Of a stretch of 64,000 bases of DNA, positions 1-64,000 are shown piece after piece. The DNA is from Candidatus Magasanikbacteria bacterium RIFOXYD1_FULL_40_23 (GTDB lineage Bacteria > Patescibacteriota > Patescibacteriia > Magasanikbacterales > GWA2-37-8). The stretch lies in assembly GCA_001783215.1 (NCBI GenBank), contig MFRA01000005.1:254322-318321 (forward strand), in the 5' to 3' direction. The first letter of the stretch is position 1, and each line of letters opens with the position of its first letter. A program made the translations under genes and the position numbers. The notes beneath the pieces were generated by a model, which worked only from the letters and a program-made list of their open reading frames with translations, made no database searches and had not been told where the DNA came from.

Positions 1-1
1 G

Positions 2-3000
2 GTGGCGTTGTCTTCTTGTATGGAAGGTGAAATTCCTTGGATTTTGCGCAAAGAAGACAATTATGAAAAAGCCAAAAAAGTAGCTTTGGAATACCAAGAT
101 ATTTTTGGGGAAGAAAATTTTTATTTGGAATTAATGGATTTGCCGGCGCTAGAAGGTCAGATGGATTTAAACACAAGGCTTATTGAATTATCCAAAGATA
201 CCGGTATACCATTGGTAGTTACGCGTGATGTGCATTATTTGGAGCCAGACGATGCCGAAGCTCAAGATATACTTACATGTATTCGAGATGGACGAACGCT
301 CGACGAAGACAATCGTATTAGTATGAGCGGAGTGGATTATTCTTTTGTGGCGCCCAAAGAAATTATAAATCGTTTTAAACATGTTCCGGAAGCAGTAAGT
401 AATACTGTAAAAATTGCGGAGCGGGTAAACTTAACCATAGAACTAAACAAATGGCATTTTCCTGCTTTGGATATTCCAGATGGCAAGACCGCCGACGATT
501 ATTTACGTGAGCAGGTGTATGAAAAATTACCGCAGCGCATAGAAATGACAGAGGAAGTAAAAAAACGCGCAGATTATGAATTGGGTATTATTGCGACCAA
601 AGGTTATTCGCCATATTTTTTATGCGTGGCCGACTATATTGGTTATGCCAGAGACAATCGTATTATGGTGACCACCCGTGGTTCGGCAGCCGGTTCGGTA
701 GTGTCGTTTGCTATGGGGATTGTGATGGATAATCCGCTTTATTTTAAATTACCATTTGAAAGATTTTTGAATCCTTTTCGCCCTAGTCCGCCAGATATCG
801 ACGGTGACTTTGCCGATGACAAACGCGATGAGATGATTGCCTATGTAACCAAAAAATATGGGGCCGACAAGGTGGCTCAAATTATTACTTTTGGTACGAT
901 GGCGGCGCGCGGAGCTGTGCGAGATGTGGGTCGCGCCCTGGGTTATTCTTATTCTTTTTGTGATCAGGTATCCAAACTTATTCCATTTGGCGCGCAAGGG
1001 TTTCAGATGACGCTGCTAAAAGCGCTAGACTTGGAGCCGGAGTTAAAAAAATTATATCAAAAAAATGCAGAAGTAAAACGATTAATTGATTTGGCGCAAA
1101 AAGTAGAAGGTTGTGCTCGTCATACTTCTATTCATGCGGCCGGTGTTGTTATTTCTCCAACACCGCTTACAGATTTTACACCGGTGCAGCTGGAAACCGG
1201 GGGAGACAAAGTAGTAACTCAATACGAAATGCATTCAGTAGAGGCTGCCGGAGTTTTGAAAATGGATTTTTTGGGTATTCGTAACTTATCTATTTTAGGA
1301 AATGCCATTGAAATTATCGAAAAAACTACAGGTCAAAAAATAAATGTATATAATTTATATCCTTGGAACGATGCAAAGACATATGAGATGTTGGCGCGCG
1401 GAGAAACCGTAGGTGTGTTTCAACTTTCTAGTTCTGGTATGACCAGGTACCTCAAAGAGCTTAAGCCAGCTTCTATTTTTGATATCATGGCGATGGTGGC
1501 CTTATTTCGTCCTGGCCCTATGGACTCTATTCCAGACTATATTCAAAGAAAAAATAATCCAGATTTAATCCAGTACGAAGACCAAAGAATGAAAGAATAC
1601 CTCGATCAGTCACTGGGGCTTATTGTTTACCAAGACGATGTTTTGCTTACTGCTATAAATTTGGCCGGTTATAACTGGGAAGAAGCAGATAAATTCCGTA
1701 AAGCCATGGGTAAGAAAATTCCCGAAGAAATGGCAAAGCAAAAAGAAAAGTTTTATAAAGGAGCCAAGGAATTTGGCAAAGTTCCATCCGAAAAAATCGA
1801 TAGGCTTTGGGAGAGAATTGAACCGTTTGCAGCGTATGGTTTTAATAAAGCCCATGCAGCCAGTTATGCGGTAGTGGCTTATCAAACTGCTTATCTAAAA
1901 GCCAACTTTCCGGTGCAGTATATGACCGCCGTTCTAATTGCAGAAAGTGGCGATATAGATAAAGTGCCGGAAATTATCCATGAATGTGAAAGAATGGGTG
2001 TAAAAGTTTTACCCCCAGATATAAATGAGAGCTTTAAAAACTTTGCCATGATTCCGGCCAAGGATGGCGAACCAGCCTACATCCGTTTTGGTTTAAACGG
2101 CATTAAAAATTTGGGAGAAAATATTGCTGAAGCTATTTATCGTGAGCGTAAAGAAAATGGCAGGTTCAAAGATCTCCAGAGCTTTTTAACTAGAGTAAGT
2201 CATAAAGATTTAAATAAGAAATCTTTAGAAAGCTTAATCAAGTGCGGCGCTTTAGATGGTTTTGATTACGATCGTGGATTTTTGTTTGGTAATATAGAAA
2301 ATATTTTATCTTTTGTTAAGCAGATTCGTGAGCATAGCTCGGTTAGTCAGCATTCTTTGTTTTCGGGCACCAGCATAGATATGTCTTCCAAATTAAAATT
2401 AGAAGAAAAACCAAACGCTACCGAAGCCGAAAAACTTTCTTGGGAAAAAGAGTTGCTTGGATTTTATATTACCTCCCATCCATTTAATGCCTATCAAAAA
2501 ATAATGAGTAGTGTGCTTATTCCTTTAAAAGATTTGTCTGGCCAACCTCGTAATACTTGGGTGGTGGTGGGTGGTATGTTGGATTCTACCAAGAAAAAAA
2601 TTACTCGTAGCGGCAAAGCTATGATGTTTGCCAAACTACTCGACACCACCAGCAGTTTGGAACTGTTGGTGTTTCCAAAAACTTATGAAACCACCAAGGA
2701 TATTTGGGTAGAGGGAAGGCCGGTTTGTGTGATTGGAAGAACTTCGGAAGAAGAAGGCGACGACAAATTATTTGTAGAAAAAGCTTATGTGCTTACTCCG
2801 GAAAATGCGGCCTTGCTTACCAAGCAAATGTCTTTTGGTAAAAGCCATGGTACCAAACCAATGCTCGATGCGCCAGATAAAGAATTCAAAGAAGTATTTG
2901 AAATTACGGTTAGTGCCGATCAAATAAAATCCAAAAGTGATATTATAAAAAGTATATTCGATAAGTTTCCTGGAGAAAAACAGGCCATTATTAAGGTCGG

Positions 3001-3079
3001 ATCAAAAATTATAAAAACTTCTTATAATGTAGACGGTTGTGAAGAGTTAAAAAAAGAACTCGAAGAAGCTCTTGTTTAA
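2..3079 (+). CDS. dnaE: DNA polymerase III alpha subunit, C-terminal 1025 aa; the N-terminus (PHP domain) lies upstream of the window
   Basis: Long ORF open at the window edge. Characteristic PolIIIalpha blocks are present (GYSPYFLCVADYIGYARDNRIMVTTRGSAAGSVVSFAMGI, FNKAHAASYAVVAYQTAYLKANFP) plus a C-terminal OB-like region. Confidence 0.9.
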   Translation: MALSSCMEGEIPWILRKEDNYEKAKKVALEYQDIFGEENFYLELMDLPALEGQMDLNTRLIELSKDTGIPLVVTRDVHYLEPDDAEAQDILTCIRDGRTLDEDNRISMSGVDYSFVAPKEIINRFKHVPEAVSNTVKIAERVNLTIELNKWHFPALDIPDGKTADDYLREQVYEKLPQRIEMTEEVKKRADYELGIIATKGYSPYFLCVADYIGYARDNRIMVTTRGSAAGSVVSFAMGIVMDNPLYFKLPFERFLNPFRPSPPDIDGDFADDKRDEMIAYVTKKYGADKVAQIITFGTMAARGAVRDVGRALGYSYSFCDQVSKLIPFGAQGFQMTLLKALDLEPELKKLYQKNAEVKRLIDLAQKVEGCARHTSIHAAGVVISPTPLTDFTPVQLETGGDKVVTQYEMHSVEAAGVLKMDFLGIRNLSILGNAIEIIEKTTGQKINVYNLYPWNDAKTYEMLARGETVGVFQLSSSGMTRYLKELKPASIFDIMAMVALFRPGPMDSIPDYIQRKNNPDLIQYEDQRMKEYLDQSLGLIVYQDDVLLTAINLAGYNWEEADKFRKAMGKKIPEEMAKQKEKFYKGAKEFGKVPSEKIDRLWERIEPFAAYGFNKAHAASYAVVAYQTAYLKANFPVQYMTAVLIAESGDIDKVPEIIHECERMGVKVLPPDINESFKNFAMIPAKDGEPAYIRFGLNGIKNLGENIAEAIYRERKENGRFKDLQSFLTRVSHKDLNKKSLESLIKCGALDGFDYDRGFLFGNIENILSFVKQIREHSSVSQHSLFSGTSIDMSSKLKLEEKPNATEAEKLSWEKELLGFYITSHPFNAYQKIMSSVLIPLKDLSGQPRNTWVVVGGMLDSTKKKITRSGKAMMFAKLLDTTSSLELLVFPKTYETTKDIWVEGRPVCVIGRTSEEEGDDKLFVEKAYVLTPENAALLTKQMSFGKSHGTKPMLDAPDKEFKEVFEITVSADQIKSKSDIIKSIFDKFPGEKQAIIKVGSKIIKTSYNVDGCEELKKELEEALV

Positions 3080-3086
3080 GAGTAGG

Positions 3087-4187
3087 TTATTTAGCTAGCT
3101 TCCAATTTGGATCGGCTTTTATTTTTTTCCAAGAAGTAAAATCTTTTTGTTTTGCGTGATGGTATCCGGCCACGGCAATCATAGCCCCATTATCCATAGA
3201 GTATTTTAGTTCTGGGAGTTGGAAGCGGGTGTTAGGGAAGTTGGCAGTAATTTCTGATTGTAGAGTTTCGCGCAGTTTTTTGTTGGCGCTTACTCCGCCG
3301 CATAGAATAATTGTTTTTGGTTTGTATTCTGCTGCAGCAGTCATAGTTTTGGCTACCAGCACATCTATAATCGCTTGCTCAAAACTGGCGCAGAAATCAT
3401 TTATATTCAAAGATTCTTTATTGTCACGCAGCCAATAAAGAGCGGAAGTTTTTAGGCCGGAAAAACTAAAATTATAATCTTTGCTGTTAAGCATCGGTCT
3501 AGGGAATTTTATTGCTTCGGTGTTGCCAGTTAGTGCAAGTTTAGAAATTTGCGGTCCGCCAGGGTAGGGTAGTCCGATTAATTTTGCACCTTTATCAAAA
3601 CATTCTCCGGCCGCATCGTCTATGGTAGCGCCAAGCAGTTTGTATTTGCCGTGATCTTTCATAATAATAAGTTCGGTGTGTCCGCCGCTTACCACCAAAC
3701 ATAGAGCTGGAAATTGTAAATCCGTTTTGTCATTCTGAGGCGCAGACGAAGAATCCCTTTTGTCCGACCGAGAGGGATCCTTCACTCTGTTCAGGATGAC
3801 AGTGTCGTAGTTTTTTATTTGGGTAGAATAAATATGTCCTTCTATATGGTTTGTAGAAACCAAAGGCAGGTCTGTTATATAAGACAGTGTGCGGGCAGCT
3901 TCTACACCTACCAATAATCCAGTGATAAGTCCTGGTCCAGAAGTAACAGCTACAGCGTCTGGTTTTGGTTGATTTTCTAACACCGCTTCTATAAGCGGTA
4001 CAATTTTTTCGGCATGCATACGGCCGGCAATTTCTGGAACTACGCCGCCATATTTTTTGTGTACATCAATTTGAGAAGCGGTTTTTTCGGACAAAATAAA
4101 ACAGCCTTTATCGGAGCAGTCTAGCAAGGCTACGGAAGTGTCATCACAAGATGATTCAATACCGAGTATTCGCATATTTATAACCAA
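3087..4187 (-). CDS. tsaD: tRNA N6-adenosine threonylcarbamoyltransferase TsaD (Kae1/Gcp family). Likely true start is the second Met (MRILGIESSCDD, about 4175). Carries an in-frame ~26-aa insertion from a palindromic repeat.
   Basis: MRILGIESSCDDTSVAL, HIEGH, VSGGHTELI and DNGAMIA motifs. Relative to E. coli TsaD (recalled from memory), the HIEGH-to-VSGGH spacing is ~26 aa longer, and that stretch coincides with the repeat at 3728-3801. Confidence 0.88.
   Translation of the reverse strand: MVINMRILGIESSCDDTSVALLDCSDKGCFILSEKTASQIDVHKKYGGVVPEIAGRMHAEKIVPLIEAVLENQPKPDAVAVTSGPGLITGLLVGVEAARTLSYITDLPLVSTNHIEGHIYSTQIKNYDTVILNRVKDPSRSDKRDSSSAPQNDKTDLQFPALCLVVSGGHTELIIMKDHGKYKLLGATIDDAAGECFDKGAKLIGLPYPGGPQISKLALTGNTEAIKFPRPMLNSKDYNFSFSGLKTSALYWLRDNKESLNINDFCASFEQAIIDVLVAKTMTAAAEYKPKTIILCGGVSANKKLRETLQSEITANFPNTRFQLPELKYSMDNGAMIAVAGYHHAKQKDFTSWKKIKADPNWKLAK
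3728..3801. repeat. Family-A palindromic element, copy 1, in frame inside tsaD (encodes ...NRVKDPSRSDKRDSSSAPQNDKTD...)
   Basis: tgtcattctgaggcgcagacgaagaatcccttttgtccgaccgagagggatccttcactctgttcaggatgaca. The ends gtcattctga / tcaggatgac are inverted repeats with a central GGATCC. Matches copies at 14967, 51288, 52651, 59991 and 60612. Confidence 0.85.
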
Positions 4188-4440
4188 GTTTGTCTAGGAT
4201 ATGTGCAAGTTGAATTTTTAATTCAGAGTGTCCCTTACCACCTTTTAGGTATTTTTCTCTTTGTCGAGCATCGTCTTCGTGTAAATATCCTTCGTAATAA
4301 ATTAGACGTATAGGCCTTCTATGTTTAGTTGCTAAAACAAACCCAGATTTATGTTTAAGTATTCTCTTTTTTAAATCGGAAGTAAACCCAATATAAAGTT
4401 TACCATCTTTTTGGCAATACAAAATATATACGTAGTACAT
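4156..4440 (-). CDS. GIY-YIG nuclease family protein (UPF0213-like)
   Basis: YVYILYCQKDGKLYIGFTSDLKKRILKH fits the GIY-YIG pattern Y..Y...DG.LYIG.T.DL.KR...H. 94 aa. Overlaps the annotated tsaD start by ~30 nt. Confidence 0.8.
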   Translation of the reverse strand: MYYVYILYCQKDGKLYIGFTSDLKKRILKHKSGFVLATKHRRPIRLIYYEGYLHEDDARQREKYLKGGKGHSELKIQLAHILDKLGYKYANTRY

Positions 4441-4467
4441 ACCTTTATCCTGGTGTCGCGCGTTAGT

Positions 4468-4505
4468 GGCACGCTTAGCGTGCCTATAACGACGCTAAGC
4501 GTCGT
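4468..4505. repeat. Twin palindromes built on the core ACGCTTAGCGT (ggcACGCTTAGCGTgcc ... acgACGCTAAGCGTcgt)
   Basis: Two perfect palindromes 4 nt apart, immediately 3' of tRNA(CAU) and 28 nt upstream of the GIY-YIG start. The same twin arrangement recurs at 23967-24003. Confidence 0.7.
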
Positions 4506-4578
4506 GTCAAGGGAGAGATTTGAACTCTCGACCTCAGCGTTATGAATGCTGCGCTCTTACCAACTGAGCTACCCTGAC
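4505..4578 (-). tRNA. tRNA with CAU anticodon (Met elongator/initiator, or Ile2 if lysidinylated); CCA not encoded
   Basis: Minus-strand read GTCAGGGTAGCTCAGTTGGTAAGAGCGCAGCATTCATAACGCTGAGGTCGAGAGTTCAAATCTCTCCCTTGACA folds as a cloverleaf: 7-bp acceptor, D arm GCTC/GAGC, anticodon loop TTCATAA, T arm GAGAG/CTCTC with TTCAAAT loop. Confidence 0.8.
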
Positions 4579-4683
4579 TTTTCTGGTGTAAATAATACTA
4601 AAATTACGCTTAAAAGTCAACCCTGTTGCCATCTTATAAATTTATTAGGCCGGCATGTTTTATTCATGACGGCCATTGCTATT

Positions 4684-5157
4684 TTACTCATTTCCATTTT
4701 TATCCGTATCAAATATTTTGTTTCGCCATCTAGAAAGAGTGGTGGGCAGTTTTGTCCCCATCATTACCGACGTAAAGGAGATGCAAAACGACACTAGAAA
4801 ATCAGATTCCCACACTCCCTTTGGTTTACCTAGCATCGGCCAGATTCCTAGTATTTCTATTGGGTAAAATATCACAAGCGTTAGCAGCTGCTTTCTTATC
4901 AGTTCCCACCAATCAAAATTTGGCGTGTCAAAGTGCTTGCCCCATCTTTCGGCCAGGATAGCCAGAGGAGCTATTACCATGCCAGTAATATAGGCACAGT
5001 TGAACGGAAGTTTGGGGATAGATGACCAGTGTATACTGATCATGATTGTGTAGTAAACAGCCAGCGCCATCAAAAGAATGATCGTTCTTACGAGTTTGTT
5101 TTGCATTATTTTTCTCGACTTGCTTGTCCAAATGTATCGTACCCCTATATAATACAT
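4684..5157 (-). CDS. Hypothetical multi-pass membrane protein (possible start at MQNKLV, about 5103)
   Basis: Hydrophobic segments ILLMALAVYYTIMISIHW, ITGMVIAPLAILA, LLTLVIFYPIEILGIW. No recognisable catalytic motif. Confidence 0.4.
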   Translation of the reverse strand: MYYIGVRYIWTSKSRKIMQNKLVRTIILLMALAVYYTIMISIHWSSIPKLPFNCAYITGMVIAPLAILAERWGKHFDTPNFDWWELIRKQLLTLVIFYPIEILGIWPMLGKPKGVWESDFLVSFCISFTSVMMGTKLPTTLSRWRNKIFDTDKNGNE

Positions 5158-5227
5158 AATGTCCAGAATATTATTACCGTTGCCCGATAATAATTAGCTG
5201 GATGAAGTATCGCAGAGGAGTAAGATA

Positions 5228-5860
5228 ATGCGCGTTCTTTTTATCATCGCAGTAGCGATAGCCTCTCTTTGGTTGGGTGGCTGTGGAACAGGTAAGGCAT
5301 ATGTAAATTTGCGTAAGCCAATTTATTTGGTAACGGAGGATAGTTTTTTCACGGGCTGTGAAAAAGACCCTGCTGGTTCGGGTGCGTGTCGGGAGTCTCG
5401 TAGCCAGATAGTAAGGGATGGTGTAATGTTGTGGCTTAATCACTTCGAAAAGGATGTTCGTCCTTTTGTGGGGATTGTGTCCAATAGAGACCTTGTACCA
5501 TTTGGTACAACCAACCAGCCTATCCATATCATGGTGATGCCAGGTGGTTGTGATGAGGTATCAAAGAAGAAGACCATTTTGGCTTGTTATTTTGGCGGAG
5601 ATTGGTTTTCAGAACCGCATATAAATTTTACCAATACTGCTCCAGACCATATTGCTGCCAATGTGGTGGCTCACGAGTTTGGGCATGCGCTATTGGGTTC
5701 GGAGCACTATGACAATGAAGATGGCACTTTGTCTATTATGTCGGAGGCCGTGCCAATTGGCGGCGTCGTGGTTTCTACCGACATAGACCGTCTTTGCTGG
5801 ATTCACAAGGAATGCCCAAAACGCAAGCCTGTGCCTAAGAGTGGTAAAGGTACGAAATGA
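5228..5860 (+). CDS. Lipoprotein with a zinc-metalloprotease-like HExxH motif
   Basis: Signal peptide plus lipobox (IASLWLGGCGTG). VVAHEFGHALLGSEHYD (HExxH...GxxH, metzincin-like spacing). Confidence 0.6.
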   Translation: MRVLFIIAVAIASLWLGGCGTGKAYVNLRKPIYLVTEDSFFTGCEKDPAGSGACRESRSQIVRDGVMLWLNHFEKDVRPFVGIVSNRDLVPFGTTNQPIHIMVMPGGCDEVSKKKTILACYFGGDWFSEPHINFTNTAPDHIAANVVAHEFGHALLGSEHYDNEDGTLSIMSEAVPIGGVVVSTDIDRLCWIHKECPKRKPVPKSGKGTK

Positions 5861-5946
5861 CAGAAATGGAGAATCCCCAAAAATTGTTAGTTGGATTAGT
5901 CCTAGGTATATGTAAATACCAGGACTTTTGTTTTTCGGGTAATTCA

Positions 5947-5975
5947 TTGACTTTTTTCTCTAAATATAGTAGAAT
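5947..5975 (+). promoter_or_regulatory. Candidate sigma-70-type promoter for tRNA-Glu (-35 TTGACT, 17-bp spacer, -10 TAGAAT)
   Basis: TTGACT at 5947-5952 and TAGAAT at 5970-5975, with the tRNA 5' end at 5991. Confidence 0.4.
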
Positions 5976-5990
5976 ATTTTCACAATTAAT

Positions 5991-6062
5991 GGTCTCATCG
6001 TCTAATGGTTAGGACATTGCCCTTTCAAGGCGAAAATACGGGTTCAATTCCCGTTGGGACTA
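5991..6062 (+). tRNA. tRNA-Glu (anticodon UUC)
   Basis: GGTCTCA TC GTCT AATGGTT AGGAC A TTGCC CTTTCAA GGCGA AAAT ACGGG TTCAATT CCCGT TGGGACT A. Canonical cloverleaf similar to bacterial tRNA-Glu, with anticodon TTC at 6024-6026. Confidence 0.85.
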
Positions 6063-6069
6063 CAAATAA

Positions 6070-6098
6070 AAACAGGCACTTTGGTGTCTGTTTTTATT
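6070..6098 (+). terminator. Rho-independent terminator after tRNA-Glu
   Basis: acaggcac-tttg-gtgtctgt hairpin followed by tttttatttg. Confidence 0.5.
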
Positions 6099-6099
6099 T

Positions 6100-6233
6100 G
6101 TTATGGGCATCAACGGGAATTGAAGGGAAAGGGTGAAAACGGGAGTTTTCACTTTGCCGAGGAAAGTTCATGAAAACCCGAAGGTTTTTATGAGAGCCCG
6201 CTTGCGGGCGATCAATGCCCTAGTTGGGACTAC
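6100..6233 (+). other. Structured non-coding tract containing an inverted copy of the tRNA-Glu T-arm and a degenerate direct copy of the tRNA 3' end (att-scar-like). Possibly a small ncRNA.
   Basis: 6107-6122 caacgggaattgaag is the reverse complement of the tRNA T-arm gttcaattcccgttg. 6214-6233 gatcaatgccctagttgggactac resembles the tRNA 3' end ggttcaattcccgttgggactac. Several hairpins are present: gtgaaaac-ggga-gttttcac, gaaaacc-cgaa-ggttttt, gcccgc-ttgc-gggc. Confidence 0.3.
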
Positions 6234-6273
6234 TTAACAAAACACCATCACTAATATGATGGTGTTTTCGTGT
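6229..6273. repeat. Direct repeat DR-1 (terminator-like hairpin) at the left edge of the RSD cassette
   Basis: actacttaacaaaacaccatcactaatatgatggtgttttcgtg; about 90% identical to 8869-8914. Confidence 0.7.
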
Positions 6274-6481
6274 AAGGTTACAGGCGTAATTGAGTTTGCC
6301 ACTTCACTTTTTTCTTTTTTAAGACTATTTTAGATTTTTGTTCGTTTCTTCTCTTTGTTGACAGGCAAATAACGGTTTGATTCCGGCTGGACTCTGGTCA
6401 TAAAAATAAGTATATTACTTGCAGATACTTTGTGATTAAGATAGTATAAAGTCCAAAGTATCAAATTTAAGATTAAATGGT

Positions 6482-7387
6482 ATGGGTGAAATTTATACAC
6501 AAACATTAAAATATTTCTACATTGCGATTATTAGATTTTTGCCGCTTTTGAAAACGCTCGAAGTATCTGTGTTAGAGAAAAATGATAAAGCAGAAGTATC
6601 AGATCTTATTGAAATGTATTCAGACATAGAAGTACAGATCGACAAACTTGGTTTGAGTTTTCGTGAACCAAATAAGCGACACCTTGGGGAGCCAGTTGAA
6701 GTAAAAAACTGGTTGGATGAAGGTGTAATAGAAAATTTAAGCAGACTATCTATTCGTCTTTTAATTTCATGGAAAGAAGAGTTAAAAAATTTGCAAGAAA
6801 AAAAATATCTTACTGATGGAAACAAAGAAAGAATTAGTTATTTGGAAGACCGTATCTGGCCACTTGAGGCTTTATCCAAAGACCCTAATTACGTTATTGG
6901 TAAGTATGCTGATAAAGGACCCTTGGAATTTCCCGGTGAAAATAAGGTAAAAAAATCTAGTCCAGAAGTCATAGTTGAAGATGGAAAAGGGATTATTTTT
7001 TCCAAGGACCTAACATCTAAAATATCTGCCGATTTAGGAGGGCTGTGTAATGAGTTTAATTTTAATTATCAAAATAAAAAACCAAATGCAGGATTGCTTC
7101 TATTAAGGCGAATTTTACCCTTGGCCATTGTGCGTAAATTTCAAGCTCTGAATAGAGAGCTTGAAATTAAAAAGCCAGATGGTGATTTTTTAGACACAAA
7201 AGGTTTACTCGGACAAGTTGAAAAGTTACTTAGCAACAAGCGAATTTATAAAGAAATTGAGGGGTATAAGTTATTGATTGATAGTTCTCAGCATTCTTAC
7301 TCTCTAAATGTGGACGATTCGGATGTAGAGGGTGCCGCTATCAAGATTAGAGTTCTGTTGGATGATTTATTTTACAACCATAAGTGA
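6482..7387 (+). CDS. Hypothetical protein (301 aa), 5' partner of the RSD gene. No recognisable domain.
   Basis: The ORF ends in TGA at 7385-7387, overlapping the annotated GTG start at 7384 and 5 nt before ATG 7393. No HD/SpoT-hydrolase or Nudix motif. Confidence 0.55.
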   Translation: MGEIYTQTLKYFYIAIIRFLPLLKTLEVSVLEKNDKAEVSDLIEMYSDIEVQIDKLGLSFREPNKRHLGEPVEVKNWLDEGVIENLSRLSIRLLISWKEELKNLQEKKYLTDGNKERISYLEDRIWPLEALSKDPNYVIGKYADKGPLEFPGENKVKKSSPEVIVEDGKGIIFSKDLTSKISADLGGLCNEFNFNYQNKKPNAGLLLLRRILPLAIVRKFQALNRELEIKKPDGDFLDTKGLLGQVEKLLSNKRIYKEIEGYKLLIDSSQHSYSLNVDDSDVEGAAIKIRVLLDDLFYNHK

Positions 7388-8823
7388 TTGTTATGCTAAA
7401 CGCTGATCAAGTTAAAAAGGACTATCAAAATTTAAAGCCATTTTATGAAAAATTTCAGACGGAAGTCTGTGGTTTTCTTTTAACTGTTAAAGAAAAACAC
7501 GCTGCTTCAGTTGACGTATCTTCCATTTTGGAAAGGCAGGATGGGATAAAGAAGCTTGAATCAATTGAGGATAATATACGAGAAAAGCCAGAAAAATATC
7601 AGGATTTAAATGAATTGTCCCAAATTAATGATGTGGCGGGCGTTCGCATTACCTGCCATTGTCAAAGTGATCGCGAGGTTCTTTTTAATATATTGGGTGG
7701 TGAGATTTTGCAGCAGCAGGAATATATTGATGTGGATGGTCAGGAGAAGGACGGCATTTATCGAGCCTATCACTATAATTTTAGTAAGATTTTTGATACT
7801 CCTATAGGCAGAAAAAAGCTTTCGTGTGAAGTGCAGCTCAGGACCGTGTTGGGCGATGCTTGGGCAAAGCAAGATACAAAGTATGTATATAAAAAGATTA
7901 GTGAAGGTGAGCCGCATGTTCTGTCTAAGGCAATTTCTGATATTTTAAACAGCTGTGAGGCATTGTGGGATTTGGTAAAGGAAAAAACTAGAACAGATTC
8001 TGGTGATTCTAAAAGACCGCAAGCTGAAATTATTAAATTGAGTGAAAAAATTAAGATGGTTGGAGATCAGATAAAAATAAAAGAAAAAGATAGTAATTTA
8101 ACGGAATGGCTTAAACATCATCAGTTAGTAGCTAAAAAGGGTTTAACCGACGCTGAGGTTATTACTTTTATGGAGGTAGAAATACTATTGCCGTTAAGTG
8201 AGCTAAACTTGGCTAAAACAAAGCTCAATGATGTGGCTAGAGAAGCACCTATACGTACTTTTGGTTGGCCGATAGCGCTCTATTTGGAAAGGGATGAGTA
8301 CAGACCGAAGGTTTTAAAGGACGGTATTGTGGCTGAAATAAAAACAAATGATCGTGATCTTAACGGGAAACATAGGGCATGGACTTATGACTACTGGACA
8401 ATACGTACAGATGGATCCTTTTATCTAGCTAAAAGCCTTTTTGAAAATACAAGGAAACCAACACACATATTTTTTGATACGCGAATTATTCGTACTACAG
8501 AAGTATTAATGTATGCTTTAAATCTTTATTCTGCTCTTGGTGTTCCGGAAGATCAGAGGCTTACCGTAAAAATACGGTATAGTGGTATCAATGGTAAAAA
8601 ATTAGGTGCCGCTGGTAACAGGCTGATTCATGATTATCGTATTTGTCATGAAAATGATATTGAAATGGAGATAACAGCAAGTATGAAAGAACTAAGTGAA
8701 GAAATGAGTGTTTGCGTTGGAAAGCTAACAGCACCACTATTTGAGCTCTTTGATTTTTTTGCCGTTAGTCAAGAAGTTTTATATGGGATAGTTAATAATT
8801 ACCGAAAGGGGATTATTACCTAG
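7384..8823 (+). CDS. RelA/SpoT-synthetase-domain (RSD) nucleotidyltransferase with a ~280-aa C-terminal extension of unknown function; toxSAS/CapRel-like candidate. True start may be ATG 7393.
   Basis: Motifs match (p)ppGpp-synthetase-fold signatures: RQDGIKKLESIEDNIREKPEKY (GRxKxxxSIxxKxxRK-like), INDVAGVRITC (DxxGxRII), YRAYHY (YRSLH-like), EVQLRTVLGDAWAKQDTKYVYK (ELQIRTxxMHxWAExxHDxxYK). Confidence 0.8.
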   Translation: MIVMLNADQVKKDYQNLKPFYEKFQTEVCGFLLTVKEKHAASVDVSSILERQDGIKKLESIEDNIREKPEKYQDLNELSQINDVAGVRITCHCQSDREVLFNILGGEILQQQEYIDVDGQEKDGIYRAYHYNFSKIFDTPIGRKKLSCEVQLRTVLGDAWAKQDTKYVYKKISEGEPHVLSKAISDILNSCEALWDLVKEKTRTDSGDSKRPQAEIIKLSEKIKMVGDQIKIKEKDSNLTEWLKHHQLVAKKGLTDAEVITFMEVEILLPLSELNLAKTKLNDVAREAPIRTFGWPIALYLERDEYRPKVLKDGIVAEIKTNDRDLNGKHRAWTYDYWTIRTDGSFYLAKSLFENTRKPTHIFFDTRIIRTTEVLMYALNLYSALGVPEDQRLTVKIRYSGINGKKLGAAGNRLIHDYRICHENDIEMEITASMKELSEEMSVCVGKLTAPLFELFDFFAVSQEVLYGIVNNYRKGIIT

Positions 8824-8868
8824 GTTATTCAGCGGAGGTTAAAAAAGTTTGCCAAGTGTCTTGATCAA

Positions 8869-8914
8869 CACTACTTAACAAAAAACACCTTCACTAAAAT
8901 GATGGTGTTTTTGT
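8869..8914. repeat. Direct repeat DR-2 (terminator-like hairpin) at the right edge of the RSD cassette
   Basis: actacttaacaaaaaacaccttcactaaaatgatggtgtttttgtt; about 90% identical to DR-1 with a 2-nt indel. Confidence 0.7.
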
Positions 8915-8932
8915 TATTAATGAATTAAATTT

Positions 8933-9439
8933 CTAACGTCCTAATTTTGGCGCTGACATTTTGACCTTATACTTCATACCCATAAAGTTGCCTGTAAAAT
9001 GCTGTTTTCCAAACAGCGTTACATATTGTTGAGGGATATTATTGTCTTTTGTCCATTGCTTTAAATCCTCAGTTGTTTTTTTCATGGCAGCTGCTCTGTC
9101 GGTAGGGGTCATGTCTTTCAAGTCGACTAAACTTGTTTGTATCTCCTTGGTTTTACTGGTAATTAGATCTGCCTGGGCTTGGGTCAATTTTCCGTTTTTG
9201 ACCGCTTCAGCCAAGATGTCGGCCGTTCTTTTTTGGTGCTGCAGAGTGACTGTTTCGTTTATCACACTTTGCACATCCACCTGGTTTAGATTGAATTTTG
9301 CAGCAATGGCAGTAGAAATTTCGTTAAATTGATTATATTTTACTGGGTTAGTACTAGCCGCATAGGTGGTGCCTGCTGCCAGCAAGCCTACTACCGTAAG
9401 AGTAGATAAGGAAGCATATATAAGATTTTTCTTTTTCAT
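8933..9439 (-). CDS. Secreted hypothetical protein (signal peptide)
   Basis: MKKKNLIYASLSTLTVVGLLAAGTTYAAS signal peptide. 168 aa, Lys/Thr-rich. Confidence 0.5.
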   Translation of the reverse strand: MKKKNLIYASLSTLTVVGLLAAGTTYAASTNPVKYNQFNEISTAIAAKFNLNQVDVQSVINETVTLQHQKRTADILAEAVKNGKLTQAQADLITSKTKEIQTSLVDLKDMTPTDRAAAMKKTTEDLKQWTKDNNIPQQYVTLFGKQHFTGNFMGMKYKVKMSAPKLGR

Positions 9440-9592
9440 AACAATATAATATTAAGTTGGTGAATTATTTTTTTCGACCTTTTATACGCTGCGTATAATA
9501 ATACGTTCCACTGATTTAAAATGGTGCATCAGAAAAATTATATTTTTTACATATTTGTATTTTTTTGTTTTTTACAGTAGAGTGAAAATTAT

Positions 9593-10174
9593 ATGAATAC
9601 AGATTTGGATGAAAAATTAGTAGCCCTATATTTAGCTGGAGACGAAACCGCTCTGCAAAGTTTGGTGCGTAAACACACAACCGGTGTTTATAATTTTGTG
9701 GCGCAACTAGTAGGGTATGGCCAAAATGCGGAGGATGTCTCTCAGGAAGCCTTTATTAAAGCTTGGAAAAGTTTAAAAAAGTTTGATTTGGATAAGAAAT
9801 TTAAACCTTGGCTATATCGTATTGCTAGAAATTCGGCAATTGATTTTTTGCGCCAGCGCAAAGCTACAGTTCCTTTGGTAAACACATATGATGATGAAGA
9901 AGTAAACGAAGCGGATTATGTGGTAGATCCGGAGCCACTTCCATTGGAGCAGGCCATATCATCGGAAACAAAAGAGGCTATTCAAAAGTTGGTTAATTCC
10001 TTGCCATCAATTTATAGTACGGTATTAAAATTATATTATTTGGAAGAATTTTCTTTGCCAGAAATAGCCGAAATTTTGAATGAATCTATAGATACTGTAA
10101 AAAGTAAGCATCGTCGTGCTTTGATAAAACTGCGAGAATTAGTCTCGGAAGACCGTAACTTAGCCAAAAACTAG
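9593..10174 (+). CDS. RNA polymerase sigma-70 factor, ECF subfamily
   Basis: Region 2 (EDVSQEAFIKAWKSLKKFD...FKPWLYRIARNSAIDFLR) and region 4 (LPSIYSTVLKLYYLEEFSLPEIAEILNESIDTVKSKHRRALIKLRE). Confidence 0.85.
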   Translation: MNTDLDEKLVALYLAGDETALQSLVRKHTTGVYNFVAQLVGYGQNAEDVSQEAFIKAWKSLKKFDLDKKFKPWLYRIARNSAIDFLRQRKATVPLVNTYDDEEVNEADYVVDPEPLPLEQAISSETKEAIQKLVNSLPSIYSTVLKLYYLEEFSLPEIAEILNESIDTVKSKHRRALIKLRELVSEDRNLAKN

Positions 10175-10216
10175 CCTTTGCACCATAATTATTAATTATT
10201 ACGTAATATATAGCGT

Positions 10217-10651
10217 ATGCCGAAATTTTCTAACCTATTTGAAGAAACCGTATACTTGGCTGTTAAAGACAGTAGACTAGTAACCCCTTCAGCCACGTTG
10301 GCGGACAGGGTGCTTTTTGCTATCGAAAGAAAAAAGCGTTTTTATGCTTCTGTTAAATTGGCTATTTACAGTCTTGTTACCATAACTTCTTCCATTGGTT
10401 TGGCTGTAGTTTGGCGTATTGAAGGATCGGCCATAATAAACTCAGAAGCGATACAGTTATTATCTTTGTTGTTTAGCGATTTTAGTATAGTTGCTAGTTA
10501 TTGGCAGGATTACGCCTTTTCTTTGTTAGAGTCTTTGCCGGTTGTGTCTATAATTGTTGTTGCTTCTTTTGCTTGGGCAGCGTGCGCTTCTTTATGGATG
10601 GCGGCTCGCACATACAAAACATTCAATCATCGCGCAGTTGTTCGTGTTTAA
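10217..10651 (+). CDS. Putative anti-sigma-factor-like membrane protein
   Basis: Immediately downstream of the ECF sigma gene. Two hydrophobic helices. Call rests on context only. Confidence 0.4.
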   Translation: MPKFSNLFEETVYLAVKDSRLVTPSATLADRVLFAIERKKRFYASVKLAIYSLVTITSSIGLAVVWRIEGSAIINSEAIQLLSLLFSDFSIVASYWQDYAFSLLESLPVVSIIVVASFAWAACASLWMAARTYKTFNHRAVVRV

Positions 10652-10669
10652 TTTTTTTAAAAAAAATAT

Positions 10670-11131
10670 ATGACTATGGAAACTAAATTAGTTGGAACAA
10701 AAATTATAAAAGTATCTTTGATTGTCTTTGGTCTGCTTATTGCAGTTATGGCTATATTTTGGGCAGGAATGATGACAGGTTTCCGCAAAGCTAGATTTAG
10801 CTATCAGTGGGACAAAAATTATAATGTTCTTTTTACAAGAGGGCCGGGACACAAAATGCCGCCAATGGGGGATGTTCGAGGCAGAGAGTTTATGGACGCC
10901 AACAGCGCGTTTGGTTTAGTGATTGGGGTAAATTCCAGCACTCTGATTATTAAAGGCGATGACGATATTGAGAAAAGTATTTTTATTACCAACCAGACTG
11001 TTATTCGCAGAGGTCCGGAAACAATTGGAGCGGGCGATATAAAATCTGATGACAGAGTTGTAATTTTGGGCGTGCCTAGTAGCACTGGTCAAATAGAAGC
11101 CAGACTTATTCGACTTATGCCTAAATTGTAA
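10670..11131 (+). CDS. Hypothetical membrane-anchored protein
   Basis: N-terminal TM (VSLIVFGLLIAVMAIFWAGMM). 153 aa. Confidence 0.45.
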   Translation: MTMETKLVGTKIIKVSLIVFGLLIAVMAIFWAGMMTGFRKARFSYQWDKNYNVLFTRGPGHKMPPMGDVRGREFMDANSAFGLVIGVNSSTLIIKGDDDIEKSIFITNQTVIRRGPETIGAGDIKSDDRVVILGVPSSTGQIEARLIRLMPKL

Positions 11132-11139
11132 ATCTTATT

Positions 11140-12930
11140 ATGCTACACAAGATTATAGGTTGGATTACCAAACATAAAATATATACCCTTGTCATAGTGG
11201 GAGTTTTGGTTTTTGGTGGAAGATTTGCTTATCAATCTTTAAAAAGTGATAAGGTTGCTGTTAGTTATGTTTTAAGTACAGTTAGTAAAGGTACTTTGAT
11301 TACTTCTATTTCTGGCAGTGGTCAAATTTCTGTAATAAATCAGGTTGATATAAAAGCAAAAGCCGGTGGGGAAGTAACTGGTGTGTATGTAAAACAAGGG
11401 CAAGAAGTAAAATCCGGAACTATTTTGGCGCTAGTTGATGCTGGTGATGCGCAACGTTCGGTACGTGACGCGCAAACATCTTTGGAAACAGCCAAGCTAG
11501 AATTGGATAAAATACTTGCACCAACAGACGAGCTTACTTTGTTGCAGGCAGAAAACTCTTTGGCTCAGACAAAAGAATCAAAACAAAAGGCGGAAGATAG
11601 TTTAAAAAAAGCGTATGAAGATGGCTTTAATACTATATCCAATGCATTTTTAGCCTTGCCCGGAGTTATTACTGGATTACAAGACCTGCTTTTTTCTAGT
11701 ACTCTTAGTTATAGTCAGGCAAATTTAGATTTTTATGCAGGCGCTGTAAAAAGTTATGATGACAAAGTTTTGCAATATAGAGACGACGCCTATAACACTT
11801 ACCAAACAGCCCGTGCTGCCTACGACAAAAACTTTCAAGATTTTAAGTCTGTAACCAGATTTTCTGATTCAAATACAATTGAAAACACTATTACTCAAAC
11901 TTACAATACTACTAGACTTATTGCCGAAGCTGTAAAAAGCGCCAATAACCTAGCTCAGTTTTATCGAGATAAACTCACAGAACATAATATTGAACCAAAT
12001 TCAATTTCTGCCACTCATCTTTCTAGCCTTAACTCCTATACTAGTATTACCAACAGCCATCTTTCCAGTCTTCTTTCTATAAAACAAACCATCGCTGACT
12101 CGCAAGCTTCTATTATAAGCACAGCCAGAACCATACAAGAAAAAGAATTATCGCTTGCAAAGACAAAAAGCGGTGCAGAGACTTTGGATATTCGTGCAAA
12201 AAAGATAGCGATTCAACAAAAAGAGGATGCCTTAGCTGCCGCTAGACAGACATTGGCTGATCATTATGTACGTGCGCCTTTTGACGGTGTGATTGCCAAA
12301 GTTAATATTAAAAAAGGGGAGTCGCTTTCCTCCGGAGGTGCTGTGGTTACGCTTATTACCAAACAACATACAGCGGAAGTTTCTTTAAATGAAGTGGATG
12401 CAGCCAAAATTAAAGTTGGACAAAAGGTGAATGTAACATTTGATGCCATTGATGGTTTGAAGATTTCCGGCGAAGTTGCAGAGATCGATGCGCTTGGTAC
12501 GGTATCACAAGGAGTTGTAACTTATAATGTAAAAATTGTTCTTGATACTCAAGATGACAGAATAAAGCTTGGTATGAGTGTGAGTGCAACTATCACTACC
12601 GCCGTTAAACAAGATGTAGTTATAGTTCCTAGCAGTGCTGTTAAAACCCAAAACGGCAACAGTTATGTAGAAATGTTTGATCAACCAATACAGAACCCAA
12701 GCAGTCAAGGTGTAACTTCAGATATTCCTCCGCGCCAACAAGTTGTACAGATTGGTATTTCTAATGACACTGAAACAGAAATTATTTCTGGTCTTAAAGA
12801 AGGCGATCAAATTATAATTAGAACTGTTACTGCTTCTGCTGCTAAACCAGCTACTACTCAGGCACCAAGTTTGTTTGGTACAGGTGGTGGAGGAAATAGA
12901 ACCTTTAATGCAGGCGGGGCAGGACGTTAA
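11140..12930 (+). CDS. Efflux periplasmic adaptor subunit (HlyD/MacA-like), long form
   Basis: N-terminal TM, long coiled-coil region, beta-barrel-like C-terminal half (VRAPFDGVIAKVNIKKGE). Immediately upstream of a MacB-like ABC pair. Confidence 0.7.
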   Translation: MLHKIIGWITKHKIYTLVIVGVLVFGGRFAYQSLKSDKVAVSYVLSTVSKGTLITSISGSGQISVINQVDIKAKAGGEVTGVYVKQGQEVKSGTILALVDAGDAQRSVRDAQTSLETAKLELDKILAPTDELTLLQAENSLAQTKESKQKAEDSLKKAYEDGFNTISNAFLALPGVITGLQDLLFSSTLSYSQANLDFYAGAVKSYDDKVLQYRDDAYNTYQTARAAYDKNFQDFKSVTRFSDSNTIENTITQTYNTTRLIAEAVKSANNLAQFYRDKLTEHNIEPNSISATHLSSLNSYTSITNSHLSSLLSIKQTIADSQASIISTARTIQEKELSLAKTKSGAETLDIRAKKIAIQQKEDALAAARQTLADHYVRAPFDGVIAKVNIKKGESLSSGGAVVTLITKQHTAEVSLNEVDAAKIKVGQKVNVTFDAIDGLKISGEVAEIDALGTVSQGVVTYNVKIVLDTQDDRIKLGMSVSATITTAVKQDVVIVPSSAVKTQNGNSYVEMFDQPIQNPSSQGVTSDIPPRQQVVQIGISNDTETEIISGLKEGDQIIIRTVTASAAKPATTQAPSLFGTGGGGNRTFNAGGAGR

Positions 12931-12961
12931 AACTTTCCCTACTCAGTTCGAATATATATGT

Positions 12962-13672
12962 ATGATAGAAATAAAAAATGTTGTAAAGACATACAAAAGT
13001 GGTGATGGCACCGAGTTTCAGGCGTTAAAAAGTGTTAGTTTCAAAATTGAAGACGGAGAGTTTGTGGCAATTATGGGTCCATCTGGATCTGGAAAGTCCA
13101 CTCTTATGCATATTTTGGGCGCACTTGATACGCCTACTAGTGGTACTTATTTTTTGGACGGTAAGGATGTTTCCACTCTTTCCGAAGACGAATTGGCCGA
13201 TATTCGTAAAGGCAAAATTGGTTTTGTTTTTCAATCATTTAATTTATTGCCACGAGCTACGGTGTTGCGAAATGTGATGTTGCCGCTAGTATATAACGGA
13301 GTGCCACACGCCGATAGGCAGCCACAAGCAGAGGCAGCCTTGAAAGCCGCTGGTTTGGATGAAGGTCGTTTTCATAATTTATCTAATCAGTTATCCGGAG
13401 GGCAGATTCAGCGCGTAGCTATTGCCAGAGCTTTGGTAAATAATCCATCACTTATTTTGGCCGACGAACCCACTGGAAACTTGGATACAAAAACGGGAGA
13501 AATTGTTTTGGGAACTTTTCAGAAATTGAACAATGAACAAGGGCGTACGATTATTCTTATTACCCACGAACACGATGTAGCTCAGCATGCCGGACGTATA
13601 ATCTTTATCAAAGATGGGCAAATACTTAGTGATGCGAAAAATCCAAATCAGAAATTAATTAAGGATTTATAA
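12962..13672 (+). CDS. ABC transporter ATP-binding protein (MacB/LolD-like). Start taken at MIEIKNV; the ORF track extends to 12875.
   Basis: Walker A GPSGSGKST, signature LSGGQIQRVAIARAL, Walker B ILADEPTGNLD, H-loop ITHEHD. Confidence 0.9.
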   Translation: MIEIKNVVKTYKSGDGTEFQALKSVSFKIEDGEFVAIMGPSGSGKSTLMHILGALDTPTSGTYFLDGKDVSTLSEDELADIRKGKIGFVFQSFNLLPRATVLRNVMLPLVYNGVPHADRQPQAEAALKAAGLDEGRFHNLSNQLSGGQIQRVAIARALVNNPSLILADEPTGNLDTKTGEIVLGTFQKLNNEQGRTIILITHEHDVAQHAGRIIFIKDGQILSDAKNPNQKLIKDL

Positions 13673-13716
13673 TAAAAACAAGATAAAAATCACGTTGCGT
13701 ATATACTAATTGATCT

Positions 13717-14940
13717 ATGACAGTTGCTGATTTATTAGAAGAAACTTATTCCGCCTTATCCTCCAACAAAGCCAGGTCATTTTTGACTATTCTTGGTATT
13801 GTTATTGGTATTGGTTCGGTAATCGCTATGGTGGCCATTGGCCAAGGCGCGCAAAGTTCTATTGCCGCTCGCATTCAATCTATCGGTTCAGATTTGGTGC
13901 AAGTTACTCCAGGCGCGCAACGAGGAGTTGGTACTCAAGTCAGCTCTGGTCGTGGTGCATCTCGCACTCTCACCCAAGAAGATGCTGATGCTATTTCTAA
14001 AGAAGTAAGCACTGCCAAAGCGGTAGCTCCGGAACTTTCGGGACGTTATCAAGTTACAGCTAAAGGGAAAAATACAAATACATCCGTAGTAGGGGTTTCG
14101 CCAACTTATCCGGCCGTAAGAAATATAGCAGTAGATCAGGGTTCATTTATTTCTGACCAGAATTTGCTTAGTCTTTCCAAGGTGGCAGTTCTCGGTCCAA
14201 CCACGCGTGACGATCTTTTTGGAACAGATGCCGAAGCTGTCGGGCAGACAATACGAATTAAGAATATAGAATTTAAAGTAATCGGTATAACCACAGCTAA
14301 AGGTGGAACTGGTTTTGGTAGTCAAGACGATATGATATTCATTCCGCTTACCAGCGCGCAGCGGTTTTTGGCAGGGGATAATTATGTGACTACTATTAGT
14401 GTTCAGGCAGTTGATTCAGATTCAATGGCTCAAACACAGCAGCAAATAACAGATTTATTATTATCTCGTCATCATATTTCTGATCCAGAAGCAGCGGATT
14501 TTAGCACTTTGAATCAAGCGGACATTGTGGCCACCGCATCTAGTGTTACTGGTACGTTTACTATTCTGCTTGCGGCCGTGGCAGGAATTTCTTTGGTGGT
14601 AGGCGGCATTGGTATTATGAACATGATGTTAACTACAGTTACCGAACGAACCAGAGAGATTGGTTTGCGCAAAGCCATTGGAGCTAAACGAAGTGAGATT
14701 AATTTGCAGTTTCTTATTGAGGCAATAGTACTAACCTGCGTTGGCGGGTTGGTCGGTATAGTTTTGGGTTGGGCAGTGTCATTTGGGATTACTTATTTGG
14801 GAATTTTACAAACCAGCGTTTCTTTCTCTTCAGTCCTGCTTGCATTTGGAGTTTCGGCGGTTATCGGAATTGTTTTTGGTTATTTTCCTGCGCGTCGAGC
14901 TGCCGCGCTAAATCCGATAGATGCTTTGCGTTATGAATAA
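13717..14940 (+). CDS. ABC transporter permease (FtsX/MacB-type, 4 TM with a large periplasmic loop)
   Basis: N-terminal TM, ~250-aa extracytoplasmic domain, C-terminal FtsX-like TM triplet (ERTREIGLRKAIGAKRSEINLQFLIEA). Confidence 0.85.
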   Translation: MTVADLLEETYSALSSNKARSFLTILGIVIGIGSVIAMVAIGQGAQSSIAARIQSIGSDLVQVTPGAQRGVGTQVSSGRGASRTLTQEDADAISKEVSTAKAVAPELSGRYQVTAKGKNTNTSVVGVSPTYPAVRNIAVDQGSFISDQNLLSLSKVAVLGPTTRDDLFGTDAEAVGQTIRIKNIEFKVIGITTAKGGTGFGSQDDMIFIPLTSAQRFLAGDNYVTTISVQAVDSDSMAQTQQQITDLLLSRHHISDPEAADFSTLNQADIVATASSVTGTFTILLAAVAGISLVVGGIGIMNMMLTTVTERTREIGLRKAIGAKRSEINLQFLIEAIVLTCVGGLVGIVLGWAVSFGITYLGILQTSVSFSSVLLAFGVSAVIGIVFGYFPARRAAALNPIDALRYE

Positions 14941-14966
14941 ACAAACTATTTATTAATTAATTTAAC

Positions 14967-15040
14967 TGTCATTCTGAGCAAGGCGAAGAATCTCTTTCGT
15001 TTGGATGTAAAGGGATCCTTCATTACATTCAGGATGACAA
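14967..15040. repeat. Family-A palindromic element, copy 2 (intergenic)
   Basis: tgtcattctgagcaaggcgaagaatctctttcgtttggatgtaaagggatccttcattacattcaggatgacaa. Confidence 0.85.
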
Positions 15041-15046
15041 AAACGT

Positions 15047-15499
15047 ATGAAAAAAATATTACCAGTGTTTGTCGTTTTGTTAGTATTAGTAGGTGGAGGA
15101 TCTTTTTATGGAGGTATGAAGTATTCTGATAGTAAAAGAGTCTCAAGGTTTTCTGCCGATATGGCTGGGGGCGGTAATTTTCGTGCCGGCAATATAATGG
15201 GCGGTGGTGCGCCGCGTAGTACTGGAATGGCTGGAGGGAATGCCAGAGGAGTTGGTTTTGCAACCGGAGAAATTCTATCTAAAGACGATAGTAGTTTAAC
15301 TATAAAATTGCGTGATGGGGGCTCTCAGATAATTTTCTTTTCCACATCTACTCAAATTATGAAGTCATCTGCTGGATCAATGGGGGATTTAATAGTTGGA
15401 GAAAGTATTACAGTAAATGGTAGTACTAACCAAGATGGAAGTGTAACCGCGCAAAGCATTCAGTTACGTCCGGATATCGCTACATCTTCTATAAGGTAA
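15047..15499 (+). CDS. Gly-rich secreted/membrane-anchored hypothetical protein
   Basis: Signal/TM MKKILPVFVVLLVLVGGGSF, then Gly-rich GGGNFRAGNIMGGGAPRSTGMAGGNARG. Confidence 0.45.
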   Translation: MKKILPVFVVLLVLVGGGSFYGGMKYSDSKRVSRFSADMAGGGNFRAGNIMGGGAPRSTGMAGGNARGVGFATGEILSKDDSSLTIKLRDGGSQIIFFSTSTQIMKSSAGSMGDLIVGESITVNGSTNQDGSVTAQSIQLRPDIATSSIR

Positions 15500-15550
15500 T
15501 CAGGTATTTGAAAAAGTTTGCCATTTGTTTCGACTAACCCTATGCATGTC

Positions 15551-15580
15551 AAAATCCGCTTTTAAGCGGATTTTGTATAT
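15551..15580 (+). terminator. Rho-independent terminator
   Basis: aaaatccgc-tttta-agcggatttt hairpin followed by gtatatttt. Confidence 0.5.
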
Positions 15581-15675
15581 TTTATCTTTATAAGGGTTCT
15601 AATAACCTTGTTTTTATGCTAGACTAAAGTAGTCAGCTTAAAGCTGTTTTTTAAATTATTTATGAAGATTTACAC

Positions 15676-16383
15676 ATGTTCCTCTCTATAAAAAAATTAA
15701 GTAAAAATGACAAAAAAATTTGTCAAAAAACTATTAGCTCCAAGGCTATATATGCCATTGTAGGGGATGCTATATTAAGACAAAAAAGCATTTCCATAGT
15801 GAGGATGGGTGACGGAGAATGTAAAATCCTAAAAGCAGACAAAACCAAACCGTTTACGGCGTTTAATTATATGCACAATGAGTGGAATAAAAAACTAGGC
15901 ATAGAAAATATGCCTACTGATATTTTACAAAAAAATATAATAGAGGCAGGAAATAGCTGCTCCTATTTTGCCCCTTCGGTTTCCGGAATTTCCTTATCTG
16001 ATTATTATTTATATAATTTTTTTAAACCACGTAGGGAGTATTTTGATAATTTTTATGTAAATGACTGGACTGCCGAGATGATAAAAAGACTCTTTGAAGC
16101 AAGTGATGGCATATGTATTTTGCATAGGGATTATAAAAAAATAATAAGTAATTTTAAAAAAACATATAAATTTAAAAATACCGTTGTTTTTAAAGGGTTT
16201 CCTAAAAATAATTGGGATGATAACGAACAGTCGATTGATTTTGCCGTTAAATCCGGTATGCAACTAGTTCTTTATAGTGGAGGACCAGGTGCAAAAATTA
16301 TTGGACCAAAAATTGCTAAGGCCAAAAATAAAGTGGTATTGGATGTTGGGAATACTTTATTGCCTTGGAGCATAAAACGTTGA
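15676..16383 (+). CDS. Hypothetical protein, possibly a GT-D-type (DUF1792-like) glycosyltransferase
   Basis: VRMGDGE resembles the RFGDGE motif recalled for DUF1792/GT-D enzymes. Very AT-rich. Adjacent to a GT1-type transferase. Weak call. Confidence 0.35.
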   Translation: MFLSIKKLSKNDKKICQKTISSKAIYAIVGDAILRQKSISIVRMGDGECKILKADKTKPFTAFNYMHNEWNKKLGIENMPTDILQKNIIEAGNSCSYFAPSVSGISLSDYYLYNFFKPRREYFDNFYVNDWTAEMIKRLFEASDGICILHRDYKKIISNFKKTYKFKNTVVFKGFPKNNWDDNEQSIDFAVKSGMQLVLYSGGPGAKIIGPKIAKAKNKVVLDVGNTLLPWSIKR

Positions 16384-16428
16384 TTTTGACCAAAGCTGGT
16401 ATCGCCGGTTAATTATTCTAATAATTTC

Positions 16429-17556
16429 ATGAAAATAGCAACAAATGTTCATCGCGATGCGTTTGGTGGCATAACTATTTCCAACCTCGCGCTTTTTGAT
16501 TGGTTGGCGGATAAAAGCGAGATTATTGTTGGTATTGAAATTGTCTCCGCACGGCATATTTTAGGTCCGGCTATATTTCGTCATTATCTTCCTTCATTTT
16601 TCAAACATCATATCATTAGCGGGCTTGATATCCTTCCTCGTTTTTCTTGGGAAAAAATGATAAATCCACGGAAAAAATGGAGTATTCTTATTGAAACAGC
16701 AAAAGAAGTTCTTCGTGACGAAGCTGTGGATATAGTGCTTATCAACGGAACATACAGTATGCCGTGGATTTTGGCTCAAGCTGCCCACGAATTGGGGATT
16801 CCAATTGTTTTGCGGTATGCCGGTATTTTACAGCGGGAAGTAAGTCATAAAAATTTTTTTATTCGGAACAGGCTTTTACAGTATGAAAAATGGCTTGCTA
16901 CGGTGGCTTCTCATATTATTTTCCCGTCGGATCTTTGTCGTAAGGTTGTTGAAAATGAGATAATTAATGGTCAAGTAAAAAAATGGTCTATTATTCCGAA
17001 TCCGGTCAAAAAATGCAAATACAGCTTGCTTAGACGTAATGGCCGTTATACTTTAGCGGCAATAGGCCGTTGGACACCTATTAAAAACTTCCAAGCATTT
17101 ATTGCTCTACACCAAGAATTATTGCAGCAGGAGTGGCAGCATCGCGCCATCATGGTAACATCGCGTTGGGATGAAAAGTTTGGTATACCTGAAGCCGTAG
17201 AGCGCAAAAACCCCATGAGCCATGAAGATCTATTAAAATTTTATCGTTCAGTCGATTTGGTTGTAATTGCTTCTCACTTTGAAACATTTTGCAATGTAGC
17301 TGCGGAAGCCTTGGTTTGTGGAACTTCTGTGCTAGTATCAAAAAATGTGGGAATTTCGGAGATTCTTATCAAGGCGGGGTTAAAGAGAATGGTAATTGAT
17401 TCATTTGATAGTCCTGTAAAAGTGGCCGAAGCCGTAAAACGAATTTCAAAAAAAAGGATGTCAGCAAGAGAAGTAAAGTTGGTCGCCTCTTTACTTGATT
17501 CACAAATTATTCACCAGCGCATTGTAGATGTGCTTAATAAAGTCATTAAGAGTTAA
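16429..17556 (+). CDS. Glycosyltransferase, GT-B fold (GT1/GT4-like)
   Basis: C-terminal block VDLVVIASHFETFCNVAAEALVCGTSVLVSKNVG, typical of GT4 E..7E-type donor-binding regions. Confidence 0.65.
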   Translation: MKIATNVHRDAFGGITISNLALFDWLADKSEIIVGIEIVSARHILGPAIFRHYLPSFFKHHIISGLDILPRFSWEKMINPRKKWSILIETAKEVLRDEAVDIVLINGTYSMPWILAQAAHELGIPIVLRYAGILQREVSHKNFFIRNRLLQYEKWLATVASHIIFPSDLCRKVVENEIINGQVKKWSIIPNPVKKCKYSLLRRNGRYTLAAIGRWTPIKNFQAFIALHQELLQQEWQHRAIMVTSRWDEKFGIPEAVERKNPMSHEDLLKFYRSVDLVVIASHFETFCNVAAEALVCGTSVLVSKNVGISEILIKAGLKRMVIDSFDSPVKVAEAVKRISKKRMSAREVKLVASLLDSQIIHQRIVDVLNKVIKS

Positions 17557-17572
17557 TAAATAGCACTCAGAT

Positions 17573-18289
17573 ATGAACGTACTTTTTTTCATCATTGCTT
17601 TTATTTCCGAAGTTGTCGGTACCATAGCCGGTTTCGGATCTTCTACCATTGCGCTGCCAATCAGTTTGTTATTTCTTGATTTTAAAACAGCCATTGTACT
17701 GGTTGCTTTTCTGCATATTTTTGGAAACATAGGGAGAGTAAGTTTTTTTCGTTTTGGTTTTGATAAAAATATTTTATTGAAATTCGGCATGATAAGCGTA
17801 CTTTTTTCACTAGTCGGAGCATTACTTGTAAATTACATTCCGCAAGCAGGGCTAAAAGGCGGTCTTGGCGTTTTTCTAATTATTTATTCTGCCATATCTT
17901 GGTCCGGGACATTTAAATTAAAAGCTTCAAGTGCGACCGCCCTAGTAGGCGGAACATTGTCGGGATTTTTGGCCGGTCTTATTGGTACGGGTGGTGCTTT
18001 GCGCGCCATGTTTTTAAGCGCCTTTCAGCTGCCAAAAGAAAAATTTATTGCCACAGCCGCGATTATTGCTTTGGCTGTGGACGCAATTAGAATACCTGTT
18101 TATATCAGCGGTGGTTATTTAGATAGTAATTTGTATTGGCTAGTGCCGATTATTTTTGTTACCGCTATCGCTGGTTCGTTTGTAGGCAAAAAAATCGTAG
18201 ACAAAATCCCGCAGAATTTTTTCAGAAAGGTGGTTTTGTCGGCTATTTTTATGGTCGGTGTGAAGTTTGTTATTGATTGGTTATTATAA
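17573..18289 (+). CDS. Sulfite exporter TauE/SafE family membrane protein
   Basis: Two internally repeated 4-TM halves with GFGSSTIALPISLLFL and GTGGALRAMFLSAF motifs. Confidence 0.7.
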   Translation: MNVLFFIIAFISEVVGTIAGFGSSTIALPISLLFLDFKTAIVLVAFLHIFGNIGRVSFFRFGFDKNILLKFGMISVLFSLVGALLVNYIPQAGLKGGLGVFLIIYSAISWSGTFKLKASSATALVGGTLSGFLAGLIGTGGALRAMFLSAFQLPKEKFIATAAIIALAVDAIRIPVYISGGYLDSNLYWLVPIIFVTAIAGSFVGKKIVDKIPQNFFRKVVLSAIFMVGVKFVIDWLL

Positions 18290-18296
18290 ATAAAAT

Positions 18297-18953
18297 ATGA
18301 TTAAAGCTGTAATTTACGATATGGATGGAGTCCTTATAGATTCCGAACCTTTTTGGCGTCAGGCAGAAGTAGAGTCTTTTAAAAGCGTGGGTGTTTTTAT
18401 TACAGAAGAAATGTGTTATCAAACTACAGGATTACGTATTGATGAGGTGGTAGCGTTTTGGTATCAAAAAATGCCATGGGAAGGGGTGTCCCAATCAGAG
18501 GTGGCTGACTTAATTTTAAAAAATGTTATTGAGCTTGTTGAAAAAAAAGGGCAAGCTAAGGAGGGTGTCTTAGAATCTTTGGAGTTTATAAAAAAACAAA
18601 ATGTAAAATTAGCGCTCGCTTCTTCTTCGGCGTTAGTTTTAATAAAAACAGTTATAGCCAAGCTTGGTATACAAAATTATTTTGAAATTGTGCATTCGGC
18701 AGAATTTGAGAGTTATGGTAAGCCGCATCCGGATGTTTATCTTACAGCCGCAAAAAAGTTGGATATTGAACCTAGGTTTTGTGTGGCCATAGAGGATTCT
18801 GTGAATGGTATTATTTCTGCCAAAGCTGCCAAGATGAAATGTGTGGCAGTTCCCGAGAATGGTCAGGAAGGAGATAGGCGTTTGGGGATTGCTGACGCTG
18901 TTATTTCTTCTCTAAATGGTATTAATGATTCTCTTTGGGAGAAATTGATTTAA
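18297..18953 (+). CDS. HAD-superfamily hydrolase (phosphatase/beta-phosphoglucomutase-like)
   Basis: Motif I IYDMDGVLIDSE, motif II LALASSS, motif III/IV K...EDSVNG. Confidence 0.85.
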   Translation: MIKAVIYDMDGVLIDSEPFWRQAEVESFKSVGVFITEEMCYQTTGLRIDEVVAFWYQKMPWEGVSQSEVADLILKNVIELVEKKGQAKEGVLESLEFIKKQNVKLALASSSALVLIKTVIAKLGIQNYFEIVHSAEFESYGKPHPDVYLTAAKKLDIEPRFCVAIEDSVNGIISAKAAKMKCVAVPENGQEGDRRLGIADAVISSLNGINDSLWEKLI

Positions 18954-19049
18954 GATTTTGCCAGAGGTTTTTATTTATACTGCATAATTGACAAATTGCA
19001 TAATTAATATTATAAAAGCTTAATACAACCAAGTGTCAGGAGGTTTGTT

Positions 19050-19286
19050 ATGGCAACGACGTTTCTGGATGCTTTGAAAAGAAAAGGTGGCGGTGAAGGT
19101 GCAAAAGCTATGCTTAGACACCTTAGAGCCAAACTTTCGGGGGAAAACTTTGATAGATTTTTGAACAGCACCCCGGACGGTGATGATTTCTGGCCCGCTT
19201 ACATAAGCAGAAAGTTCACCAAAGATGAGCCGGACAAATATGGATACGATCAGTTTGCTGCGGACGTTCTTCGTCTACGTGGCTAG
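19050..19286 (+). CDS. Small hypothetical protein (78 aa), GC-elevated (~47%)
   Basis: ORF followed by two strong terminator hairpins. No recognisable motif. Confidence 0.35.
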   Translation: MATTFLDALKRKGGGEGAKAMLRHLRAKLSGENFDRFLNSTPDGDDFWPAYISRKFTKDEPDKYGYDQFAADVLRLRG

Positions 19287-19342
19287 CTGGTGTTGTTACT
19301 AGACTATGTCCCGACACCCACAAGCTGAGTGTCGGGAAAAAT

Positions 19343-19380
19343 AAAAAGTAACCCAAATATTTGGGTTACTTTTTATTTTA
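19343..19380. terminator. Bidirectional rho-independent terminator between convergent genes; a second hairpin lies at 19309-19337
   Basis: aaaaagtaaccc-aaatat-ttgggttacttttt with U-runs on both strands. Upstream hairpin cccgacac-ccacaagctga-gtgtcggg. Confidence 0.6.
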
Positions 19381-19508
19381 GATAATTCATTCGTCGTCAC
19401 CTTTCTTAAAGACAAATTGTTTATCTTTAGAAAGGTAGTGGGACGACGAGTGGGATTCGTCAGATCACACTGCCTCTGATTGGTTTCCCAATCAGGTGTA
19501 GTGCCGGT

Positions 19509-20096
19509 CTACGCCGTGAACAGCTTGGGAAGATGTTCGCGCAGGGCCGTCGTATCGTCGACGGAGATTCTGAACTTCTCCGTGGCCTGGCTCAGAACCT
19601 GCTTGGCCTCGTCCACGTTGCGGACCCCGTTCGCACTTCCGAGCAGGCGGTCGTTCTTGTAGAACCCCATGGTGGCACCGCAGCCACGGCAGCCCACGAG
19701 CACGATGATGTGCTCGTTGTGACTGATCATGCGTGTGATCTGCTCGTGACCAGCGCCGCCGAAGATCAGGATCACGTCCACGATGGGCATCATCTGCGGT
19801 ATGCTCTTGAAGCTCTCGACGAACAGGTCGTCGTCGCCGAAGGTTTCGGGCAGGTCGGCGGCCGCGACCGCGCTGCTGATGAGCGCAGAAACGCGCTTCT
19901 CCTCGTCGCTGGCCGTGGCCTCGTCCATGACGAGCGCCATGACCGCGCCCGCCTTGCGCGAGCCGAAGGCCGGGCCCTTGGTCGGCTTCTCGACCCCTTC
20001 GCGGAAGAGCTTGACGTGGGCGTGAACGCCGTTGGGGCCCTTGTGACCGCGGCACCCCTCGTCCTTGCAGTACTCGAGTTCGATACGATTCTTCAT
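19509..20096 (-). CDS. GC-rich (>60% GC) hypothetical protein (~196 aa from MKNRIELEYCK). Cys/His-rich N-terminus plus a Rossmann-like core. Probable horizontal acquisition.
   Basis: Abrupt GC jump relative to flanks. CKDEGCRGHKGPNGVHAH and VDVILIFGGAGHEQ...IIVLVGCRGCGAT. The ORF track's longer 237-aa version runs into the AT-rich upstream region. Strong terminators lie 3' of the gene. Confidence 0.5.
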   Translation of the reverse strand: MKNRIELEYCKDEGCRGHKGPNGVHAHVKLFREGVEKPTKGPAFGSRKAGAVMALVMDEATASDEEKRVSALISSAVAAADLPETFGDDDLFVESFKSIPQMMPIVDVILIFGGAGHEQITRMISHNEHIIVLVGCRGCGATMGFYKNDRLLGSANGVRNVDEAKQVLSQATEKFRISVDDTTALREHLPKLFTA

Positions 20097-20383
20097 GTGA
20101 GTATCCTGCTTTCCTTTTGTGCTTCCCCGGAGCACAGGTGTGTTATTGCTGGGGAAATAACCTACGAATTTCTTAGGCTTTTTTCCCAGCAAAAAAATGT
20201 AAAGAACGACGTATATTAGCAAAAAATACCTCTTTTGTCAATAGTTGGTAAAAGAGAGTGTGGTGTTGTCTTTGTCATTTTAAACAAAGTATTATATAAT
20301 ATTCTCACTAAATTATTTCCCGCCGTTTGCTTGGCGCAAACGCGCAGGGATCCCCGGTGGGGGAAAACAACTTTTTAAAATAT

Positions 20384-20734
20384 ATGCAGGACATCCAAGA
20401 GATATTTAATCGCATGCAAGAAATTAAGAAAAAGCAAAAAGATATCCGCAGTGCTTATAAAGAATCATTAGAAGCTTCGTTGGAGTATAAAGAAATAAAT
20501 GACAAAATAAAAACTCTTAGAGAAAGAAAAAAACAAATTGAAAATATTACCAAAGAATCTTTTTCGGCAGAGTTTACAAAGCTTGATGATTTTAAGATTG
20601 ATCTAGAATCAGACAGTGTAATGTTAAGCGATATTGCTTTAAATAAATTGATGAAAGGCGAGACAGTGCAGGTGGTAGATGAATACAATAATAGTTACGA
20701 GCCACTCTTTACGGTAAAATTCAAAAAAACCTAG
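20384..20734 (+). CDS. Coiled-coil hypothetical protein (start taken at MQDIQEIF; the ORF track starts at 20327 inside a hairpin)
   Basis: Lys/Glu-rich heptad-like sequence followed by a terminator at 20775. Confidence 0.4.
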   Translation: MQDIQEIFNRMQEIKKKQKDIRSAYKESLEASLEYKEINDKIKTLRERKKQIENITKESFSAEFTKLDDFKIDLESDSVMLSDIALNKLMKGETVQVVDEYNNSYEPLFTVKFKKT

Positions 20735-20774
20735 TGCGTTTTTAGTAAGCCTCTTCAGAGATCTTGTATATTAA

Positions 20775-20810
20775 ATCCACCGCCAAAATTGGCGGTGGAT
20801 AACTTTTTAT
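20775..20810 (+). terminator. Rho-independent terminator
   Basis: atccaccgcc-aaaatt-ggcggtggat followed by aactttttat. Confidence 0.55.
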
Positions 20811-20854
20811 AAATCTATTGACGGTACTTTTAATAGGGTATACGATAAATGCAA

Positions 20855-21005
20855 TAGAGAACTAAGTTCGATGGCAAAAGCTGCAGACCACGTCTGCAAC
20901 CCAACCTCAACCCACCTCTCTCTACCCATATGGATTCAACCCGAATCCACCCACCACACACACCCACACGAGACCAAAGCTTCGGCTAAGGTCTCTCATT
21001 TTTTT
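20855..21005 (+). ncRNA. Candidate small RNA: C/A-rich, G-poor tract with CCCAC/CCUCU repeats, ending in a terminator hairpin
   Basis: Possible promoter TTGACG(20818)-17 nt-TACGAT. Body caacccaacctcaacccacctctctctaccca...ccacccaccacacacacccacac. Terminator gagacc-aaagcttcggctaa-ggtctc followed by tcattttttta. The overlapping 79-aa ORF (20871-21110) is low-complexity and probably not coding. Confidence 0.25.
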
Positions 21006-21018
21006 ATAATTAAATTAT

Positions 21019-21477
21019 CTACTTTCTGTTTTCTCGCATTACTTCGTTTTGAATGGTATTTATATTTGTTTTTTCTTTCATTCTCTTTAATTCTTTATCG
21101 TCTTCGATAGGAAGTCCTAAGTGGTCGTGAATTTCATCGAGCATGTTTATTATTCTGGTAACTTCATGTTCTGCCTTGATATTAATTTGTAAATCTATCT
21201 CTTCTCGCAAATCGTCTATTTGGCTGGCGCGATTTTGACTGATAAGCACAATAACGCTAAGAAATATGGCTTCCAAAGATACGGCGGTAGTAAGCAATCC
21301 GTATGGATATGGGTCAAAAACAGGAAGATTAGGAATAAATCCGGAATTTATAATTATCCATACGGCAAAAACGATAGCGTTTATAACAAGAAACCAAACT
21401 GTGCCAAAAGAATTTCTGAGAAAATCGGCGCAGCGGTCGACCGGACTTTTATTTTTTTCTAGTTTTGTTCTGAACAT
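21019..21477 (-). CDS. DUF1003-like membrane protein
   Basis: Two TM helices (VWFLVINAIVFAVWIIINSGF, LLTTAVSLEAIFLSVIVLISQNR) followed by a charged coiled C-terminal region, as in DUF1003 proteins. Confidence 0.5.
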   Translation of the reverse strand: MFRTKLEKNKSPVDRCADFLRNSFGTVWFLVINAIVFAVWIIINSGFIPNLPVFDPYPYGLLTTAVSLEAIFLSVIVLISQNRASQIDDLREEIDLQINIKAEHEVTRIINMLDEIHDHLGLPIEDDKELKRMKEKTNINTIQNEVMRENRK

Positions 21478-21616
21478 ATGTGGTAAAATTTAGTGATTAG
21501 CATAGTAAGTATAGCAAAGACACCCCTTCAGGGCAAACAAGGCGCGGCCGTTATTATGCGGGAGTTTTTCCTTGACCAGACGGGTAGTCAGGAGTAAGAT
21601 AAGACAAATTAATTGT

Positions 21617-22153
21617 ATGAAAACCAACTCATTATTTAAGAGATTATTTGTAGTTTATACTGTTGCTTTGTTGGCAGTGGTAGTTTTTGTTCCACGTGTT
21701 GCCTTGGCACAAACCAGCAGCGCAGACAGTGTGGAAGCAGAAAACTCTACTACTGTTTATAGTCCAAACGATGTAAATACGGATAGTGTAACCCCGAGCG
21801 CCAATATTAGTATTTTAAAAAATTTAAAAATATTTGGACAAGATACGGGTATGAGCTCTACCGACCCGCGTCTGATAATTGCTCGTTTGGTAAGAGTGGC
21901 TATGGGTTTTGTAGGAATTATAGTTCTGATTATGATACTTGGTAGTGGGCTTATGTTTATGACTGCCGGAGGGGATGAAGAAAAAACTAGCCAAGCAAAA
22001 AGAACATTTTTTAATGCTATACTCGGGCTATTAATAATGCTCTCTGCGTACAGTATTGTAACCTTTGTTCTTAATACTATAACCACTGCAAGCAGCACTT
22101 CTAATACGACTAGCACTGCTCCAGCTGTTGCAGATCCAATAGTTAATCCTTAG
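21617..22153 (+). CDS. Secreted protein with two closely spaced TM helices (VirB2/TrbC-pilin-like topology) and a Ser/Thr-rich tail. Start taken at MKTNSLF.
   Basis: Signal peptide ...VPRVALAQTSS; helix pair VAMGFVGIIVLIMILGSGLMFMTA / AILGLLIMLSAYSIVTFVL separated by GGDEEKTSQAKRTFFN. Confidence 0.4.
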   Translation: MKTNSLFKRLFVVYTVALLAVVVFVPRVALAQTSSADSVEAENSTTVYSPNDVNTDSVTPSANISILKNLKIFGQDTGMSSTDPRLIIARLVRVAMGFVGIIVLIMILGSGLMFMTAGGDEEKTSQAKRTFFNAILGLLIMLSAYSIVTFVLNTITTASSTSNTTSTAPAVADPIVNP

Positions 22154-22177
22154 GATAGTTCATCAGTAAAATTATCT

Positions 22178-22984
22178 ATGAATATTTTTCGTAGAATTGC
22201 AGAACGTATCGTGGCGGCGGGTTTTAGTTTGGCAGTGCTTTGGTTGGTTGTAACTCAAATTTTTGAGCGACTAGACCAGCGTATGCCTGCTTTTTTGGCC
22301 GGCGTTCTTACTTATATAGTGGTTGCGTATAGTTTGCTTCCTCGTCTTATTCAGTTTGTGCTTATGGTATTGCGCAGAGGGCGTGTGCCTAGGTTTACAC
22401 GCACAGGTGACGGTTTGCTAGCTGATCCGGTAAATATAATTTTAATTGGCTCAGAAGAGATGTTGCGACATATTTTTGTTAGTGCTGGTTGGTATGAAGC
22501 AGAGCCATTAACATTTAAGTCGGCTACAAAAATGATTTGGGCTTTTGTTAATAATAAGCCATATCAGACCGCGCCGTTTAGTTCGCTTTATCTTTTTGGC
22601 CGCAGACAAGATTTTGGGTTTCAACAGCCAATAGGAAAAAGCCCTCGTCACCGTCATCATATACGGTTTTGGGCTGCCAACCTTGATCCCGAAAAAGATA
22701 TTACAAATTTTAAGTATTGGCTCCAAACACATGCGTTAGATCCAAATCAGCCGGTAATGTGGGTGGGTAGTGGTACCAAAGATATTGGTTTTGGTTTAAC
22801 CAGGCACACATACCAGATTAGCCACAAGGTAGATAAAAATATAGATCAAGAGCGTGATCATATAATTGCCGCTCTGCGACAGACAGGGCTACTTACCCAA
22901 GAGCATTACTTTGATCCGGGTAAATTTATTGTTGGTAAATATAAATCCGATGGACGGATACTCACCGCTTATATAGAAAAATAG
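22178..22984 (+). CDS. Hypothetical membrane protein (2 N-terminal TM helices plus a ~200-aa soluble domain)
   Basis: FSLAVLWLVVTQIF and FLAGVLTYIVVAYSLL helices. No catalytic motif recognised. Confidence 0.45.
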   Translation: MNIFRRIAERIVAAGFSLAVLWLVVTQIFERLDQRMPAFLAGVLTYIVVAYSLLPRLIQFVLMVLRRGRVPRFTRTGDGLLADPVNIILIGSEEMLRHIFVSAGWYEAEPLTFKSATKMIWAFVNNKPYQTAPFSSLYLFGRRQDFGFQQPIGKSPRHRHHIRFWAANLDPEKDITNFKYWLQTHALDPNQPVMWVGSGTKDIGFGLTRHTYQISHKVDKNIDQERDHIIAALRQTGLLTQEHYFDPGKFIVGKYKSDGRILTAYIEK

Positions 22985-23002
22985 TTTGTTATATAATTTA
23001 AT

Positions 23003-23085
23003 TATATAGGGGCTAAAGCCACATATATGCTCATTCACTCAGAAATAAATAAGTTTACTTATTTATTTCTTCATTCATTTCGCAT
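23003..23085 (+). repeat. Family-C leader module, copy 1, ending at the start codon of the 23086 gene
   Basis: tatataggggctaaagccacatatatgctcattcactca + palindrome gaaataaataag-ttt-acttatttatttc + ttcattcatttcgcat + ATG. Confidence 0.75.
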
Positions 23086-23496
23086 ATGAAAGAATTTTTT
23101 GTTAGCTTATTTGTAATTATATTTGTAGCAGCGGTAGTTGTGTTTGGAGTTTTTCCTCCGAAGGTTTATGTTACATTTATTTCTGCGCAGAATAGTGTCT
23201 TGGCTGCAGAGCAAAAACAAATTACAGATGCTTTGCTTTGGCAATATAGTTATAATCCTTTGCGAGTAGGGCGAGAGTACCAGATAAATATGCCTAGCCC
23301 CGCACCCTTGAAAAATCCGGCAAAACAAGATTACCAATATTTTATTTGGGCAAGTGTAAAATCCCTATCTTTTGTAAAAGAATCAGAAGCAGGGGATAAT
23401 ACTTGGAATTTGGTTTTGGCAAAAGATAAAAATGGCAACTGGAAAATTGTAGCTGACAAGCTTTGTTGCGGGCAAGGGGTTGATGAATGGTATTAA
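23086..23496 (+). CDS. Hypothetical membrane-anchored protein
   Basis: N-terminal TM FFVSLFVIIFVAAVVVFGVF. 136 aa. Confidence 0.5.
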   Translation: MKEFFVSLFVIIFVAAVVVFGVFPPKVYVTFISAQNSVLAAEQKQITDALLWQYSYNPLRVGREYQINMPSPAPLKNPAKQDYQYFIWASVKSLSFVKESEAGDNTWNLVLAKDKNGNWKIVADKLCCGQGVDEWY

Positions 23497-23511
23497 AATA
23501 TTTTAATAAAT

Positions 23512-23548
23512 AAAAATCCCTTGCTTGAAGCAGGGGATTTTTATTTAG
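23512..23548. terminator. Bidirectional rho-independent terminator (serves the 23086 gene and hup)
   Basis: aaaaatccc-ttgcttgaagca-ggggattttt with U-runs on both strands. Confidence 0.6.
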
Positions 23549-23568
23549 TTGAAGCTCGTTTATAATTG

Positions 23569-23844
23569 TTATTTTAGAGCGTCTTTTAGAGCCTTGCCAG
23601 CTTTGAATTTTGGTACGGTAACAGCTGGGATTTGGATTTTTTGAGAAGGGTTTTGTGGGTTTACGCCTTGTCTAGCGGCGCGCTTCTTGGCTGTAAAAGC
23701 TCCAAAACCGGTTAAAACTACCTCTCCATCTTTCTTTAATTGTTCTACGACAGTGTCAAGGACGGCGTTTAAGGTGTCTTCAACTTGGCGTTTTGGTAGG
23801 TTTAGTTTTTCGGATACAGCTTGTGCTAAATCTGCTTTATTCAT
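23569..23844 (-). CDS. hup: DNA-binding protein HU
   Basis: MNKADLAQAVSEKLNLPKRQVEDTLNAVLDTVVEQLKKDGEVVLTGFGAF...RQGVNPQNPSQKIQIPA. Canonical HU/IHF fold signature (GFGxF, R-N-P). Confidence 0.9.
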   Translation of the reverse strand: MNKADLAQAVSEKLNLPKRQVEDTLNAVLDTVVEQLKKDGEVVLTGFGAFTAKKRAARQGVNPQNPSQKIQIPAVTVPKFKAGKALKDALK

Positions 23845-23966
23845 AGTTTCACCCCCTTTCCAATTTGGAATTTTGACATATATCAGGATGATTATTTTCT
23901 CTAACCTTAGCCTGTATTATAACATGTGGGTGTTTTTTTGCCTATGTTTAGCAGTTTTAGTTATCC

Positions 23967-24003
23967 CCAACGCTTAGCGTTGGTATGGGGACGCTAAGCG
24001 TCC
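23967..24003. repeat. Twin ACGCTTAGCGT-core palindromes, second locus (ccaACGCTTAGCGTtgg ... ggACGCTAAGCGTcc)
   Basis: Same architecture as 4468-4505, with flanking nucleotides changed in a way that keeps complementarity. Lies between the rny stop and the hup start. Confidence 0.7.
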
Positions 24004-24010
24004 ACCAAGA

Positions 24011-25543
24011 TTACTTAGCGTATTCTACTACGCGAGTTTCGCGAATAATAGTAACACGGATTTCACCAGGGTATTGAAGTTCTTGTTCAATTTTGCGAGA
24101 GATATCTTTGGCCAATTGGAAAGCAGAATAATCGTCTACTTCATTTGGTTTTACAAACACGCGTACTTCGCGACCAGCTTGGATTGCATATACTTTATCA
24201 ATTCCAGGGAAGCTCTTGGCGGTTTTTTCTAATTCTTCCAAACGAGCCACGAATTGTTCATAGCTGTCTTTGCGAGCGCCAACTCTGGCGCCAGAGATGG
24301 CGTCGGCAGCTTTGGCAATAGAAGAATAGATATTGTAAGGTTTGTCTTGGTGGTGAGTAAGAGCTGCTTGGCAGATATCTTCGTCCATGTTGAACTTTTT
24401 CAAGATCATATGGCCAATCTCTGGGTGAGAGCCTTGAGTCTCTTGGTCCACAGCTTTACCAATATCGTGGAAGAAGCCACATTTTTTGGCCTTAGCTGCA
24501 TCAAGTCCTAGTTCGCTAGCAATCATACCGGCCAAGTAGCCAGTCTCCATAGAGTGGAGAATAATATTTTGTCCGTAGCTAGTGCGGTATTTTAATCTAC
24601 CAACAATACTTACTAATTTTGGATCAATGCCGGTAATGCCCATTTTATAAAGGGCTTCCTCACCAGCTTTTTTGATATCCACTGCCAAATCTTGTTTGGC
24701 TTTTTCTACAAACTCTTCGATGCGAGCTGGTTGAATGCGGCCATCAGCCATTAATTTTTCTAGCGCCAGCTTGGCAATTTGTCGGCGGATAGGGGAGAAT
24801 CCAGATACTACGATAGCGTCTGGGGTGTCGTCGATAATAAGTTCACAACCAGTTAGCTTTTCAATTGTTTTAATGTTGCGTCCTTCTTTACCGATAATGC
24901 GGCCCTTCATGTCTTCGCTAGTTAGCTGTACGGTGGTGGAAGTGATTTCGGCAGCATGAGAAGAAGCACAGCGCTGTACTGCGTCGGCAATAAGTTCGCG
25001 AGCTTTTTCTTCGTAAACTTCTATTGATTCTTTGTCTAGTTTCAAAACTCTAGCCATCAAATCGGCTTTGCTTTGTTGTTCAATTCTTTTTAGAAGCTCT
25101 TCTTTGGCCTCTTCTTTTTTCATTGTTGCAATCTGTTGCAATTTTTCTACCTCTTGCTCCTTCATTTGTTCTATCTCTGTTTTTATATGTTGGATCTGGT
25201 CTGCTTTTTCTTGTAGTTTTTGTTTGCTACCTTCTAGTTCAATCAATTTTTGATCAAACAAAGCCTCGCGTCTTTCTAGTCTTTCTTGGGCATTGTGAAG
25301 ATCTTGGCGAACGGTTTTTTCTTCACGCTTAGCTTCGTCTACTATTTGAGTAGCTTTTTCTTTGCCCTGTAGGATTATTTCTTGTTGTTTTGTTTTTGCT
25401 TCAACAAGAAGACTCTCTGCTTTGGCTTCGATAGAGTTGGCTTGGGCTTGAGCCAATTTTTTCCTTAAGAAGTATCCAACGCTTGTGCCGAGTCCGGCGC
25501 CAGCTACTACCAGGATTGCCCAGATAAAGTTTGACATATACAA
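24011..25543 (-). CDS. rny: Ribonuclease Y
   Basis: N-terminal TM, long coiled-coil, KH domain (GRIIGKEGRNIKTIE), HD domain (HSMETGYLAGMIASELG...FFHDIGKA). Confidence 0.9.
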   Translation of the reverse strand: MYMSNFIWAILVVAGAGLGTSVGYFLRKKLAQAQANSIEAKAESLLVEAKTKQQEIILQGKEKATQIVDEAKREEKTVRQDLHNAQERLERREALFDQKLIELEGSKQKLQEKADQIQHIKTEIEQMKEQEVEKLQQIATMKKEEAKEELLKRIEQQSKADLMARVLKLDKESIEVYEEKARELIADAVQRCASSHAAEITSTTVQLTSEDMKGRIIGKEGRNIKTIEKLTGCELIIDDTPDAIVVSGFSPIRRQIAKLALEKLMADGRIQPARIEEFVEKAKQDLAVDIKKAGEEALYKMGITGIDPKLVSIVGRLKYRTSYGQNIILHSMETGYLAGMIASELGLDAAKAKKCGFFHDIGKAVDQETQGSHPEIGHMILKKFNMDEDICQAALTHHQDKPYNIYSSIAKAADAISGARVGARKDSYEQFVARLEELEKTAKSFPGIDKVYAIQAGREVRVFVKPNEVDDYSAFQLAKDISRKIEQELQYPGEIRVTIIRETRVVEYAK

Positions 25544-25845
25544 AAATCCTCAAAATCTTTGAGTTATTACTATTTAAAGCTGAGAGAAGAAGCTTTAGAT
25601 TCGGTAGTTATTTACGGATAAAATACAAAAAAGCACAGGCAAATTCGCTTGTTTTAGGTCTTTTTGGAAGTTTTTTTGTAGTTTTTTTAGCATAAATGGC
25701 CGAACTAATTGCTATCTGTTTGGATCTTTTTCGTTTCTTCTTGCAGAAATAAAGGTAATTACCTAAAGATCATTAATAATTTAATACTGGGTATATATTA
25801 GCATTCTTGGGCCAATTTGTCAAACTGTGGGAGTAAGTATAAAAA

Positions 25846-26070
25846 TTACATTTTCCAGGTTTGTTGGTTGTCTTTTGTTGGAGGTTTTTCTGGTGTTGGG
25901 GGTGGGGTAGGGTCGTGGATAGGTGCGTCAATAGTAGGCTGCGGATTGTCTTCCGGCATTCTTTTCTTGCGTTCTTTGTCTATCCTTCTTTTTATTTCAT
26001 CTGGTGGGGGTATTTTGGTTGGGTCAATTTCTGGCATCCAGGGGTCTTTTTTATCTGGACTGCTCATCAT
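25846..26070 (-). CDS. Small Pro/Lys/Asp-rich ORF immediately downstream of truB (uncertain)
   Basis: Co-directional with truB and overlaps it by 20 nt. The proline-rich low-complexity sequence also yields ORFs in two plus-strand frames, so coding status is uncertain. Confidence 0.25.
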   Translation of the reverse strand: MMSSPDKKDPWMPEIDPTKIPPPDEIKRRIDKERKKRMPEDNPQPTIDAPIHDPTPPPTPEKPPTKDNQQTWKM

Positions 26071-26740
26071 ATGATTTGAAATTATCTAAATTAATAGCAT
26101 TTTTTAGTAAGTATTTGCCAATTTTTGTACGCATTAATTCTTGGCAATAAGCGCCAGTTTCTAACTTTGCGCCTATATCGTGAGCCAATGTGCGAATGTA
26201 GGTTCCTGCCGAACATTGTACTTCAATTTTTAAAATAGGCCAAGAGTATTCTAAAAGCTTAATTTTATAAATTTCTATTTCGTTTGCTTTTCTTTCTACA
26301 GTTATTCCTTTTCTAGCCAACTGGTATAGTCTTTGTCCGTCTACCCATTTGGCAGAAAACATTGGCGGAGTTTGTAGTTGTTTGCCAATAAAAGTTTTAA
26401 GTAGGCTTTTTATTTGTTTTTTGTCTGGTTGAATCATGCTGTGTGTATCATGCATCGTGATCTGTCCGGTTTTATCATCAGTATCACTTGTGGCTCCAAG
26501 TTTAATAGTAGCAATATACGTTTTGGGCATGTTTTTAAACCCGTCCAGTTTTTTGGTAGCTTCTCGGCCAACACCTACGATAAGCAGTCCGGTGGCAAAC
26601 GGATCCAGAGTGCCGGCATGACCAACCTTTACCCTTTTTTGTTTGTCGGGTAGGGGGGTCTTTTTAACACGGTTGCGTACAAAAGCTACAACATCAAAAC
26701 TGCTCCAGCCTTCGGGTTTGTTAATTAATAGGTAGTTCAT
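26051..26740 (-). CDS. truB: tRNA pseudouridine(55) synthase TruB
   Basis: INKPEGWSSFDVVAFVR...KVGHAGTLDPFATGLLIVGVGREATK, with the catalytic Asp in GTLDP. Confidence 0.9.
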   Translation of the reverse strand: MNYLLINKPEGWSSFDVVAFVRNRVKKTPLPDKQKRVKVGHAGTLDPFATGLLIVGVGREATKKLDGFKNMPKTYIATIKLGATSDTDDKTGQITMHDTHSMIQPDKKQIKSLLKTFIGKQLQTPPMFSAKWVDGQRLYQLARKGITVERKANEIEIYKIKLLEYSWPILKIEVQCSAGTYIRTLAHDIGAKLETGAYCQELMRTKIGKYLLKNAINLDNFKSYDEQSR

Positions 26741-26826
26741 AAACGAAATGAGTGAGCAAAGTAATAAGCCTGCTTAATTACTTTCGAGCGAATGAGTATA
26801 TATGCAGCTTTAGCCCATATATAGTA
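26741..26826 (-). repeat. Family-C leader module, copy 2, ending at the truB start codon (minus-strand orientation)
   Basis: Minus-strand read tatatgggctaaagctgcatatatactcattcgctc + palindrome gaaagtaattaagc-agg-cttattactttg + ctcactcatttcgttt + ATG(truB). Confidence 0.75.
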
Positions 26827-26873
26827 TTTGTGTTATTATGCAAGAGTTTAAGGAAAAGGACAAGAAGCCTAAA

Positions 26874-26902
26874 TTGACTTTTTAAGGCTTCTTCTATATA
26901 AT
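26874..26902 (+). promoter_or_regulatory. Near-consensus sigma-70 promoter for infB (-35 TTGACT, 17 bp, -10 TATAAT), with an 8-bp palindrome aagaagcct/aggcttctt overlapping the -35
   Basis: TTGACT at 26874-26879; TATAAT at 26897-26902; infB ATG at 26927. Confidence 0.5.
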
Positions 26903-26926
26903 ACGACGTATTCTAAACCAAATCCT

Positions 26927-28945
26927 GTGAATGTTTCCGAACTAGCCAGACAACTCAGAATCCACCCTCAAAAGCTTTTGCAAATTTTGCCTGAGTTTGG
27001 TTTTGATATTGGTGCCAAAGCGATAAAGATAGACGATCGTATCGCTCAGCAAATTCAACGCCAATGGAAACGAATTAAGTTTGTAATGGAAGAAAGAGAG
27101 ATGCAGGAAAAAGAAAAGCAAAAAGAATTAGAAAAAGAAGCGCGCAAAAGTAGTGGTGTTACAGTAAATATCGCCGACAAATTAACTGTGCGCGAATTGG
27201 CTGAATTATTGCAGATGCCAGTTACTAGGTTGATTATGGAATTCATGAAGAATGGTATTTTGGCTACTCAAAATGAAAATATAGACCGCGATACTGCTGT
27301 ACTAGTTGCCCAAGAACTTGGGTTTACTGTAGCCGAAGGATCTGGAGAAACTACAGTGGTAGAAGAAACTTCTCATGTAGAAAATTTGCAAAGCATCTTA
27401 ACAGAAGAAGGTGGAGTTGCCCGACCGCCAGTAATTGTGGTTATGGGTCACGTAGACCACGGTAAAACCAAATTGTTAGATTCTATCCGTAGTGCCAACG
27501 TTATGGCTCAAGAAGCCGGCGGTATTACCCAGCACATTGGTGCGTACCAAGTAGTTTGGAATAATCCAAAAACAAAAGAAAAATCTCCTCTTACTTTTAT
27601 TGATACTCCTGGCCATGAAGCCTTTTCGGTTATGCGTGGTCGTGGTGCCAAAGTGGCCGATATTGCAGTGTTAGTTGTTGCTGCCGATGATAGTGTAAAA
27701 CCACAGACTATAGAAGCGATAAATATTATTAAAGCCGTAAAATTACCGGTGGTAGTAGCGATAAACAAAATGGACAAAGAAGGTGCCGATCCGAAAAAAG
27801 TGCGCGCCGACTTGTCTCAGCATAATATTTTGGCCGAAGAATGGGGTGGCGATGTGCCAATGGTAGAAATTTCTGCGAAAAATAATTTAAATATAGACAA
27901 GCTTTTGGATATTTTGCTTCTTGTGGCCGATGTTCACGCCGACGAAATAAAAGCTAACCCAGGTAGAGCCGCTGCAGGTACAATTATTGAAGCTCATGTA
28001 GACAAAGGCGAAGGACCGGTAGCTACTGTGCTTGTACAAACCGGAACCCTAAAATTAAATGATCCACTAGTTGTAAATGGGGAAATTTATGGCAAAGTGC
28101 GCGCCATGAGAGATTATAAGGGAGAGAATTTGAAAGAAGCTGTGCCAAGTTGTCCGGTCAGAATTTTGGGTTTCAAAGTTGCTCCGCAAGTTGGAGATAT
28201 TTTGGATGTTGGTAGTGCCGGTACAGCCAACCTAATTAACATAAAAGAAAAACGAAATATTCAATCTGGTGCTGAAAAGAAAGTCGTTTCTAGAACTGCC
28301 GACCCAGAAGAAGAGGAGCAGAAAAAAGTTTTGAATTTGGTAATTAAAGCCGATACCCTTGGATCGCTCGAAGCAATTATTGGGTCTTTGGACAAGATTA
28401 AAAACGATGAAGTGGGCGTGCGTGTGGTAGGTAAAGGTTTGGGAAATGTAAGCGCCGACGATGTGTCTAAAGCCGAAACTACCCATGCAGTTATTTGTGG
28501 GTTCAATGTGACACCGGTGCTGCTGGCCAAAAACATGATTCAAGATAAAAATATACAATTTTTGGAATTTAGTGTAATATATGATCTCATGGACTTTGTA
28601 AAAGTAGAGTTGAAGAAATTACTAAATCCGGAAAAAATTGTTATCGAGTTGGGTAGTCTACGAGTCGCCGCCATTTTCCGCACCACCAAAAACAGCATGA
28701 TTGTCGGTGGGCGAGTAGAGTCCGGTAAAATTAAAAAAGATGCTCGCGCCAGAGTAAGACGCAACGGAGAAATAATTGGTACTGGTAAATTAGCCCAGCT
28801 TCAGTCCGGCAAACAAACCGTAAACGAATTGCCAGAAGGCAATGAAGGCGGCTTGCAATTTGATGGTAAATTAAAATTAGAAGTGGGCGACGTTTTGGAA
28901 GCTTACAAAGAAGAAGAAAAAGAAAAGAAGTTGATTTTGGGATAG
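26927..28945 (+). CDS. infB: Translation initiation factor IF-2
   Basis: GTP-binding domain ([24 protein letters not shown]), beta-barrel domains and a Lys/Glu-rich N-terminal region. Confidence 0.95.
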
Positions 28946-28972
28946 TGTGCGATGAAGGATGAATAAAGAAGT

Positions 28973-29365
28973 ATGAATTATGAGGCTAGAAAAATTAACA
29001 GCTTTGTTGATTTGAATGCTTGGCAGGAAGGGCATAAATTGGTTTTAGAAATTTATGAAATTACTAAAAAATTTCCCTCGGCAGAAAATTTTGGTTTGAC
29101 AAGTCAGATGCAGCGAAGTGCGGTATCTATAACTTCAAATATTGCAGAGGGTTTTGGCAGACAAACATATAAAGACAAAACACATTTTTATTTTATCTCG
29201 GCCGGTTCTTTAACAGAACTGCATAATCAAGTTATTATTTCCAAGGATTTAAAGTATATAACAATAGAAAAGTTCGGTGTTATAGGTGGTCAGATAATAA
29301 AGGTTCAAAAAATACTTAACGGCTTAATAAAAAGTTCAAAGTCTCGCATTATTCATAATTCCTAA
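28973..29365 (+). CDS. Four-helix-bundle protein (23S rRNA intervening-sequence protein family)
   Basis: AWQEGHKLVLEIY...FGLTSQMQRSAVSITSNIAEGFGR...ELHNQVIIS, the hallmark of the PF05635/TIGR02436 family. Confidence 0.8.
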   Translation: MNYEARKINSFVDLNAWQEGHKLVLEIYEITKKFPSAENFGLTSQMQRSAVSITSNIAEGFGRQTYKDKTHFYFISAGSLTELHNQVIISKDLKYITIEKFGVIGGQIIKVQKILNGLIKSSKSRIIHNS

Positions 29366-29384
29366 TTCTTTATTCTTAAATAGT

Positions 29385-29705
29385 ATGGAACACATTTTCA
29401 CCGAAGCAAATTTTGATCAAGAAGTTTTAAAATCAACCACGCCGGTATTTGTGGATTTTTGGGCAGCTTGGTGCGGTCCTTGTCAGATGATGTCTCCGCT
29501 TGTAGAAGAAATGGCCAAGTCCTACGAAGGTAAAAATATTAAAATTGGCAAATGTAATGTAGATGAAAACCCGGAAATTTCTTCTAGGTACAATATAATG
29601 AGTATTCCATCGTTTATGGTTTTTAAAAACGGCGAATTGGTAGACCAGGTAGTAGGTGGTGTGCAAAAAGAAAAATTGCAGGCAATGATAGATAAACATA
29701 TATAA
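29385..29705 (+). CDS. trxA: Thioredoxin
   Basis: WAAWCGPCQMMSP active site. 106 aa. Confidence 0.95.
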   Translation: MEHIFTEANFDQEVLKSTTPVFVDFWAAWCGPCQMMSPLVEEMAKSYEGKNIKIGKCNVDENPEISSRYNIMSIPSFMVFKNGELVDQVVGGVQKEKLQAMIDKHI

Positions 29706-29730
29706 GTAGTTTCTTAAATATTTTAAAAGA

Positions 29731-29762
29731 AAAGACGATCGTTTAAAGCGGTCGTCTTTTGT
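29731..29762 (+). terminator. Rho-independent terminator after trxA
   Basis: aaagacgatcg-tttaaag-cggtcgtctttt. Confidence 0.6.
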
Positions 29763-29859
29763 ATATTGTAAATTTTGTCATATTATGATAAAAATGTACT
29801 ATATTTTCTTAATCTGCCCAAAATTGGGTGGGTAAACGCAAAAACAAGTGGAGGGTCAT

Positions 29860-30306
29860 ATGTTGCTCAGCGCGCAAGAGCTGGCAAGCTTTAGTGGAGG
29901 GCAGGTCCAGCTAAGAGAAGCTTGTAGACAAGTTGGCAATCTGTTTGATGGCAAACATCCGGACTTTCGTTGTGGAGCCGCGCTATTTCAGGGAGGAATT
30001 CAACGATTGCTGATTGTGGAAGATAGTTTGCAAGCTTGGATAGTTTGGTATGCCAAGAACGAAGGTTGTCCAACCCAAGTTGCTCCAAGATGGTTTAAGT
30101 GTCGTGGAAAGATTTTGCAGTGGAGTGTCAAGGGTGTGAAAGAAGATAGCATCATTCGGAAGGATGGGGGTTTGGTGGAACTTCCACTTGGTTTAACCGA
30201 CAGACGGTTGATCTTGTTTCAGAAGGGGTATGCGGGTCGGGAGTATGGCGGCTTGGTAGTCGTCGAAGCGCAGGTGGTGACTGTCAATAAGGGTGATCTT
30301 TTTTAG
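29860..30306 (+). CDS. GC-elevated (~50%) hypothetical secreted protein with a double-glycine-type leader (MLLSAQELASFSGG) and a 4-Cys mature region. Start taken at the second ATG, preceded by a strong GGAGGG RBS.
   Basis: Leader matches the LSxxELxxIxGG consensus of class II bacteriocin/GG-leader peptides. The ORF track starts 12 nt upstream (29848), inside the RBS. Confidence 0.5.
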   Translation: MLLSAQELASFSGGQVQLREACRQVGNLFDGKHPDFRCGAALFQGGIQRLLIVEDSLQAWIVWYAKNEGCPTQVAPRWFKCRGKILQWSVKGVKEDSIIRKDGGLVELPLGLTDRRLILFQKGYAGREYGGLVVVEAQVVTVNKGDLF

Positions 30307-30462
30307 ATAATTTTTTGTCCGTAATCCGCTCGTCGGAATGCCCCAACAATGTTGGTAAAGGTGTCTCGGCGAGCGGTGTTTTTTTGTTTAATTTTGTCTT
30401 GATTATTTATCTGGTTTTAGGTAAGATATATTGTACAAATTATTATAGAGATAATAGGATTT

Positions 30463-33400
30463 ATGCAGAAATACGATCCGAAAAAAATTGAAAAAAAGTG
30501 GCAGAAATATTGGGAAAAGAATAAAACTTTTGAAGTGCAAGAAGATGCTAAAAAAGATAAATTTTATTCTTTGATTGAGTTTCCTTACCCGAGTGGCGAG
30601 GGTCTTCATGTTGGCCATCCACGCCCATTTACGGCCATGGATGTGATAAGCCGCAAAAAAAGAATGGAAGGCAAAAATGTTTTGTTTCCCATTGGTTTTG
30701 ACGCTTTTGGTTTGCCGACCGAAAACTTTGCTATTAAAACCGGTAAACCGCCAGCCGAAGTAACGAAAAAAAATATTGCCAACTTTACCCGCCAGCTTAA
30801 AATGCTTGGGTTTAGTTTTGATTGGTCCAGGCAGGTAGACACTACTGACCCAAATTATTATAAATGGACCCAAAAATTATTTTTGCAATTTTTTAAACAT
30901 GGTCTTGCTTACAAAAAAAACCAGCCAATTAACTGGTGTCCAAAAGATAAAATCGGTTTGGCAAATGAAGAAGTGGTAAATGGAAACTGTGAGCGTTGCG
31001 GCACTCCGGTAGAAAAACGAAACAAAGAGCAGTGGATGCTTGCCATTACCAAATATGCCGATAAGCTTTTGGATGGTTTAAAAAACGTAGATTATATAGA
31101 GCGCGCTCGTTTGCAACAAGAGAATTGGATTGGTAAAAGCGAAGGTGCCGAAGTAGATTTCCCTCTTCGCATGGTACCAGGCCAGACAGATGATAAACAT
31201 TTTGTAAAAATATTTACTACTCGCCCGGATACAATTTTTGGGGCAACTTTTTTGGCAGTCTCTCCAGAGCTTGCTAAGAGTTGGTTAGATATAGGTTGGC
31301 AGGCTAGTGAAGAAGTAAAAAAATATATAACTCAGGCGCTTGAAGCTCGTACCGCGGTAACTGCTCGTGAAGAACAAGAAAAAACTGGTATAAGTGCCGG
31401 CATTGTGGCAATCAATCCAGTTTCCAAAAAAGAAATTCCAGTTTGGATAACCAATTATGTAATGGGTGAAGTTGGTACGGGTGCAATTATGGGCGTGCCG
31501 GCGCACGACCAGCGTGATTTTGATTTTGCCAAAAAGTTTGGATTGCCAGTTAAACAGGTGGTTATGCAAAATATTGTGGTGGCAGGTGCCGCCGCACCAC
31601 GAGAGGGCAAAGATTTAGTGCAGCGTAAAGTAGTGACAGGTATTATTCATAATCCAAAAAATGACACTTTTTTACTTTTACGACGTGCAGATAAAGAAAG
31701 TTCTTTCGTTGGTGGTACCATTGAAAATGGCGAAGATGCTATTACAGCCCTACGTCGTGAAATTGTGGAGGAAACTGGATATACAGATTTTGAAATTAAA
31801 AGTACTTCTTTTCCTAATTTTTTTGGTAATGGCTATAAATTACGTATTGATAAAAATTGTTTGGACTTTGAATATTTTTATGCAGTTGAGCTAAAGAGCG
31901 AAGATCGTCAGGAAGTCAGCAAGGAAGAACTAGCAAAGCATGAACCATTTTTGGTACCACGCGCAGAAGTGTCTAAGACAATTACGCTTACAATGCATCA
32001 ATACATGTGGAAATATTATACAGAGGAAAAACCAAAGTATTTAATTTTTGATTTTGATGGGGTAATTGGTAATACTTTTGAGGCGTGTGCTAAGGCACAG
32101 ATGGTTATAGATAATAAAAGTAAGGAAGAGGCAGTTGAAGCAATGACAAGATATTTTAGCAGTAAGCCAAATCATGCCAAGGGGCACAGTCTTACAGAGA
32201 TAGAGATGGTTGCGAAGCTTGATTGGACGCGCAGATTTGGCGAAGAAATGGCAAAGCTAGAGTATTCATTATTTAGTAAATTTAATAAAGAAATAAAAAA
32301 CATACCAAATACAAAGGTTGCTATTATTTCTGCGGGTTCCGGATTATATATTAGAAATAGAATAGAAGAAACCGGCCTTAACCCAAGCCATGTTCTTACC
32401 TTTGAAGACCATCATTCCAAAGAAGAAAAAATAGAACAGGTCTGCAAAGATTGGGGAGTGTCTATGAAAGACGTTTATTATTTCACTGATTCCAAAGCAG
32501 ACGTATACGAATTGGAAGATTGTTTGGATCGTAAAAAAATAATCGGCTGTGCTTGGGGTTATTGCGGGTATGATCTATTGCGAGAATTGTTGCCAGAAAA
32601 CCAGGTATTAAAAAATCCAGAAGATATCCATTTGTTATTTGCAGATTCGGTTTACGAAAATGAAGGTGTGGCTGTGGAGTCAGAATTTTTAAATGGTTTA
32701 AAAACACCGGAAGCTAAACAAAAAATGATTAGTTGGTTAGAAGAAAATAGAATAGGCAAAAAACAGATAAATTATAAACTTCGCGACTGGGTTTTTTCCC
32801 GTCAGCGATATTGGGGTGAGCCAATTCCGCTTGTGCATTGCGAGAAATGCTCTGGCTGGGTTCCTCTTCCCGAAGATGAATTGCCGCTCAAATTGCCAAA
32901 AGTAGAAAAATATCAGCCAACCGATAATGGCGAATCTCCTTTGGCCGCAATGGAAAAATGGGTAAAAACTAAATGCCCAAATTGTGGCGGTCCGGCCAGA
33001 CGAGAAACAGATACTATGCCAAATTGGGCTGGTTCAAGTTGGTATTTTTTGGCCTATGCAATGGGTGGAGAAAAAAGATTAAAAGAAAAAGGCGATAAGT
33101 TTTGGGATAAAGAAATGCTAAAACATTGGCAACCTGTAGATTGGTACAATGGGGGAATGGAACATACAGTTTTGCATTTGTTGTATTCTCGTTTTTGGAA
33201 TCAATTCTTGTACGATATTGGTATGGTGCCAACACCCGAGCCGTATGCCAAGCGCACATCACACGGCATGATTCTCGCCAAGGGTGGAGAAAAAATGAGT
33301 AAATCCAAAGGAAATGTTGTAAACCCGGATGAAATGGTGGAACAGTTCGGCGCTGATGCTTTGCGCGCTTATATTATGTTTATGGGTCCGTTTGATCAGG

Positions 33401-33957
33401 CAGTAGAGTGGGATACAAATGGGCTAGTTGGGGTGAAAAGATTTTTGGATAAAGTATGGAATTTGCAAGAAAAAGTTGAAAATAAAATTACAGATACTAA
33501 AATTGAGACGGCTTTACATCAAACTATTAAAAAAGTTACCGAAGATATAGATGCGATGCGGTTTAATACAGCGATTGCCAAGATGATGGAATTGGTGAAT
33601 GAGATGTCAAAAGCGGATAAGATTTCAGTTGTAAATTATACTTATTTAGTTCAAATTTTGGCGCCATTTGCTCCACACCTGTGTGAAGAACTGTGGGATG
33701 TGCTTGGACATGAAAAATCATTAGCCTGTGAATCTTGGCCGCAATTTAATCCGGAATTAATAAAGGAGAGTGAAGTCACTTTGGCTGTCCAAGTAAATGG
33801 AAAATTGCGCGATACAATAACTGTGGCCGCAGACATATCGGAAGAAGAGGCCAAAAGGACGGCGCTATCAAGCGAAGCAGTTAAGAAGTGGCTAGAAGGT
33901 AAAGAGCCAAAAAAAGTTATCTATGTAAAAGGCAAGTTGGTGAGTGTGGTGGTTTAG
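30463..33957 (+). CDS. leuS: Leucyl-tRNA synthetase with a ~400-aa internal insertion carrying Nudix-hydrolase-like and HAD-hydrolase-like modules
   Basis: HVGH (class I HIGH motif), CP1/editing blocks (TTRPDTIFGATFLAVSPE, VPAHDQRDFDFAKKFG), KMSKS, an anticodon-binding C-terminus. Insert at ~31570-32770 has GGTIENGEDAITALRREIVEETGY (perfect Nudix box Gx5Ex7REUxEExGU), LIFDFDGVIG (HAD motif I) and VAIISAGSG. Confidence 0.9.
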   Translation: MQKYDPKKIEKKWQKYWEKNKTFEVQEDAKKDKFYSLIEFPYPSGEGLHVGHPRPFTAMDVISRKKRMEGKNVLFPIGFDAFGLPTENFAIKTGKPPAEVTKKNIANFTRQLKMLGFSFDWSRQVDTTDPNYYKWTQKLFLQFFKHGLAYKKNQPINWCPKDKIGLANEEVVNGNCERCGTPVEKRNKEQWMLAITKYADKLLDGLKNVDYIERARLQQENWIGKSEGAEVDFPLRMVPGQTDDKHFVKIFTTRPDTIFGATFLAVSPELAKSWLDIGWQASEEVKKYITQALEARTAVTAREEQEKTGISAGIVAINPVSKKEIPVWITNYVMGEVGTGAIMGVPAHDQRDFDFAKKFGLPVKQVVMQNIVVAGAAAPREGKDLVQRKVVTGIIHNPKNDTFLLLRRADKESSFVGGTIENGEDAITALRREIVEETGYTDFEIKSTSFPNFFGNGYKLRIDKNCLDFEYFYAVELKSEDRQEVSKEELAKHEPFLVPRAEVSKTITLTMHQYMWKYYTEEKPKYLIFDFDGVIGNTFEACAKAQMVIDNKSKEEAVEAMTRYFSSKPNHAKGHSLTEIEMVAKLDWTRRFGEEMAKLEYSLFSKFNKEIKNIPNTKVAIISAGSGLYIRNRIEETGLNPSHVLTFEDHHSKEEKIEQVCKDWGVSMKDVYYFTDSKADVYELEDCLDRKKIIGCAWGYCGYDLLRELLPENQVLKNPEDIHLLFADSVYENEGVAVESEFLNGLKTPEAKQKMISWLEENRIGKKQINYKLRDWVFSRQRYWGEPIPLVHCEKCSGWVPLPEDELPLKLPKVEKYQPTDNGESPLAAMEKWVKTKCPNCGGPARRETDTMPNWAGSSWYFLAYAMGGEKRLKEKGDKFWDKEMLKHWQPVDWYNGGMEHTVLHLLYSRFWNQFLYDIGMVPTPEPYAKRTSHGMILAKGGEKMSKSKGNVVNPDEMVEQFGADALRAYIMFMGPFDQAVEWDTNGLVGVKRFLDKVWNLQEKVENKITDTKIETALHQTIKKVTEDIDAMRFNTAIAKMMELVNEMSKADKISVVNYTYLVQILAPFAPHLCEELWDVLGHEKSLACESWPQFNPELIKESEVTLAVQVNGKLRDTITVAADISEEEAKRTALSSEAVKKWLEGKEPKKVIYVKGKLVSVVV

Positions 33958-34017
33958 GCACAACTTGTCCGGTTGTATTTGTAGCGGTAAATATGGTAAA
34001 ATAAGGGTGTTAACTTT

Positions 34018-34413
34018 TTGGATGTCTTTATGCCCACTCAACATGAACAGAGGGTTTTAATTGTAGAAGATGATGCGTTGTTGGCCCAGGTCTTAGCCAG
34101 CTCTTTTAACGAGGTGAAGTTTGGTGTTTTAAATATATATAACGGCTTAGAGGTTCTGGATGCCGCCAAAAAGTTTGAACCCGCTGTTATTTTATTGGAT
34201 CTAATTTTGCCAGGTATAGACGGTTTTGAAGTCTTGAAACAGTTAAAAGCAGATGTGCAAACTAAAAATATTCCTGTGGTAATAATCTCCAACTTAACTG
34301 ATGCTGCCGATATAAAATCAGCTCTTGCGTTGGGGGCAGTTGAATATTTTATCAAGGCCAATACTCAGCTAGAAAAAATAGTAGATTTTGTTAAAAAGAT
34401 AATTAAGGATTAA
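34018..34413 (+). CDS. Single-domain response regulator (CheY-like receiver)
   Basis: RVLIVEDD...LLDLILPGIDGFEVLKQLK...PVVIISNL...GAVEYFIKA, with the phospho-acceptor Asp in LLDL. Confidence 0.8.
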   Translation: MDVFMPTQHEQRVLIVEDDALLAQVLASSFNEVKFGVLNIYNGLEVLDAAKKFEPAVILLDLILPGIDGFEVLKQLKADVQTKNIPVVIISNLTDAADIKSALALGAVEYFIKANTQLEKIVDFVKKIIKD

Positions 34414-34418
34414 ATAGT

Positions 34419-34814
34419 ATGTCCGCGCCTTCAAAGATGGTTTTACTAATTGTAGAGGACGATGAAGTGTTATTAAGAGCTTTGTATATTCTTTTTCACA
34501 AGAGTAAATATACTATAGCATCTGCTACCGACGGTGCTATGGCTGTACAAATGGCGCAAAGACTAAAGCCAAATTTAATTTTATTAGATTTATTACTTCC
34601 CAAAATAAATGGTTTTGAGGTGTTAAGAATTGTTAAATCAGATCCAGCACTCAAAGAAACGCCTGTTATTATATTATCAAATTTGGGTAGCGCCGAAGAT
34701 GTCGAAAGGGCCAAGGCGGGTGGTGCGATTGATTATTTTATCAAAGCCAATACCGATTTGTCCGTTTTAGAAAATAAAATCAAGCAAGTTTTAGAGATTA
34801 AAACTCAGTCATAG
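34419..34814 (+). CDS. Single-domain response regulator (CheY-like receiver)
   Basis: VLLIVEDD...LLDLLLPKINGFEVLRIVK...PVIILSNL...GAIDYFIKA. Confidence 0.8.
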   Translation: MSAPSKMVLLIVEDDEVLLRALYILFHKSKYTIASATDGAMAVQMAQRLKPNLILLDLLLPKINGFEVLRIVKSDPALKETPVIILSNLGSAEDVERAKAGGAIDYFIKANTDLSVLENKIKQVLEIKTQS

Positions 34815-34847
34815 AGCTTTTAATCTGTGGCGGCTAAATAGAATCAA

Positions 34848-35672
34848 ATGAGATCTGCATGGTTAAATCTGGTTTTATCTTTAACCAACCGCATCTATTC
34901 TCGCAAGCAAGAACTAATCCACAGCACAGGTGTAAAGGGGATGCGACATGTTTTTGTTTTGATTTCTTTAGAAATTATTTTAGCTTTTATTTCTACGCCG
35001 CTTTATTTGGGCATAAAATCCGCTTCCGTCTCCGCCTATTTTAGAGAAAAGGGCGGTTATGAAAAAATAAATTTTGATTATAATATTCGTCGAGTCCTAA
35101 CTCTTACAGGGGTGGGTATTTTTTTATTAATTTGGTTGTTCAAATTGGCGATAATTATTTTTGTGCCGCAAGCGTATGGGCCGTTGCCACTTTATCGTGT
35201 TGGCAATCTTGAACCTATAGATATGGTAGTAAGCGGTGATTTAGCTGCTACCAGCGTTGCTTTCCAAACTGCAAAAACATTGAGTTCTTTACCGTCACCC
35301 CAGTTAAAAGAAATTCGTAAAGTTGCCGGCGGTACCTATGTTTTTATTGGCAATAGTCAGCCTAGCATGGAGGTAGTTTTGTTATTATCAGAAAAAAATA
35401 CCATTGTTTATTCTGGTGCGGCAGATAAAAATGGCCGTTGGGAGATAAAACATTCGCAAAAAGATATCAGGCTTAGCGAGGGCAACCATTCGGTTTTAGT
35501 CTATAATTTTGATGCAAAATCCGGTGTGCGTAGTGTGGCTGCGGGAGAAAAGTTTTTCAAAATTACCAATACCTGGATTGATTCATTGGTTAAAGATGTG
35601 GATGTTTCGGCAAATTGGTCAGTGGTGTTAATTGTAATAGTTGGTATTTTGTTAACTTTTTTAACCCTTTAG
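34848..35672 (+). CDS. Hypothetical membrane protein (start possibly MRHVFVL, about 34940)
   Basis: Two N-terminal TM helices, an extracytoplasmic domain and a C-terminal TM (WSVVLIVIVGILLTFLTL). Confidence 0.45.
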   Translation: MRSAWLNLVLSLTNRIYSRKQELIHSTGVKGMRHVFVLISLEIILAFISTPLYLGIKSASVSAYFREKGGYEKINFDYNIRRVLTLTGVGIFLLIWLFKLAIIIFVPQAYGPLPLYRVGNLEPIDMVVSGDLAATSVAFQTAKTLSSLPSPQLKEIRKVAGGTYVFIGNSQPSMEVVLLLSEKNTIVYSGAADKNGRWEIKHSQKDIRLSEGNHSVLVYNFDAKSGVRSVAAGEKFFKITNTWIDSLVKDVDVSANWSVVLIVIVGILLTFLTL

Positions 35673-35723
35673 AGTTTGAAGAGGATTTGTTTTAGGGGCC
35701 AGGATTAATTTGTAAAAAGCCGT

Positions 35724-38700
35724 ATGGTAAAAAGTTTTTTAAATTTTTTCTTTCATTATTCAGGGGCTGTTTTTCGAATTAAGCGCCATATTTTGGAAGC
35801 GGACAAATGGTACAAATCAGTATTTTTTTCATTGATACTATTTTTTGTTGAATTTATTTTTGTAGTTATTTCTTTGCCTTTTTATTTTTTAATTTCTCCC
35901 AAAAATCTGCATGAGCGTGGATTTATATTTCCTTCATCCAAAGATGATTCAATGGCCTTTAAACATTTTGTTGCTAGGCGCAAGATAAGCGCAATTACCC
36001 TTATTAGCGTTTCGGCAGTTTGGGCGTTTAAAGTCTTTTTGTTGGGAGCAATTTCTTATATTTTTTTTGGAGCCGCGCAGATTTTTGCAGATACGCATAC
36101 GTGGGTATTTTCAAATCCTAGTAGTTATACTTATAATTCGTCTCTCGTAGAGGTGGCTGGGGGAGAGGCAAGACTAAAAGATATTGGTGGCACCACTATA
36201 GTTACTACTACTAACCCAGGATTTAATAGTAATGCCACTGGTTGGACTTATGCCGATTGGAATCAGAGTGGTGGAGAGGTAAATGTGGCTGGTACCCGTA
36301 TAACTACTGGTGGTAATCCTGGTGGATGGGTGAGAATTAATTTTCCTATTGGCAATGGCGATGAGTTGGGCGGATATTATCGTCAACCGTTTGTTATTAG
36401 CTTATCTAACCCGTCTACCACTGTTAGTTTTGATTGGCAGGTTTTGGCGCACGATTCTACGCCCGCGCCTGTTACTTTTAAGATGATGGTGTTTGTAGAT
36501 AGGGCAAGTAGCGTTCCTGTAATAGGTCAGGAAGTTTGGTCTTCTGGAGAAATTACTTCTACCAGCACTTGGCAATCAATTTCCAATTTGGATGTTTCGT
36601 CCAAAGTAACTAGCACGGGCACGTATTATCTAAAAGTAGCTGTTTGGCTAGAAACACCTGGTTCAAACACGGGTCCGTTTACTATTGGTTATGATAATAT
36701 TTTGTTAACCTCTGCCAGTACATCCCATGTATTTTCTTCGTCATTACCATCTATTGCGCCAAACACATCTCTTTCTGATACAAAAATTGTAAGTTGGAAT
36801 TCGTTTAGTGAAACCGCCATAAAAAATGGCGGGCAAATTTATTATCAATTATCCGATGATGATGGTGTTAGTTGGAAATATTGGAATGGTTCGTCTTGGG
36901 CAGCGGCTGCCACAACCACTAATTCCAACACTTCTTCTGTTATAAATGCTCATATTTCATCTTTCACCACCAGTACAAATCAAATAAAATGGAAAGGATT
37001 TTTATCGAGTGACGGAACTCAGCAGGTAAGTTTGAGCGCCATTAATATTGATTACACATCAAACAACCGTCCTGCTGTTCCAAGCATATCTGCCAGCCAA
37101 CAAACAAGCGATGGGTTGGTTAATGTAAATTATATTTTGCAAGATGCAGAAAGCGATCTGTCTAGTTTGTCTGCTTATGAATATTCATTTGATTTGGAAA
37201 ATTGGTTTGTAATGACAGCTGCAGTTTCAGATCCGGAGCATAGTGGAATTAATAATTTACTGTCTTCGCCTGTTGGGGTAGCACATACTTTTGTTTGGAA
37301 TGCATTGGCAGATTTGGGCAGTACATATAATAGTTCAGTTTATGTTCGCTTGCGTGCTAATGATGGCATAGCCGATGGCCCCTACGCCACCTCTACTATT
37401 TTTGCTGTAGATTATGTAGTCCCAACAGTTTCTAATTTATCTGCCGCACAAGATTTGGGTAGTGCTAGCGTGCGTTTTGTTTATGACCTATTTGATAATA
37501 CAAGCAGTGATTTATTTGTGGAATTGTTAATTTCCGATGATGGTGGCAGTACTTGGAATGTGGCTTCCAGTTCAGTGTCGGGCGATGTTGGCGCAGGGTT
37601 ATCTTCTGGCACAAACAAAACTATTACATGGCAGGCCGTCGCCGATTTTGTAAATCAGGAGCAAGACGATATGCAGGTACGCATACGCGCTCGTGATAAG
37701 TTTTCCAATCAAGGTAATTTTGTTACTTCAATCAATTTTTTGGTAGACACGCAAGTGCCAACGGTAAATACAACCACCAATTTGTTGGCTCAGCCAAATG
37801 CAGGGGATAGCTCGGTTTTAGTTGGGGGTTCTTTTCATGAATCAAATCCTGGGACCAGTAGTTTTTTTGTGGCTATAAATGGCGGTGATTATGGCGCTGT
37901 TACTTATGGTGAAGGGTACACAGCCTCGCCTTCTCCACAGCTTGTTAGCATGGGTGCGCCACTTACTGGTGCAGATTATATTTCCAAAGTATCTTTGTCT
38001 TTAGAAGATAAGTATGGTCATACCGGGCAAAACGAAAATACTTCTCCAGAAAGTTCTTATAAATATGTAAAGCCTTATACTCCACCAGCACCCGCTATAA
38101 GCAATCCGCAATCCAGTACTTTGGATTTAGTAATAAGTAAGCATGCAGACGAAATTGACGGTCTGGAGTATGCAATTTTTGAAGGTTCACAATCAAAATA
38201 TATACAAGACGACGGAACTTTAGGTGATAGCCCTGTTTGGAAATCTTTGGGAACTGGTGTTGGGCAGTGGGGCGAAGGTGGCGAAGCAGGCAAGGTGATT
38301 ATACAAAATTTGAGTCAACCAATTTCTGCATATGTATTCCAAATAAAATCTAGAAATATTAGTGATTCGTTTCATGCGGCTAGCAGCGAGAGTGGTTTGT
38401 CTGGTGGTGCTTCTTTATCTTATATTTCCCCATCTATTAACATATCAATCAGTTCTTTGGCGCAAACTGCGGATGGTACAAAGTATGTGCCAATTAGTTA
38501 TTCCGGTGCGGATGCGCAAAGCAATTTAAATAGTTTGGTGGTTTACGAATACTCTACAGACAATACGACGTGGCAGACGATGACAGAGAAAACAGGTGTA
38601 GGATCGGATGGAAAAAATAATTTAGTTTTTGCTCCGGCTGGCACCGAACATATGTTTGCTTGGGATGTGGGGGCTGATTTATCTGGTGTAGAATTTTCTA

Positions 38701-40742
38701 CGGTTCGTGTTCGTCTGCAATCTTATGATGGTGTTGGAAATAGTAATTTATCTGTTTCTTCAGTTTTTGAAATCGATACTGCCGGTCCGGTAATATCTGG
38801 CATACAAGCCGCTCAATCTGTGGGCAGCAGTACTGTAAATGTAAGCTATGATTTATCCGACGGGGCCGGCATAAACAATGTCGTAGAGTTTTTGATTTCT
38901 AGCAATGCTGGCGTTGACTATTTGGTGCCTACTACGACTGTGGTTGGAGATGTTGGGGCAGGAATAAGTTCCGGTGTAAACAAAAATATTGTTTGGAACG
39001 CTGGCGTGGATTTTGCAAATCAAACTTCAGCGGCTATGCGTGTAAAAATTATGGCCACAGATCGTTATGGTAATGTTGGGAGCTTTACCGAATCGTCCAA
39101 TTTTAATTTAGACACCAGTAAGCCTGTCTTGGTGGTAACTGGTGCGGCGCAGGTTGTCGGTACAGATTTAATGGCAGTAAGTTATAATTTGTCAGATGTA
39201 AGTTCCACTATCACGTTGTGGATATCTGCAGATGGTGGCTCCACTTGGTTTATTCCGACCAGTTCTGTGAGCGGGGATATTGGTTTTGTATCTTCGGCTG
39301 GCGATAAAACTCTTGTGTGGAATATGGCAACCGATTTTATTGATCAAGAAACAAATAGCGCCGTAGTACGCATCATGGCCACAGATTATTTTGGAAATAT
39401 TAGTGACTATGCATCTTCGTCTATTTTTTCTTTGGATACCAAAGCGCCAATAATTAGCACTGTAAGCGCTGCACAGATTGCGGGCACATCTAACGTTTCT
39501 ATAAATTACGATTTTTCTGATCTCTCTTCTTTGTCTAATGTTTATATAGAAATTTCATCTGACGGCGGTTTATCTTGGAGTGTGGCTACATCTACTTTGG
39601 CTGGTGATGTTGGTGTGGGCGTGTCTACGGGAAGTGGTAAACAAGTATCTTGGAATGCTGGCGTTGATTTGCCAAACAGAGAGGTGCAAAACGCCAGAGT
39701 TCGTATTATGGCCACAGATAATCAAGGCAATAGCAGCGCTAAATTTATTTCTAATGATTTTGTTGTAAATACAATTATTTCATCAGCAGCAGAAACTCCT
39801 GCTGTGAGCGGTGGCGGTGTGGCTATTCCTATAACCACAGTTCCTGAAACAGAAGATACAGTTGCCCCAGGCGCTCCGATTGTTTTTAGTCCGGACGATA
39901 ATAGTAATATTAGTGAAACAGCCCTTGTTTTAATTGGTGGTACCGAGCCCCTGGCAGTTGTAGAGTTAATTTTAAATGAAGAAGAAACGTTTAACGCTTA
40001 TGCTGATAATAATGGTACTTGGCGTTTTGTATTACCGTCTGCGGTTATATTAAAAGAAGGTGCTAATGTTTTCCAAATTAATGCTAAGGATGAGGCGGGG
40101 AATGTTAGCGCTTCACTATTTTTTAGATTAAACAAAGCGGTTCTTACAGCTGCTGGTATCGTTCCTATTTTCACCACAAGTCCTATTGTTACAGCCCCCA
40201 TCATAACAACTCCAGCTCCAGTCATTATTCCAACCAGGCCAGTGGCACCTACTCCCGCCACCGCTCCAGTTATTGCTGAGGTAAATAGAGCGGTTGAAGT
40301 GCTAAGTATTCCTGCGCCAGAGGTGGATTTAGTTGTATCGCCAGTTCAAGAGAACTTGTCTACCAACGATATTATAAGATTTAGCGGTATAGCTTTGCCA
40401 AACCAAGAATTAATTGTGTATGTGCATAGTGAACAGGCCTTAATTTATAGAGCAAAAGCCAACAATCAAGGTGTGTGGTCTGTAGACCATTCACAAAAAT
40501 CTTTCGAACTTGCACCTGGCGTTCACACAGTATATGCAGTCGGGCTTAATAACGGGTATAATATAAAAAGTAGACCAGGTTTGGTAAAAACTTTCACAGT
40601 CAGTAAAAATTATTGGGTGGCAGCTTTTAATTATTTAAATTTACAGACAACGATAATAGCCACGGCGGTTTTAATTTTTGCTATGGGTTGGTTATATATA
40701 TTACGAAAAAGAGAGCAAGGTTATTTTACAAAAAATTTATGA
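35724..40742 (+). CDS. Giant (1672 aa) cell-surface protein with at least 6 tandem ~110-aa repeats bearing BNR/Asp-box-like motifs (SxDGGSTW), a Pro/Thr-rich linker, Ig-like C-terminal domains and a C-terminal TM anchor
   Basis: N-terminal TM helices. Repeats with ISDDGGSTWNV, ISADGGSTWFI, ISSDGGLSWSV and the VSGDVGAGxSSGxNKxIxWxAxxDFxNQ consensus. PAPVIIPTRPVAPTPATAP linker. C-terminal IIATAVLIFAMGWLYILRKRE. Confidence 0.8.
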   Translation: MVKSFLNFFFHYSGAVFRIKRHILEADKWYKSVFFSLILFFVEFIFVVISLPFYFLISPKNLHERGFIFPSSKDDSMAFKHFVARRKISAITLISVSAVWAFKVFLLGAISYIFFGAAQIFADTHTWVFSNPSSYTYNSSLVEVAGGEARLKDIGGTTIVTTTNPGFNSNATGWTYADWNQSGGEVNVAGTRITTGGNPGGWVRINFPIGNGDELGGYYRQPFVISLSNPSTTVSFDWQVLAHDSTPAPVTFKMMVFVDRASSVPVIGQEVWSSGEITSTSTWQSISNLDVSSKVTSTGTYYLKVAVWLETPGSNTGPFTIGYDNILLTSASTSHVFSSSLPSIAPNTSLSDTKIVSWNSFSETAIKNGGQIYYQLSDDDGVSWKYWNGSSWAAAATTTNSNTSSVINAHISSFTTSTNQIKWKGFLSSDGTQQVSLSAINIDYTSNNRPAVPSISASQQTSDGLVNVNYILQDAESDLSSLSAYEYSFDLENWFVMTAAVSDPEHSGINNLLSSPVGVAHTFVWNALADLGSTYNSSVYVRLRANDGIADGPYATSTIFAVDYVVPTVSNLSAAQDLGSASVRFVYDLFDNTSSDLFVELLISDDGGSTWNVASSSVSGDVGAGLSSGTNKTITWQAVADFVNQEQDDMQVRIRARDKFSNQGNFVTSINFLVDTQVPTVNTTTNLLAQPNAGDSSVLVGGSFHESNPGTSSFFVAINGGDYGAVTYGEGYTASPSPQLVSMGAPLTGADYISKVSLSLEDKYGHTGQNENTSPESSYKYVKPYTPPAPAISNPQSSTLDLVISKHADEIDGLEYAIFEGSQSKYIQDDGTLGDSPVWKSLGTGVGQWGEGGEAGKVIIQNLSQPISAYVFQIKSRNISDSFHAASSESGLSGGASLSYISPSINISISSLAQTADGTKYVPISYSGADAQSNLNSLVVYEYSTDNTTWQTMTEKTGVGSDGKNNLVFAPAGTEHMFAWDVGADLSGVEFSTVRVRLQSYDGVGNSNLSVSSVFEIDTAGPVISGIQAAQSVGSSTVNVSYDLSDGAGINNVVEFLISSNAGVDYLVPTTTVVGDVGAGISSGVNKNIVWNAGVDFANQTSAAMRVKIMATDRYGNVGSFTESSNFNLDTSKPVLVVTGAAQVVGTDLMAVSYNLSDVSSTITLWISADGGSTWFIPTSSVSGDIGFVSSAGDKTLVWNMATDFIDQETNSAVVRIMATDYFGNISDYASSSIFSLDTKAPIISTVSAAQIAGTSNVSINYDFSDLSSLSNVYIEISSDGGLSWSVATSTLAGDVGVGVSTGSGKQVSWNAGVDLPNREVQNARVRIMATDNQGNSSAKFISNDFVVNTIISSAAETPAVSGGGVAIPITTVPETEDTVAPGAPIVFSPDDNSNISETALVLIGGTEPLAVVELILNEEETFNAYADNNGTWRFVLPSAVILKEGANVFQINAKDEAGNVSASLFFRLNKAVLTAAGIVPIFTTSPIVTAPIITTPAPVIIPTRPVAPTPATAPVIAEVNRAVEVLSIPAPEVDLVVSPVQENLSTNDIIRFSGIALPNQELIVYVHSEQALIYRAKANNQGVWSVDHSQKSFELAPGVHTVYAVGLNNGYNIKSRPGLVKTFTVSKNYWVAAFNYLNLQTTIIATAVLIFAMGWLYILRKREQGYFTKNL

Positions 40743-43153
40743 AGCAGAGTGATTTACCCCCTAATCAAACGAAAAACAATTTAGCTGTCGCAGCTAAAAA
40801 CTTTTCGGAAGTTTCGGCAACGGCTGTCTTTTTAGTGGGTATTTTGGTTTTAATTGGGTGGCAGTTTGATATTGGATTTTTAAAGAGTGTGCATAGCGGC
40901 TTTGTTACAATGAAGCCAAACACAGCTTTAGGGGTTGTATTTTTGGGTTTATCTTTGTGGTTGTTGCAAGAAAAACGAATGCGTAGCTGGTTAAAGTATT
41001 TGGGCTGGGGCTCTGCGCTTTTTGTATTATTTATAGGCCTTACTGCAGTGCTGGAGCATATAACCGGGATAAATTTAGGTGTTGATATGCTTTTATTTCG
41101 AGAGTCTAGCCCAGCACCTTTTACTACTTTTCCGGGTCGAATGGCTTTAAATACCGCATTTTGCTTTGTTTTTTTTGGGATTTCTCTTTTGTACTTAAAT
41201 ATAAAAACAAAAAACGGGCTGCACCTGTCGGTAATCCCGGCTGTTTTTAGTGGTTTGGTAGCCTTGGTGGTTATAGTAGGTTATTTTTATGATATATCTC
41301 AATTTTATTTTGGAGCAAAGTTTGATACGCTTATGGCTTTGCATACAGCCCTTGCGTTTTTTATCGCTAGTTTGGGGGTTTTGTTTGCTCGTCCAGAAGG
41401 CAACCTAACCAGGGTTTTTATAGGTGCTAATTTATCGGGTGTTACTATTCGTCGTCTATTTCCGCTGGCCTTTTTGGTGCCGTTGCTTTTTATTTGGTTA
41501 GAACAAGTTGGAAATCGGTATCATTTATATGGCCATGATTTTGGGATGTCCATCACTGCTGCTGCCAGCATCGTGGTGCTCGCCACGCTTATTTGGGTGC
41601 ACGCTGTTTTGATGGAAAAGAAAGAAGACGCTCGTTTAAAAGCAGTCAAGGAGTTGGTTATAGCTACAGAAGAAGCAAGGCGGCTTTCATTTTTAGTTGA
41701 AAACACAATTGAGGCTGTCGCAATAGTTGATTTAGAAGATCATAACGCTTTGCGCTATGTTAACAGCGCTTGGGAAAAAATGTTTGGCTATAAGAAAAAT
41801 GAAGTAGAAAACAAAAGAGAGCCCTTAATTATTGATGCTATCAAGAAAAATCCTGCGTTGTATAAAAAGTTTAAAGCTTCCATAGCGGCGCATGTTCCGT
41901 TTTATGCGGAAATGGAATGGGAAAGAAAAGATGGAAAGTTGGTACCTGTAGAAGTGTTTACCACTCCCACTCAAGATCCAAATACCGGGAAGTATATTTG
42001 GTTTAATACTATCCGCGATATAAGTGAACGCAAACAAGCACAAGGTAAGCTTCTGAAAGAGAAAAGGGTGTCTGAATTATTAGCTAAGGATTTAAAAAAG
42101 TTTCAATTAGCAGTAGATTCTTCTTCGGACCATATTATGATTACCGATGCCGAAGGGAAAATTTTATATGGAAATAAGGCGATAGAGTCTATTACGGGTT
42201 ATGCTATCAGTGAAATTATAGGGAAAACCGTTGGTCAAGTTTGGGGTGGGCATATGCCCAAAGAGTTTTATGTTAAATTATGGCATAAAATAAAAACAGA
42301 AAAAAAGATGTTTGTAGGAGAGCTAACTAATTACAGAAAGGATGGCACGCCATACACGGCCGAGGTACGAATAAGTCCTATTTTGTTTGATGACGGTGAA
42401 GTTAATTTTTTTGTTGGTGTCGAGCGAGACATTACCAGGATGAAAGAAGTAGACAAAATGAAATCGGAGTTTGTTTCTCTAACCTCTCATCAGCTCAGCA
42501 CTCCGCTTACAGCTATAAAATGGTATGTTGAAATTTTGTTAAAAAAGAAGCATGGATCCGAAGATAAGAAAAATCTGAAACAGATATATGCTAGCAACGA
42601 ACGAATGATCAGATTGATTAGTGATTTGTTAGATGTGTCTAGAATTGAGTCTGGAAACAAGTTTGCTATTATTTTAAAACCTAAAAACATCGCTTCTTTA
42701 ATAAAAGAGATTGTAGATACGTCTTTAATTTCTATAAAGACTAAGCATCGTCAGGGAGTAATAAAATTAGAAGATAAATTTCCTGAAGTTTTGAAATTAG
42801 AAATTGATGAAAATAAAATACGCCAGGTTTTTCAAAATCTCATTGATAATGCTATAAATTACTCTGTGGATAGAATTAAAATATCTGTTGGATGCAAAGA
42901 AGAAGGTGGCCAGATTGTTTTTCATGTTAAGGATACAGGTATTGGCATACCCAAAGTACAACAGGGTCGTGTTTTTGAGAAATTCTTTCGTGCCGACAAT
43001 ACAGCTTTGCTCAAATCTCAGGGCACTGGTTTGGGGTTGTACCTGTCCAAAGCTATTGTAGAGGGGCATGGAGGAAAAATACGGTTTGAATCCGAAGAGG
43101 GTGCGGGAACTACCTTCTACTTTTCTTTGCCGTTAAATCGTGGTAAGCTGTAG
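40739..43153 (+). CDS. Sensor histidine kinase (multi-TM N-terminal sensor, two PAS domains, HisKA, HATPase_c). Start taken at the ATG overlapping the upstream stop (ATGA).
   Basis: About 8 TM helices in the first 330 aa. PAS-like EAVAIVDLEDHNALRYVNSAWEKMFGY and DHIMITDAEGKILYGNKAIESITGY. H-box LTSHQLSTPLTAIKWYVEIL. N/G-boxes VFQNLIDNAINYS...GTGLGLYLSKAIVEGHGGKI. Confidence 0.85.
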   Translation: MKQSDLPPNQTKNNLAVAAKNFSEVSATAVFLVGILVLIGWQFDIGFLKSVHSGFVTMKPNTALGVVFLGLSLWLLQEKRMRSWLKYLGWGSALFVLFIGLTAVLEHITGINLGVDMLLFRESSPAPFTTFPGRMALNTAFCFVFFGISLLYLNIKTKNGLHLSVIPAVFSGLVALVVIVGYFYDISQFYFGAKFDTLMALHTALAFFIASLGVLFARPEGNLTRVFIGANLSGVTIRRLFPLAFLVPLLFIWLEQVGNRYHLYGHDFGMSITAAASIVVLATLIWVHAVLMEKKEDARLKAVKELVIATEEARRLSFLVENTIEAVAIVDLEDHNALRYVNSAWEKMFGYKKNEVENKREPLIIDAIKKNPALYKKFKASIAAHVPFYAEMEWERKDGKLVPVEVFTTPTQDPNTGKYIWFNTIRDISERKQAQGKLLKEKRVSELLAKDLKKFQLAVDSSSDHIMITDAEGKILYGNKAIESITGYAISEIIGKTVGQVWGGHMPKEFYVKLWHKIKTEKKMFVGELTNYRKDGTPYTAEVRISPILFDDGEVNFFVGVERDITRMKEVDKMKSEFVSLTSHQLSTPLTAIKWYVEILLKKKHGSEDKKNLKQIYASNERMIRLISDLLDVSRIESGNKFAIILKPKNIASLIKEIVDTSLISIKTKHRQGVIKLEDKFPEVLKLEIDENKIRQVFQNLIDNAINYSVDRIKISVGCKEEGGQIVFHVKDTGIGIPKVQQGRVFEKFFRADNTALLKSQGTGLGLYLSKAIVEGHGGKIRFESEEGAGTTFYFSLPLNRGKL

Positions 43154-43189
43154 GGTAATAAAGGCGGGGTTTAATTTAGTAAGAATATC

Positions 43190-43416
43190 TATAGGGGCTA
43201 AAGCCCGCGGCGCGCTCACTCATTTCGATTATATGGGCTAAAGCCACATATATACTCATTCGCTCATAAATAATTTCATTAGAAAATAATTGAGCAAGCT
43301 CATTATTTTCTCACTCATTATTTAACTCACTCACTTCGTATATATAGTTAAACATATATTTTCACTCACTCGGAAATAAATAAGCAAGCTCATTTATTTC
43401 CTCATTCATTTCAAAT
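43190..43416 (+). repeat. Family-C leader module, copy 3 (tandem, with an extra truncated head), ending at the start codon of the 43417 response regulator
   Basis: ataggggctaaagcc-cgcggcgcg-ctcactcatttcg, then tatatgggctaaagccacatatatactcattcgctca ... palindrome ggaaataaat-aagcaagctc-atttatttcc + tcattcatttcaaat + ATG. Numerous TCACTCA/TCATTCA reiterations. Confidence 0.75.
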
Positions 43417-43788
43417 ATGAAAAAAATTCTTATAGTAGAGGACGAATTGGCGTTATTGTATGCTTTAGCATCTCAGTTTGATAAAAAAGAATTTAAAGTT
43501 CTTCAGGCTGTGGATGGCGAAGAAGGCTTAAAAACTGCCCTAAAGTCACATCCGGATTTAATTTTATTGGACTTGCTTATGCCGAAAATGGATGGCATGT
43601 CTATGTTAAAAGAATTGCGCAAGGATTCTTGGGGTAAGGGTGTAAAAGTAATAATTTTAACCAACCTAAGTGATGCAGAAAAAATTGATGAAGCGTTAAA
43701 GCAGGGGACATATGATTATTTAGTAAAAAAAGATTGGAACATTTCCGAAGTAATTGAAAAAGTGAAAGCTAGTCTGGGTATGAAATAG
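43417..43788 (+). CDS. Single-domain response regulator (CheY-like receiver)
   Basis: KILIVEDE...LLDLLMPKMDGMSMLKELR...KVIILTNL...YDYLVKK. Confidence 0.85.
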   Translation: MKKILIVEDELALLYALASQFDKKEFKVLQAVDGEEGLKTALKSHPDLILLDLLMPKMDGMSMLKELRKDSWGKGVKVIILTNLSDAEKIDEALKQGTYDYLVKKDWNISEVIEKVKASLGMK

Positions 43789-43792
43789 TGGT

Positions 43793-45400
43793 ATGCTGTT
43801 GTGGTTGGAAAAGATAAAAAGCGCCATGCTTCAATGGGTAATTGCGTGGCATGACTTCGTTAAATCAAAAAATAAAATGCTTATTGCGTTTTGTTTTTGT
43901 TTTATAGTGGGTGCCGGCGTATTCTCTCTTTTAGAAAATAATGGATCCTTATTTTATTTGTATCTTTTGTTATTCATCATTCTGTTTTTTGTAATAATTT
44001 TTTGGCATAAAAAATATATAAGATTTTTGTGTCTATGTCTGCTGTTTTTTATATTGGGGGCGTGTAGATTTTTGATCAGTATCCCAGAAAAAAATTTTGC
44101 GAGAGTGGAATTCTATAATGGAGAAAAGAAGGTGTTGCGAGGGTTTGTATCCAGTGAGCCGGATATTGGGTTAAGTGATGCCAGGTATGTTGTGCGGGTG
44201 GAGAGTGTAAAAGAAGATCAAAACTCTAAATCCGTGTCTGGCAATATTTCTGTTAAAACCAGGATTTATCCCGAATATAAATATGGCGACACGCTAGAAA
44301 TAGAATGTTTATTGCAAGAGCCAGCCAATTTTACCACCGCCTCAGCGGGGTCCCGCCTCATGGCGGCGAAAGATAGTAAATTCAATTATATAAAGTATCT
44401 AGCCAAACAGGGTGTGTGGTCGATTTGCAGTAATCCGAATATAAAAAATTTGGACGAAAATAAAGGTAATATTTTGGTAAGCTTTATGTTAAAAATAAAA
44501 AGTAAAATAAAAGTTCAAATAGCCAGTCTGTGGCCGGAGCCGAACAGTAGCCTAATGGCCGGGTTGCTCTATGGCAGTCGTAGTGGCTTGCCGCAAGAGT
44601 TGGTAGATAATTTTAGTCGTACGGGAGTTAGTCATATTGTGGCTGTGTCCGGATACAATGTTAGTATAATTGCCGTGGCTTTAAATATCATTTTAATTTA
44701 TGCGGGTTTGTTTAGGCGGCAATCTTTTTGGTTTTTAATATCTTTAATTTTGGCGTTTGTATTTTTTACCGGAGCCACTGCTTCGGTGGTGCGAGCGGGA
44801 ATAATGGCTATAATTATTTTGGCTGCCCAACATATCGGCCGGATGTCGGCGGTAGGCAGAGCGCTAGTTTATGCAGCTGTTGTCATGTTAGTTCTTAATC
44901 CGTATTTGTTAGTTTGGGACGCTGGTTTCCAGCTTTCTTTTTTATCTACACTCGGATTGGTTTATCTTTCTCCGATTATTCAATATTTTGTCGATAGTAA
45001 ATTTAAAATCGAAAGTAATTTATGGAAGTCGGCTTTAGAAGTTTTTATTACTACAATTTCTGCGATTTTGGTCACTTTGCCGCTTATCATGTATCAGTTT
45101 GGTAGATTTTCTGTTGTTGCACCGCTAGTTAATATTTTAATTTTGTGGATTGTGCCATGGCTTATGTTGTTTGGGTTCATATCTTTGGTTTTTAGTTTTA
45201 TATTTTTCCCAGTTGGGCAGCTGGTTGCTTGGGGCACAGACCTGGGAGTTAGGTATGTTATAATGGTAGTGGATTGGTTTGGAAGCAAGAGTTGGAGTGC
45301 CTTTAATTTGCGAATTTCTTTGCCGACAATGGTTGTTATTTACCTAGTATTAATCTTATTTATATGGCGAAAAAAGCCAAAGTTTTATCTTCAGAAGTAG
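43793..45400 (+). CDS. comEC: ComEC/Rec2 DNA-internalisation channel (DUF4131 plus competence domain; no MBL domain in this ORF). True start may be MLIAFCF, about 43877.
   Basis: Multi-TM throughout. GVSHIVAVSGYNVSIIA (ComEC SGxH-like block). Family-B repeat copy overlaps the annotated N-terminus. Confidence 0.75.
   Translation: MLLWLEKIKSAMLQWVIAWHDFVKSKNKMLIAFCFCFIVGAGVFSLLENNGSLFYLYLLLFIILFFVIIFWHKKYIRFLCLCLLFFILGACRFLISIPEKNFARVEFYNGEKKVLRGFVSSEPDIGLSDARYVVRVESVKEDQNSKSVSGNISVKTRIYPEYKYGDTLEIECLLQEPANFTTASAGSRLMAAKDSKFNYIKYLAKQGVWSICSNPNIKNLDENKGNILVSFMLKIKSKIKVQIASLWPEPNSSLMAGLLYGSRSGLPQELVDNFSRTGVSHIVAVSGYNVSIIAVALNIILIYAGLFRRQSFWFLISLILAFVFFTGATASVVRAGIMAIIILAAQHIGRMSAVGRALVYAAVVMLVLNPYLLVWDAGFQLSFLSTLGLVYLSPIIQYFVDSKFKIESNLWKSALEVFITTISAILVTLPLIMYQFGRFSVVAPLVNILILWIVPWLMLFGFISLVFSFIFFPVGQLVAWGTDLGVRYVIMVVDWFGSKSWSAFNLRISLPTMVVIYLVLILFIWRKKPKFYLQK
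43818..43872. repeat. Family-B hairpin repeat, copy a (RR-comEC junction)
   Basis: aagcgccatgcttcaatgggtaattgcgtggcatgacttcgttaaatcaaaaaat; the stem gccatgc/gcgtggc is retained. Confidence 0.65.
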
Positions 45401-46014
45401 GCTATAATTTGGCTGCTGATGTTTATGATGAAAATGAAAATTATCTAAATAGTTTTGAGCAAGGAGAGCTTATCCCTTTGCTTGGTGCGTTGGATGGCAA
45501 AAGAGTTTTAGATGTTGGGGCAGGCACGGGCCGGCTATCTTTGCCTTTGGTAAGTAGAGGTGCACACGTTACGGCTCTAGATGTATCGCCTAAAATGTTA
45601 GATTTAATAAAAAAGAAGCAGCGCCGCGTTTCAATGAACGTTACGCGGCATGATTCCGTTGAATCAAAAATTACCACTGTGGTTGGTGATGCGGAAAGTT
45701 TGCCTTTTGAAAATAATACTTTTGATATTGTGACAGCTGCGTTTTTAATTGTACATCTCAAAAATCCGACCAGATTTTTTGACGAAGCGTACAGAGTCTT
45801 AAAAGACGGAGGGATTTTGGTGGTGACCAATATTAATCAGAAGGATCCGCCAACAGTAAAAACAAAAGAGGGAAAAATAATTATAGAATCTTTTTATCAT
45901 CGCCCAGAAAAAGTTGTAGAAATATTAGAATCGTTGGCGTATGGAATTGAAGAAAATGTTTTTGTAAAAGAGGGGAGTCTTTGGGTAGATCAGATTGTGG
46001 TGGCGAGGAAATAA
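45364..46014 (+). CDS. Class I SAM-dependent methyltransferase carrying an in-frame Family-B repeat (~17 aa: QRRVSMNVTRHDSVESK)
   Basis: Motif I VLDVGAGTGRLSL; post-I DVSPKML; motif II/III GDAESLPFENNTFDIV...AFLIVHL. Confidence 0.8.
   Translation: MAKKAKVLSSEVGYNLAADVYDENENYLNSFEQGELIPLLGALDGKRVLDVGAGTGRLSLPLVSRGAHVTALDVSPKMLDLIKKKQRRVSMNVTRHDSVESKITTVVGDAESLPFENNTFDIVTAAFLIVHLKNPTRFFDEAYRVLKDGGILVVTNINQKDPPTVKTKEGKIIIESFYHRPEKVVEILESLAYGIEENVFVKEGSLWVDQIVVARK
45618..45672. repeat. Family-B hairpin repeat, copy b (inside the methyltransferase CDS, in frame)
   Basis: agcagcgccgcgtttcaatgaacgttacgcggcatgattccgttgaatcaaaaatt; stem gccgcgt/acgcggc. Confidence 0.7.
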
Positions 46015-46044
46015 ATCCTTCTTCTCCCCACTTCTTTAGTAGAA

Positions 46045-46509
46045 GTGGGCAAGAATCGCTCGCTAACCTTTATCACCCCATTTTGTCAGCAAAACGGGGT
46101 GATACCCCAAAACTGCCTCGCGGATGAATATCTCACAGCCAGTTCGGACTCATTTTTCTCTGACTCTGAACTCACCCCCTCGGGGGTTCAAACACAGAGC
46201 CAGACACGAAAAACTCATCTCGAACTGCTTGGTTCGATATTCATATGCTCGGTTACCGACCAGACACTGTTGGGACAACGGTTCGATATCCGAGCATATA
46301 CGAACCTGCGTGTACTTGCCACGGTGAAATGGAGTGATCCCGACTTTTTAGTTGGGATTGGCGATCATGCGACTATGCTCATTGATCGCCAAAACGACAT
46401 GAGCCGATGGAAGTACCGTCAGGTGAGTATCAGCTCGGGAACTTTTCCCTCCAGCTTTTGGTTACAAAAGGTGGATGAAGGTATTTCTTTTAAAGAAAGC
46501 GGCAAGTAA
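46045..46509 (+). other. Doubtful ORF (154 aa) in a GC-elevated, hairpin-dense tract between the methyltransferase and the MBL gene. Possibly a remnant of inserted DNA or a structured RNA rather than a gene.
   Basis: Hairpins ccccacttc-tttagta-gaagtggg and caccccatttt-gtcagc-aaaacggggtg. A ~20-bp inverted repeat ggttcgatattcatatgctcgg...ccgagcatatacgaacc with an internal direct repeat ggttcgatat. No protein motif recognised. Confidence 0.2.
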
Positions 46510-46528
46510 ATGGTGATACAATATAATT

Positions 46529-47395
46529 ATGAATAGCAAAAGTAAAAAAATTTTATTGGCCGCTAGCGCAGTTCTAATTATTTCACTGGGCCTGCTTGGT
46601 TATTTTCTATATAAATCCAGCACTAAACACAGTTTTAAAATTACTTTTTTTGATATCGGACAAGGCGATGCGGCTCTTATTCAGTTTGATAATGGCCAGA
46701 AAATGCTGGTAGATTGTGGTGCGGATAGAAAAATTTTAGCCAAGCTTGGCCGGGCGTTGCCTTTTTATGACCGCACCATAGATTATGTTTTGGCTACTCA
46801 TTCGGATTTAGATCATTATGGTGGATGTGTAGACGTTCTCAAAAATTATAAAGTAAAAGAAATTATTTTAAATAATCGTAAAAAAGAATATGATCCGTAT
46901 TGGCGAGAATGGGACAAAGCAGTAAAAAACGAAGGGGCAAATATAAAAATTATAGACAGTCCGCAAGTTTGGACAATTGCTAGTTCTACTTTGGAATTTT
47001 TATCTCCCGACTCATCTCTGGCGTTGGAAGTTGGGGCAGATGATAGCAATAATTATTCTATTGTTTTTAGATTAAAGAATCAGGAAAAGAGTTTTTTGTT
47101 TACTGCGGATATGGAAACCCCGCTCGAGAACGCGTTGTTGAAAAAGTATTGTGTTAGCACTTCCACCAAACCTTGCACGGTTTTGGAGTCAGATATTTTA
47201 AAAGTTGGTCATCATGGCAGTGACAGCTCTTCAGGCGAGGAGTTCTTAAGAGCAGTAAATCCACAAAAAGCCATAGTGTCCAATGGTAAAAACAATCGGT
47301 ACGGCCACCCATCTTTGCGAGTTTTAAAGAAAGTGGAACGTTCGGGAGCGGAAATACTGCGAACCGATAAATTGGGCAATATTATAGAGTATTGA
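46529..47395 (+). CDS. Membrane-anchored MBL-fold metallo-hydrolase (ComEC C-terminal beta-lactamase-like domain as a separate protein)
   Basis: N-terminal TM LLAASAVLIISLGLLGYFLY. FFDIGQGDAALIQF...LATHSDLDHYGG (HxHxDH) ...VGHHGSDSS. Confidence 0.75.
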   Translation: MNSKSKKILLAASAVLIISLGLLGYFLYKSSTKHSFKITFFDIGQGDAALIQFDNGQKMLVDCGADRKILAKLGRALPFYDRTIDYVLATHSDLDHYGGCVDVLKNYKVKEIILNNRKKEYDPYWREWDKAVKNEGANIKIIDSPQVWTIASSTLEFLSPDSSLALEVGADDSNNYSIVFRLKNQEKSFLFTADMETPLENALLKKYCVSTSTKPCTVLESDILKVGHHGSDSSSGEEFLRAVNPQKAIVSNGKNNRYGHPSLRVLKKVERSGAEILRTDKLGNIIEY

Positions 47396-47510
47396 CATAA
47401 ATAGCCTAGGATGGTATTATTAGAGCATAAGAAGAGCTTCCATATAGGAACGCTCTTTTTTGTTAGCCATTTTTGTGCTAATATAATAACTAATTATAAT
47501 TTAATATACT

Positions 47511-48728
47511 ATGTCAGATATTACAAAGGCTATACAAGTATTATGCGAGGAAAAAAATCTTTCTTACGAATCCGTAATGGAAGCTATTGAGTTTGCTCTG
47601 GCTGCCGCTTACCGCAAGGATTTTGGTAATAAACAGCAAAATATCAAGGTAAAATTTGATCCAGAAAAAGGCGATATGAAAGCTTGGGATGTAAAAACTG
47701 TCGTAGAAGATATTGCTGAGGATGCTCTTTTGGTTGCTCAAGAAGAGTTAACCAAAAGACGAGAAAAAGCCAAAGAAGAAAAGCGAGAATTAACCGAAGA
47801 AGAAACAGAAGATTTGCCTCGTTTTAATCCAAAGACAGAGCTCATGCTTAGTGCTGCCAAAGAAATAGATAAAAAAGTAAAAGTAGGAGAAGTGATGGAA
47901 ATTCCTTTGGAAATCCAGCACGAATTTGGTCGTATGGCTGCTCAAACTGCCAAGCAAGTTATTATCCAAAAAATTCGCGAGGCCGAAAGAGGTATCATGT
48001 TTAATGACTTTAAAGGCCAAGAAGGACAGCTTGTGATGGGAACAATCCAAAGAGCGGAAGCCCGCAAAGTTTTGGTAGACTTTGGAAAAGTTACCGGAGT
48101 TTTACTTGCCGAACATCAAAATAGTCGCGATCATTATCGCCCAGGTGCACGCATGAAGTTTTTGTTGTTGTCTGTGCAAATGACTCCTCGCGGTTTAGAA
48201 GTGCTTTTGTCTCGCAGTGATGTGGCTATGGTACGAGAAATATTCAAACAAGAAATTCCAGAAATTAGCGATGGCTTAATAGAAATAAAAGGTATTGCTC
48301 GTGAGGCAGGCTTCCGTTCCAAAGTAGCTGTATTTACAACCGACAAAGCCATAGACCCAATCGGTTCTTGTATTGGTCAAAAGGGAAGTCGTATAAATAC
48401 TATTATAGAAGAATTGGGTGGAGAAAAAATTGATATTATTCAATATAGCGAAGATGCAAAAGAATATATTGCTCACGCGCTTGCTCCGGCCAAAATCTTG
48501 AATGTAAAATTAAACGAATCAGACAAGATTGCCGAAGTTGGCGTTGCTCCGGATCAGTTCTCTTTGGCTATTGGCCGCAACGGACAAAATGTACGTCTAG
48601 CTGCCAATCTTACCGGTTGGAGAATAGATGTAGTAGAGGAAGGTGGAAGCGAAAAATTGTCTAGCGATGAAGTAAAACCAGAGGCTGTAGAGGTTGCAGA
48701 AGAAGTAGAAGAGAAAAAAGAGGAATAA
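47511..48728 (+). CDS. nusA: Transcription termination/antitermination factor NusA
   Basis: N-terminal domain, S1-like domain (GQEGQLVMGTIQRAEARKVLVDFG), two KH domains (IGSCIGQKGSRINTIIEELGGEKIDII; AIGRNGQNVRLAANLTGWRIDV) and an acidic tail. Confidence 0.9.
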   Translation: MSDITKAIQVLCEEKNLSYESVMEAIEFALAAAYRKDFGNKQQNIKVKFDPEKGDMKAWDVKTVVEDIAEDALLVAQEELTKRREKAKEEKRELTEEETEDLPRFNPKTELMLSAAKEIDKKVKVGEVMEIPLEIQHEFGRMAAQTAKQVIIQKIREAERGIMFNDFKGQEGQLVMGTIQRAEARKVLVDFGKVTGVLLAEHQNSRDHYRPGARMKFLLLSVQMTPRGLEVLLSRSDVAMVREIFKQEIPEISDGLIEIKGIAREAGFRSKVAVFTTDKAIDPIGSCIGQKGSRINTIIEELGGEKIDIIQYSEDAKEYIAHALAPAKILNVKLNESDKIAEVGVAPDQFSLAIGRNGQNVRLAANLTGWRIDVVEEGGSEKLSSDEVKPEAVEVAEEVEEKKEE

Positions 48729-48737
48729 AACATTAGG

Positions 48738-48830
48738 TCGGGCTTCAATGGACGCGCCGGCCGCGTTTCAAAGGACGTGACGCGGCATGATTACGTCGAA
48801 TCAATTTCGTTAAATCAAATCTTAAATTTT
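48738..48830. repeat. Family-B hairpin repeat, copy c (nusA-yidC intergenic; partially reiterated)
   Basis: gggcttcaatggacgcgcc + ggccgcgtttcaaaggacgtgacgcggcatgattacgtcgaatcaa + tttcgttaaatcaaatc. Confidence 0.65.
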
Positions 48831-48831
48831 T

Positions 48832-49590
48832 ATGATAGCTCTATTTCACACCGTGCTCTACCAACCGATATTTAATGTTTTTGTCTTCTTATACAATATC
48901 ATTCCCGGACACGATGTGGGTGTGGTAATTTTAGCTATCACTATTTTAGTGCGTTTAGTTTTGTATCCTCTAACCAGTGCTTCAATAAAAGCCCAGCGTT
49001 CCTTGCAGGATTTACAGCCAAAAATGGCGGCTATCAAATTGCAATATCCAAATGATAAACAAAAACAAACGGAGGCTACGATGGAGATGTATAAAAACAA
49101 CAAAGTAAATCCGTTTACTTCTTGTTTGCCAATGTTGTTGCAGCTGCCAATTTTGATTGCTCTGTATATGGTATTGCAGGACGGCTTAAATTCCAAAAAT
49201 TTAGCAGATTCGCTATATTCTTTTGTTGGTAATCCAGGCACAATCAATCAGATTTCTCTTGGCTTAATAAATATGGCCAAGCCAAACTATGTTCTAGCAT
49301 TTATGGCGGGGTTAGCTCAATACTTACAAGCCAAGACGATGAGTACCAAAAATCCACCGCCACAAGCAGGTGAAGGAGCTAAAGACGAAGCCATGATGTC
49401 TATGATGAATAAACAGATGCTTTATCTTATGCCGGTTATGACTGTAGTAATTGGTTTCAATCTTCCTGGCGGACTTACTTTGTACTGGTTCTTCGGTACT
49501 GTGCTTATGGCATTGCAGCAAATTTGGCTTTCCAAATCTAGTAAAAATGAAGGTAATGGCAATGTTATAGAAGGTAAATTGGTTAAGTAA
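48832..49590 (+). CDS. yidC: Membrane protein insertase YidC (short, Gram-positive/Oxa1-like form)
   Basis: PLTSASIKAQRSLQDLQPKMAAIKLQYPNDKQKQTEATMEMYKNNKVNPFTSCLPMLLQLPILIALY, typical of the YidC/Oxa1 core. Confidence 0.85.
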   Translation: MIALFHTVLYQPIFNVFVFLYNIIPGHDVGVVILAITILVRLVLYPLTSASIKAQRSLQDLQPKMAAIKLQYPNDKQKQTEATMEMYKNNKVNPFTSCLPMLLQLPILIALYMVLQDGLNSKNLADSLYSFVGNPGTINQISLGLINMAKPNYVLAFMAGLAQYLQAKTMSTKNPPPQAGEGAKDEAMMSMMNKQMLYLMPVMTVVIGFNLPGGLTLYWFFGTVLMALQQIWLSKSSKNEGNGNVIEGKLVK

Positions 49591-49611
49591 AAAGTAAGCG
49601 CACTAAGGTCT

Positions 49612-49878
49612 ATGGTTATAAATCTACGTAAATTATTCTGTTTACCGGTTTATACCGAATCTGGCAAAAAACTGGGTAAAGTTTTTGATTTAGAGTTAGA
49701 TGTAGATTCGCATACGGTTGTGCGCTACTTAGTAAGATCAAATTTTTTAAGCGTAAAATATTTACTTGTTCAAAGTAACTCAATCAAAGCGATAAAAGAA
49801 GATAAAATTATCGTAGAGGATAGCGTTGAAAAAATAAGTTCAGTCGAAACATCTCCAGGCATGGTTTTAGAAGAGTAA
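49612..49878 (+). CDS. Small PRC-barrel-like protein
   Basis: LPVYTESGKKLGKVFDLELDVDSHTVVRYLV resembles PRC-barrel/YlmC-type folds. 88 aa. Confidence 0.45.
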   Translation: MVINLRKLFCLPVYTESGKKLGKVFDLELDVDSHTVVRYLVRSNFLSVKYLLVQSNSIKAIKEDKIIVEDSVEKISSVETSPGMVLEE

Positions 49879-49972
49879 TTTCACCCTGTTAAATAATTTT
49901 AAATTCTCTATAATATATAAATAATTTAAAATTAAGATTTGAATAATTCAAATCTTATTTAACGGGGTAAAT

Positions 49973-50917
49973 ATGGAACTAGAACAATCTCTCCGCCAGT
50001 CAATACTTAGCACTCTAGCATATTTTGATTTATCTCAATTTCCCCTTACCAAAGAGGAACTTTTTGTTTTTCTTTGGGAGCCGCCGACCGTTAATTACGC
50101 AGATTTTTTGGAATTATTACAGACAGATAGTTTTGTAAATGGTAATTTTGAAACCAAAAACGGTTATTATTTTTTGCCAGGACGCCAAGAATTAGTAGAA
50201 ATAAGAAGACGCAGATTAATTATTTCAGAAAAGAAATTAAAGATTGCCAGGCGAGCGCTTAGAATAATTAGATCAGTTCCGTTTCTGAAAGCGGTATTTG
50301 TTTGCAATACGGTGGCATCAGAGCAGGCAAGTATAGATAGTGATATAGACTTTTTCATCGTTACAGCCAAGAACAGGATTTGGATTACCAGATTATTTGT
50401 TACATTTTTACTAGGACTGTTTAGATTGAGGCGTGTTAAAAATCGTGTCAAAGATAAAATTTGCCTTAGTTTTTATGTTACCGAAGAAGCTTTGGACCTG
50501 TCCAAATTTAGAGTAATAGACGACGATGTTCACTTTGCTTTTTGGATAAACCAAATGTTGCCGGCGTATGATCCGGATAATTTTTATGCCAAATTTTTGG
50601 AAGCAAACAGTTGGACAAAAAAGTATTTACCAAATATAAATAGTAGTAGCGCTTCTTCGTATATTTTTAGGATTACCAATTCTAAATTAGGCAAAATTTG
50701 GAAGAGTGCATGGGAGAAAATGTGGGAGGGGAGTTATGGCAGCTTAATTAATGAGGAAGCCAAAAAAATACAGATTTCTAAGATGAAATTTTCTGGTAAC
50801 AAAATAGACCGAGGCGATGATAAAGGAGTGGTAATTTCTGATTCTGTATTAAAATTTCACGAAAAAGATACTAGAATTGAATATAGAGAATTATGGAAAA
50901 ACAAAATCGGGGTTTAA
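49973..50917 (+). CDS. Hypothetical protein with a minimal nucleotidyltransferase-like motif
   Basis: VCNTVASEQASIDSDIDFFIVT fits the G[SG]...DxD pattern of the Pol-beta-type NTase fold. Otherwise unrecognised. Confidence 0.4.
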   Translation: MELEQSLRQSILSTLAYFDLSQFPLTKEELFVFLWEPPTVNYADFLELLQTDSFVNGNFETKNGYYFLPGRQELVEIRRRRLIISEKKLKIARRALRIIRSVPFLKAVFVCNTVASEQASIDSDIDFFIVTAKNRIWITRLFVTFLLGLFRLRRVKNRVKDKICLSFYVTEEALDLSKFRVIDDDVHFAFWINQMLPAYDPDNFYAKFLEANSWTKKYLPNINSSSASSYIFRITNSKLGKIWKSAWEKMWEGSYGSLINEEAKKIQISKMKFSGNKIDRGDDKGVVISDSVLKFHEKDTRIEYRELWKNKIGV

Positions 50918-52263
50918 TTTTGCAAGAAGTTCAACATGTGTTAGCGTTGTTGTTTTTGTTTTTGCTGCCATGGCAAACCAGATATATTTGGAAGTATGGC
51001 CAATTAAATGGCGGCTATTGGGAGTATGGCACGGGCAGTCTGTATGTAACAGAGATTTTATTGTGGGTTATTTTGGTATTATTTTTTGTTAATAATTTTT
51101 TAAAGAAAGAAGTTTGGGTCGGTTTGTTTAAAAATAAAAATGTTTTTTCTTTGGTGTTCGCTGGGTTTTTAGCTGTGGTGGGCGCATCAGTAATGTTGAG
51201 CGAAAATTTTGGCATCTCCTATAATTATATTTTCCGTATTTTGGAGGGCATGGCCATAATGACGGTGCTGTTTCGGAGCGGGCAGTCTGTCATCCTGAAC
51301 GGAGTGAAGGATCCCTTAAACACAAATGAAAGGGATTCTTCGGTCGCTTTTCTTCCTCAGAATGACAGATATGTAGTTGCTATTTGGCTTGGCGCGGTAG
51401 GGCAGGGAGCGCTGGCGATTTATCAGTTTTTGACCCAGCATGTTTTTGCCAGCAAGTGGCTAGGTATGGCAGCGCAAGAGTCGTACAACTTGGGCCCAAG
51501 CGTAATACAATTTGCTGACCAGAGGTGGTTGCGCGCCTACGGTAGTTTTGGTTCGCCAAATTCTTTGGGGATTTATTTGGCTGTGTTATTTGTATTAGGT
51601 TTTATTTTATATTTTAAAACGCAAATACCGCGCTATAAAATTTTAATTAGCGTAGGTCAATTATTTATTTTATCTGGATTGTTGCTTTCTTTTTCTCGCG
51701 GGGCGTGGTTGGCAGCTTTGGTTGGTCTGGCATCTCTTTTTATTGTTTTATTTTTTAAACAAAAAGATTTTTTACGAGATTTTATAAAACAGATCGTATT
51801 TGCTTTGGGTGTAGCTATATTTTGGATTATTATTTTTTATCCAGTTTTTAACGCCAGATTTAATTTGCAAAATCGTTTGGAAGCCACGTCTGTTTCCGAA
51901 AGAAAAGGGCAGTATAGCGAATCTTTATCTTTTATTAAATTAAATCCAATTTTTGGGGTTGGGCCGGGCGTATATACTTTTGCTTTGGCCAAAAAATATC
52001 CAGATTTAGCTTCGTGGCAGCTGCAGCCAATACATAATATTTATTTACTTATTCTCGTAGAGATGGGCATATTTGGTATGTTGGCTATATTTTTATCAGT
52101 TGCCAGTATTGCTAGACTGATACTTAAAAATAACTTAATTTACGCACCAGTTTTGACGGCTTTGTTTGCTTCTGGAATGCTAGATCATTGGTTGGCCAGC
52201 CTGTTTACAGGCATGGTTTTTTGGTGGGTAGTCTTGGGTTTAGGCCTAAAAAAGAACCCTTGA
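50893..52263 (+). CDS. O-antigen ligase/polymerase-like (Wzy_C-type) polytopic membrane protein carrying an in-frame Family-A repeat
   Basis: About 10-12 TM helices with a periplasmic loop containing RGAWLAALVGL-type Wzy_C features. Inserted peptide VILNGVKDPLNTNERDSSVAFLPQNDRYV. Confidence 0.55.
   Translation: MEKQNRGLILQEVQHVLALLFLFLLPWQTRYIWKYGQLNGGYWEYGTGSLYVTEILLWVILVLFFVNNFLKKEVWVGLFKNKNVFSLVFAGFLAVVGASVMLSENFGISYNYIFRILEGMAIMTVLFRSGQSVILNGVKDPLNTNERDSSVAFLPQNDRYVVAIWLGAVGQGALAIYQFLTQHVFASKWLGMAAQESYNLGPSVIQFADQRWLRAYGSFGSPNSLGIYLAVLFVLGFILYFKTQIPRYKILISVGQLFILSGLLLSFSRGAWLAALVGLASLFIVLFFKQKDFLRDFIKQIVFALGVAIFWIIIFYPVFNARFNLQNRLEATSVSERKGQYSESLSFIKLNPIFGVGPGVYTFALAKKYPDLASWQLQPIHNIYLLILVEMGIFGMLAIFLSVASIARLILKNNLIYAPVLTALFASGMLDHWLASLFTGMVFWWVVLGLGLKKNP
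51288..51368. repeat. Family-A palindromic element, copy 3 (in frame in the Wzy-like gene)
   Basis: tgtcatcctgaacggagtgaaggatcccttaaacacaaatgaaagggattcttcggtcgcttttcttcctcagaatgacag. Confidence 0.85.
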
Positions 52264-52298
52264 CACCAACGCACTCTTCTTGTAAAATGACCTCACTC

Positions 52299-52325
52299 TT
52301 ATCACTCTATTATTTTGAGTGATAA
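52299..52325 (+). promoter_or_regulatory. CIRCE-like inverted repeat (HrcA operator variant) upstream of groES
   Basis: TTATCACTC-tattatttt-GAGTGATAA, versus canonical CIRCE TTAGCACTC-N9-GAGTGCTAA. 33 nt upstream of the groES ATG. Confidence 0.6.
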
Positions 52326-52357
52326 CATAATTATTAATAAATTCTAATTTTATTTGT

Positions 52358-52642
52358 ATGCAACTTAAGCCCTTAGGAGACAATGTTTTGGTCAAGCAAA
52401 TTAAAGCCGATGAAGTTACTTCTTTCGGTTTGGTTTTGCCAGATAAAGATGAAAAGAAAGCCGAGGCCGAAGTGGTAGCTATTGGCCCGGGCAAATTATT
52501 GGAAAATGGCCAACGAAGTGTGATGGAAGTAAAAGTAGGCGATAAAGTATTATTAAAAAATTGGGGTGGAGAAAAGGTAGAGCTAGATAAACAGGAGTAT
52601 AAAATTGTTTCTCAGGATGACATTTTGGCAATATTTGGATAA
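52358..52642 (+). CDS. groES: Co-chaperonin GroES
   Basis: MQLKPLGDNVLVKQ...EVVAIGPG...VKVGDKVL. 94 aa. Confidence 0.95.
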   Translation: MQLKPLGDNVLVKQIKADEVTSFGLVLPDKDEKKAEAEVVAIGPGKLLENGQRSVMEVKVGDKVLLKNWGGEKVELDKQEYKIVSQDDILAIFG

Positions 52643-52650
52643 ATTTAAAC

Positions 52651-52747
52651 TGTCATTCCGAATCCCTTTTGTGGGGTGAGGAATCTTTGTCCATATTGTT
52701 GTTAAGTACAGAGATCCCTCGTCGCTACGGCTCGCTCGGGATGACAA
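52651..52747. repeat. Family-A-related palindromic element, variant copy (groES-groEL intergenic)
   Basis: tgtcattccgaatccc...gatccctcgtcgctacggctcgctcgggatgacaa. Terminal inverted repeats tgtcatYccg and the central gatcc are retained. Confidence 0.7.
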
Positions 52748-52780
52748 TACGTTGCATAATTCTTAATTCGTAATTCATAA

Positions 52781-54436
<1,656 letters not shown>

Positions 54437-54504
54437 AGTATAGGTGGAATGCTTGCCCGATAGAGCTTTAGCGAAGGCGGGTATTAAAATAAAATTAAAC
54501 AGAA

Positions 54505-54530
54505 GCGCTCCGAAAGGGGCGTTTTTTGTT
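54505..54530 (+). terminator. Rho-independent terminator after groEL
   Basis: cgctcc-gaaa-ggggcg followed by ttttttgttg. Confidence 0.6.
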
Positions 54531-54600
54531 GTAAAATATTAGATTACAGGGTAAAATTAAATTAACAATTAAAGCTTTAATGTTATTTTAGAAGCAAAGC

Positions 54601-55161
54601 TTGCTAATTTTATCAGGTCTCACAAATATGGAAAAAACATTTTTCATATTTGATTCAACCTTCGAAATTATGGTTCAAAATATAATAGCTGCCTTTGCAG
54701 GATTTCCGCCAGAATTAGTTACTTTTTTTGTAGCTATGACGCCCATACTGGAACAGAGGGTGGCGCTACCTATGGCCATTATTGGCTTTAATATGCCAGT
54801 GTGGAAGGCGCTAGCTATTACTTTGGCGGGTAATCTGTTACCCACCACAGCCCTTCTTTATTTTGCCGATAATTTTCATACATGGGTAAACAAACATTCC
54901 GGTACATTTTTTGGTAAAGCTTGGCTCAAAAGTTTGCACAATGCGCAAGAAAAATTTGCTAAGTACGAAAAATACGGTTTGTTAGGCCTGGCTTTATTTA
55001 TCGCTTTGCCTATTCCAGGTAGTGGAATTTTTACCGGCACGATGATTGCATTTCTAATGGGCGTGCCATTTAAGCATTCAGTCCCATATATTTGGGCAGC
55101 GGTTATTGGTTCGTCGCTGGTTACTATGTTTATATCAGTAGGTATTGATAAAGTATTCTAA
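54601..55161 (+). CDS. Small membrane protein (likely start MEKTFFIF, about 54628)
   Basis: Four hydrophobic helices. No motif recognised. Confidence 0.45.
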   Translation: MLILSGLTNMEKTFFIFDSTFEIMVQNIIAAFAGFPPELVTFFVAMTPILEQRVALPMAIIGFNMPVWKALAITLAGNLLPTTALLYFADNFHTWVNKHSGTFFGKAWLKSLHNAQEKFAKYEKYGLLGLALFIALPIPGSGIFTGTMIAFLMGVPFKHSVPYIWAAVIGSSLVTMFISVGIDKVF

Positions 55162-55227
55162 GTCTCCTTTTAGTCCCTTACCTTATAAGCGGTAGGGTAG
55201 AAGAGGGGTTTTTGTGGTAATGTTTAT

Positions 55228-55650
55228 ATGCAAGAAGATTTGGATCCGAATAAGGCAATTTATGTTGACCCGAAACATCAGGAGCATGCTTTTGATTTAC
55301 CTTTTTGGCGAGACAATGAAAAATTATGGGCGTTGGAAGTTCCAATAGAAGAAATGAACGTTGATGAGCTGCTTTGGATTTTAGATTTGCCTTTTTGGGA
55401 AGATGAAAAAGGTAATATTGTTATTGCACCTAAAGAAGTTATAAATAATCCGGAAAAATATCCAGCACATAGAGATAAAATCAAGGCTGCCGACACTTCT
55501 TATCCTATCGATATAATGAAAAACAAAAAAGGTAAGTGGCTAACCCTGGACGGTCTTCATCGACTTGTTAAACTAGTGTTAGCAAACGAACCAACTATTC
55601 AAGTAAGAAAAATTCCACCCGAACTTATACATCTTACAGCGCGAGATTAA
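55228..55650 (+). CDS. Hypothetical protein with an internal DLPFWxD duplication
   Basis: AFDLPFWRDNEKLWALEV and ILDLPFWEDEKGNIVIA repeats. 140 aa. Confidence 0.45.
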   Translation: MQEDLDPNKAIYVDPKHQEHAFDLPFWRDNEKLWALEVPIEEMNVDELLWILDLPFWEDEKGNIVIAPKEVINNPEKYPAHRDKIKAADTSYPIDIMKNKKGKWLTLDGLHRLVKLVLANEPTIQVRKIPPELIHLTARD

Positions 55651-55662
55651 ATCATCATCCCT

Positions 55663-56739
55663 ATGTCCGTAGAAGATTTGCATGAGTTACAATCCAAAAT
55701 AAAAGATACAAAAAAACTTCTTAATATTGACGATTTACAAAAAAAGCTTGAGCGGTTAGCCGAAGAGATGAATGCCCAAGATTTTTGGAGCAACCAAGAA
55801 ACTGCTCAGGTTGTGAGCCAAGATTATCAAGATATAAAAAAAGAAATAGAAAAGTTTGCCGATTTAGAAAAAAGAACAAATGATTTATTGGAGTTGTCTC
55901 AATCAGATGATAATTCTTTGGTAAGTGAGATTGACCAGCAGACAAAAAGTTTGCAAAAAGAGTTTGCTGATTACGAATTTTTGGTGTTACTTTCGGGGCC
56001 ATACGACAAAAATAATGTTATTTTATCTATTCATGCCGGCGCAGGTGGTACCGAAGCTCAAGATTGGGCCGAAATGCTTTTGCGTATGATAACGCGCTTT
56101 TCCGACAAGATGGGTTGGCAAACTAGAATTTTGGACGAGTCACGTGGGGCGGAAGCTGGTTATAAATCAGTAATGCTAGAAATAAAAGGACGGTTTGCTT
56201 ATGGATATCTAAAATCCGAACACGGCGTGCATAGATTAGTGCGCATATCTCCGTTTGATGCCGAAAAAATGCGCCATACTTCTTTTGCTTTGATAGAAGT
56301 TTTGCCAGAGCTGGACGATAGAGTAAAAATCGAAATAGATCCAAAAGATATTCGCATAGATACTTTTATGTCCGGAGGCAAGGGAGGTCAGAGTGTAAAT
56401 ACCACTTATTCGGCTGTGCGTATTGTGCATATTCCAACAAACATTTCTGTATCATGTCAAAACGAAAGATCTCAGCAGCAAAACAAAGATACGGCAATGA
56501 AGATTTTGCAATCTAAATTAAACGCCTTGGAAGAAGAAAAAAAAGCAAAAGAAAGATTGGAAATGAGAGGGGAGTACAAATCTGCCGAATGGGGAAATCA
56601 GATTCGTTCGTATGTGCTGCATCCGTATCATCTAGTAAAAGACAATCGAACAGAATACGAATCTGCCGATCCGGAGTCTGTATTAGAAGGAGAGTTATTG
56701 CCGCTTAGTGAAGCATATCTAAAGTGGATAAAAACGTAG
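55663..56739 (+). CDS. prfB: Peptide chain release factor 2, encoded without a programmed +1 frameshift
   Basis: SPF tripeptide motif (RISPFDAEKMRHTSF). GGQ motif in the unusual context GGKGGQSVN; canonical is GGQHVN. NERSQQQNKDTAM. Confidence 0.85.
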   Translation: MSVEDLHELQSKIKDTKKLLNIDDLQKKLERLAEEMNAQDFWSNQETAQVVSQDYQDIKKEIEKFADLEKRTNDLLELSQSDDNSLVSEIDQQTKSLQKEFADYEFLVLLSGPYDKNNVILSIHAGAGGTEAQDWAEMLLRMITRFSDKMGWQTRILDESRGAEAGYKSVMLEIKGRFAYGYLKSEHGVHRLVRISPFDAEKMRHTSFALIEVLPELDDRVKIEIDPKDIRIDTFMSGGKGGQSVNTTYSAVRIVHIPTNISVSCQNERSQQQNKDTAMKILQSKLNALEEEKKAKERLEMRGEYKSAEWGNQIRSYVLHPYHLVKDNRTEYESADPESVLEGELLPLSEAYLKWIKT

Positions 56740-56740
56740 T

Positions 56741-58504
56741 ATGCAAATTCTAAAGGAGTGTTATTTATCGCAAGCTGTTGCTTCATTGCTCGAAGGCAAG
56801 GTTTTGGTATTTCCTACAGAAACTTCTTATGGTTTAGGGTGTGATGCTACTAGTCAAAAATCAGTAGATAAAATTTTTAAAATGAAGGGCAGAGGTGATG
56901 ACAAGCCGTTGCTTATAGTGGTGCCAACTATAGATGTGGCCAGAAAATATTTGGAATGGAACGATGCGGTTGACCGGTTGGCCAAAGCGCATTGGCCAGG
57001 GGCTCTAACTATTGTGGGTATGGCCAAACCAAATTCTGGTCTGGCAAATGGTGTTATCTCAAAATTTGGTACAGTGGCGGTACGAGTCAGCGCCAACAAT
57101 GTAGTTAAATTTTTAAGCGAAAGTTTGGGCAAGGCGTTGGTGGCCACCTCTGCCAACATATCTGGTGCCGGAGACGTATATAATAGTAGCGAAGCACAAG
57201 CGATGTTTTCCGAAAAAGTTTTTCAACCGGATATTATTTTGGATTATGGCCAATTGGAGAAAAGGCCACCCACCACTATAGTGGATGCGACAAAAGATAA
57301 GATAAAAATTTTAAGACAAGGCCAAGTGAAAATTAAATTTCGAGAATTTTTTTCTATAAAAATAAAACCATGGATAGCTTGGATGGTAATTGGTATTGGA
57401 GCCATACTTTTTTCTATTTTATTTTTGACTCAATATGTTTTGGCTATGGCCGAAACAGAAAGCATGAGTGCGGTGGGTTTATTTCAAGCAGATCTTATAT
57501 CTGGCAATCACTTGGTAAATACTAGATATAAAAGAGCTCCGATAAAAGTAAAAGGCCTATACCTTACAGCCTACTCTGCCGGTGGCGAGAAAAAAATGGA
57601 TTCTATAATTAAATTAATAAACGAAACAGAGTTGAATGCGGTAGTTATAGATCTAAAAGATTATAGCGGTAAAGTTTTGTATGATTCCAAAATTCCTTTG
57701 GTTGATAATTTGAAATTACAAGACATTAGAATAAAAAATGTAGAAAAATTGCTTGCCAAATTAGATGAAAATAATATTTATAAAATTGCTCGTATTAGTG
57801 TTTTCCAAGATCCGATTTTGGCAGAAAAGAAACCGCAGTGGTCTATAAAATCCAAACAGGGAGGTTTGTGGAGGGATAAAAACCATTTAGCGTGGGTGGA
57901 TCCGGCCAATCCAGAAGTGTGGAAGTATGTAATTTCTGTGGCCAAAGAAGCTGGTCGTATGGGCTTTGATGAAATAAATTTTGACTATATACGTTTTCCA
58001 ACCGATGGTCGTATGTCCGATATAGTTTATACAAACGGGAACAGCAAACGTTACGAAGTGGTAGCTAAATTTTTTAAATTTTTATCTAAAGAGATGGAAG
58101 ATGAACCAGTCTTTATCTCCGCGGACTTGTTTGGCTTAACTACCGAAAAGAAAGGTGAAGACGACATGCAAATTGGTCAGCGATTGTCCGATGCGGTTTT
58201 GTATTTTGATTATGTTATGCCTATGGTCTATCCTTCGCATTACCCAAGTGGTTATAGGGGTTACAAAAATCCAGCCAATTATCCATATGAAGTTGTTTAT
58301 CAATCTATGAAAGCTGGAGTAAAACAAGCCGAAGGCAAAAAAGCCAAGCTTCGTAGCTGGATTCAGGCATTTAATCTAGGGGCAGTATATGATGGCGCAA
58401 AAATAAAATCCCAAATAAAAGCTACCGACGATGCTGGGGCAGACGGTTGGGTTCTGTGGAATGCGGCCAATAGGTATACAAGTGCCGGTTTAGAGAAAGA
58501 ATAA
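56741..58504 (+). CDS. Fusion protein: N-terminal L-threonylcarbamoyladenylate synthase (TsaC/YrdC) domain, one TM helix, C-terminal ~350-aa TIM-barrel-like putative glycoside-hydrolase-like (DUF4015/GHL-type) domain
   Basis: YrdC block LVFPTETSYGLGCDATSQKSVDKIFKMKGRGDDKPLLIVV...ATSANISG. TM IAWMVIGIGAILFSILFLTQYVLAM. C-terminal NAVVIDLKDYSGKVLYDS...FDEINFDYIRFP. Confidence 0.7.
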   Translation: MQILKECYLSQAVASLLEGKVLVFPTETSYGLGCDATSQKSVDKIFKMKGRGDDKPLLIVVPTIDVARKYLEWNDAVDRLAKAHWPGALTIVGMAKPNSGLANGVISKFGTVAVRVSANNVVKFLSESLGKALVATSANISGAGDVYNSSEAQAMFSEKVFQPDIILDYGQLEKRPPTTIVDATKDKIKILRQGQVKIKFREFFSIKIKPWIAWMVIGIGAILFSILFLTQYVLAMAETESMSAVGLFQADLISGNHLVNTRYKRAPIKVKGLYLTAYSAGGEKKMDSIIKLINETELNAVVIDLKDYSGKVLYDSKIPLVDNLKLQDIRIKNVEKLLAKLDENNIYKIARISVFQDPILAEKKPQWSIKSKQGGLWRDKNHLAWVDPANPEVWKYVISVAKEAGRMGFDEINFDYIRFPTDGRMSDIVYTNGNSKRYEVVAKFFKFLSKEMEDEPVFISADLFGLTTEKKGEDDMQIGQRLSDAVLYFDYVMPMVYPSHYPSGYRGYKNPANYPYEVVYQSMKAGVKQAEGKKAKLRSWIQAFNLGAVYDGAKIKSQIKATDDAGADGWVLWNAANRYTSAGLEKE

Positions 58505-58509
58505 TAGAT

Positions 58510-59739
58510 ATGCTTGGTGATAGAAAAAGTAAGTTAGAAAAGAATTTCTTCAAAATTTTTTTCATTAACGCCCTTCTTAATGTAAAGATGATAAATATTG
58601 TTATCTCTTTATTTTATGTTTACCGTAGTTTGCGAGTGGCAGATATTTTTTATTTAGGAGTTGTGTATTCGGCTACGGTAATACTAAGCGAGGTGCCATC
58701 AAGTTATTTGGCCGATAGATTTGGCAGAAAACGCACTATTATTATGGCCGCATTTTTTGGTCTTCTGCACTGGGTATTTTTTTTAACCGCAAATTCCTTT
58801 TTTCTATTTGCAATCGGCATAGTGTTTTATGCGCTGGCCGAATCTTGTATGAGCGGTACGGACGAAGCTTTTGTTTATGATACCAACAAAGAACTTAATA
58901 ACCAGTCTCAGTCATTACAAAAATTAAGTCGCTATTTTTCTTCCGAAAGATTTTTCAAAATATTTTCTGCGTTTTTGGGCGCTATTATTGCCAAAGATTT
59001 ACTGGATTGGCAATTTAACTCAATTATTATGGTAGATATGGTAGCGTCTGTGGTAGCTATTATCTTTGCCTTTACATTACTCGAGCCGAATCATTTTATG
59101 GATGTAGAAAAGCAGGAGGCTGGATTGATAAAGGATGCTTATAAAATTTTATCCAGAGACAAAACACTTATGTTTAGCGTACTTAATAAGCTGCTTGTGC
59201 TTATTGGCGCTCACTTGTGTTGGGCCTATGCCACGGTTTTCTTTGTTGATAACTTAAGCATATCTGTTGTAACTATGGGTATAGTTTGGAGCGTGTATCA
59301 TTTCTTGGTGTTGGGCGCCAGTCATTTTTTGCATTCTTTATGGCCAAATCATTCCGAAACAGTTAAGATTAATATGCTAAGCGCCGTTGTTTCGGCGGCT
59401 TTGGGGATGTTTCTTTTCAGTTGGTTCTTTTTCCCATATAAGTATATCCTTTTAGCGTTTTATCTTATAGTAGAATTCACTGCTTCTATAAGACAGCCTA
59501 TTTTTTCCAATATTTTTAATAAGCAATTCTTCTCCTATAATAGAGCTACCACCTTATCTATGGCCAATTTTGTCCAGCATGTATTTCAGATCCCGTTACT
59601 GCTGCTCACGGGCTGGCTTGTCGGTATAAATATTATTTTTCCGTATGTAGTTGCTTTATTCCTAGCGCTTGCCGCAGTTCTTTATTTTAGAATAAATCAA
59701 AAAGAACCTAACAATGTATATGTCTCAAAAACTATTTAA
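58510..59739 (+). CDS. MFS transporter
   Basis: About 11-12 TM helices. ADRFGRKRTII (MFS motif A-like GRKR) between TM2 and TM3. Confidence 0.75.
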   Translation: MLGDRKSKLEKNFFKIFFINALLNVKMINIVISLFYVYRSLRVADIFYLGVVYSATVILSEVPSSYLADRFGRKRTIIMAAFFGLLHWVFFLTANSFFLFAIGIVFYALAESCMSGTDEAFVYDTNKELNNQSQSLQKLSRYFSSERFFKIFSAFLGAIIAKDLLDWQFNSIIMVDMVASVVAIIFAFTLLEPNHFMDVEKQEAGLIKDAYKILSRDKTLMFSVLNKLLVLIGAHLCWAYATVFFVDNLSISVVTMGIVWSVYHFLVLGASHFLHSLWPNHSETVKINMLSAVVSAALGMFLFSWFFFPYKYILLAFYLIVEFTASIRQPIFSNIFNKQFFSYNRATTLSMANFVQHVFQIPLLLLTGWLVGINIIFPYVVALFLALAAVLYFRINQKEPNNVYVSKTI

Positions 59740-60622
59740 TGAAGATTATCTAAAGCATCTTTGCCAAAAATACAGCCTTACCCCGTCCAAAAAATATGGG
59801 CAGAATTATTTGGTAAATCCAGAGCCGATAGAAAAAATGGTAAATGCAGCAGAAATTAAAAAAGACGATGTGGTAGTAGAAGTGGGTCCGGGATTTGGCG
59901 TTCTTACGTTAGCTTTGGCAGAAAAGGCAAAAAAGGTAATTTCATTTGAAATTGAAAAAAAATTGACGACCTACTGGAAAAATATTACAGGTCATCCTGA
60001 ACGGAGTGAAGGATCCCTCTTGGCGAACGAAAGGGATTCTTCGGCAGAGCCTCAGAATGACAAATACAAGAATATAGAAATAGTTTGGGGAAATATATTA
60101 TACGAATTTAAAGGTGATGGATTAAAAGCGGGGGAGTACAAAGTAGTAGCCAATTTACCATACCAAATTACTTCGCATGTAATTAGGAAATTTTTGGAAA
60201 TGGAAAACAATCCAGATATGCTGGTGCTTATGGTGCAAAAAGAGGTAGCCGAAAGAATTTGTGCGCAAGCAGGTGATATGTCTGTTTTGGCGGTATCTGT
60301 TCAATATTATGGCAAGCCAGAGATTGTCACTTTTGTGCCACGTTCATCTTTTTGGCCAATGCCGGCGGTGGATTCGGCAGTAATAAAGATAAAAATAAAT
60401 AAAGATAATGCAGGTGCTAAAAATAATAGCGAATCTTTTTTCAAGCTTGTAAAAGCTGGTTTTTCTAGTCGTAGAAAAATGCTTATCAAAAATCTAAGCG
60501 CGGTAGCGGACAGGCAAGCTCTACGCAACCTATTTAAAGAACTGGGTATAGACGAAAAGGTGCGAGCGCAAGAATTAAGCGTGGAGCAGTGGAAAGAAAT
60601 AGTTGCCAAATTGTCATTCTGA
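59714..60622 (+). CDS. rsmA: 16S rRNA (adenine1518/1519-N6)-dimethyltransferase RsmA/KsgA. Has an in-frame Family-A repeat, and its last residues plus stop codon come from a second repeat copy.
   Basis: YGQNYLVNPE, VVEVGPGFGVLTLAL, NLPYQITS. Inserted peptide GHPERSEGSLLANERDSSAEPQNDKYKN. C-terminal ...KLSF-TGA lies inside ttgtcattctga. Confidence 0.85.
   Translation: MYMSQKLFNEDYLKHLCQKYSLTPSKKYGQNYLVNPEPIEKMVNAAEIKKDDVVVEVGPGFGVLTLALAEKAKKVISFEIEKKLTTYWKNITGHPERSEGSLLANERDSSAEPQNDKYKNIEIVWGNILYEFKGDGLKAGEYKVVANLPYQITSHVIRKFLEMENNPDMLVLMVQKEVAERICAQAGDMSVLAVSVQYYGKPEIVTFVPRSSFWPMPAVDSAVIKIKINKDNAGAKNNSESFFKLVKAGFSSRRKMLIKNLSAVADRQALRNLFKELGIDEKVRAQELSVEQWKEIVAKLSF
59991..60062. repeat. Family-A palindromic element, copy 4 (in frame in rsmA)
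   Basis: gtcatcctgaacggagtgaaggatccctcttggcgaacgaaagggattcttcggcagagcctcagaatgaca. Confidence 0.85.
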
Positions 60623-60684
60623 AAGAAGTGGGAGAGCTCCTTTTAAAGTTTAAGGGATCCTTCGCTGCTGTGGCGGCTCAGGAT
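60612..60684. repeat. Family-A palindromic element, copy 5 (partial; spans the rsmA stop codon and the downstream hairpin)
   Basis: ttgtcattctgaaagaagtgggagagctccttttaaagtttaagggatccttcgctgctgtggcggctcaggatgg, then hairpin ggtttttgc-ttgcgac-agcaaaaacc. Confidence 0.7.
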
Positions 60685-60801
60685 GGTTTTTGCTTGCGAC
60701 AGCAAAAACCACTTATCCCCATTATTTTTTTATTTTGTTTGTGTTATAATATTGGAAGTAAGCAAGTGAAGCAATGAAGCTTATTTTAACCGATAGTTAG
60801 T

Positions 60802-61392
60802 ATGCCAGAGGAGCAAGACGGCGGCGGGTTAAGAAAAGAACAGAAAATGGGGATAGCCCTGCTTTCTATTTTTGCCGTGTTTGCAATCGTCTTGGGTTTC
60901 TTGCAAATTCGCAATACCATGTATGCGCCCTTTGCTCTAAACAATAAAGTTCCTTATGTAGTAAGAGATGAAATAGATACAAACGAAGCACTCATGTATC
61001 GCGATACAGACAAAGACGGGCTTAATGATTTTGATGAGTTGTATGTTTATATTACTAGTCCATATTTGGCAGATACCGACTCCGACGGTCTAGATGATAA
61101 AACAGAAATAGAAAAAGGTACCAGTCCTATTTGTGCGGAAGGGCAAACTTGCTCCGAGCTTGCTGCCAATGAGGACACTTTGTTAAACACTGCTCCGGCA
61201 GATTCGGCAACTTCCACTTTGGGGCCACCGCCTTCTACCGAAGAGCTTGACCAGCTTATAAATAATCCGGCAGAAATCCGCAAGATGTTGCTCGCTTCTG
61301 GTTTTGACAAAAAGATATTGGATCAAACATCCGATGCCGACCTTATGAAAATGGTAAAAGATGTTTTAAATTCTACCAGCACAACCCCTTAA
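60802..61392 (+). CDS. Membrane-anchored hypothetical protein with thrombospondin-type-3-like Asp-rich (Ca-binding-like) repeats
   Basis: TM IALLSIFAVFAIVLGFL. DTDKDGLNDFDE and DTDSDGLDDKTE (DxDxDG loops). Confidence 0.45.
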   Translation: MPEEQDGGGLRKEQKMGIALLSIFAVFAIVLGFLQIRNTMYAPFALNNKVPYVVRDEIDTNEALMYRDTDKDGLNDFDELYVYITSPYLADTDSDGLDDKTEIEKGTSPICAEGQTCSELAANEDTLLNTAPADSATSTLGPPPSTEELDQLINNPAEIRKMLLASGFDKKILDQTSDADLMKMVKDVLNSTSTTP

Positions 61393-61399
61393 ACTTTAT

Positions 61400-64000
61400 A
61401 TGACAAAATTTAAAAAATTTGCTCTTAAAGTTCTATTATCTGTATTTACTTTTGTAACTGTGGGTGGTTCTTTGTTTTATGTTCAGCCTGCCAAAGCCTT
61501 CCCGGTAGAAATTACTTGGGACCCTGGCTATGTGTGGAGCGTGTACAAAAGCTTTATAAAAGACGCTGCCGTAAGTATCAGCGTACAAACTTTTTCATAT
61601 TTTTTACGTCGTATCGCCTACGATTCAGCTGTTTGGTTAGCCTCCGGAGGAAAAGGACAGTCGCCATTTGCGCAATACAAAAATTTTGGTGATTACATGA
61701 AAAATGTAGGAGACAACGCTGCCGGTGTAGCAATAGAGGCATTGGGTACAGACGTTGGTTTCAATTTATGTAAAATTCCAGACCCAAAGATAGATTTGGC
61801 AATGCGCATAGGTCTTACTTACAAATTTTTGGATTTGACACCGAATTTAAATACCTTACCTGGCGCAAGAAAACCAACCTGTACTTGGTCTACCTTTCAA
61901 AACGATGTCCTGAGTGCCGATAATTGGCAGAGTCAATTTGGAAGCACAAATGATGTAGCTCGCAAATTTAACGTAGCGTTTTCTGTTGAGCAAACAGATG
62001 TGGGTATACTTATGAGCGCCACAGAAAAGATAGATAAATATGTGGCTCAACAATCAGCTTCGGCTCAATTACAGCGTCAAGAGGGTGATGGATATAACCC
62101 ATTGTCTACCCTTATATCTAACGAAATAATAACGCCCGCTAAGAATGTTGCCGAATATGCTCAGTCACTAAATCCGGATCAGCAATCCAAATCAGCAGAG
62201 GCTGGATTTTTGTCCACTCTTGGTACTGGAGCAGTGGGCAGTATTGCTAGTGCTGCCGGTTTATTTTTAAACACTTTGGCCACACAGATGATGAAAAATT
62301 GGCAAACCAAAGGCATGTTGCCTTTTGGGGTTGGTTGTATTAATGGGGTAGTGGGTTCTGAATGTAAAACTTTACAAGACACGCTAACTAATTTACAAGG
62401 ACAAGTATCAAGAGGTGGTCTTCAAACTGCGCAGGCACTGTTTAGTGATCTGCTTACCCCTCCAAATATTGCTGTAGATCAATACAATGTATTGATTAAT
62501 TTTACCAATTGTCCTACCAGTCCTGCTCCGGATAATTGTGTTATTGACGCTGCTTTGGCTCAGGCAGCTCAAGAAGCCGATGCTGGTAAAACAGTAACTA
62601 TTGCTCAAGCTATAGAAAAAAATTGGCTTCATGGTGAATGGAAACTTATTTCTCCAGATCGTTTTGCAGACAATGTAGACCCTACCTGTTATCAGAGAGC
62701 CTATTGTTTTGCCAATATTGCCAAACTTCGCAAAGCAAGAATTTTTCCTTTAGGTTTTGAAATAGCGGCCTTAAAGAGTAATCCAGATAAACCATGGACA
62801 TTAAAACAAGTCGTAGATGGCTTTAATGATTGTAATTTTATAAGAGATACAAGTGGCAAAGTAGTTGGCGTAGAAAACGACCCAGTCAACAAGCCATTTT
62901 GTCATTTAATTGATCCGGAATGGGTAATCAAAGCGCCGCCATCAAAGTGTAATTTTATGGCTTATGGTTCCAGTCCATATTTTTCTGGTACTGCAAACCG
63001 TGCTCAAGAGTGTGTGGATATGACCACCTGTGTGGCCTATGATAAAGACGGAAATTGCGCCACTCAAGGATACTGCACCAGAGAAAAAAATGTTTGGAAG
63101 ATAGATGCGGGTCAGTGTGATGTGCAGAATCGTACTTGTAGATCTTTCCAAGACAGCACTGGCAAAACAGTAAGCTATCTCTATCGCACCCTTAACACAG
63201 GTTTTTGTACCCAAGAAACTGTAGGTTGTTCGCAGTATAGTCTAAAACAAAACAATACTGGTGCTTGGGTTGGTTATTCCAGTACAGACTTAAATGCTGT
63301 AGGAGAAAATTCTGCTATATATTTTAACGATAAGGTTTCCACAAACTGTTCCCCAAATTCAGAAGGATGTTCTGCTTTCAAAGTGGCAGATGGCGCAGAT
63401 ACACTTTATTTGCGTAAAGCACCATACTATTTGGGTTGTTATGATACAAACAATACAACTTTGGCCACAGATTGGCCTAGAACCGTCAGCGATTTAAACA
63501 GGCTTCCAAACAAACCAGAATGTAGCAAGTTCTCTTCTGCCTGTATTGCCGACGAAGTAAATTGTAATTGGTATGAACCAACTAGTTACTCTGGCGATGC
63601 AATACCGGGTAAATTTACACCTGCCACAGTAGTAGAAGATCAAATAGTTTGGAACGATCAATGTGATCAAAGATGCGTCGGCTACGCTGGTTATAGAGAA
63701 ATGCAGAGTAATTATTCAAATGGTCAATCACTTGCATACATTATTCCGTCTTCCGGTTCATCGTGTAGTGCGGCAGAAGAAGGTTGTGCCAGCTTTACCA
63801 ATTTATCAACCACTACAGGAAATTTAGAAACAGTTGAATATTATTCTTATCTACGCCCTTGTATTTTGCCTGATCCAGCCAGACAGAAAAATTTCTTTAC
63901 ATACGAAGGTTCTACGGTGGGTGGGTTCCAATTAAAATCCTTTATTTTAGAAAGAGACACAGATGGCAGTCCAAAATATTTCTATCGCACACCTCAAGAT
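61400..64000 (+). CDS. Large Cys-rich secreted protein; 5' part only (867 codons open to the window end). Not in the supplied ORF track because it has no in-window stop.
   Basis: ATG at 61400 with signal peptide MTKFKKFALKVLLSVFTFVTVGGSLFYVQPAKA. Uninterrupted reading frame to 64000. Many Cys in CxxC/CxC-like clusters (CNFMAYGSS, CVDMTTCVAYDKDGNCATQGYCTREKN, CDVQNRTC). Confidence 0.6.
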   Translation, partial: MTKFKKFALKVLLSVFTFVTVGGSLFYVQPAKAFPVEITWDPGYVWSVYKSFIKDAAVSISVQTFSYFLRRIAYDSAVWLASGGKGQSPFAQYKNFGDYMKNVGDNAAGVAIEALGTDVGFNLCKIPDPKIDLAMRIGLTYKFLDLTPNLNTLPGARKPTCTWSTFQNDVLSADNWQSQFGSTNDVARKFNVAFSVEQTDVGILMSATEKIDKYVAQQSASAQLQRQEGDGYNPLSTLISNEIITPAKNVAEYAQSLNPDQQSKSAEAGFLSTLGTGAVGSIASAAGLFLNTLATQMMKNWQTKGMLPFGVGCINGVVGSECKTLQDTLTNLQGQVSRGGLQTAQALFSDLLTPPNIAVDQYNVLINFTNCPTSPAPDNCVIDAALAQAAQEADAGKTVTIAQAIEKNWLHGEWKLISPDRFADNVDPTCYQRAYCFANIAKLRKARIFPLGFEIAALKSNPDKPWTLKQVVDGFNDCNFIRDTSGKVVGVENDPVNKPFCHLIDPEWVIKAPPSKCNFMAYGSSPYFSGTANRAQECVDMTTCVAYDKDGNCATQGYCTREKNVWKIDAGQCDVQNRTCRSFQDSTGKTVSYLYRTLNTGFCTQETVGCSQYSLKQNNTGAWVGYSSTDLNAVGENSAIYFNDKVSTNCSPNSEGCSAFKVADGADTLYLRKAPYYLGCYDTNNTTLATDWPRTVSDLNRLPNKPECSKFSSACIADEVNCNWYEPTSYSGDAIPGKFTPATVVEDQIVWNDQCDQRCVGYAGYREMQSNYSNGQSLAYIIPSSGSSCSAAEEGCASFTNLSTTTGNLETVEYYSYLRPCILPDPARQKNFFTYEGSTVGGFQLKSFILERDTDGSPKYFYRTPQD

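Follow-up and report, generated by a model that had tools for sequence, protein, structure and literature searches.

The repeats that most resemble the element described here are the Ssn-related motifs (SRMs), which include the NTS/dRS3 repeats of Neisseria and flank genes of GIY-YIG single-stranded DNA (ssDNA) nucleases of about 94 aa, the Ssn enzymes (PMC11893778). A SRM consists of a directional head, HGTCWY, placed just 5' of a semi-palindrome that can form a hairpin, and of a tail, RNCYNB. For an Ssn enzyme to bind its cognate hairpin, the DNA must be single-stranded, and cleavage takes place in just one of the strands, a few bases upstream of the hairpin (Chenal et al. 2025, PMC11893778). 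Inverted arms of this kind surround the single-domain nuclease gene, and the repeats are many-fold more numerous than the gene and spread over many phyla; Rickettsia is among the genomes with more than 300 SRMs. The sole role of Ssn reported in that work is the modulation of natural transformation by the Neisseria NTS/Ssn pair, and Patescibacteria, Rickettsia palindromic elements (RPEs), MITEs and in-frame insertion are not mentioned there (PMC11893778).

Other groups of small repeats share part of this organization. RPEs, about 150 bp long and described in Rickettsia, are palindromic repeats found in frame in unrelated housekeeping genes, where they add a conserved peptide compatible with the fold of the host protein (PMC10969869); the same review names no enzyme that mobilises them. 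REP/REPIN/BIME elements form inverted hairpin doublets recognised as ssDNA, and the nuclease gene, that of the RAYT, lies between its own repeats, an analogy with SRM/Ssn already drawn by Chenal et al. (PMC11893778). However, the REP enzyme is a HUH Y1 transposase and not a GIY-YIG nuclease. Bacterial MITEs, of which Correia, ERIC, Nezha and QMITE1 are examples, are small dispersed elements that lack autonomy and are occasionally fused in frame to host ORFs (PMC10969869).

We analysed a stretch of 64,000 nt (the window; MFRA01000005.1) from Candidatus Magasanikbacteria bacterium RIFOXYD1_FULL_40_23, which belongs to the candidate phyla radiation (CPR). A sequence-only reading of this DNA had proposed a palindromic element, family A, present in six copies. 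The pattern GTCATYCTGA-N(40-70)-TCAGRATGAC matched four times in the window (copies 1, 2, 3 and 5; Table 1) and in 0 of 100 dinucleotide-preserving shuffles of it (chance expectation, 0). An nhmmer profile of the copies added the degenerate copy 6 (hit at 60613-60685, E = 6e-13), whose right end has decayed to CTCAGGATGG, and matched the 93-bp variant only faintly (hit at 52654-52744, E = 0.5). The four good copies are 75-89% identical pairwise, about 62-67% identical to copy 6 and about 55% identical to the 93-bp variant. The element is therefore a dispersed palindromic repeat with four exact copies, the remaining two of the six being a degenerate copy and a divergent variant.

Table 1. Family-A elements, their host genes and the Ssn-like gene in the window.
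Feature	Position	Strand	Length	Location or supporting match	Encoded peptide
tsaD, host gene	3087..4175	-		PF00814 homologues at E = 1e-240 and below	
Family-A doublet, copy 1	3729..3800		72 bp	in frame in tsaD	VILNRVKDPSRSDKRDSSSAPQND, minus strand
Ssn-like single-domain GIY-YIG nuclease gene	4156..4440	-	94 aa	PF01541, E = 2e-15	
Family-A doublet, copy 2	14968..15038		71 bp	intergenic	
Wzy_C-family host gene	50893..52263	+		PF04932, E = 2e-22	
Family-A doublet, copy 3	51289..51366		78 bp	in frame in Wzy_C gene	VILNGVKDPLNTNERDSSVAFLPQND
Divergent variant, GTCATTCCGA...TCGGGATGAC	52653..52745		93 bp	groES-groEL spacer	
rsmA (ksgA), host gene	59714..60622	+		PF00398, E = 2.5e-48	
Family-A doublet, copy 5	59991..60061		71 bp	in frame in rsmA	HPERSEGSLLANERDSSAEPQND
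Degenerate family-A copy 6	60613..60686			overlaps rsmA 3' end	

Each window element is a tight, gene-less doublet of inverted arms, a form unlike SRMs as published. An arm has the structure T-GTC-ATYCT-GA-(mini-stem of 2-3 bp plus triloop)-GA-AGRAT-CCC; in copy 1, an arm of the T/A type is read on the plus strand (3729-3757) and one of the C/G type on the minus strand (3773-3800). ATYCT and AGRAT are complementary within 265 of 275 arms (146 of the C/G type and 119 of the T/A type; 10 are mismatched). At least two nested pairs are present in the inner segment of 209 of the 275, as against about 26 expected (about 8-fold over shuffles), the commonest inner segments being GCGCAGC, GCGAAGC and GCGTAGC. 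All window copies combine one arm of each type, and the two arms of a copy therefore pair imperfectly with each other. The conserved unit is the internal complementarity of each arm, which is kept at the expense of arm-to-arm pairing. The repeat is truly palindromic, as first read, but the long palindrome is not the part that is conserved. The GGATCC taken to mark its centre belongs to one arm (AGGGATCCTTC), with GAATCC in the other. The covariation inside arms could partly stem from the clonal spread of two arm types.

As DNA, the long palindrome folds better than shuffles (-13.3 kcal/mol, z = -2.7). As RNA, the whole element does so in the four exact copies (z = -3.0 to -5.4), and copy 6 and the 93-bp variant gave z = -1.5 to -3.5. 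An Rfam scan of the window returned two tRNAs only and no match for the family-A element.

Family-A arms have the head HGTCWY just 5' of the hairpin, and share with SRMs, including the Neisseria NTS/dRS3, the sequence (H)GTCAT, a hairpin beginning with the AT of that head, and a tail with ATCC (ATCCCT or ATCTCT in family A). The semi-palindrome that forms the hairpin is followed by a tail RNCYNB. The nearest-neighbour DNA energies, at -1.6 to -2.4 kcal/mol (z about 0), are not significant and do not favour the hairpins of single arms, although such parameters may give too little weight to sheared G.A pairs and to GNA triloops. The hairpin itself departs from the SRM pattern, as it has a 5-bp stem, whose halves are separated by at least 11 nt, and GA...GA around a mini-hairpin. 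The published pattern, HGTCWYN(0-2)YYVSBRHN(0-5)WNVSBRGN(0-2)RNCYNB, had 0 matches in the window and recognised 0 of the 4 arms tested; on Ssn-like metagenome loci it gave 0.33 hits per kb. A generic scan of the window, in which GTC had to be accompanied by a hairpin with 6 bp or more in its stem, also missed family A and showed no enrichment (16 sites against 19.9 ± 3.8 in shuffles).

The family-A arm pattern was found in at least 120 genome stretches among species genomes of many phyla. The matches listed come from Acidobacteriota, Chloroflexota, Bacteroidota, Clostridia, Planctomycetota, Omnitrophota, Proteobacteria, Verrucomicrobiota and Patescibacteria, and include cultured Mucilaginibacter, Pedobacter and Bifidobacterium; they begin with T-GTCAT, as does every window arm. 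The element had been taken as undescribed and, by implication, restricted to one lineage. Instead, its arms belong to the SRM/NTS class, which occurs in many bacterial phyla (PMC11893778). If family A is indeed a variant of this class, the abundance of SRMs is probably undercounted, as the published motif misses the variant and the variant is present in many phyla. Relative to PMC11893778, the in-frame insertion, the Patescibacteria host and the arm variant missed by the search pattern appear to be new. Our literature search on palindromic elements or MITEs in CPR or Patescibacteria found nothing relevant, and a search for family-A sequence words retrieved primer matches only.

Half of the window copies lie in frame inside genes, as against only 2% of NTS (PMC11893778). 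The three in-frame copies, in genes whose identity is confirmed by Pfam or homology, have one orientation relative to the coding strand, and the insert peptides originally quoted for them are correct. A palindromic repeat that encodes a related peptide in frame in unrelated housekeeping genes is also what characterizes RPEs; the likeness to RPEs proposed at the outset is supported as regards behaviour. The first arm of copy 5 is read in a frame unlike that of copies 1 and 3, and a spacer shorter by one base restores the frame. Copy 3 forms residues 133-158 of the Wzy_C (O-antigen ligase-like) protein. In TsaD the insert follows the HIEGH motif and precedes VSGGHT, as first read; its net gain over the nearest orthologues is 22 aa, and not the approximately 26 aa estimated before. 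In an AlphaFold2 model of TsaD, pLDDT falls below 50 solely in insert residues 127-149, the remainder being confident. VKDPSRSDKRDSSSAPQNDK is an example of a peptide spanning the insert. The end of rsmA is furnished by copy 6: the protein terminates in KLSF encoded by this copy, and the stop codon is its TGA at 60620-60622 (TTG TCA TTC TGA); the KLSF ending is also found in the RsmA orthologues P0131 and P0152. Copy 2 is separated by 27 nt from the MacB/FtsX-type permease gene that precedes it and by 8 nt from the DUF5666 gene that comes next, and no T run follows it. The window also encodes ComEC.

A concatenated insert peptide of 59 aa used as a query had no match, and a 30-aa insert query gave 0 matches at E <= 0.001 against 1.84 billion representative proteins. 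Because the peptide searches found no further hosts, the breadth over protein families is drawn solely from the TsaD and RsmA alignments. The TsaD insert is common to the window and stretch L001, and is absent from L003 and L004; TsaD orthologues at 85%, 83% and 78% identity are free of it. The six closest RsmA orthologues are devoid of the copy-5 insert, and insert-free RsmA proteins range from 69 to 82% identity. Farther Patescibacteria orthologues of both proteins have other inserts of the same kind, frequently at identical loops, and at least 22 of 120 TsaD homologues bear such inserts in one loop. The insert peptides vary widely among lineages and originate from at least four arm families. 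Judged from these alignments, the inserts are lineage-specific, as the sequence-only reading had supposed, and not ancestral loops.

Stretch L212 carries a near-identical copy of the same sub-family as copy 3 of the window Wzy-like gene, with the same spacer (CCCTTTCRTTTGTGTTTAAGGG), but at a different loop, in tsaD. In L213 an independent insertion with another spacer occupies the same tsaD loop. Both copies have the polarity of the window copies. An orientation bias, claimed earlier, therefore holds for 3 of 3 in-frame copies in the window and for L212 and L213, but it is not universal, as other genomes have RsmA inserts (CHSERSEESLS...AQDDK type) with the opposite polarity. If the reading proposed below is right, a doublet without a gene has the behaviour of a mobile element, one sub-family being found at differing sites in differing genomes. 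Clean empty/filled boundaries were not obtained at tsaD, where the loop is too diverged; at pheT-pheS, where L001 has a GIY-YIG cassette and L003 an empty site, the junctions are not clean.

The comparison with L001 also bears on how the copies are maintained. The two tsaD genes are 81.6% identical and their third codon positions have diverged by 41%, while 0 of 40 arm-core bases have changed (P about 2e-4; P about 7e-4 for the 14 third positions among them alone). The 8 changes inside copy 1 are all in loops or in the spacer. This pattern points to constraint at the DNA level.

A link between family A and Ssn is provided by L076 (Omnitrophota), in which a GIY-YIG ORF of 96 aa lies exactly between the family-A arms GTCATTCTGAG...GAAGAATCTC and GAGATCCTTC...CTCAGGATGAC. 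L001 and L121 have the same bracketed layout, but with NTS-type arms. Among 62 evaluable Ssn-like metagenome loci, an upstream arm was found in 37, a downstream arm in 43 and both in 30, compared with 8, 11 and 0 of 161, respectively, for shifted controls in the same test; these counts reproduce the published 71% and 42% (PMC11893778). L076 is the only locus found with family-A arms themselves around an Ssn gene. A search with an Ssn-like profile HMM over 808 kb of family-A loci returned only genes already known, and in viral contigs arms separated by 290-320 nt were detected at 3 loci, all of which lack an Ssn ORF.

The window has its own Ssn-like gene, 356 bp from copy 1, whose 3' end overlaps the start of tsaD and whose flanks have no family-A arms. 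Its product has the size, the single domain and the intact catalytic residues of an Ssn nuclease (family cd10448): PF01541 spans residues 1-67, and an alignment shows conservation at Y..Y, YIG, R, H and E. The most similar structures in the PDB, 1zg2 and 1ywl, are those of UPF0213 proteins. Relatives of this ORF at 37-57% identity are bracketed by SRM hairpin arms. L001, L003 and L004 have no Ssn-like gene at this position, and the Ssn-like genes themselves vary in presence or absence between relatives.

Based on these observations, we judge that, on balance, the family-A element is a non-autonomous inverted doublet of SRM-type hairpin arms, RPE-like in its behaviour, which would be spread or maintained by Ssn. 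The full-length form would be a cassette of about 370 bp, with a single-domain GIY-YIG (Ssn) gene of ~95 aa between two inverted arms, and the 71-78 bp elements of the window would be its gene-less version. The nuclease would act in trans on ssDNA exposed at replication, repair or DNA uptake, and the doublets would spread or be maintained in a process comparable to that of REP doublets (REPINs) and the RAYT transposase. The mobilisation of doublets by Ssn is an inference of ours; in the literature we found no study in which Ssn promotes transposition. A copy inside a gene would survive only if its net length keeps the frame, if that frame avoids the terminal TGA, and if the resulting hydrophilic peptide of 22-26 aa falls in a tolerant surface loop, so that the host protein would carry the insert as a disordered loop. 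Because the element resembles two of the hairpin motifs found beside Ssn genes, joined as a pair with no gene between them, the repeat class looks like one already described (SRM/NTS), and its in-frame spread in TsaD, RsmA and Wzy-like proteins like something that has not been.

It could be argued that the copies are more than selfish passengers and are kept because they benefit the host, for example as a mRNA-stabilising or terminator-like hairpin, as a protein-binding site for DNA uptake or recombination, or as a useful peptide module. The arm cores that stay unchanged in the diverged tsaD, the position of intergenic copies directly after genes, the stop codon given by one copy and the RNA fold of the whole element would agree with this, as would the effect of NTS/Ssn on transformation in Neisseria (PMC11893778) and a ComEC encoded in the window. 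We nevertheless consider a host benefit unlikely. The nearest relatives manage without inserts; the insert peptides are diverse, from at least four arm families, and the insert is predicted to be disordered; the intergenic copy lacks a T run and no Rfam family matches; and the constraint is equally explicable by Ssn recognition or by gene conversion between copies.

A classical MITE, i.e. a deletion derivative of a DDE-type IS mobilised in trans via its terminal inverted repeats, would likewise be short and dispersed in several copies with such termini, and one sub-family does occur at different sites in different genomes. However, no direct repeats (target-site duplication) surround any of the six window copies, no parent IS was found in the window, and a scan of 49 of its ORFs, each 94 aa or longer, detected no transposase domain, Y1 (PF01797) included. 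Ends that form hairpins, with an internal structure conserved across phyla, are not expected of an IS, and the sole gene found between such arms encodes a GIY-YIG nuclease. To our knowledge, MITE families are confined to narrower groups than the cross-phylum family-A arms. This makes a MITE origin very unlikely.

It seems to us about as unlikely that a RAYT of the IS200/IS605 type (Y1 HUH), and not Ssn, mobilises the element and that family A is thus a REP doublet (REPIN). The logic of inverted, paired hairpin repeats recognised as ssDNA is indeed the same (PMC11893778), but the family-A head is T-GTCAT, whereas the tags of the REP super-families are given as GTAG or CGTC (PMC3733652). REPs are extragenic and family-A copies often lie inside genes, no PF01797 domain was detected in the 49 window ORFs scanned, and the bracketed gene encodes a GIY-YIG nuclease in L076, L001, L121 and 30 of the 62 metagenome loci.

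Finally, that TsaD, RsmA and Wzy simply have ancestral loops, with the DNA similarity secondary, deserves almost no credence: distant RsmA and TsaD orthologues do have inserts at the same positions, but with other spacers or other arm families, one DNA repeat encodes all three peptides and recurs intergenically, and the insert-free TsaD and RsmA orthologues contradict it together with the L212 and L213 insertions.

Under the favoured reading of gene-less Ssn doublets, a broader grouping can be considered. RPE peptides such as DPVVKPRDD may correspond to SRM arms; a plasmid BLAST search with a SRM arm matched no Rickettsia record. It is conceivable, if rather doubtful, that the in-frame palindromes of CPR, the RPEs and the Neisseria NTS/dRS3 form one superfamily, all of them gene-less doublets of hairpin arms, the autonomous form being a cassette of ~370 bp that encodes only a GIY-YIG ssDNA nuclease of ~95 aa. 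Should this be true, Ssn cassettes would constitute a class of their own among mobile elements, very small, spread across phyla and moving by way of ssDNA, and would more generally supply the essential proteins of reduced genomes with loop insertions.

Even without this grouping, the reading of family A as gene-less Ssn doublets would, if right, extend the Ssn/SRM system of 2025 by an arm variant that had been missed, by a compact doublet and by frequent in-frame insertion in Patescibacteria. It would account for a large group of peptides that look odd or spurious in annotation (e.g. VILSEAKDL, HPERSEGS and PQNDK) and would suggest a candidate enzyme behind RPE-like elements. It would also offer a mechanism for the many lineage-specific loop insertions in proteins of the reduced genomes of Patescibacteria.

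Family A, the 72-78 bp palindromic repeat built of two inverted hairpin arms, occurred in exact form four times when the window was scanned with the pattern of the sequence-only reading, and none of 100 dinucleotide-preserving shuffles of the window contained a match. A profile built from the copies recovered a degenerate fifth copy and matched a 93-bp variant only faintly (Table). The pairwise identity of the four good copies is 75-89%; the window, part of a Candidatus Magasanikbacteria (Patescibacteria) genome of the Rifle aquifer data set, has a G+C content of 39%. Insertion into genes was borne out: three copies lie in frame and in a single orientation within tsaD, a Wzy_C-family gene and rsmA, and the peptides quoted earlier for these genes match the encoded sequences. 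However, GGATCC, formerly described as central, is located in one arm, and TsaD is longer by a net 22 residues rather than about 26. The end of intergenic copy 2 may be the source of the downstream gene's ribosome-binding site, as it places AGGA about 11 nt ahead of the ATG.

Features of the window and of two other loci (family-A copies, associated genes and further repeats)
Feature	Position	Strand	Remarks
Family-A copy 1	3729-3800		exact pattern; GTCATTCTGAGGCGCAGACGAAGAATCCCTTTTGTCCGACCGAGAGGGATCCTTCACTCTGTTCAGGATGAC
Family-A copy 2	from 14968		exact pattern; intergenic
End of copy 2	15029-15049		CAGGATGAC
Family-A copy	from 51289		exact pattern
Family-A copy	from 59991		exact pattern
Family-A copy 6	60613-60685		degenerate fifth copy
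KLSF* ending of rsmA	60613-60622		TTGTCATTCTGA
Family-A variant	52654-52744		93 bp; groES-groEL spacer
GIY-YIG gene	4156-4440	-	94 aa, single domain; 356 bp from copy 1
Mini-hairpin repeat	4471-4502		two adjacent mini-hairpins, ACGCTTAGCGT...ACGCTAAGCGT; between tRNA-Met and GIY-YIG genes
Mini-hairpin repeat	23970-24001		same repeat; directly 3' of RNase Y gene
Another repeat family	23003-23100, 26736-26823, 43190-43431		TATAGGGGCTAAAGCC...CTCATTCACTCAGAAATAA; intergenic, direct and inverted; three clustered upstream of response-regulator gene
23S rRNA intervening-sequence protein gene	28973-29365	+	bAvd-like four-helix bundle; adjoins infB
Leucyl-tRNA synthetase ORF	30463-33957	+	1164 aa; unusual architecture, NUDIX (aa 388-503) and HAD_2 (aa 527-681) inserted past editing domain
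ComEC and metallo-beta-lactamase-fold protein genes	43793-45400 and 46529-47395		parts of DNA-uptake machinery
L001, GIY-YIG homologue between pheT and pheS	17554-17917		bracketed by GTCATTCCCGCCGCAGCGGGAATCC arms, NTS-type
L209, IMG/VR contig	8985-9375		at least five family-A doublets in tandem, period ~88 nt

Scanning a single genome of each bacterial species with the pattern GTCATYCTGA-N-GAAGRATC-N-GATYCTTC revealed at least 120 stretches carrying it. The matches listed include Acidobacteriota, Chloroflexota, Nitrospirota, Bacteroidota, Clostridia, Planctomycetota, Omnitrophota, Gemmatimonadota, Proteobacteria, Verrucomicrobiota, Armatimonadota, Patescibacteria and others, with cultured isolates among them, and yield the cross-phylum consensus GTCATYCTGAGCGNAGCGAAGRATCT-(loop)-AGATYCTTCGCTNCGCTCAGRATGAC. 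The Y of ATYCT and the R of AGRAT of the same arm were complementary in 265 of 275 arms (146 C/G, 119 T/A), and at least two nested pairs were present between the conserved GA...GA in 209 of 275 arms versus about 26 expected, the inner segment being most often GCGNAGC. Each copy in the window combines one arm of the T/A type with one of the C/G type; the arms are perfectly self-complementary, while arm-to-arm pairing contains mismatches. It is thus the single arm, T-GTC-ATYCT-GA-(mini-hairpin)-GA-AGRAT-C, that forms the conserved unit, rather than the palindrome as a whole. Single-arm hairpins had unremarkable nearest-neighbour DNA energies, and support for a hairpin within the arm comes from comparison of sequences and not from thermodynamics. 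The tandem array on the viral contig L209 resembles a BIME-like cluster.

Association of such hairpin repeats with the Ssn family (cd10448) has already been described by Chenal et al. 2025 (PMC11893778). Ssn proteins, about 94 aa in length, are site-specific nucleases that cut single-stranded DNA only; the cut lies a few bases upstream of a hairpin repeat that is directional and is known as NTS (CGTCATTCCCGCGMAVGCGGGAATCYRG) or, more generally, SRM. The repeat is found near 71% of ssn genes and on both sides of 42%, a layout that the authors liken to an insertion sequence, drawing a parallel with REP and RAYT. NTS is reported to lie within genes in just 2% of cases, and the paper makes no mention of Patescibacteria, RPEs (Rickettsia palindromic elements), MITEs or in-frame insertion. 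We found no further literature linking Ssn to such elements. The degenerate SRM pattern of this paper has no match in the window and fails on every family-A arm tested.

A gene for a small GIY-YIG protein lies close to copy 1; it carries no family-A arms itself. In the Omnitrophota locus L076 family-A arms flank a homologous 96-aa ORF exactly, one on its left and one on its right; this is the only locus with family-A arms around an ssn gene in the loci and viral contigs searched. The NTS-type arm-gene-arm layout of L001 is repeated in L121. Among 62 evaluable metagenome loci encoding Ssn-like relatives, an arm was present upstream in 37, downstream in 43 and on both sides in 30, compared with 8, 11 and 0 of 161 shifted controls, respectively; the stems vary from locus to locus yet remain complementary. 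Ssn-like genes also come and go between close relatives: the tsaD-adjacent one is present only in the window and is not at that position in three relatives, and the pheT-pheS one is present only in L001 and missing in L003.

The inserts are lineage-specific, as the sequence-only reading had supposed, and recurrent. The TsaD insert is common to the window and a relative with 89% protein identity (P0002, from L001), and orthologues at 85%, 83% and 78% identity are without it; the RsmA insert is missing from the six closest orthologues, including those of the L001 and L003 genomes. In more distant orthologues from Patescibacteria, these loops are occupied by other peptides of the palindrome type. 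Inserts of at least 15 aa occur in the post-HIEGH loop of at least 22 of 120 TsaD homologues and fall into at least four peptide families, i.e. VIL(S/N)..KD...RDSS..PQND, VIAS...IAASL, CHCEE..RRGNL and RRRGIS..ILRFAQND. At the DNA level, L212 contains a 78-bp copy with the spacer of the window's Wzy copy, yet in another tsaD loop, and in L213 the loop used in the window holds an independent copy whose spacer differs. Such elements are thus mobile, and insertion has struck the same permissive loops repeatedly.

Arms also shape the rsmA 3' end, which is often made of arm sequence. Copy 6 provides the final residues and stop codon of rsmA, the KLSF* ending recurs in several RsmA orthologues, among them P0131 and P0152, and the terminus VIPAKAGIQ of P0174 corresponds to an NTS-type arm. 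P0129 and P0152 (69% and 60% BLASTP identity to the window's RsmA) share near-identical inserts (CHSERSEESLSQS.NGQRSF...QDDKC) at a second site, alignment columns ~315-395; other orthologues are without them, which suggests either a hot spot or recombinational exchange.

Between the window and L001, tsaD shows 81.6% DNA identity and 41% divergence at third codon positions. High protein identity beside such synonymous divergence suggests that the insert-bearing gene is still under purifying selection. No change was found in the 40 bases of the arm cores (P ~2e-4), and all eight changes within the element fall in hairpin loops or the spacer, a pattern that speaks for selection acting on the DNA (e.g. 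recognition by a protein) or homogenisation between copies, and not for peptide selection. In the AlphaFold2 model of TsaD, pLDDT is below 50 only at insert residues 127-149, the remainder being confident (mean pLDDT 82.6).

Most likely, the element is a non-autonomous pair of SRM-type arms that arose from an arm-ssn-arm cassette. Such doublets would be maintained or spread by an Ssn nuclease that acts on DNA in single-stranded form, and selection would filter intragenic copies, leaving those that preserve the reading frame, are not read in the frame with the terminal TGA and code for a hydrophilic peptide located in a surface loop. No study supporting Ssn-driven transposition was found in the literature, neither a clean insertion junction nor a target duplication could be obtained, and no transposase domain was detected in the 49 window ORFs scanned.

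The earlier comparison with RPEs holds for the behaviour of the repeat but not for its isolation, as it belongs to the described Ssn/SRM class. ComEC is among the proteins encoded in the window. In Neisseria, transformation is modulated by Ssn/NTS, which makes the uptake genes relevant here; by analogy, a role of the repeat in handling incoming single-stranded DNA is possible. Family A is a variant overlooked by the published motif; it takes the form of a compact doublet and lies with unusual frequency in frame within essential Patescibacteria genes.

Follow-up and report, generated by a model that had tools for sequence, protein, structure and literature searches.

A gene-less structured unit at tRNA 3' ends in Patescibacteria, a candidate miniature insertion element

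A discrete unit downstream of tRNA-Glu

The tract at 6064-6233 of the window (the whole 64-kb stretch of DNA analyzed here) is best explained, with a rough probability of 0.55, as a miniature, gene-less, and non-autonomous insertion element that is specific for tRNA and tmRNA 3' ends and carries a structured core. It forms a single discrete unit of 170 nt, in the order t, A', H, A, and contains no ORF. The left bound is the intact 3' end of a tRNA gene and the right bound is a direct repeat of that end. The order of parts is fixed: a terminator-shaped hairpin (t) directly follows the tRNA, and then come an inverted copy of the same tRNA's segment from the T-loop to the 3' end (A'), a core (H) composed of two covarying hairpins (hp1 and hp2), purine-rich linkers, and a variable third hairpin (hp3), and the direct copy of the tRNA end (A). 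The features of the locus are as follows.

5947..5975, plus strand: promoter-like site of tRNA-Glu, TTGACT-17-TAGAAT, agreeing with the consensus at 10/12 positions
5991..6063, plus strand: tRNA-Glu(UUC), without encoded CCA (ARAGORN; Rfam tRNA model, 65.1 bits)
6064..6099, unstranded: t, a palindromic hairpin with the shape of a bidirectional intrinsic terminator (A-run, GC stem, T-run; sequence and fold)
6100..6124, plus strand: A', inverted copy of the tRNA 3' half (exact over the 14 nt at 6111-6124; outer part decayed)
6115..6200, plus strand: conserved core H, comprising GGGAAUUGA, GGGAAAGG, hp1 (6133-6152), the linker UUGCCGAGGAAAG, hp2 (6169-6192), and GAGAGC (covariance model and covariation)
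6196..6209, plus strand: hp3, variable third hairpin GCCCG-CUUG-CGGGC (fold)
6210..6233, plus strand: distal A, a direct repeat of the tRNA 3' end that bounds the insert on its right (alignment and shuffles)
6229..6271, unstranded: left copy of DR-1, consisting of the last 5 nt of the tRNA-end copy, TTAAC, and the native tRNA-Glu terminator hairpin (6239-6268); 40/43 identical to 8870-8914, with a 2-nt indel
6296..8842, plus strand: variable cargo, given for context only, with ORF 6482-7387 (301 aa, no family) and ORF 7384-8823 (479 aa, RelA_SpoT)
8870..8914, unstranded: right copy of DR-1 (ACTAC, TTAAC, and the hairpin; alignment to the left copy)

The repeated segment A is the 3' half of tRNA-Glu (6043-6063). 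An earlier note on this DNA had described a degenerate direct copy of the tRNA 3' end just before DR-1, and this copy was confirmed at 6210-6233 (GATCAATGCCCTAGTTGGGACTAC). Its alignment with the 3' end of the tRNA covers TCAATgCCC--GTTGGGACTAC, extends from 6212, and contains an exact 11-nt block (6223-6233 = 6053-6063). Besides the tRNA itself, the only other exact occurrence of the 11-mer in the window is in a coding region, at 37416. The local alignment score of 28 was reached by 4/2000 dinucleotide shuffles, and the maximum among 274 real window chunks was 22. The inverted copy, CAACGGGAATTGAA at 6111-6124, is the exact 14-nt reverse complement of TTCAATTCCCGTTG (6043-6056), and its score of 28 was equalled in 2/2000 shuffles; similarity to the tRNA half is hence above chance for both copies. 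The earlier note was right that an inverted T-arm copy exists, but placed it 3-4 nt off, at 6107-6122. This copy is also the outer part of a quasi-palindrome (6043-6124) with arms of ~40 nt, centered on the terminator loop.

The stable hairpins that the earlier note had seen in the tract (at least three) were confirmed, with three in 6064-6233 (fold of 6064-6275: -84.8 kcal/mol, z = -7.55), with loops of GGGA in hp1, CGAA in hp2, and CUUG in hp3; the hp3 position is occupied in other units by a hairpin of varying sequence and length. In the predicted fold, pairing of A' with A closes the three hairpins into a four-way junction, with 16 bp formed between 6100-6124 and 6210-6233 (-14.2 kcal/mol) and up to 22 bp in other units. 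Because the tract folds into a conserved structure, the noncoding RNA that the earlier note offered as an alternative stays in contention.

The promoter-like site at 5947..5975 is the sole one placed to transcribe the tract, and none was found within 6064-6233. The hairpin t, a palindrome with 16-bp arms that a simple terminator scan did not report, has an equivalent at the same position in every family member, and its loop is inverted (TTTG to CAAA) in a strain variant (L007). It is not present at the empty site of the relative L055, where the native terminator comes after the tRNA; t was delivered together with the insert.

Empty and occupied sites

The ancestral 3' flank of tRNA-Glu can be seen in L055, the nearest relative with conserved synteny (88% TsaD identity; DnaE-TsaD-tRNA-Met-tRNA-Glu order shared). 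The flank 3' of 6210-6233 is orthologous to the sequence immediately after tRNA-Glu in L055, and the hairpin of the left DR-1 copy is orthologous to the hairpin directly 3' of that tRNA, such that L055 reads tRNA-Glu|hairpin-CGTGTAAGGTTACAGG and the window reads distal copy|hairpin-CGTGTAAGGTTACAGG. Since this hairpin directly follows tRNA-Glu in L055, 6064-6233 is exactly the extra DNA of the window, and the earlier note was right to read the duplicated tRNA 3' end as the border of an insertion. Most likely, 6210..6233 is the original tRNA end, now displaced. A second pair of loci, with L025 empty and L027 occupied, has flanks that are ~90% identical and differs by ~186 nt. Among eight TsaD-syntenic genomes, the unit is found only in the window and in L043 (71% TsaD identity). 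These empty and occupied pairs may reflect either gain of the unit or its precise removal when the direct repeats recombine.

A separate cargo slot

The neighboring RSD cassette occupies a separate, older slot between two copies of the native terminator hairpin, with different cargo in the sister species. The 479-aa ORF of the window matches Pfam RelA_SpoT (5.5e-12) and PADLOC PDC-S33 (1.5e-8), and the cargo between the same hairpin copies in L055 consists of a 186-aa gene and a Lyase_1/ADSL_C gene. The second hairpin copy of L055 is the ortholog of the right DR-1 copy taken together with its upstream flank (8843-8869). A slot with swapped genes fits an exchange hotspot that is independent of the tract. 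Homologs of the RSD gene occur elsewhere without the unit, many unit-bearing genomes have no RSD cassette, and no integrase was found; the tract thus gives no support to the possibly nested integration history suggested in the earlier note for the cassette. The idea of the unit as a tRNA-end decoy tied to an RSD toxin was rejected as RSD homologs occur elsewhere without the unit and most units occur without RSD. A search of genome contigs for relatives via the 210-aa neighbor protein found none, and synteny was not found for homologs of the 168-aa neighbor.

A family behind different tRNA genes

The same layout was found at no fewer than 13 other Patescibacteria or metagenome loci, where the host genes are tRNA-Glu(UUC), tRNA-Glu(CUC), tRNA-Trp, tRNA-His, tRNA-Gln, and a tmRNA-like 3' end. 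At L019, two units lie in tandem 3' of an identical tRNA-Glu. Retrieval of the whole family relied on a pattern derived from the window and L019 (a single metagenome scan yielded 13 further true loci), and blocks that are invariant across units are therefore in part a product of ascertainment. A covariance model (R1) recovered all 13 pattern-scan loci and one divergent extra copy. A leave-one-out model (R2), built without the window, scored the window unit at 82.7 bits (E 1e-19), which was its sole real match in the 64 kb. The tract, described in the earlier note as an att-site scar, is instead a complete member of a conserved family with the same layout elsewhere, in which the inverted copy is a constant component and not accidental.

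Every copy checked that had enough upstream sequence comes after a tRNA or tmRNA-like 3' end. Direct repeats span 8-42 nt in the window and 12 other units and are always the tRNA end, and the unit period is ~168-197 nt. Likewise, A' agrees with the local T-loop variant in 12/12 units checked behind a recognizable tRNA or tmRNA end, and the A' of L039 is perfect (22/22 nt). Cores are ~75-85% identical, with the same length and order, at unrelated loci behind different tRNAs, and the right-hand junction motif GAGUGARAUU-CCC is conserved across units. For example, the 86-nt cores of L028 (Glu-CUC) and L029 (Trp) are nearly identical (~80% over the whole unit), and the first 46 nt of L019u1 (Glu) and L035 (His) are identical. 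Such near-identical cores behind tRNAs of different identity suggest spread between tRNA types.

The hairpins hp1 and hp2 covary, with both sides changed in 12/18 pairs. Their cells are paired in 92.9% of cases, compared to ≤56% when partners are slid, and the covariation score of 0.419 exceeds both the shuffle mean of 0.187 (0/500 shuffles reach 0.419) and the scores with slid partners (≤0.21). Covarying pairs are nearly all Watson-Crick (G-U in 3/252 cells).

Recombinases and database searches

Pfam scans found no integrase in neighboring genes, and tblastn with an Xer-like protein query returned nothing in the 64-kb window or at the other loci, save the query's own gene in L044. This Xer-like gene, 3.6 kb from the unit in L044, is the only integrase seen. 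Searches for a free form, an autonomous relative, or an attP-bearing replicon gave 0 matches in viral contigs (five patterns), INPHARED phages, and PLSDB plasmids. ARAGORN and the Rfam tRNA and tmRNA models recognized only genuine tRNAs, never the unit, and the Rfam catalytic and intron RNAs (group I intron, hammerhead, and others) had no match over 6050-6290 at E up to 10; a group I intron match in L039 falls within the upstream tRNA, outside the unit. The Rfam model RF02937 (Clostridiales-2) matched L035, a type-2 unit, weakly over the whole model (29.6 bits; gathering threshold 58.6). Neither the window unit (E up to 10, 241-nt search) and other type-1 units nor L036 and L043 matched this model, and the Rfam scan that had been proposed for the tract returned no match for the window copy. 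The family is missing from Rfam 15 and from the literature searched, in which we found no described equivalent of the unit.

Several other candidates were rejected. A group I or T-loop intron has no Rfam match, and the intact tRNA has a terminator of its own; tRNA introns of Patescibacteria are located in the anticodon loop (PMC13011429). A hammerhead-like core (CUGAGGA) lacks the GAAA element and an Rfam match, an RNase P CR-I-like motif (GAGGAAAGUCC) is present in just 2/15 units, and a mini-ORF (MKTRRFL) has an ACG start codon in most units. A degenerate convergent tRNA gene is contradicted by the distal copy, which matches the tRNA 3' strand including wobble positions and not the complement of the 5' strand, and by H, which has no similarity to the tRNA reverse complement. 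A casposon-type duplication of 14-15 bp does not agree with a repeat of varying length and element ends that are not mutual inverted repeats. Supporting evidence was absent for both a CsrA-type GGA sponge and a C/D-box-like guide.

Proposed mechanism and alternative explanations

We infer the mechanism of the putative element from its layout. The unit would enter by recombination inside the T-loop-to-acceptor segment, providing a new tRNA 3' end and terminator and displacing the old 3' end downstream. Because the replacement 3' end and terminator would be supplied by the element, the tRNA would remain functional, and since the unit encodes nothing, the enzyme would presumably act in trans. Pairing of A' with A may close H into a four-way junction that is either a recombination substrate or a structured RNA, which read-through transcription from the tRNA promoter would produce. 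At this locus, the unit would have been gained (or retained) before the native tRNA-Glu terminator, which now forms the left boundary of the RSD cargo slot. Against an insertion element stand the lack of a recombinase in or near any unit and of any free form, autonomous relative, or phage or plasmid with an attP in the collections searched. In addition, the need for an A', and for one that is cognate to many tRNAs, is unexplained by the standard integrase model, and a spread of 8-42 nt in direct-repeat length is unusual for a single recombinase.

We also considered that the unit is a protein-less mobile element whose target is found by base pairing, with A' as a guide or as the arm of a self-folding attachment site. 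A host recombinase or other host enzyme would then insert the element at whichever tRNA 3' end A' matches, and a change in A' alone would suffice for retargeting to a new tRNA. We regard this as quite unlikely. A more specific version, in which A' in a single-stranded DNA or RNA form would base-pair either with A or with the tRNA gene to be targeted, building or finding the recombination site, and a host Xer-type recombinase would carry out the insertion with no integrase encoded by the element, seems very unlikely, and the argument for it is one of analogy throughout. One end of a CTX-type integrated element has the order inverted arm, loop, direct arm, which the order A'-H-A resembles. Also consistent with a folded attachment site are the perfect A' of apparently young copies (22/22, L039) and its outward decay in others, which fits selection only during movement, as well as an unpaired bubble in the closing helix at the T-loop position (the expected crossover point), nearly pure Watson-Crick stems, and the absence of an integrase nearby. 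However, a single-stranded or circular form is without evidence, a 190-nt element would have no means of replication or transfer, H is sequence-conserved, unlike the variable loops of attC sites, and most loci have no Xer gene nearby. Another explanation is that the tract consists of decayed att scars of a once-larger island, left by integrase insertions at tRNA-Glu, with the intervening sequence as a meaningless remnant. Direct repeats of the tRNA 3' end do flank the tract, and island arrays with tRNA or tmRNA ends as their borders are familiar (e.g., the Dehalococcoides ssrA islands; PMC3146451). Nonetheless, units of the same length and order, with ~75-85% core identity and compensatory changes, stand behind different tRNAs, and the right junction motif is conserved where deletion remnants would be ragged. 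Decayed scars are thus highly improbable as an explanation, which the family alignment, together with the leave-one-out model, has largely refuted.

A different view is that the unit is mainly a functional structured RNA, resident in the tRNA trailer and transcribed by read-through from the strong tRNA promoter, which could coexist with mobility and which we consider rather unlikely. The helix of A' and the distal A would mimic the tRNA's acceptor/T-stem stack, and excision and finishing by RNase P, RNase Z, and the CCA-adding enzyme could yield a stable RNA of ~125 nt in which the H domain replaces the T-loop. The direct repeat would then be present because the RNA needs a tRNA-like 3' end, and not because of integration. 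The covariation of hp1 and hp2 is in line with a trailer RNA, as are plus-strand folds that are consistently more stable than those of the minus strand (summed, -852 vs -754 kcal/mol; 67 vs 20 G-U pairs), G-U pairs that preserve the A':A helices despite drift of A' in L027, L028, and L043, loops that are GNRA-like or CUUG, a possible conserved tandem G-A internal loop (GGGAAU:AUUCCC / AC:GU) in 9/15 units, and the weak match of one type-2 unit to the candidate sRNA Clostridiales-2 in Rfam. Nevertheless, the energy advantage of the plus strand may only reflect its G-rich composition, and covarying pairs that are almost all Watson-Crick (3/252 G-U cells) suit DNA hairpins equally. Moreover, the canonical terminator-shaped t separates the tRNA from the unit, which in the window is enclosed by terminator-shaped hairpins on both sides and has no promoter-like site inside, and the acceptor part of the closing helix is lost in the window, L019, L027, and L029. 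A cis-regulatory role is unlikely since the downstream genes are different at every locus. Very little credence can be given to a minus-strand sRNA gene terminated by the shared, bidirectional t, which would bear C(UUCG)G loops and CU-rich, anti-Shine-Dalgarno-like single-stranded stretches (CUUUCCUC and CCCUUUCCC). Read on the minus strand, hp2, and hp3 in several units, has the cUUCGg tetraloop, which is very stable and would suit such an RNA; t has a terminator shape in both directions, and there is a weak RsaE-like match on the minus strand (22.4 bits, E 0.09, 241-nt search). This score is, however, far under the 79-bit threshold, minus-strand folds are weaker in 14/15 units, and there is no promoter-like site to the right of the unit, where the DR-1 hairpin abuts in the window and only terminators lie between the units of L019.

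Significance and comparison with known systems

If the unit is indeed a miniature insertion element, very small Patescibacteria genomes would host tiny structured elements at many tRNA 3' ends while their tRNAs stay intact. It would provide a concrete case of site-specificity in a gene-less element, with the cognate inverted tRNA half as an experimental handle, and would contribute a candidate structured motif (RNA or DNA) that shows genuine covariation. To our knowledge, few noncoding RNA families have been characterized in Patescibacteria. For annotation, it would be a caution that partial tRNA copies beside tRNA genes need not be prophage scars. Within the window, two events that the earlier note had merged can be told apart: the 170-nt unit and an older hairpin-bounded slot that now holds a RelA/SpoT-domain gene pair.

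Integrase islands and prophages at tRNA and tmRNA 3' ends, and their integrase-less att-flanked derivatives (CIMEs, cis-mobilizable elements), share with the unit the direct repeats of the tRNA end, the regenerated tRNA, and the presence of empty and occupied sites, and such islands also have tandem copies (as the unit does at L019) and an identity block from the T-loop to the tRNA end. In contrast, the unit is only ~170-190 nt long, carries no gene, has no integrase nearby, and contains a covarying hairpin core. It also has an obligatory inverted tRNA half, a repeat of variable length, and one core family for many tRNAs. MITEs and REP-like repeats (Correia, RUP, REPIN, and Rickettsia palindromic elements) resemble the unit in being small, noncoding, hairpin-rich, and patchy among strains. 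Terminal inverted repeats are present in the unit (A' and A), but, unlike those of a typical MITE, these arms copy the target tRNA. The unit further differs in its strict targeting of tRNA 3' ends, in a long target-derived flanking repeat in place of a short duplication of fixed length, and in an apparently low copy number (one in the 64-kb window), whereas MITEs have many dispersed copies at varied sites.

Integron attC sites and the CTX-phage attP on which XerCD acts, both folded single-stranded recombination sites, come close in geometry, which is compatible with that of the unit: a long imperfect hairpin imitates the target, an inverted arm, loop, and direct arm stand at one end of the insert, no integrase lies inside, and tandem arrays occur. 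The loop H of the unit, however, is sequence-conserved, the target is a tRNA gene and not attI or dif, and no linkage to IntI or Xer and no single-stranded carrier is known for the unit. Rfam RF02937 (Clostridiales-2), a candidate sRNA from comparative genomics, likewise has two hairpins, an AGGAGG-like purine linker, and a preceding GGGG run, although the best score (L035, 29.6 bits) is half of the 58.6 threshold. Finally, the 3'ETS-leuZ sponge, mascRNA, tRNA-snoRNA dicistrons, and the tRNA-like domain of YrlA are RNAs that are excised from tRNA transcripts or imitate parts of tRNAs. The unit also sits directly downstream of a tRNA, but a terminator-shaped hairpin intervenes, it has no mimic of the T-loop or D-arm, and its acceptor-like pairing is not conserved. 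Because the 3' strand of the unit is identical to the acceptor/T-stem strand of the tRNA, tRNA-processing enzymes could act on it.

A structured unit behind tRNA-Glu

The tract at 6064–6233 is a complete copy of a miniature element that is conserved, structured and specific to tRNA 3' ends. The parts of this unit and its surroundings are as follows.

5947–5975: promoter-like site upstream of tRNA-Glu
5991–6063: tRNA-Glu(UUC), without encoded CCA (ARAGORN and Rfam)
6064–6099: t, a palindromic hairpin with perfect arms and the shape of an intrinsic terminator
6100–6124: A', the inverted copy of the tRNA 3' half (A); its inner 14 nt (6111–6124, CAACGGGAATTGAA) reproduce tRNA 6043–6056 exactly in reverse complement
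between A' and the three hairpins: purine-rich run
6133–6152: hairpin hp1
6169–6192: hairpin hp2
6196–6209: hairpin hp3
6210–6233: degenerate direct copy of the tRNA 3' end (distal A), 11 nt of it exact (6223–6233)
downstream of the direct copy: TTAAC, then the DR-1 hairpin (6239–6268)

The inverted and direct partial copies of the tRNA described in an earlier note are real and above chance. Each scores 28 against the tRNA, a value reached by 2 of 2,000 (inverted) and 4 of 2,000 (direct) dinucleotide shuffles, and 274 real chunks of the window score at most 22. The coordinates first given for the inverted copy were 3–4 nt off, while the remaining description was accurate. The tract folds far more stably than its shuffles (z = −7.55). 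Two features had been overlooked: the inverted copy forms the outer part of a quasi-palindrome (6043–6124) centered on the terminator loop, and in the fold A' pairs with the distal copy, so that the three hairpins and this closing helix form a four-way junction.

The neighboring genes led to sixteen same-population contigs (Candidatus Magasanikbacteria, from the Rifle aquifer and other places), and the tract is present in every one that spans the region. In one strain variant (L007, 1090–1135 versus window 6064–6125), the terminator loop is flipped (TTTG to CAAA), and three further changes bring the palindrome of tRNA, terminator and A' closer to perfection: one corrects a stem mismatch and two bring A' closer to the tRNA. 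We infer that this pattern reflects intrastrand template switching, which is expected to leave such changes in a quasi-palindrome.

Occupied and empty sites

The ancestral 3' flank of tRNA-Glu was sought through TsaD homologs, which led to four syntenic relatives (TsaD identity 88, 83, 78, and 76%). All four share the order DnaE-TsaD-tRNA-Met-(210-aa gene)-tRNA-Glu, and the unit is absent from each of them. In the closest, L055, tRNA-Glu is followed after 6 nt by AAACACCTTCATGCAAATGATGGTGTTTTCGTGTAAGGTTACAGG, the ortholog of the window's DR-1 hairpin and the next 25 nt. Therefore, the DNA that the window has in addition is precisely 6064–6233, and tRNA-Glu has the DR-1 hairpin as its native terminator. 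The att-site footprint proposed earlier had the right boundaries and the wrong content; the tract is a complete element. A second pair of loci, L025 (empty) and L027 (occupied), have downstream flanks ~90% identical and differ by ~186 nt, with CCCGTTGGGGCTAC at the boundaries. Of eight genomes syntenic around TsaD, only the window and L043 (71% TsaD identity) have the unit, a presence/absence pattern that alone fits insertion and precise deletion between repeats alike. Despite the 71% TsaD identity, these two units are 81% identical in DNA.

A family of units behind tRNA genes

A scan for the tRNA-Glu 3' end, with one genome per species, returned ten loci, including L019, a patescibacterial MAG whose identical tRNA-Glu is followed by two tandem units with the architecture seen in the window, each closed by a copy of the tRNA 3' end and a terminator. 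A degenerate pattern drawn from the blocks common to these three copies was run on metagenomes and gave 18 loci, 13 of them true members. Members lie directly after tRNA-Glu(UUC), Glu(CUC), Trp, His, Gln, an intron-containing tRNA and a tmRNA-like 3' end, always in the order tRNA 3' half, hairpin t, A', core H and direct repeat of A. The core consists of GGGAAAGG, hp1, the linker UUGCYGAGGAAAG, hp2, GAGAGC and a variable hp3, and its three invariant blocks are partly ascertainment, since members were retrieved by pattern. In most units, GAGUGARAUU stands before the A repeat. The direct repeats are 8–42 nt long and spaced 168–197 nt. T-loop variants of A' (AATTGA, AATCGA, and ATTCGA) agree with the adjacent tRNA or tmRNA end in 12 of 12 units checked, and the inverted copy of L039 runs for 22 nt without a mismatch. 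The 86-nt cores behind Glu(CUC) (L028) and Trp (L029), as read from the sequences, are nearly identical. The first L019 unit (Glu) shares its first 46 nt with a unit behind tRNA-His (L035). Together with the occupied and empty sites, these similarities point to units that have been gained and lost and have spread from one tRNA gene to another; simple vertical descent does not fit.

In a core alignment of 14 sequences, 12 of the 18 pairs in hp1 and hp2 show changes on both sides, and 92.9% of cells are paired, versus 56% or less with partners slid; 0 of 500 shuffles reached the observed pairing and covariation values. The A':A pairing is not independent covariation because both strands are tRNA copies. 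A covariance model built without the window sequence recovers 6115–6200 at 82.7 bits (E 1e-19), with no other real match in the whole 64 kb.

Several members have further features. At L019 (3355–4481, minus strand), the tandem units precede an HD-domain gene (Pfam HD, 1.7e-14) that has near-identical terminator hairpins on either side, themselves preceded by a decayed tRNA-end remnant; the plan of this array is the same as the window's. A 1.9-kb contig (L042) holds two units (100–470 and 1440–1790) around a gene for 239 aa that matches TPR weakly. Ahead of both units stands a repeated segment of ~120 nt, possibly a divergent tmRNA-like 3' part, that ends in ACACCGCCA plus a terminator. The first unit has a 39-nt hairpin inserted into its hp2 loop. 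The tRNA upstream of the L039 unit contains a group I intron (1–248; Rfam Intron_gpI, 38.4 bits, threshold 50, the match being truncated by the contig end), in line with reports that tRNA group I introns are abundant in Patescibacteria.

The covariance-model scan suggested earlier for the tract gave no match to Rfam 15 over 6050–6290, even at E up to 10. Only L035, a type-2 unit, matches the Clostridiales-2 candidate sRNA family (1523–1605; 29.6 bits, half of the 58.6 threshold; E 3e-5 in a 361-nt search). Clostridiales-2 RNA is similar to units whose first hairpin is of type 2 (GGCGGGGAAAGUAUUUCCCCGC) and may be their distant relative in Firmicutes. Searches of IMG/VR viral contigs (five patterns), INPHARED phages and PLSDB plasmids gave no copy.

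An older slot for the RSD cassette

The earlier note had also joined the tract and the downstream RSD cassette in one integration history. The cassette, a RelA/SpoT-domain gene (7384–8823, 479 aa; weak PADLOC PDC-S33 match) and a 301-aa gene, is essentially unchanged in all same-population contigs reaching far enough. It sits between 43–45-nt repeats (6229–6271 and 8870–8914, 40/43 identical) whose first 5 nt are the final ones of the tRNA-end copy and which include the native terminator hairpin. Both hairpin copies have orthologous positions in L055, where the cargo is a 186-aa gene and a Lyase_1/ADSL_C gene; therefore, the slot is older than the species split and its cargo was exchanged. It looks like a conserved position with exchanged cargo. 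In the window, a 9-nt direct repeat, AGTTTGCCA, marks both edges of the variable part (6296–8842), at 6293–6301 and 8846–8854. RSD homologs are rare and their contexts varied, with restriction-modification genes among the neighbors and no unit near those found elsewhere. Thus, a single tRNA-linked hotspot has seen two separate events, the 170-nt unit and the cassette.

Other repeats in the window

A palindromic repeat family (GTCATYCTGA...GAAGRATCCCT) has a copy at 3717–3810 inside tsaD (3087–4187) and others at 14942–15039, 51287–51317, 59991–60087, and 60613–60640. Two relatives (L056 and L057) lack ~66–75 nt at the tsaD site and encode a TsaD of 340 aa versus 366 aa in the window, where the Pfam TsaD match falls into two separate parts. 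The tsaD copy looks like an in-frame insertion of a palindromic element, as with the Rickettsia palindromic elements. A second family (TATAGGGGCTAAAGCC...CTCATTCACTCAGAAATAAATAAG plus a hairpin; 23005–23100, 26776–26821, and 43190–43431) is found upstream of genes in both direct and inverted orientation, with a related stretch in L057 (blastn). Small GIY-YIG nuclease genes lie near tRNA genes or examined loci in the window (4156–4440, overlapping the tsaD start), L044 (2980–3336, oriented), L047 (722–970), and L055 (14585–14887).

Possible mode of action and comparison with known elements

The repeat from T-loop to tRNA end, the intact tRNA, the element-borne terminator, the tandem copies and the empty sites fit recombination within the tRNA 3' segment, in which the element would bring a new tRNA end and displace the old one. 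The enzyme would have to act in trans. There is no ORF within the unit, and an integrase was found neither in the window nor beside any unit, the one exception being a Xer-like gene in L044, at a distance of 3.6 kb from its unit. Downstream genes are mutually unrelated (the RSD pair, an HD-domain protein, an ArsR-type regulator, an SPFH protein and others).

The core may work as RNA or as DNA. In favor of plus-strand RNA, plus-strand folds are more stable than minus-strand folds (summed −852 versus −754 kcal/mol), drifted A':A helices are rescued by G-U pairs and the loops are GNRA or CUUG. Against RNA, the tRNA promoter is separated from the unit by a terminator-shaped hairpin, no promoter-like site lies inside the unit, and the covarying stems are almost purely Watson-Crick. 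In every unit, the 3' half of the tRNA itself is a better pairing partner for A' than the distal copy is. A' is perfect in apparently young copies, which suggests that it plays a part during insertion, either guiding it or forming an arm of a folded site.

The element is missing from Rfam 15, and the literature searches gave no description of one like it; we infer its function and mode of movement. Supplying a new tRNA end and displacing the old one is the classic logic of tRNA-targeting integrative elements. The unit would share that logic and differ from them in what is new here, namely its small, gene-less size, a conserved covarying core and an obligatory inverted half of the cognate tRNA.

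Follow-up and report, generated by a model that had tools for sequence, protein, structure and literature searches.

A GC-rich gene framed by conserved AT-rich control regions in a low-GC groundwater bacterium: a candidate case of base composition held by selection

Introduction

How does a single gene come to be far richer in G and C than everything around it, and what would keep it so? The amelioration model of Lawrence and Ochman addresses genes of atypical composition that were gained by horizontal transfer. In bacteria, ORFans and recently acquired genes are typically AT-richer than their host, and GC-rich islands within AT-rich genomes are often structured non-coding RNAs. The locus studied here lies in a 64-kb stretch of DNA (the window, meaning the whole stretch that was analysed) from a low-GC groundwater bacterium. 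An original prediction had described a jump in composition coinciding exactly with one minus-strand gene, and had taken recent transfer from a high-GC donor as the simplest explanation, provided that an assembly chimera could be excluded. We asked what kind of unit the island is, whether it truly belongs to this chromosome, and whether its composition marks a recent arrival.

Results

The window has a mean GC of 0.390 (sd 0.045, 300-nt windows), and positions 19,450-20,110 form its sole stretch above 55% GC. At the same resolution GC above 0.51 is limited to 19,351-20,250, with a peak of 0.673, and one other 300-nt window exceeds 0.50 (51,251-51,550, at 0.507); overall the island stands at 0.63 and its surroundings at 0.38. 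The jump does fall at the predicted minus-strand gene, an ORF of 195 aa at 19509-20096; on the 3' side high GC continues for about 60 nt beyond the stop codon. That the gene is compositionally foreign is clear: its GC1/GC2/GC3 values in the annotated frame are 0.62/0.40/0.88, whereas GC3 in host genes is 0.34 +/- 0.054 (n=43 genes), which places the ORF about 10 sd out. Codons rare in the host account for 14.4% of the ORF, 4.6 times the host genes' mean of 3.1% (maximum 6.1%). Codon choice in the ORF mirrors host usage. The features of the locus are as follows.

20213-20241, minus strand: predicted sigma-70-type promoter (TTGACA, 17 nt, TAATAT, extended TG; 10 of 12 matches in a consensus scan)
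20143-20195, minus strand: leader hairpin 1, about 21 bp, an inverted repeat with arms GGGAAAAAAG and TTATTTCCCC
20116-20138, minus strand: leader hairpin 2, a predicted stem with the G-run CCGGGGA in its loop
20094-20107, minus strand: Shine-Dalgarno-like AGGA (20104-20107) and ATG (20094-20096), as read from the letters
19509-20096, minus strand: GC-rich ORF encoding a two-domain Cys/His protein of no assigned family
19468-19503, minus strand: GC-rich hairpin right after the stop codon (inverted repeat and fold), within the GC-rich proximal 3' UTR
19388-19452, minus strand: long hairpin in the 3' UTR, interrupted by an asymmetric internal bulge, CCACU (inverted repeats and fold)
19338-19379, no strand assigned: perfect 42-nt palindrome (100% complementary; fold) with A and T runs beside it, a predicted bidirectional intrinsic terminator
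19309-19337, plus strand: hairpin (inverted repeat) after the convergent 78-aa ORF, belonging to that neighbour and not to the cassette
19050-19286, plus strand: convergent 78-aa ORF, GC 0.47, with an AGGAGG ribosome-binding site; a neighbour and not a conserved partner

A high-GC fragment mis-joined into a low-GC contig, through chimeric assembly or contamination, would produce such an island, and some observations lean that way: contigs of several independent assemblies end inside it, at 19,919-19,951, the NCBI MAG carries Ns at 19,894-19,950, and one island-spanning contig has a low coverage, 1.8x. Against this, the junctions recur at 100% identity in 18 contigs taken from ENA, JGI, Logan and NCBI assemblies, among others the left one in L212-L214, L217 and L218 and the right one in L222, L223 and L225, and four assemblies span the island whole (ERZ4902915 NODE_10, of 300 kb; Logan SRR4388699; ERZ5996431; and the NCBI scaffold). 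The reproduced junctions and the four bridging assemblies together show that the locus is not a chimera, the possibility that the original prediction had wished to see excluded. The breaks fall at the GC peak inside the gene instead of at the junctions, as expected from GC-dependent coverage loss, and cassettes of the same architecture occur in unrelated samples. Of the species' contigs, 18 extend to the locus, and each has the cassette in identical form; the lack of SNPs in the island rules out strain hypervariability as the source of the breaks. The probability that we assign to a mis-joined assembly is negligible.

The island might instead be a large structured non-coding RNA in which the ORF is incidental. 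It amounts to about 650 nt of GC-rich DNA between hairpins in a 39% GC genome, its predicted folding is very stable (-0.45 kcal per nt), and protein libraries do not hold the family. We nevertheless consider this reading highly implausible. High GC3 stands beside low GC2, and three-base periodicity is strong, in one frame only, in every family member; Cys, His, Gly and Pro residues are invariant at the protein level, with E-values down to 4e-25, where the DNA is saturated; a confident two-domain fold is predicted from the six-sequence alignment; and a Shine-Dalgarno sequence and start codon are in place. Structure inside the coding sequence is not in excess of that of synonymous-codon shuffles (z from -2.6 to +1.2, no consistent signal), and Rfam gives no match. 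As had been noted, other frames are open as well, among them a 228-aa antisense ORF, which we rejected as an overlapping gene since high-GC genes commonly leave such a shadow frame open. Cross-family similarity is consistent in the sense frame only (25 significant pairs), and the matches in antisense frames are shadows, as expected when the first and second codon positions of the sense frame are echoed there.

The ATG start is backed by the homologue alignment; P3 and P5 carry AAGGAGGA and GGAGG at the position of the Shine-Dalgarno-like sequence of the window. The product holds the peptides CKDEGCRGHKGPNGVHAH and LVGCRGCGAT, in agreement with the predicted Cys/His-rich N-terminus and second CxxC; the N-domain carries C10, C15, H25 and H27, and the C-domain a CxxC at 144-147. 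An exhaustive HMMER search of 1.84 billion representatives, which stand for clusters of 15 billion proteins, returned five true relatives only, P0002-P0006, at 23-36% identity. A separate pairwise identity table was uninformative, shuffled controls scoring equally high. Neither a profile search nor protein-pattern scans of IMG/VR and JGI metagenomes added members to these, and P0007, a 2,827-aa plant NB-ARC protein, proved spurious, its score being the sum of seven repeated weak P-loop matches. The family is very rare, with six known sequence clusters, most of them on short contigs, so that ascertainment is thin; the variants of P4, compared for dN/dS, are essentially identical. Residues C10, H25, H27, F44, S46, G50, A80 and P83 and the C-terminal CxxC are shared in the alignment, with C10, H25 and H27 invariant and the second Cys (C14/15) and the CxxC present in all full-length members. 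On this residue pattern the protein is probably zinc-binding, with a candidate Cys2His2-type site. Its AlphaFold2 model has two domains (mean pLDDT 80) and, where a Rossmann-like core had been proposed, a four-stranded antiparallel meander; homologues do not conserve the GGAGHEQ stretch. A Rossmann fold, with its parallel beta-alpha-beta core and conserved Gly-rich loop, is not supported. Searches of Pfam, NCBIfam, PHROGs, PADLOC, PDB and BFVD gave no match for the window protein, none of the six members matches Pfam, and PADLOC leaves five members without a match and yields only weak single-member matches (E at least 0.0065), so the earlier failure to assign a family stands. A strongly acidic DNA-mimic protein was considered and rejected, the family pI ranging from 4.4 to 8.3. 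The TAG stop codon of five of the six members is a weak signal because host TAG usage is already about 33%.

The leader, about 110 nt in the window cassette, and the TTGACA-type promoter upstream of it are AT-rich and homologous across all six members; the -35 box TTGACAAA aligns in five, and P3 has TTTACA. Leader hairpin 1 has conserved flanks, TTCTTTAC on the 5' side and AGCAATA on the 3' side. In the five-member alignment A6, 87.5% of its cells are paired against 40-59% with slid partners, both sides have changed in 8 of the 21 pairs, and its covariation score was reached by none of 500 shuffles. The covariance model R2 scores 73 bits at the window leader and found the P4 leader, on which it had not been trained, at E ~9e-4; it detected no second leader copy in the 64-kb window or in the other family contigs. 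The equivalents of hairpin 2 in homologues have differing stem sequences and GGGGG loops, with the stems in different alignment registers. Overall the leader is better conserved in sequence than the protein downstream, and its GC is 0.31-0.49 across the family; variable leader positions have 0.37-0.45 GC in the three members whose GC3 is 0.83-0.90. No consistent sequestration of the Shine-Dalgarno sequence and start codon by leader structure was found, no terminator/anti-terminator or Shine-Dalgarno-sequestering alternative is evident in the leader, and the 5' and 3' UTRs show no complementarity. Rfam 15 at the gathering threshold reports only two tRNAs in the window, and permissive scans of the cassette and three homologous loci gave generic hairpin noise only. 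Searched as a DNA pattern, the leader yields two chance matches in IMG/VR and at least 119 stretches in metagenomes, with the known P0003 contig alone real among the matches listed; L131 and L138, considered as leader copies, are unrelated hairpins.

Three hairpins had been placed downstream of the gene, and all three are present, accompanied by a fourth, the post-stop hairpin. The claim that bidirectional terminators bound the gene holds for the 3' side only, where the palindrome would end the cassette transcript and also serve the convergent ORF; what lies on the other side is the gene's own pair of 5' leader hairpins, downstream of the promoter. A canonical terminator closes every full-length family member, and the succession of GC-rich post-stop hairpin, long bulged hairpin and terminator recurs in five of six. 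Hairpins comparable to the post-stop one occur in P2, P3 and P6. The long hairpin and its P4 copy are 79% identical over 73 nt, the bulge CCACU is found in P3 too, and a second kind of long bulged hairpin is common to P2 and P6. The hairpin at 19309-19337, by contrast with these, has no counterpart at other family loci, and the 78-aa ORF that precedes it, predicted as a gene in all assemblies, has no homologue at any family locus and no Pfam or PADLOC match. No partner gene is conserved: neighbours differ in each family context, and a different neighbourhood each time argues for an autonomous unit. Neither PADLOC nor a conserved partner thus ties the gene to known anti-phage defence or toxin systems, which had been named as frequent among isolated foreign genes of this size. 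With a predicted promoter, a leader and a terminator of its own, the gene is the self-contained unit that had been supposed.

All five relatives are single-gene GC-rich islands too, in contigs of 35-44% GC (gene GC 0.53-0.66 across the family, flanks 0.35-0.44; the P6 contig has no far flank, and its 5' region has GC 0.33). The high GC3 of the window gene is shared by P2 and P3, and that of P4, P5 and P6 is 0.60-0.63; GC1 is 0.60-0.64 in all members. Since P5 and P6 are full-length and have intact leaders, selection on composition, if acting, is not uniformly strong. The window copy has as neighbours genes for a HAD hydrolase, TauE, DUF1003, a T4SS pilin (1.3 kb from the cassette), LssY_C, RNase Y and IF-2, and its chromosome also carries DnaE, LeuRS and GroEL; the nearest tRNA is 13 kb off, and no integrase or direct repeats were found at the cassette. 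P3 lies near rpoB and next to a DDE transposase, and P2 in a mobile island that resembles a prophage or ICE and encodes a serine recombinase; the other members sit among ordinary chromosomal, non-mobile genes, and a tRNA or tRNA-like gene is found near P3 and P4. The family and its leader RNA stem from poorly known groundwater bacteria. In a related genome, L088, a truncated copy with a degraded leader and a GC3 of 0.63 lies, as in the window, within 2 kb of an LssY_C gene (57% identical). This synteny argues for long residence. A scan of genome contigs for the HAD neighbour gave no relative above 62% identity and no synteny. One pattern that had been named as speaking against recent transfer, the same gene at this locus in all relatives with gradual compositional decay, is therefore seen in part: in one related genome the gene, with partial GC decay, lies near the same LssY_C gene.

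Recent transfer from a high-GC donor no longer appears the simplest account. No homologue in a high-GC context was found among the 1.84 billion representatives, the contigs of the relatives have low GC wherever flanks are available, and the leader that they share is AT-rich. A stronger version of the idea is that of repeated recent transfer from an unsampled high-GC reservoir of bacteria, phages or plasmids, with ORFs that have yet to ameliorate. The codon usage is indeed typical of a high-GC bacterium (CTG/CTC, CGC/CGG, GCC, GGC, ATC, AAG, GAG), a GC1 of about 0.62 implies a long history under GC pressure, the GC3 range from 0.90 to 0.60 resembles stages of amelioration, and the surroundings of P2, P3 and P4 include the mobile island, the transposase and the tRNA(-like) genes described above. 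It would, however, need three independent, unsampled donors, none of which has left a homologue in a high-GC context among the 1.84 billion representatives or in the profile search. Atypical GC is not segment-wide, extending past the ORF into only some 60-70 nt of proximal 3' UTR; the homologous promoter, leader, long hairpins and U-tract terminators are AT-rich, with host-like GC at unconstrained positions, which speaks against arrival together with the ORF in recent times, as this should have left them GC-rich. The window copy is moreover fixed, identical in all assemblies, and stands among core genes with neither integrase nor repeats. We regard repeated recent transfer as unlikely, though it is the alternative to be taken most seriously.

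Discussion

We favour, with no more than moderate confidence, the reading that positions 19,338-20,241 of the minus strand form one autonomous expression cassette in the core chromosome of a low-GC groundwater bacterium, probably a member of the Candidate Phyla Radiation (CPR), with an ORF whose GC content is held by selection. From 5' to 3' it would run from a sigma-70-type promoter through a leader with the 21-bp and G-run hairpins to the GC-rich ORF, a GC-rich hairpin, a bulged hairpin and a terminator. Six members that share homologous AT-rich non-coding parts argue for an autonomous cassette whose controls and ORF are kept together, and alignment of the loci shows the putative AT-rich controls and the GC-rich ORF to have been inherited together through divergence to the protein identities given above. 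The protein family and its structured leader RNA are previously undescribed.

Given the hairpins, likeness to known mobile elements deserves attention. The ORF could encode the recombinase or transposase of a small element that moves via its terminal hairpins, as IS200/IS605 elements and integron cassettes do; these resemble the locus in their size of about 0.9 kb, their single ORF and the hairpins close to either end. That such hairpins are conserved at both ends of a ~900-bp single-ORF unit, an invariant H25-x-H27 on a predicted beta-strand and an insertion context that differs in every genome would fit, yet we find this account very unlikely. No member matches Pfam Y1_Tnp or any transposase or integrase, no catalytic Tyr is conserved, and no empty site was seen among the 18 contigs of the species. 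IS200/IS605 elements have a Y1 HUH transposase (PF01797) and multiple copies, whereas the cassette has neither and shows one leader copy per contig, with a 5' hairpin that lies downstream of a conserved promoter, as in a transcribed leader. The integron attC cores R'' (RYYYAAC) and R' (GTTRRRY) are absent from both strands of 19,280-19,520, around the 3' hairpin; no IntI, integrase domain or cassette array was found among the neighbouring genes scanned; and, unlike an integron cassette, the unit has its own predicted promoter.

A phage 'moron' is an independent transcription unit inserted in a phage genome (PMC3594210), and the cassette is like one in being a single gene with its own predicted promoter and terminator, in a GC content sharply unlike that of its neighbours (similarly so in all homologues), and in its unrelated neighbourhoods, of which that of P2 is prophage- or ICE-like. 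Morons, however, sit between phage genes, whereas ordinary chromosomal genes surround the window copy and most of the others, and IMG/VR yielded no relative. The cassette family differs further in having a conserved structured leader and 3' hairpins, and in a compositional contrast that is a conserved property of the whole family and not the trace of a last transfer.

Stem-loops that bracket an mRNA are familiar from the R sites of phage T7, sib retroregulation in lambda and 5' stabiliser hairpins. The long 3' hairpin with its asymmetric internal loop upstream of a terminator is reminiscent of mRNAs bracketed in the RNase III manner, and the conserved and covarying 5' hairpin, placed between the promoter and the start codon, recalls genes under leader or riboswitch control. 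The leader differs from known riboswitches and leader RNAs in matching no Rfam family and in occurring with a single gene family only.

Compared with acquired genes and ORFans at large, the cassette is again an isolated gene of atypical composition and codon usage with almost no database relatives. It departs from them in three respects: its ORF is far GC-richer than the host, where such genes are usually AT-richer; no donor lineage is detectable; and it keeps its atypical composition across about 65-75% protein divergence, beside homologous non-coding DNA of host-like composition. We infer that the high GC and host-foreign codons are held by selection on the ORF and are not the un-ameliorated footprint of one transfer; selection on ORF composition is also more likely than repeated recent transfer from high-GC sources.

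Why GC should be kept is a matter for conjecture, with post-transcriptional control the most likely reason. A strongly structured mRNA with few AU-rich stretches and with stem-loop caps at its 5' and 3' ends may be long-lived, and host-rare codons may make its translation throttled or conditional, a combination to be expected of a protein that is dose-sensitive or conflict-related. The hairpins of the leader could act as a cis-regulatory switch, possibly as a binding target of the protein itself. A variant that we hold to be doubtful, with perhaps an outside chance of being right, makes the host-foreign, GC-rich codon usage itself the selected function. The gene could be a codon-gated switch, its protein made only when tRNAs scarce or missing in the host are brought in, with an invading phage or a partner cell as possible sources; or it could be tuned for expression in the GC-rich partner of a CPR-type episymbiont, to which it would be delivered as nucleic acid. 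Were the codon-usage reading true, selection would in this gene family be conserving base composition against the mutational bias of the host.

Composition unlike that of the host is routinely taken as a clock of recent transfer, and in this cassette family the clock appears to have stopped: GC3 of up to 0.9 stands beside homologous, host-like AT-rich controls at about 30% protein identity, always in low-GC genomes. GC-dependent coverage loss splits contigs within genes of this kind, so that MAG annotation misses them, and this may explain the apparent rarity of the family. If selection does hold the composition, the cassette would be a rare and clean example of a single gene whose nucleotide content or codon set is itself under selection, and a warning for the detection of transfer from composition.

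Results

A GC-rich gene in a low-GC chromosome

Mean GC content across the window is 39.0% (sd 4.5%, 300-nt windows), and the sole stretch above 55%, at about 19,400-20,200, peaks at 67%. As the original prediction had it, this jump coincides with a minus-strand ORF, which contains both peptides quoted there, and several frames are open at the island because its GC content is this high. In the annotated frame of ORF 19509-20096, GC1/GC2/GC3 is 0.62/0.40/0.88. Comparison with the host bears out the contrast: GC3 in 43 long host ORFs is 0.34 ± 0.054 (maximum 0.52), which leaves the island gene about 10 sd away. Members of the gene's family resemble one another consistently in the sense frame only, and the weaker antisense matches are the echo that positions 1 and 2 of the sense codons would be expected to leave. 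The runner-up GC window of the 64 kb (51251-51550, 0.507, within ORF 50893-52263) is much less extreme. The gene and its flanking elements are:

20241-20213, minus strand: predicted promoter TTGACA-17-TAATAT, upstream of the leader hairpins
20143-20195 and 20116-20138, minus strand: hairpins inside the gene's 5′ leader
19509-20096, minus strand: GC-rich ORF of 195 aa, coinciding with the GC-rich stretch
19468-19503: fourth 3′-side hairpin
19388-19452, 19338-19379 and 19309-19337: the three 3′-side hairpins reported originally, all present

Terminators had been proposed on both sides, but the two hairpins at 20143-20195 and 20116-20138 are none: they lie downstream of the promoter, in the leader.

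The concern that the island might be an assembly chimera is dispelled by independent assemblies, in which both junctions are reproduced at 100%. The identical protein is encoded on an independent 2.2-kb ENA contig (100% match to window 19,037-21,223). A look-up of each flanking gene gave 18 contigs (ENA, JGI, Logan and NCBI assemblies; Rifle-type groundwater samples). Every one of them agrees with the window at 100% across one junction, left or right, and in four the whole island is spanned. One of these contigs, 300 kb long, is 100% identical to the window throughout the 15 kb retrieved at the locus, and another is MAG GCA_001783315.1. Contigs end at 19,919-19,951 in several independent assemblies (L212, L213, L214, L222, L223), and in the NCBI scaffold positions 19,894-19,950 are Ns (7598-7670 of contig L211 is listed alongside). 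Since these breaks and Ns fall at the GC peak within the gene, away from the junctions, and no SNP was found in the island among the contigs compared, GC-dependent coverage loss is the best explanation for the breaks, which are also why the MAG has no gene call at the island. The island gene is real, fixed and chromosomal.

The window is core chromosome (DnaE, LeuRS, GroEL, IF-2, RNase Y, TruB, ComEC), and the host has SD sites, sigma-70-type promoters and a PF18895 T4SS pilin. The organism is probably of the CPR/Patescibacteria type. The immediate neighbours are orphans: a 78-aa ORF (19050-19286, plus strand) with mildly raised GC (0.47) and a strong AGGAGG site, and a 135-aa coiled-coil ORF (20327-20734, plus strand) with a weak JetC/MukB-like match (E 0.0012). 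Neither was found beside other family members. The leucyl-tRNA synthetase (30463-33957, plus strand) is unusually long (1,164 aa), with weak MutT/Nudix-like matches in an insert at about residues 388-505.

A rare family of GC islands

A word-indexed search of 5.8 billion proteins returned only the protein itself; exhaustive HMMER against 1.84 billion representatives gave five true relatives (P2-P6; 23-36% identity), whose 90% clusters hold one to three sequences each. A further candidate, P0007 (2,827 aa, plant NB-ARC/NLR), is spurious: it consists of seven almost identical tandem copies, which probably arose as an artefact of assembly or annotation, and its E value of 3.5e-6 is reached solely by adding up weak repeated matches. 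The case illustrates how repeats can inflate whole-sequence HMMER scores. All five relatives form a sharp single-gene GC island in a low-GC contig.

Table. Composition of family members (WIN, the window copy)
Member; gene GC; GC3; flank GC
WIN; 0.63; 0.88; 0.38
P2; 0.62; 0.83; 0.35
P3; 0.66; 0.90; 0.44
P4 (truncated, 117 aa); 0.55; 0.63; 0.41
P5; 0.53; 0.63; 0.44
P6; 0.55; 0.60; 0.33 (upstream 150 nt, the contig being too short for a far flank)

GC1 is 0.60-0.64 in all six members. Neither the exhaustive HMMER search of the 1.84 billion representatives nor the profile search found a member in a high-GC context, and the family loci have no conserved partner gene. Five of the six genes stop at TAG (19509-19511 in the window; stops in contigs L082, L083, L084 and L085 examined), P6 has three in-frame TAGs ahead of its first TAA, and the window frame stays open for 69 codons past its TAG. 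This signal is weak, as TAG already ends 17 of 52 long host ORFs and TGA is rare (7/52).

The protein, as originally stated, belongs to no assignable family: Pfam, NCBIfam, PHROGs and PADLOC recognise no member, which places it in no known PADLOC defence system, and the PDB gave no match by sequence or by profile. An AlphaFold2 model built on the six-sequence alignment (mean pLDDT 80) has two alpha/beta domains. Two to three helices accompany three strands in the N-domain, and two helices a four-stranded antiparallel meander in the C-domain. This meander is what had been proposed to be a Rossmann-like core, and its GGAGHEQ stretch is not conserved. Foldseek found no match at E <= 0.001 in PDB or BFVD. 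C10, H25, H27, F44, S46, G50, A80 and P83 are invariant, and every full-length member also keeps a second Cys near the N-terminus and a CxxC near the C-terminus, a pattern that suggests one or two zinc sites.

Conserved non-coding elements

The 5′ regions align in all six members, though the proteins are near the detection limit. They share, in order, -35 (TTGACAAA) and -10 boxes; TTCTTTAACA; a long hairpin whose arms are GGGGAAAAGA and TCTTTCCCC, then GCAATA; a second hairpin with GGGGG in or near the loop; and an SD and start codon. On the five-member leader alignment the hairpin of 21 pairs bears the marks of a real structure: 87.5% of cells are paired, against 40-59% with partners slid; both sides change in eight pairs, against one to five; and its covariation score was reached in none of 500 shuffles. 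A covariance model gives 71-92 bits to the five leaders on which it was trained and recovers the degraded, untrained P4 leader (27 bits, E about 9e-4); it found no further copies in the window or other contigs. Rfam holds nothing comparable, known riboswitches included.

Downstream, five of the six members have a GC-rich hairpin after the stop, then a hairpin of 25-30 bp interrupted by an asymmetric bulge (CCACU in WIN and P3, CCACG in P4), then a canonical terminator; the long hairpin of P2 and P6 is of a second, shared type, and these two even have the same terminator sequence. What is inherited is thus the whole cassette (promoter, leader, ORF, 3′ hairpins and terminator).

Discussion

The compositional observation of the original prediction stands; its simplest interpretation, recent transfer from a high-GC donor, does not. 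If each cassette had been freshly imported from such a donor, close relatives would be expected in high-GC genomes, and none was found. The leader's unconstrained positions should likewise be GC-rich, whereas their GC content is 0.37-0.45 in WIN, P2 and P3, where GC3 is 0.83-0.90 (whole leaders, 0.31-0.49), and the controls should be of high-GC type, whereas promoters, AT-rich stems and U-tract terminators alike belong to the low-GC type and are homologous between members. Long residence is also suggested by an LssY_C gene within 2 kb of the cassette both in the window (22178-22984, plus strand) and on the P4 contig L088 (8444-9253, plus strand; 57% identity, relative orientation differing), the only gene that the L088 locus (14.6 kb) has in common with the 64-kb window; the L088 cassette copy is truncated, its leader degraded and much of its GC3 lost. 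With proteins about 30% identical, synonymous sites have been saturated many times over, and during unconstrained residence in AT-biased genomes GC3 should have fallen. Our preference is therefore for selection specific to the ORF, for its GC content or a codon set, to which we give an even chance, over repeated transfer, which we consider rather unlikely. The comparison covers six clusters only; the intact P5 and P6 genes, with GC3 of only about 0.6, are a caveat to selection, and an unsampled high-GC reservoir may exist.

Phage morons, which carry their own promoter and terminator and differ in GC from their neighbours (PMC3594210), are closest in anatomy. The cassette resembles them in all three respects but lacks the defining phage context, and in its family the compositional contrast is conserved. 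It differs from integron cassettes in having no attC cores, integrase or array, and from IS200/IS605 elements in being single-copy without a Y1 transposase. The P2 cassette lies within a mobile or defence-like island (contig L084, 1-20645) with two C5 DNA methylases, an SNF2 helicase adjoining a NOV_C protein, a ParB-N6/N4 methylase, a LexA-like repressor, a serine recombinase, a CHAP/SH3 lysin, a solitary Cas2-like ORF (11914-12192) and, divergent and upstream, a DUF4145/HEPN-like ORF with an R-x4-H motif (9063-9515). A non-canonical tRNA-like element (contig L085, 2584-2672, plus strand; Rfam tRNA-Sec 38.8 bits, under the gathering score; no ARAGORN call) follows the P3 cassette at a distance of about 400 nt and precedes a DDE_3 transposase fragment; the P4 cassette is followed, after about 750 nt, by a tRNA-Ser(CGA) (L088, 11101-11188, minus strand). 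These may be integration-site remnants or coincidence.

The cassette family is very rare and undescribed, and both its leader RNA and its Cys/His protein are novel. Genes as GC-rich as these may systematically escape MAG annotation through GC-dependent coverage loss, which could make the family seem rarer than it is. The surprising point is that GC-richness persists in low-GC genomes. The codon choice of the ORF is the opposite of the host's, as in a mirror image, with host-rare codons making up 14.4% (host genes, 3.1% mean, 6.1% maximum), and its mRNA is predicted to fold very stably (-0.45 kcal per nt), with strong stem-loops at both ends. Tests for a mechanism in the cassette mRNA pointed to none: we found no CDS structure in excess of codon composition, no SD sequestration and no 5′-3′ pairing. 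The transcript would be nuclease-resistant and long-lived, and its translation throttled or conditional; the most economical reading would be post-transcriptional control of a dose-sensitive protein.
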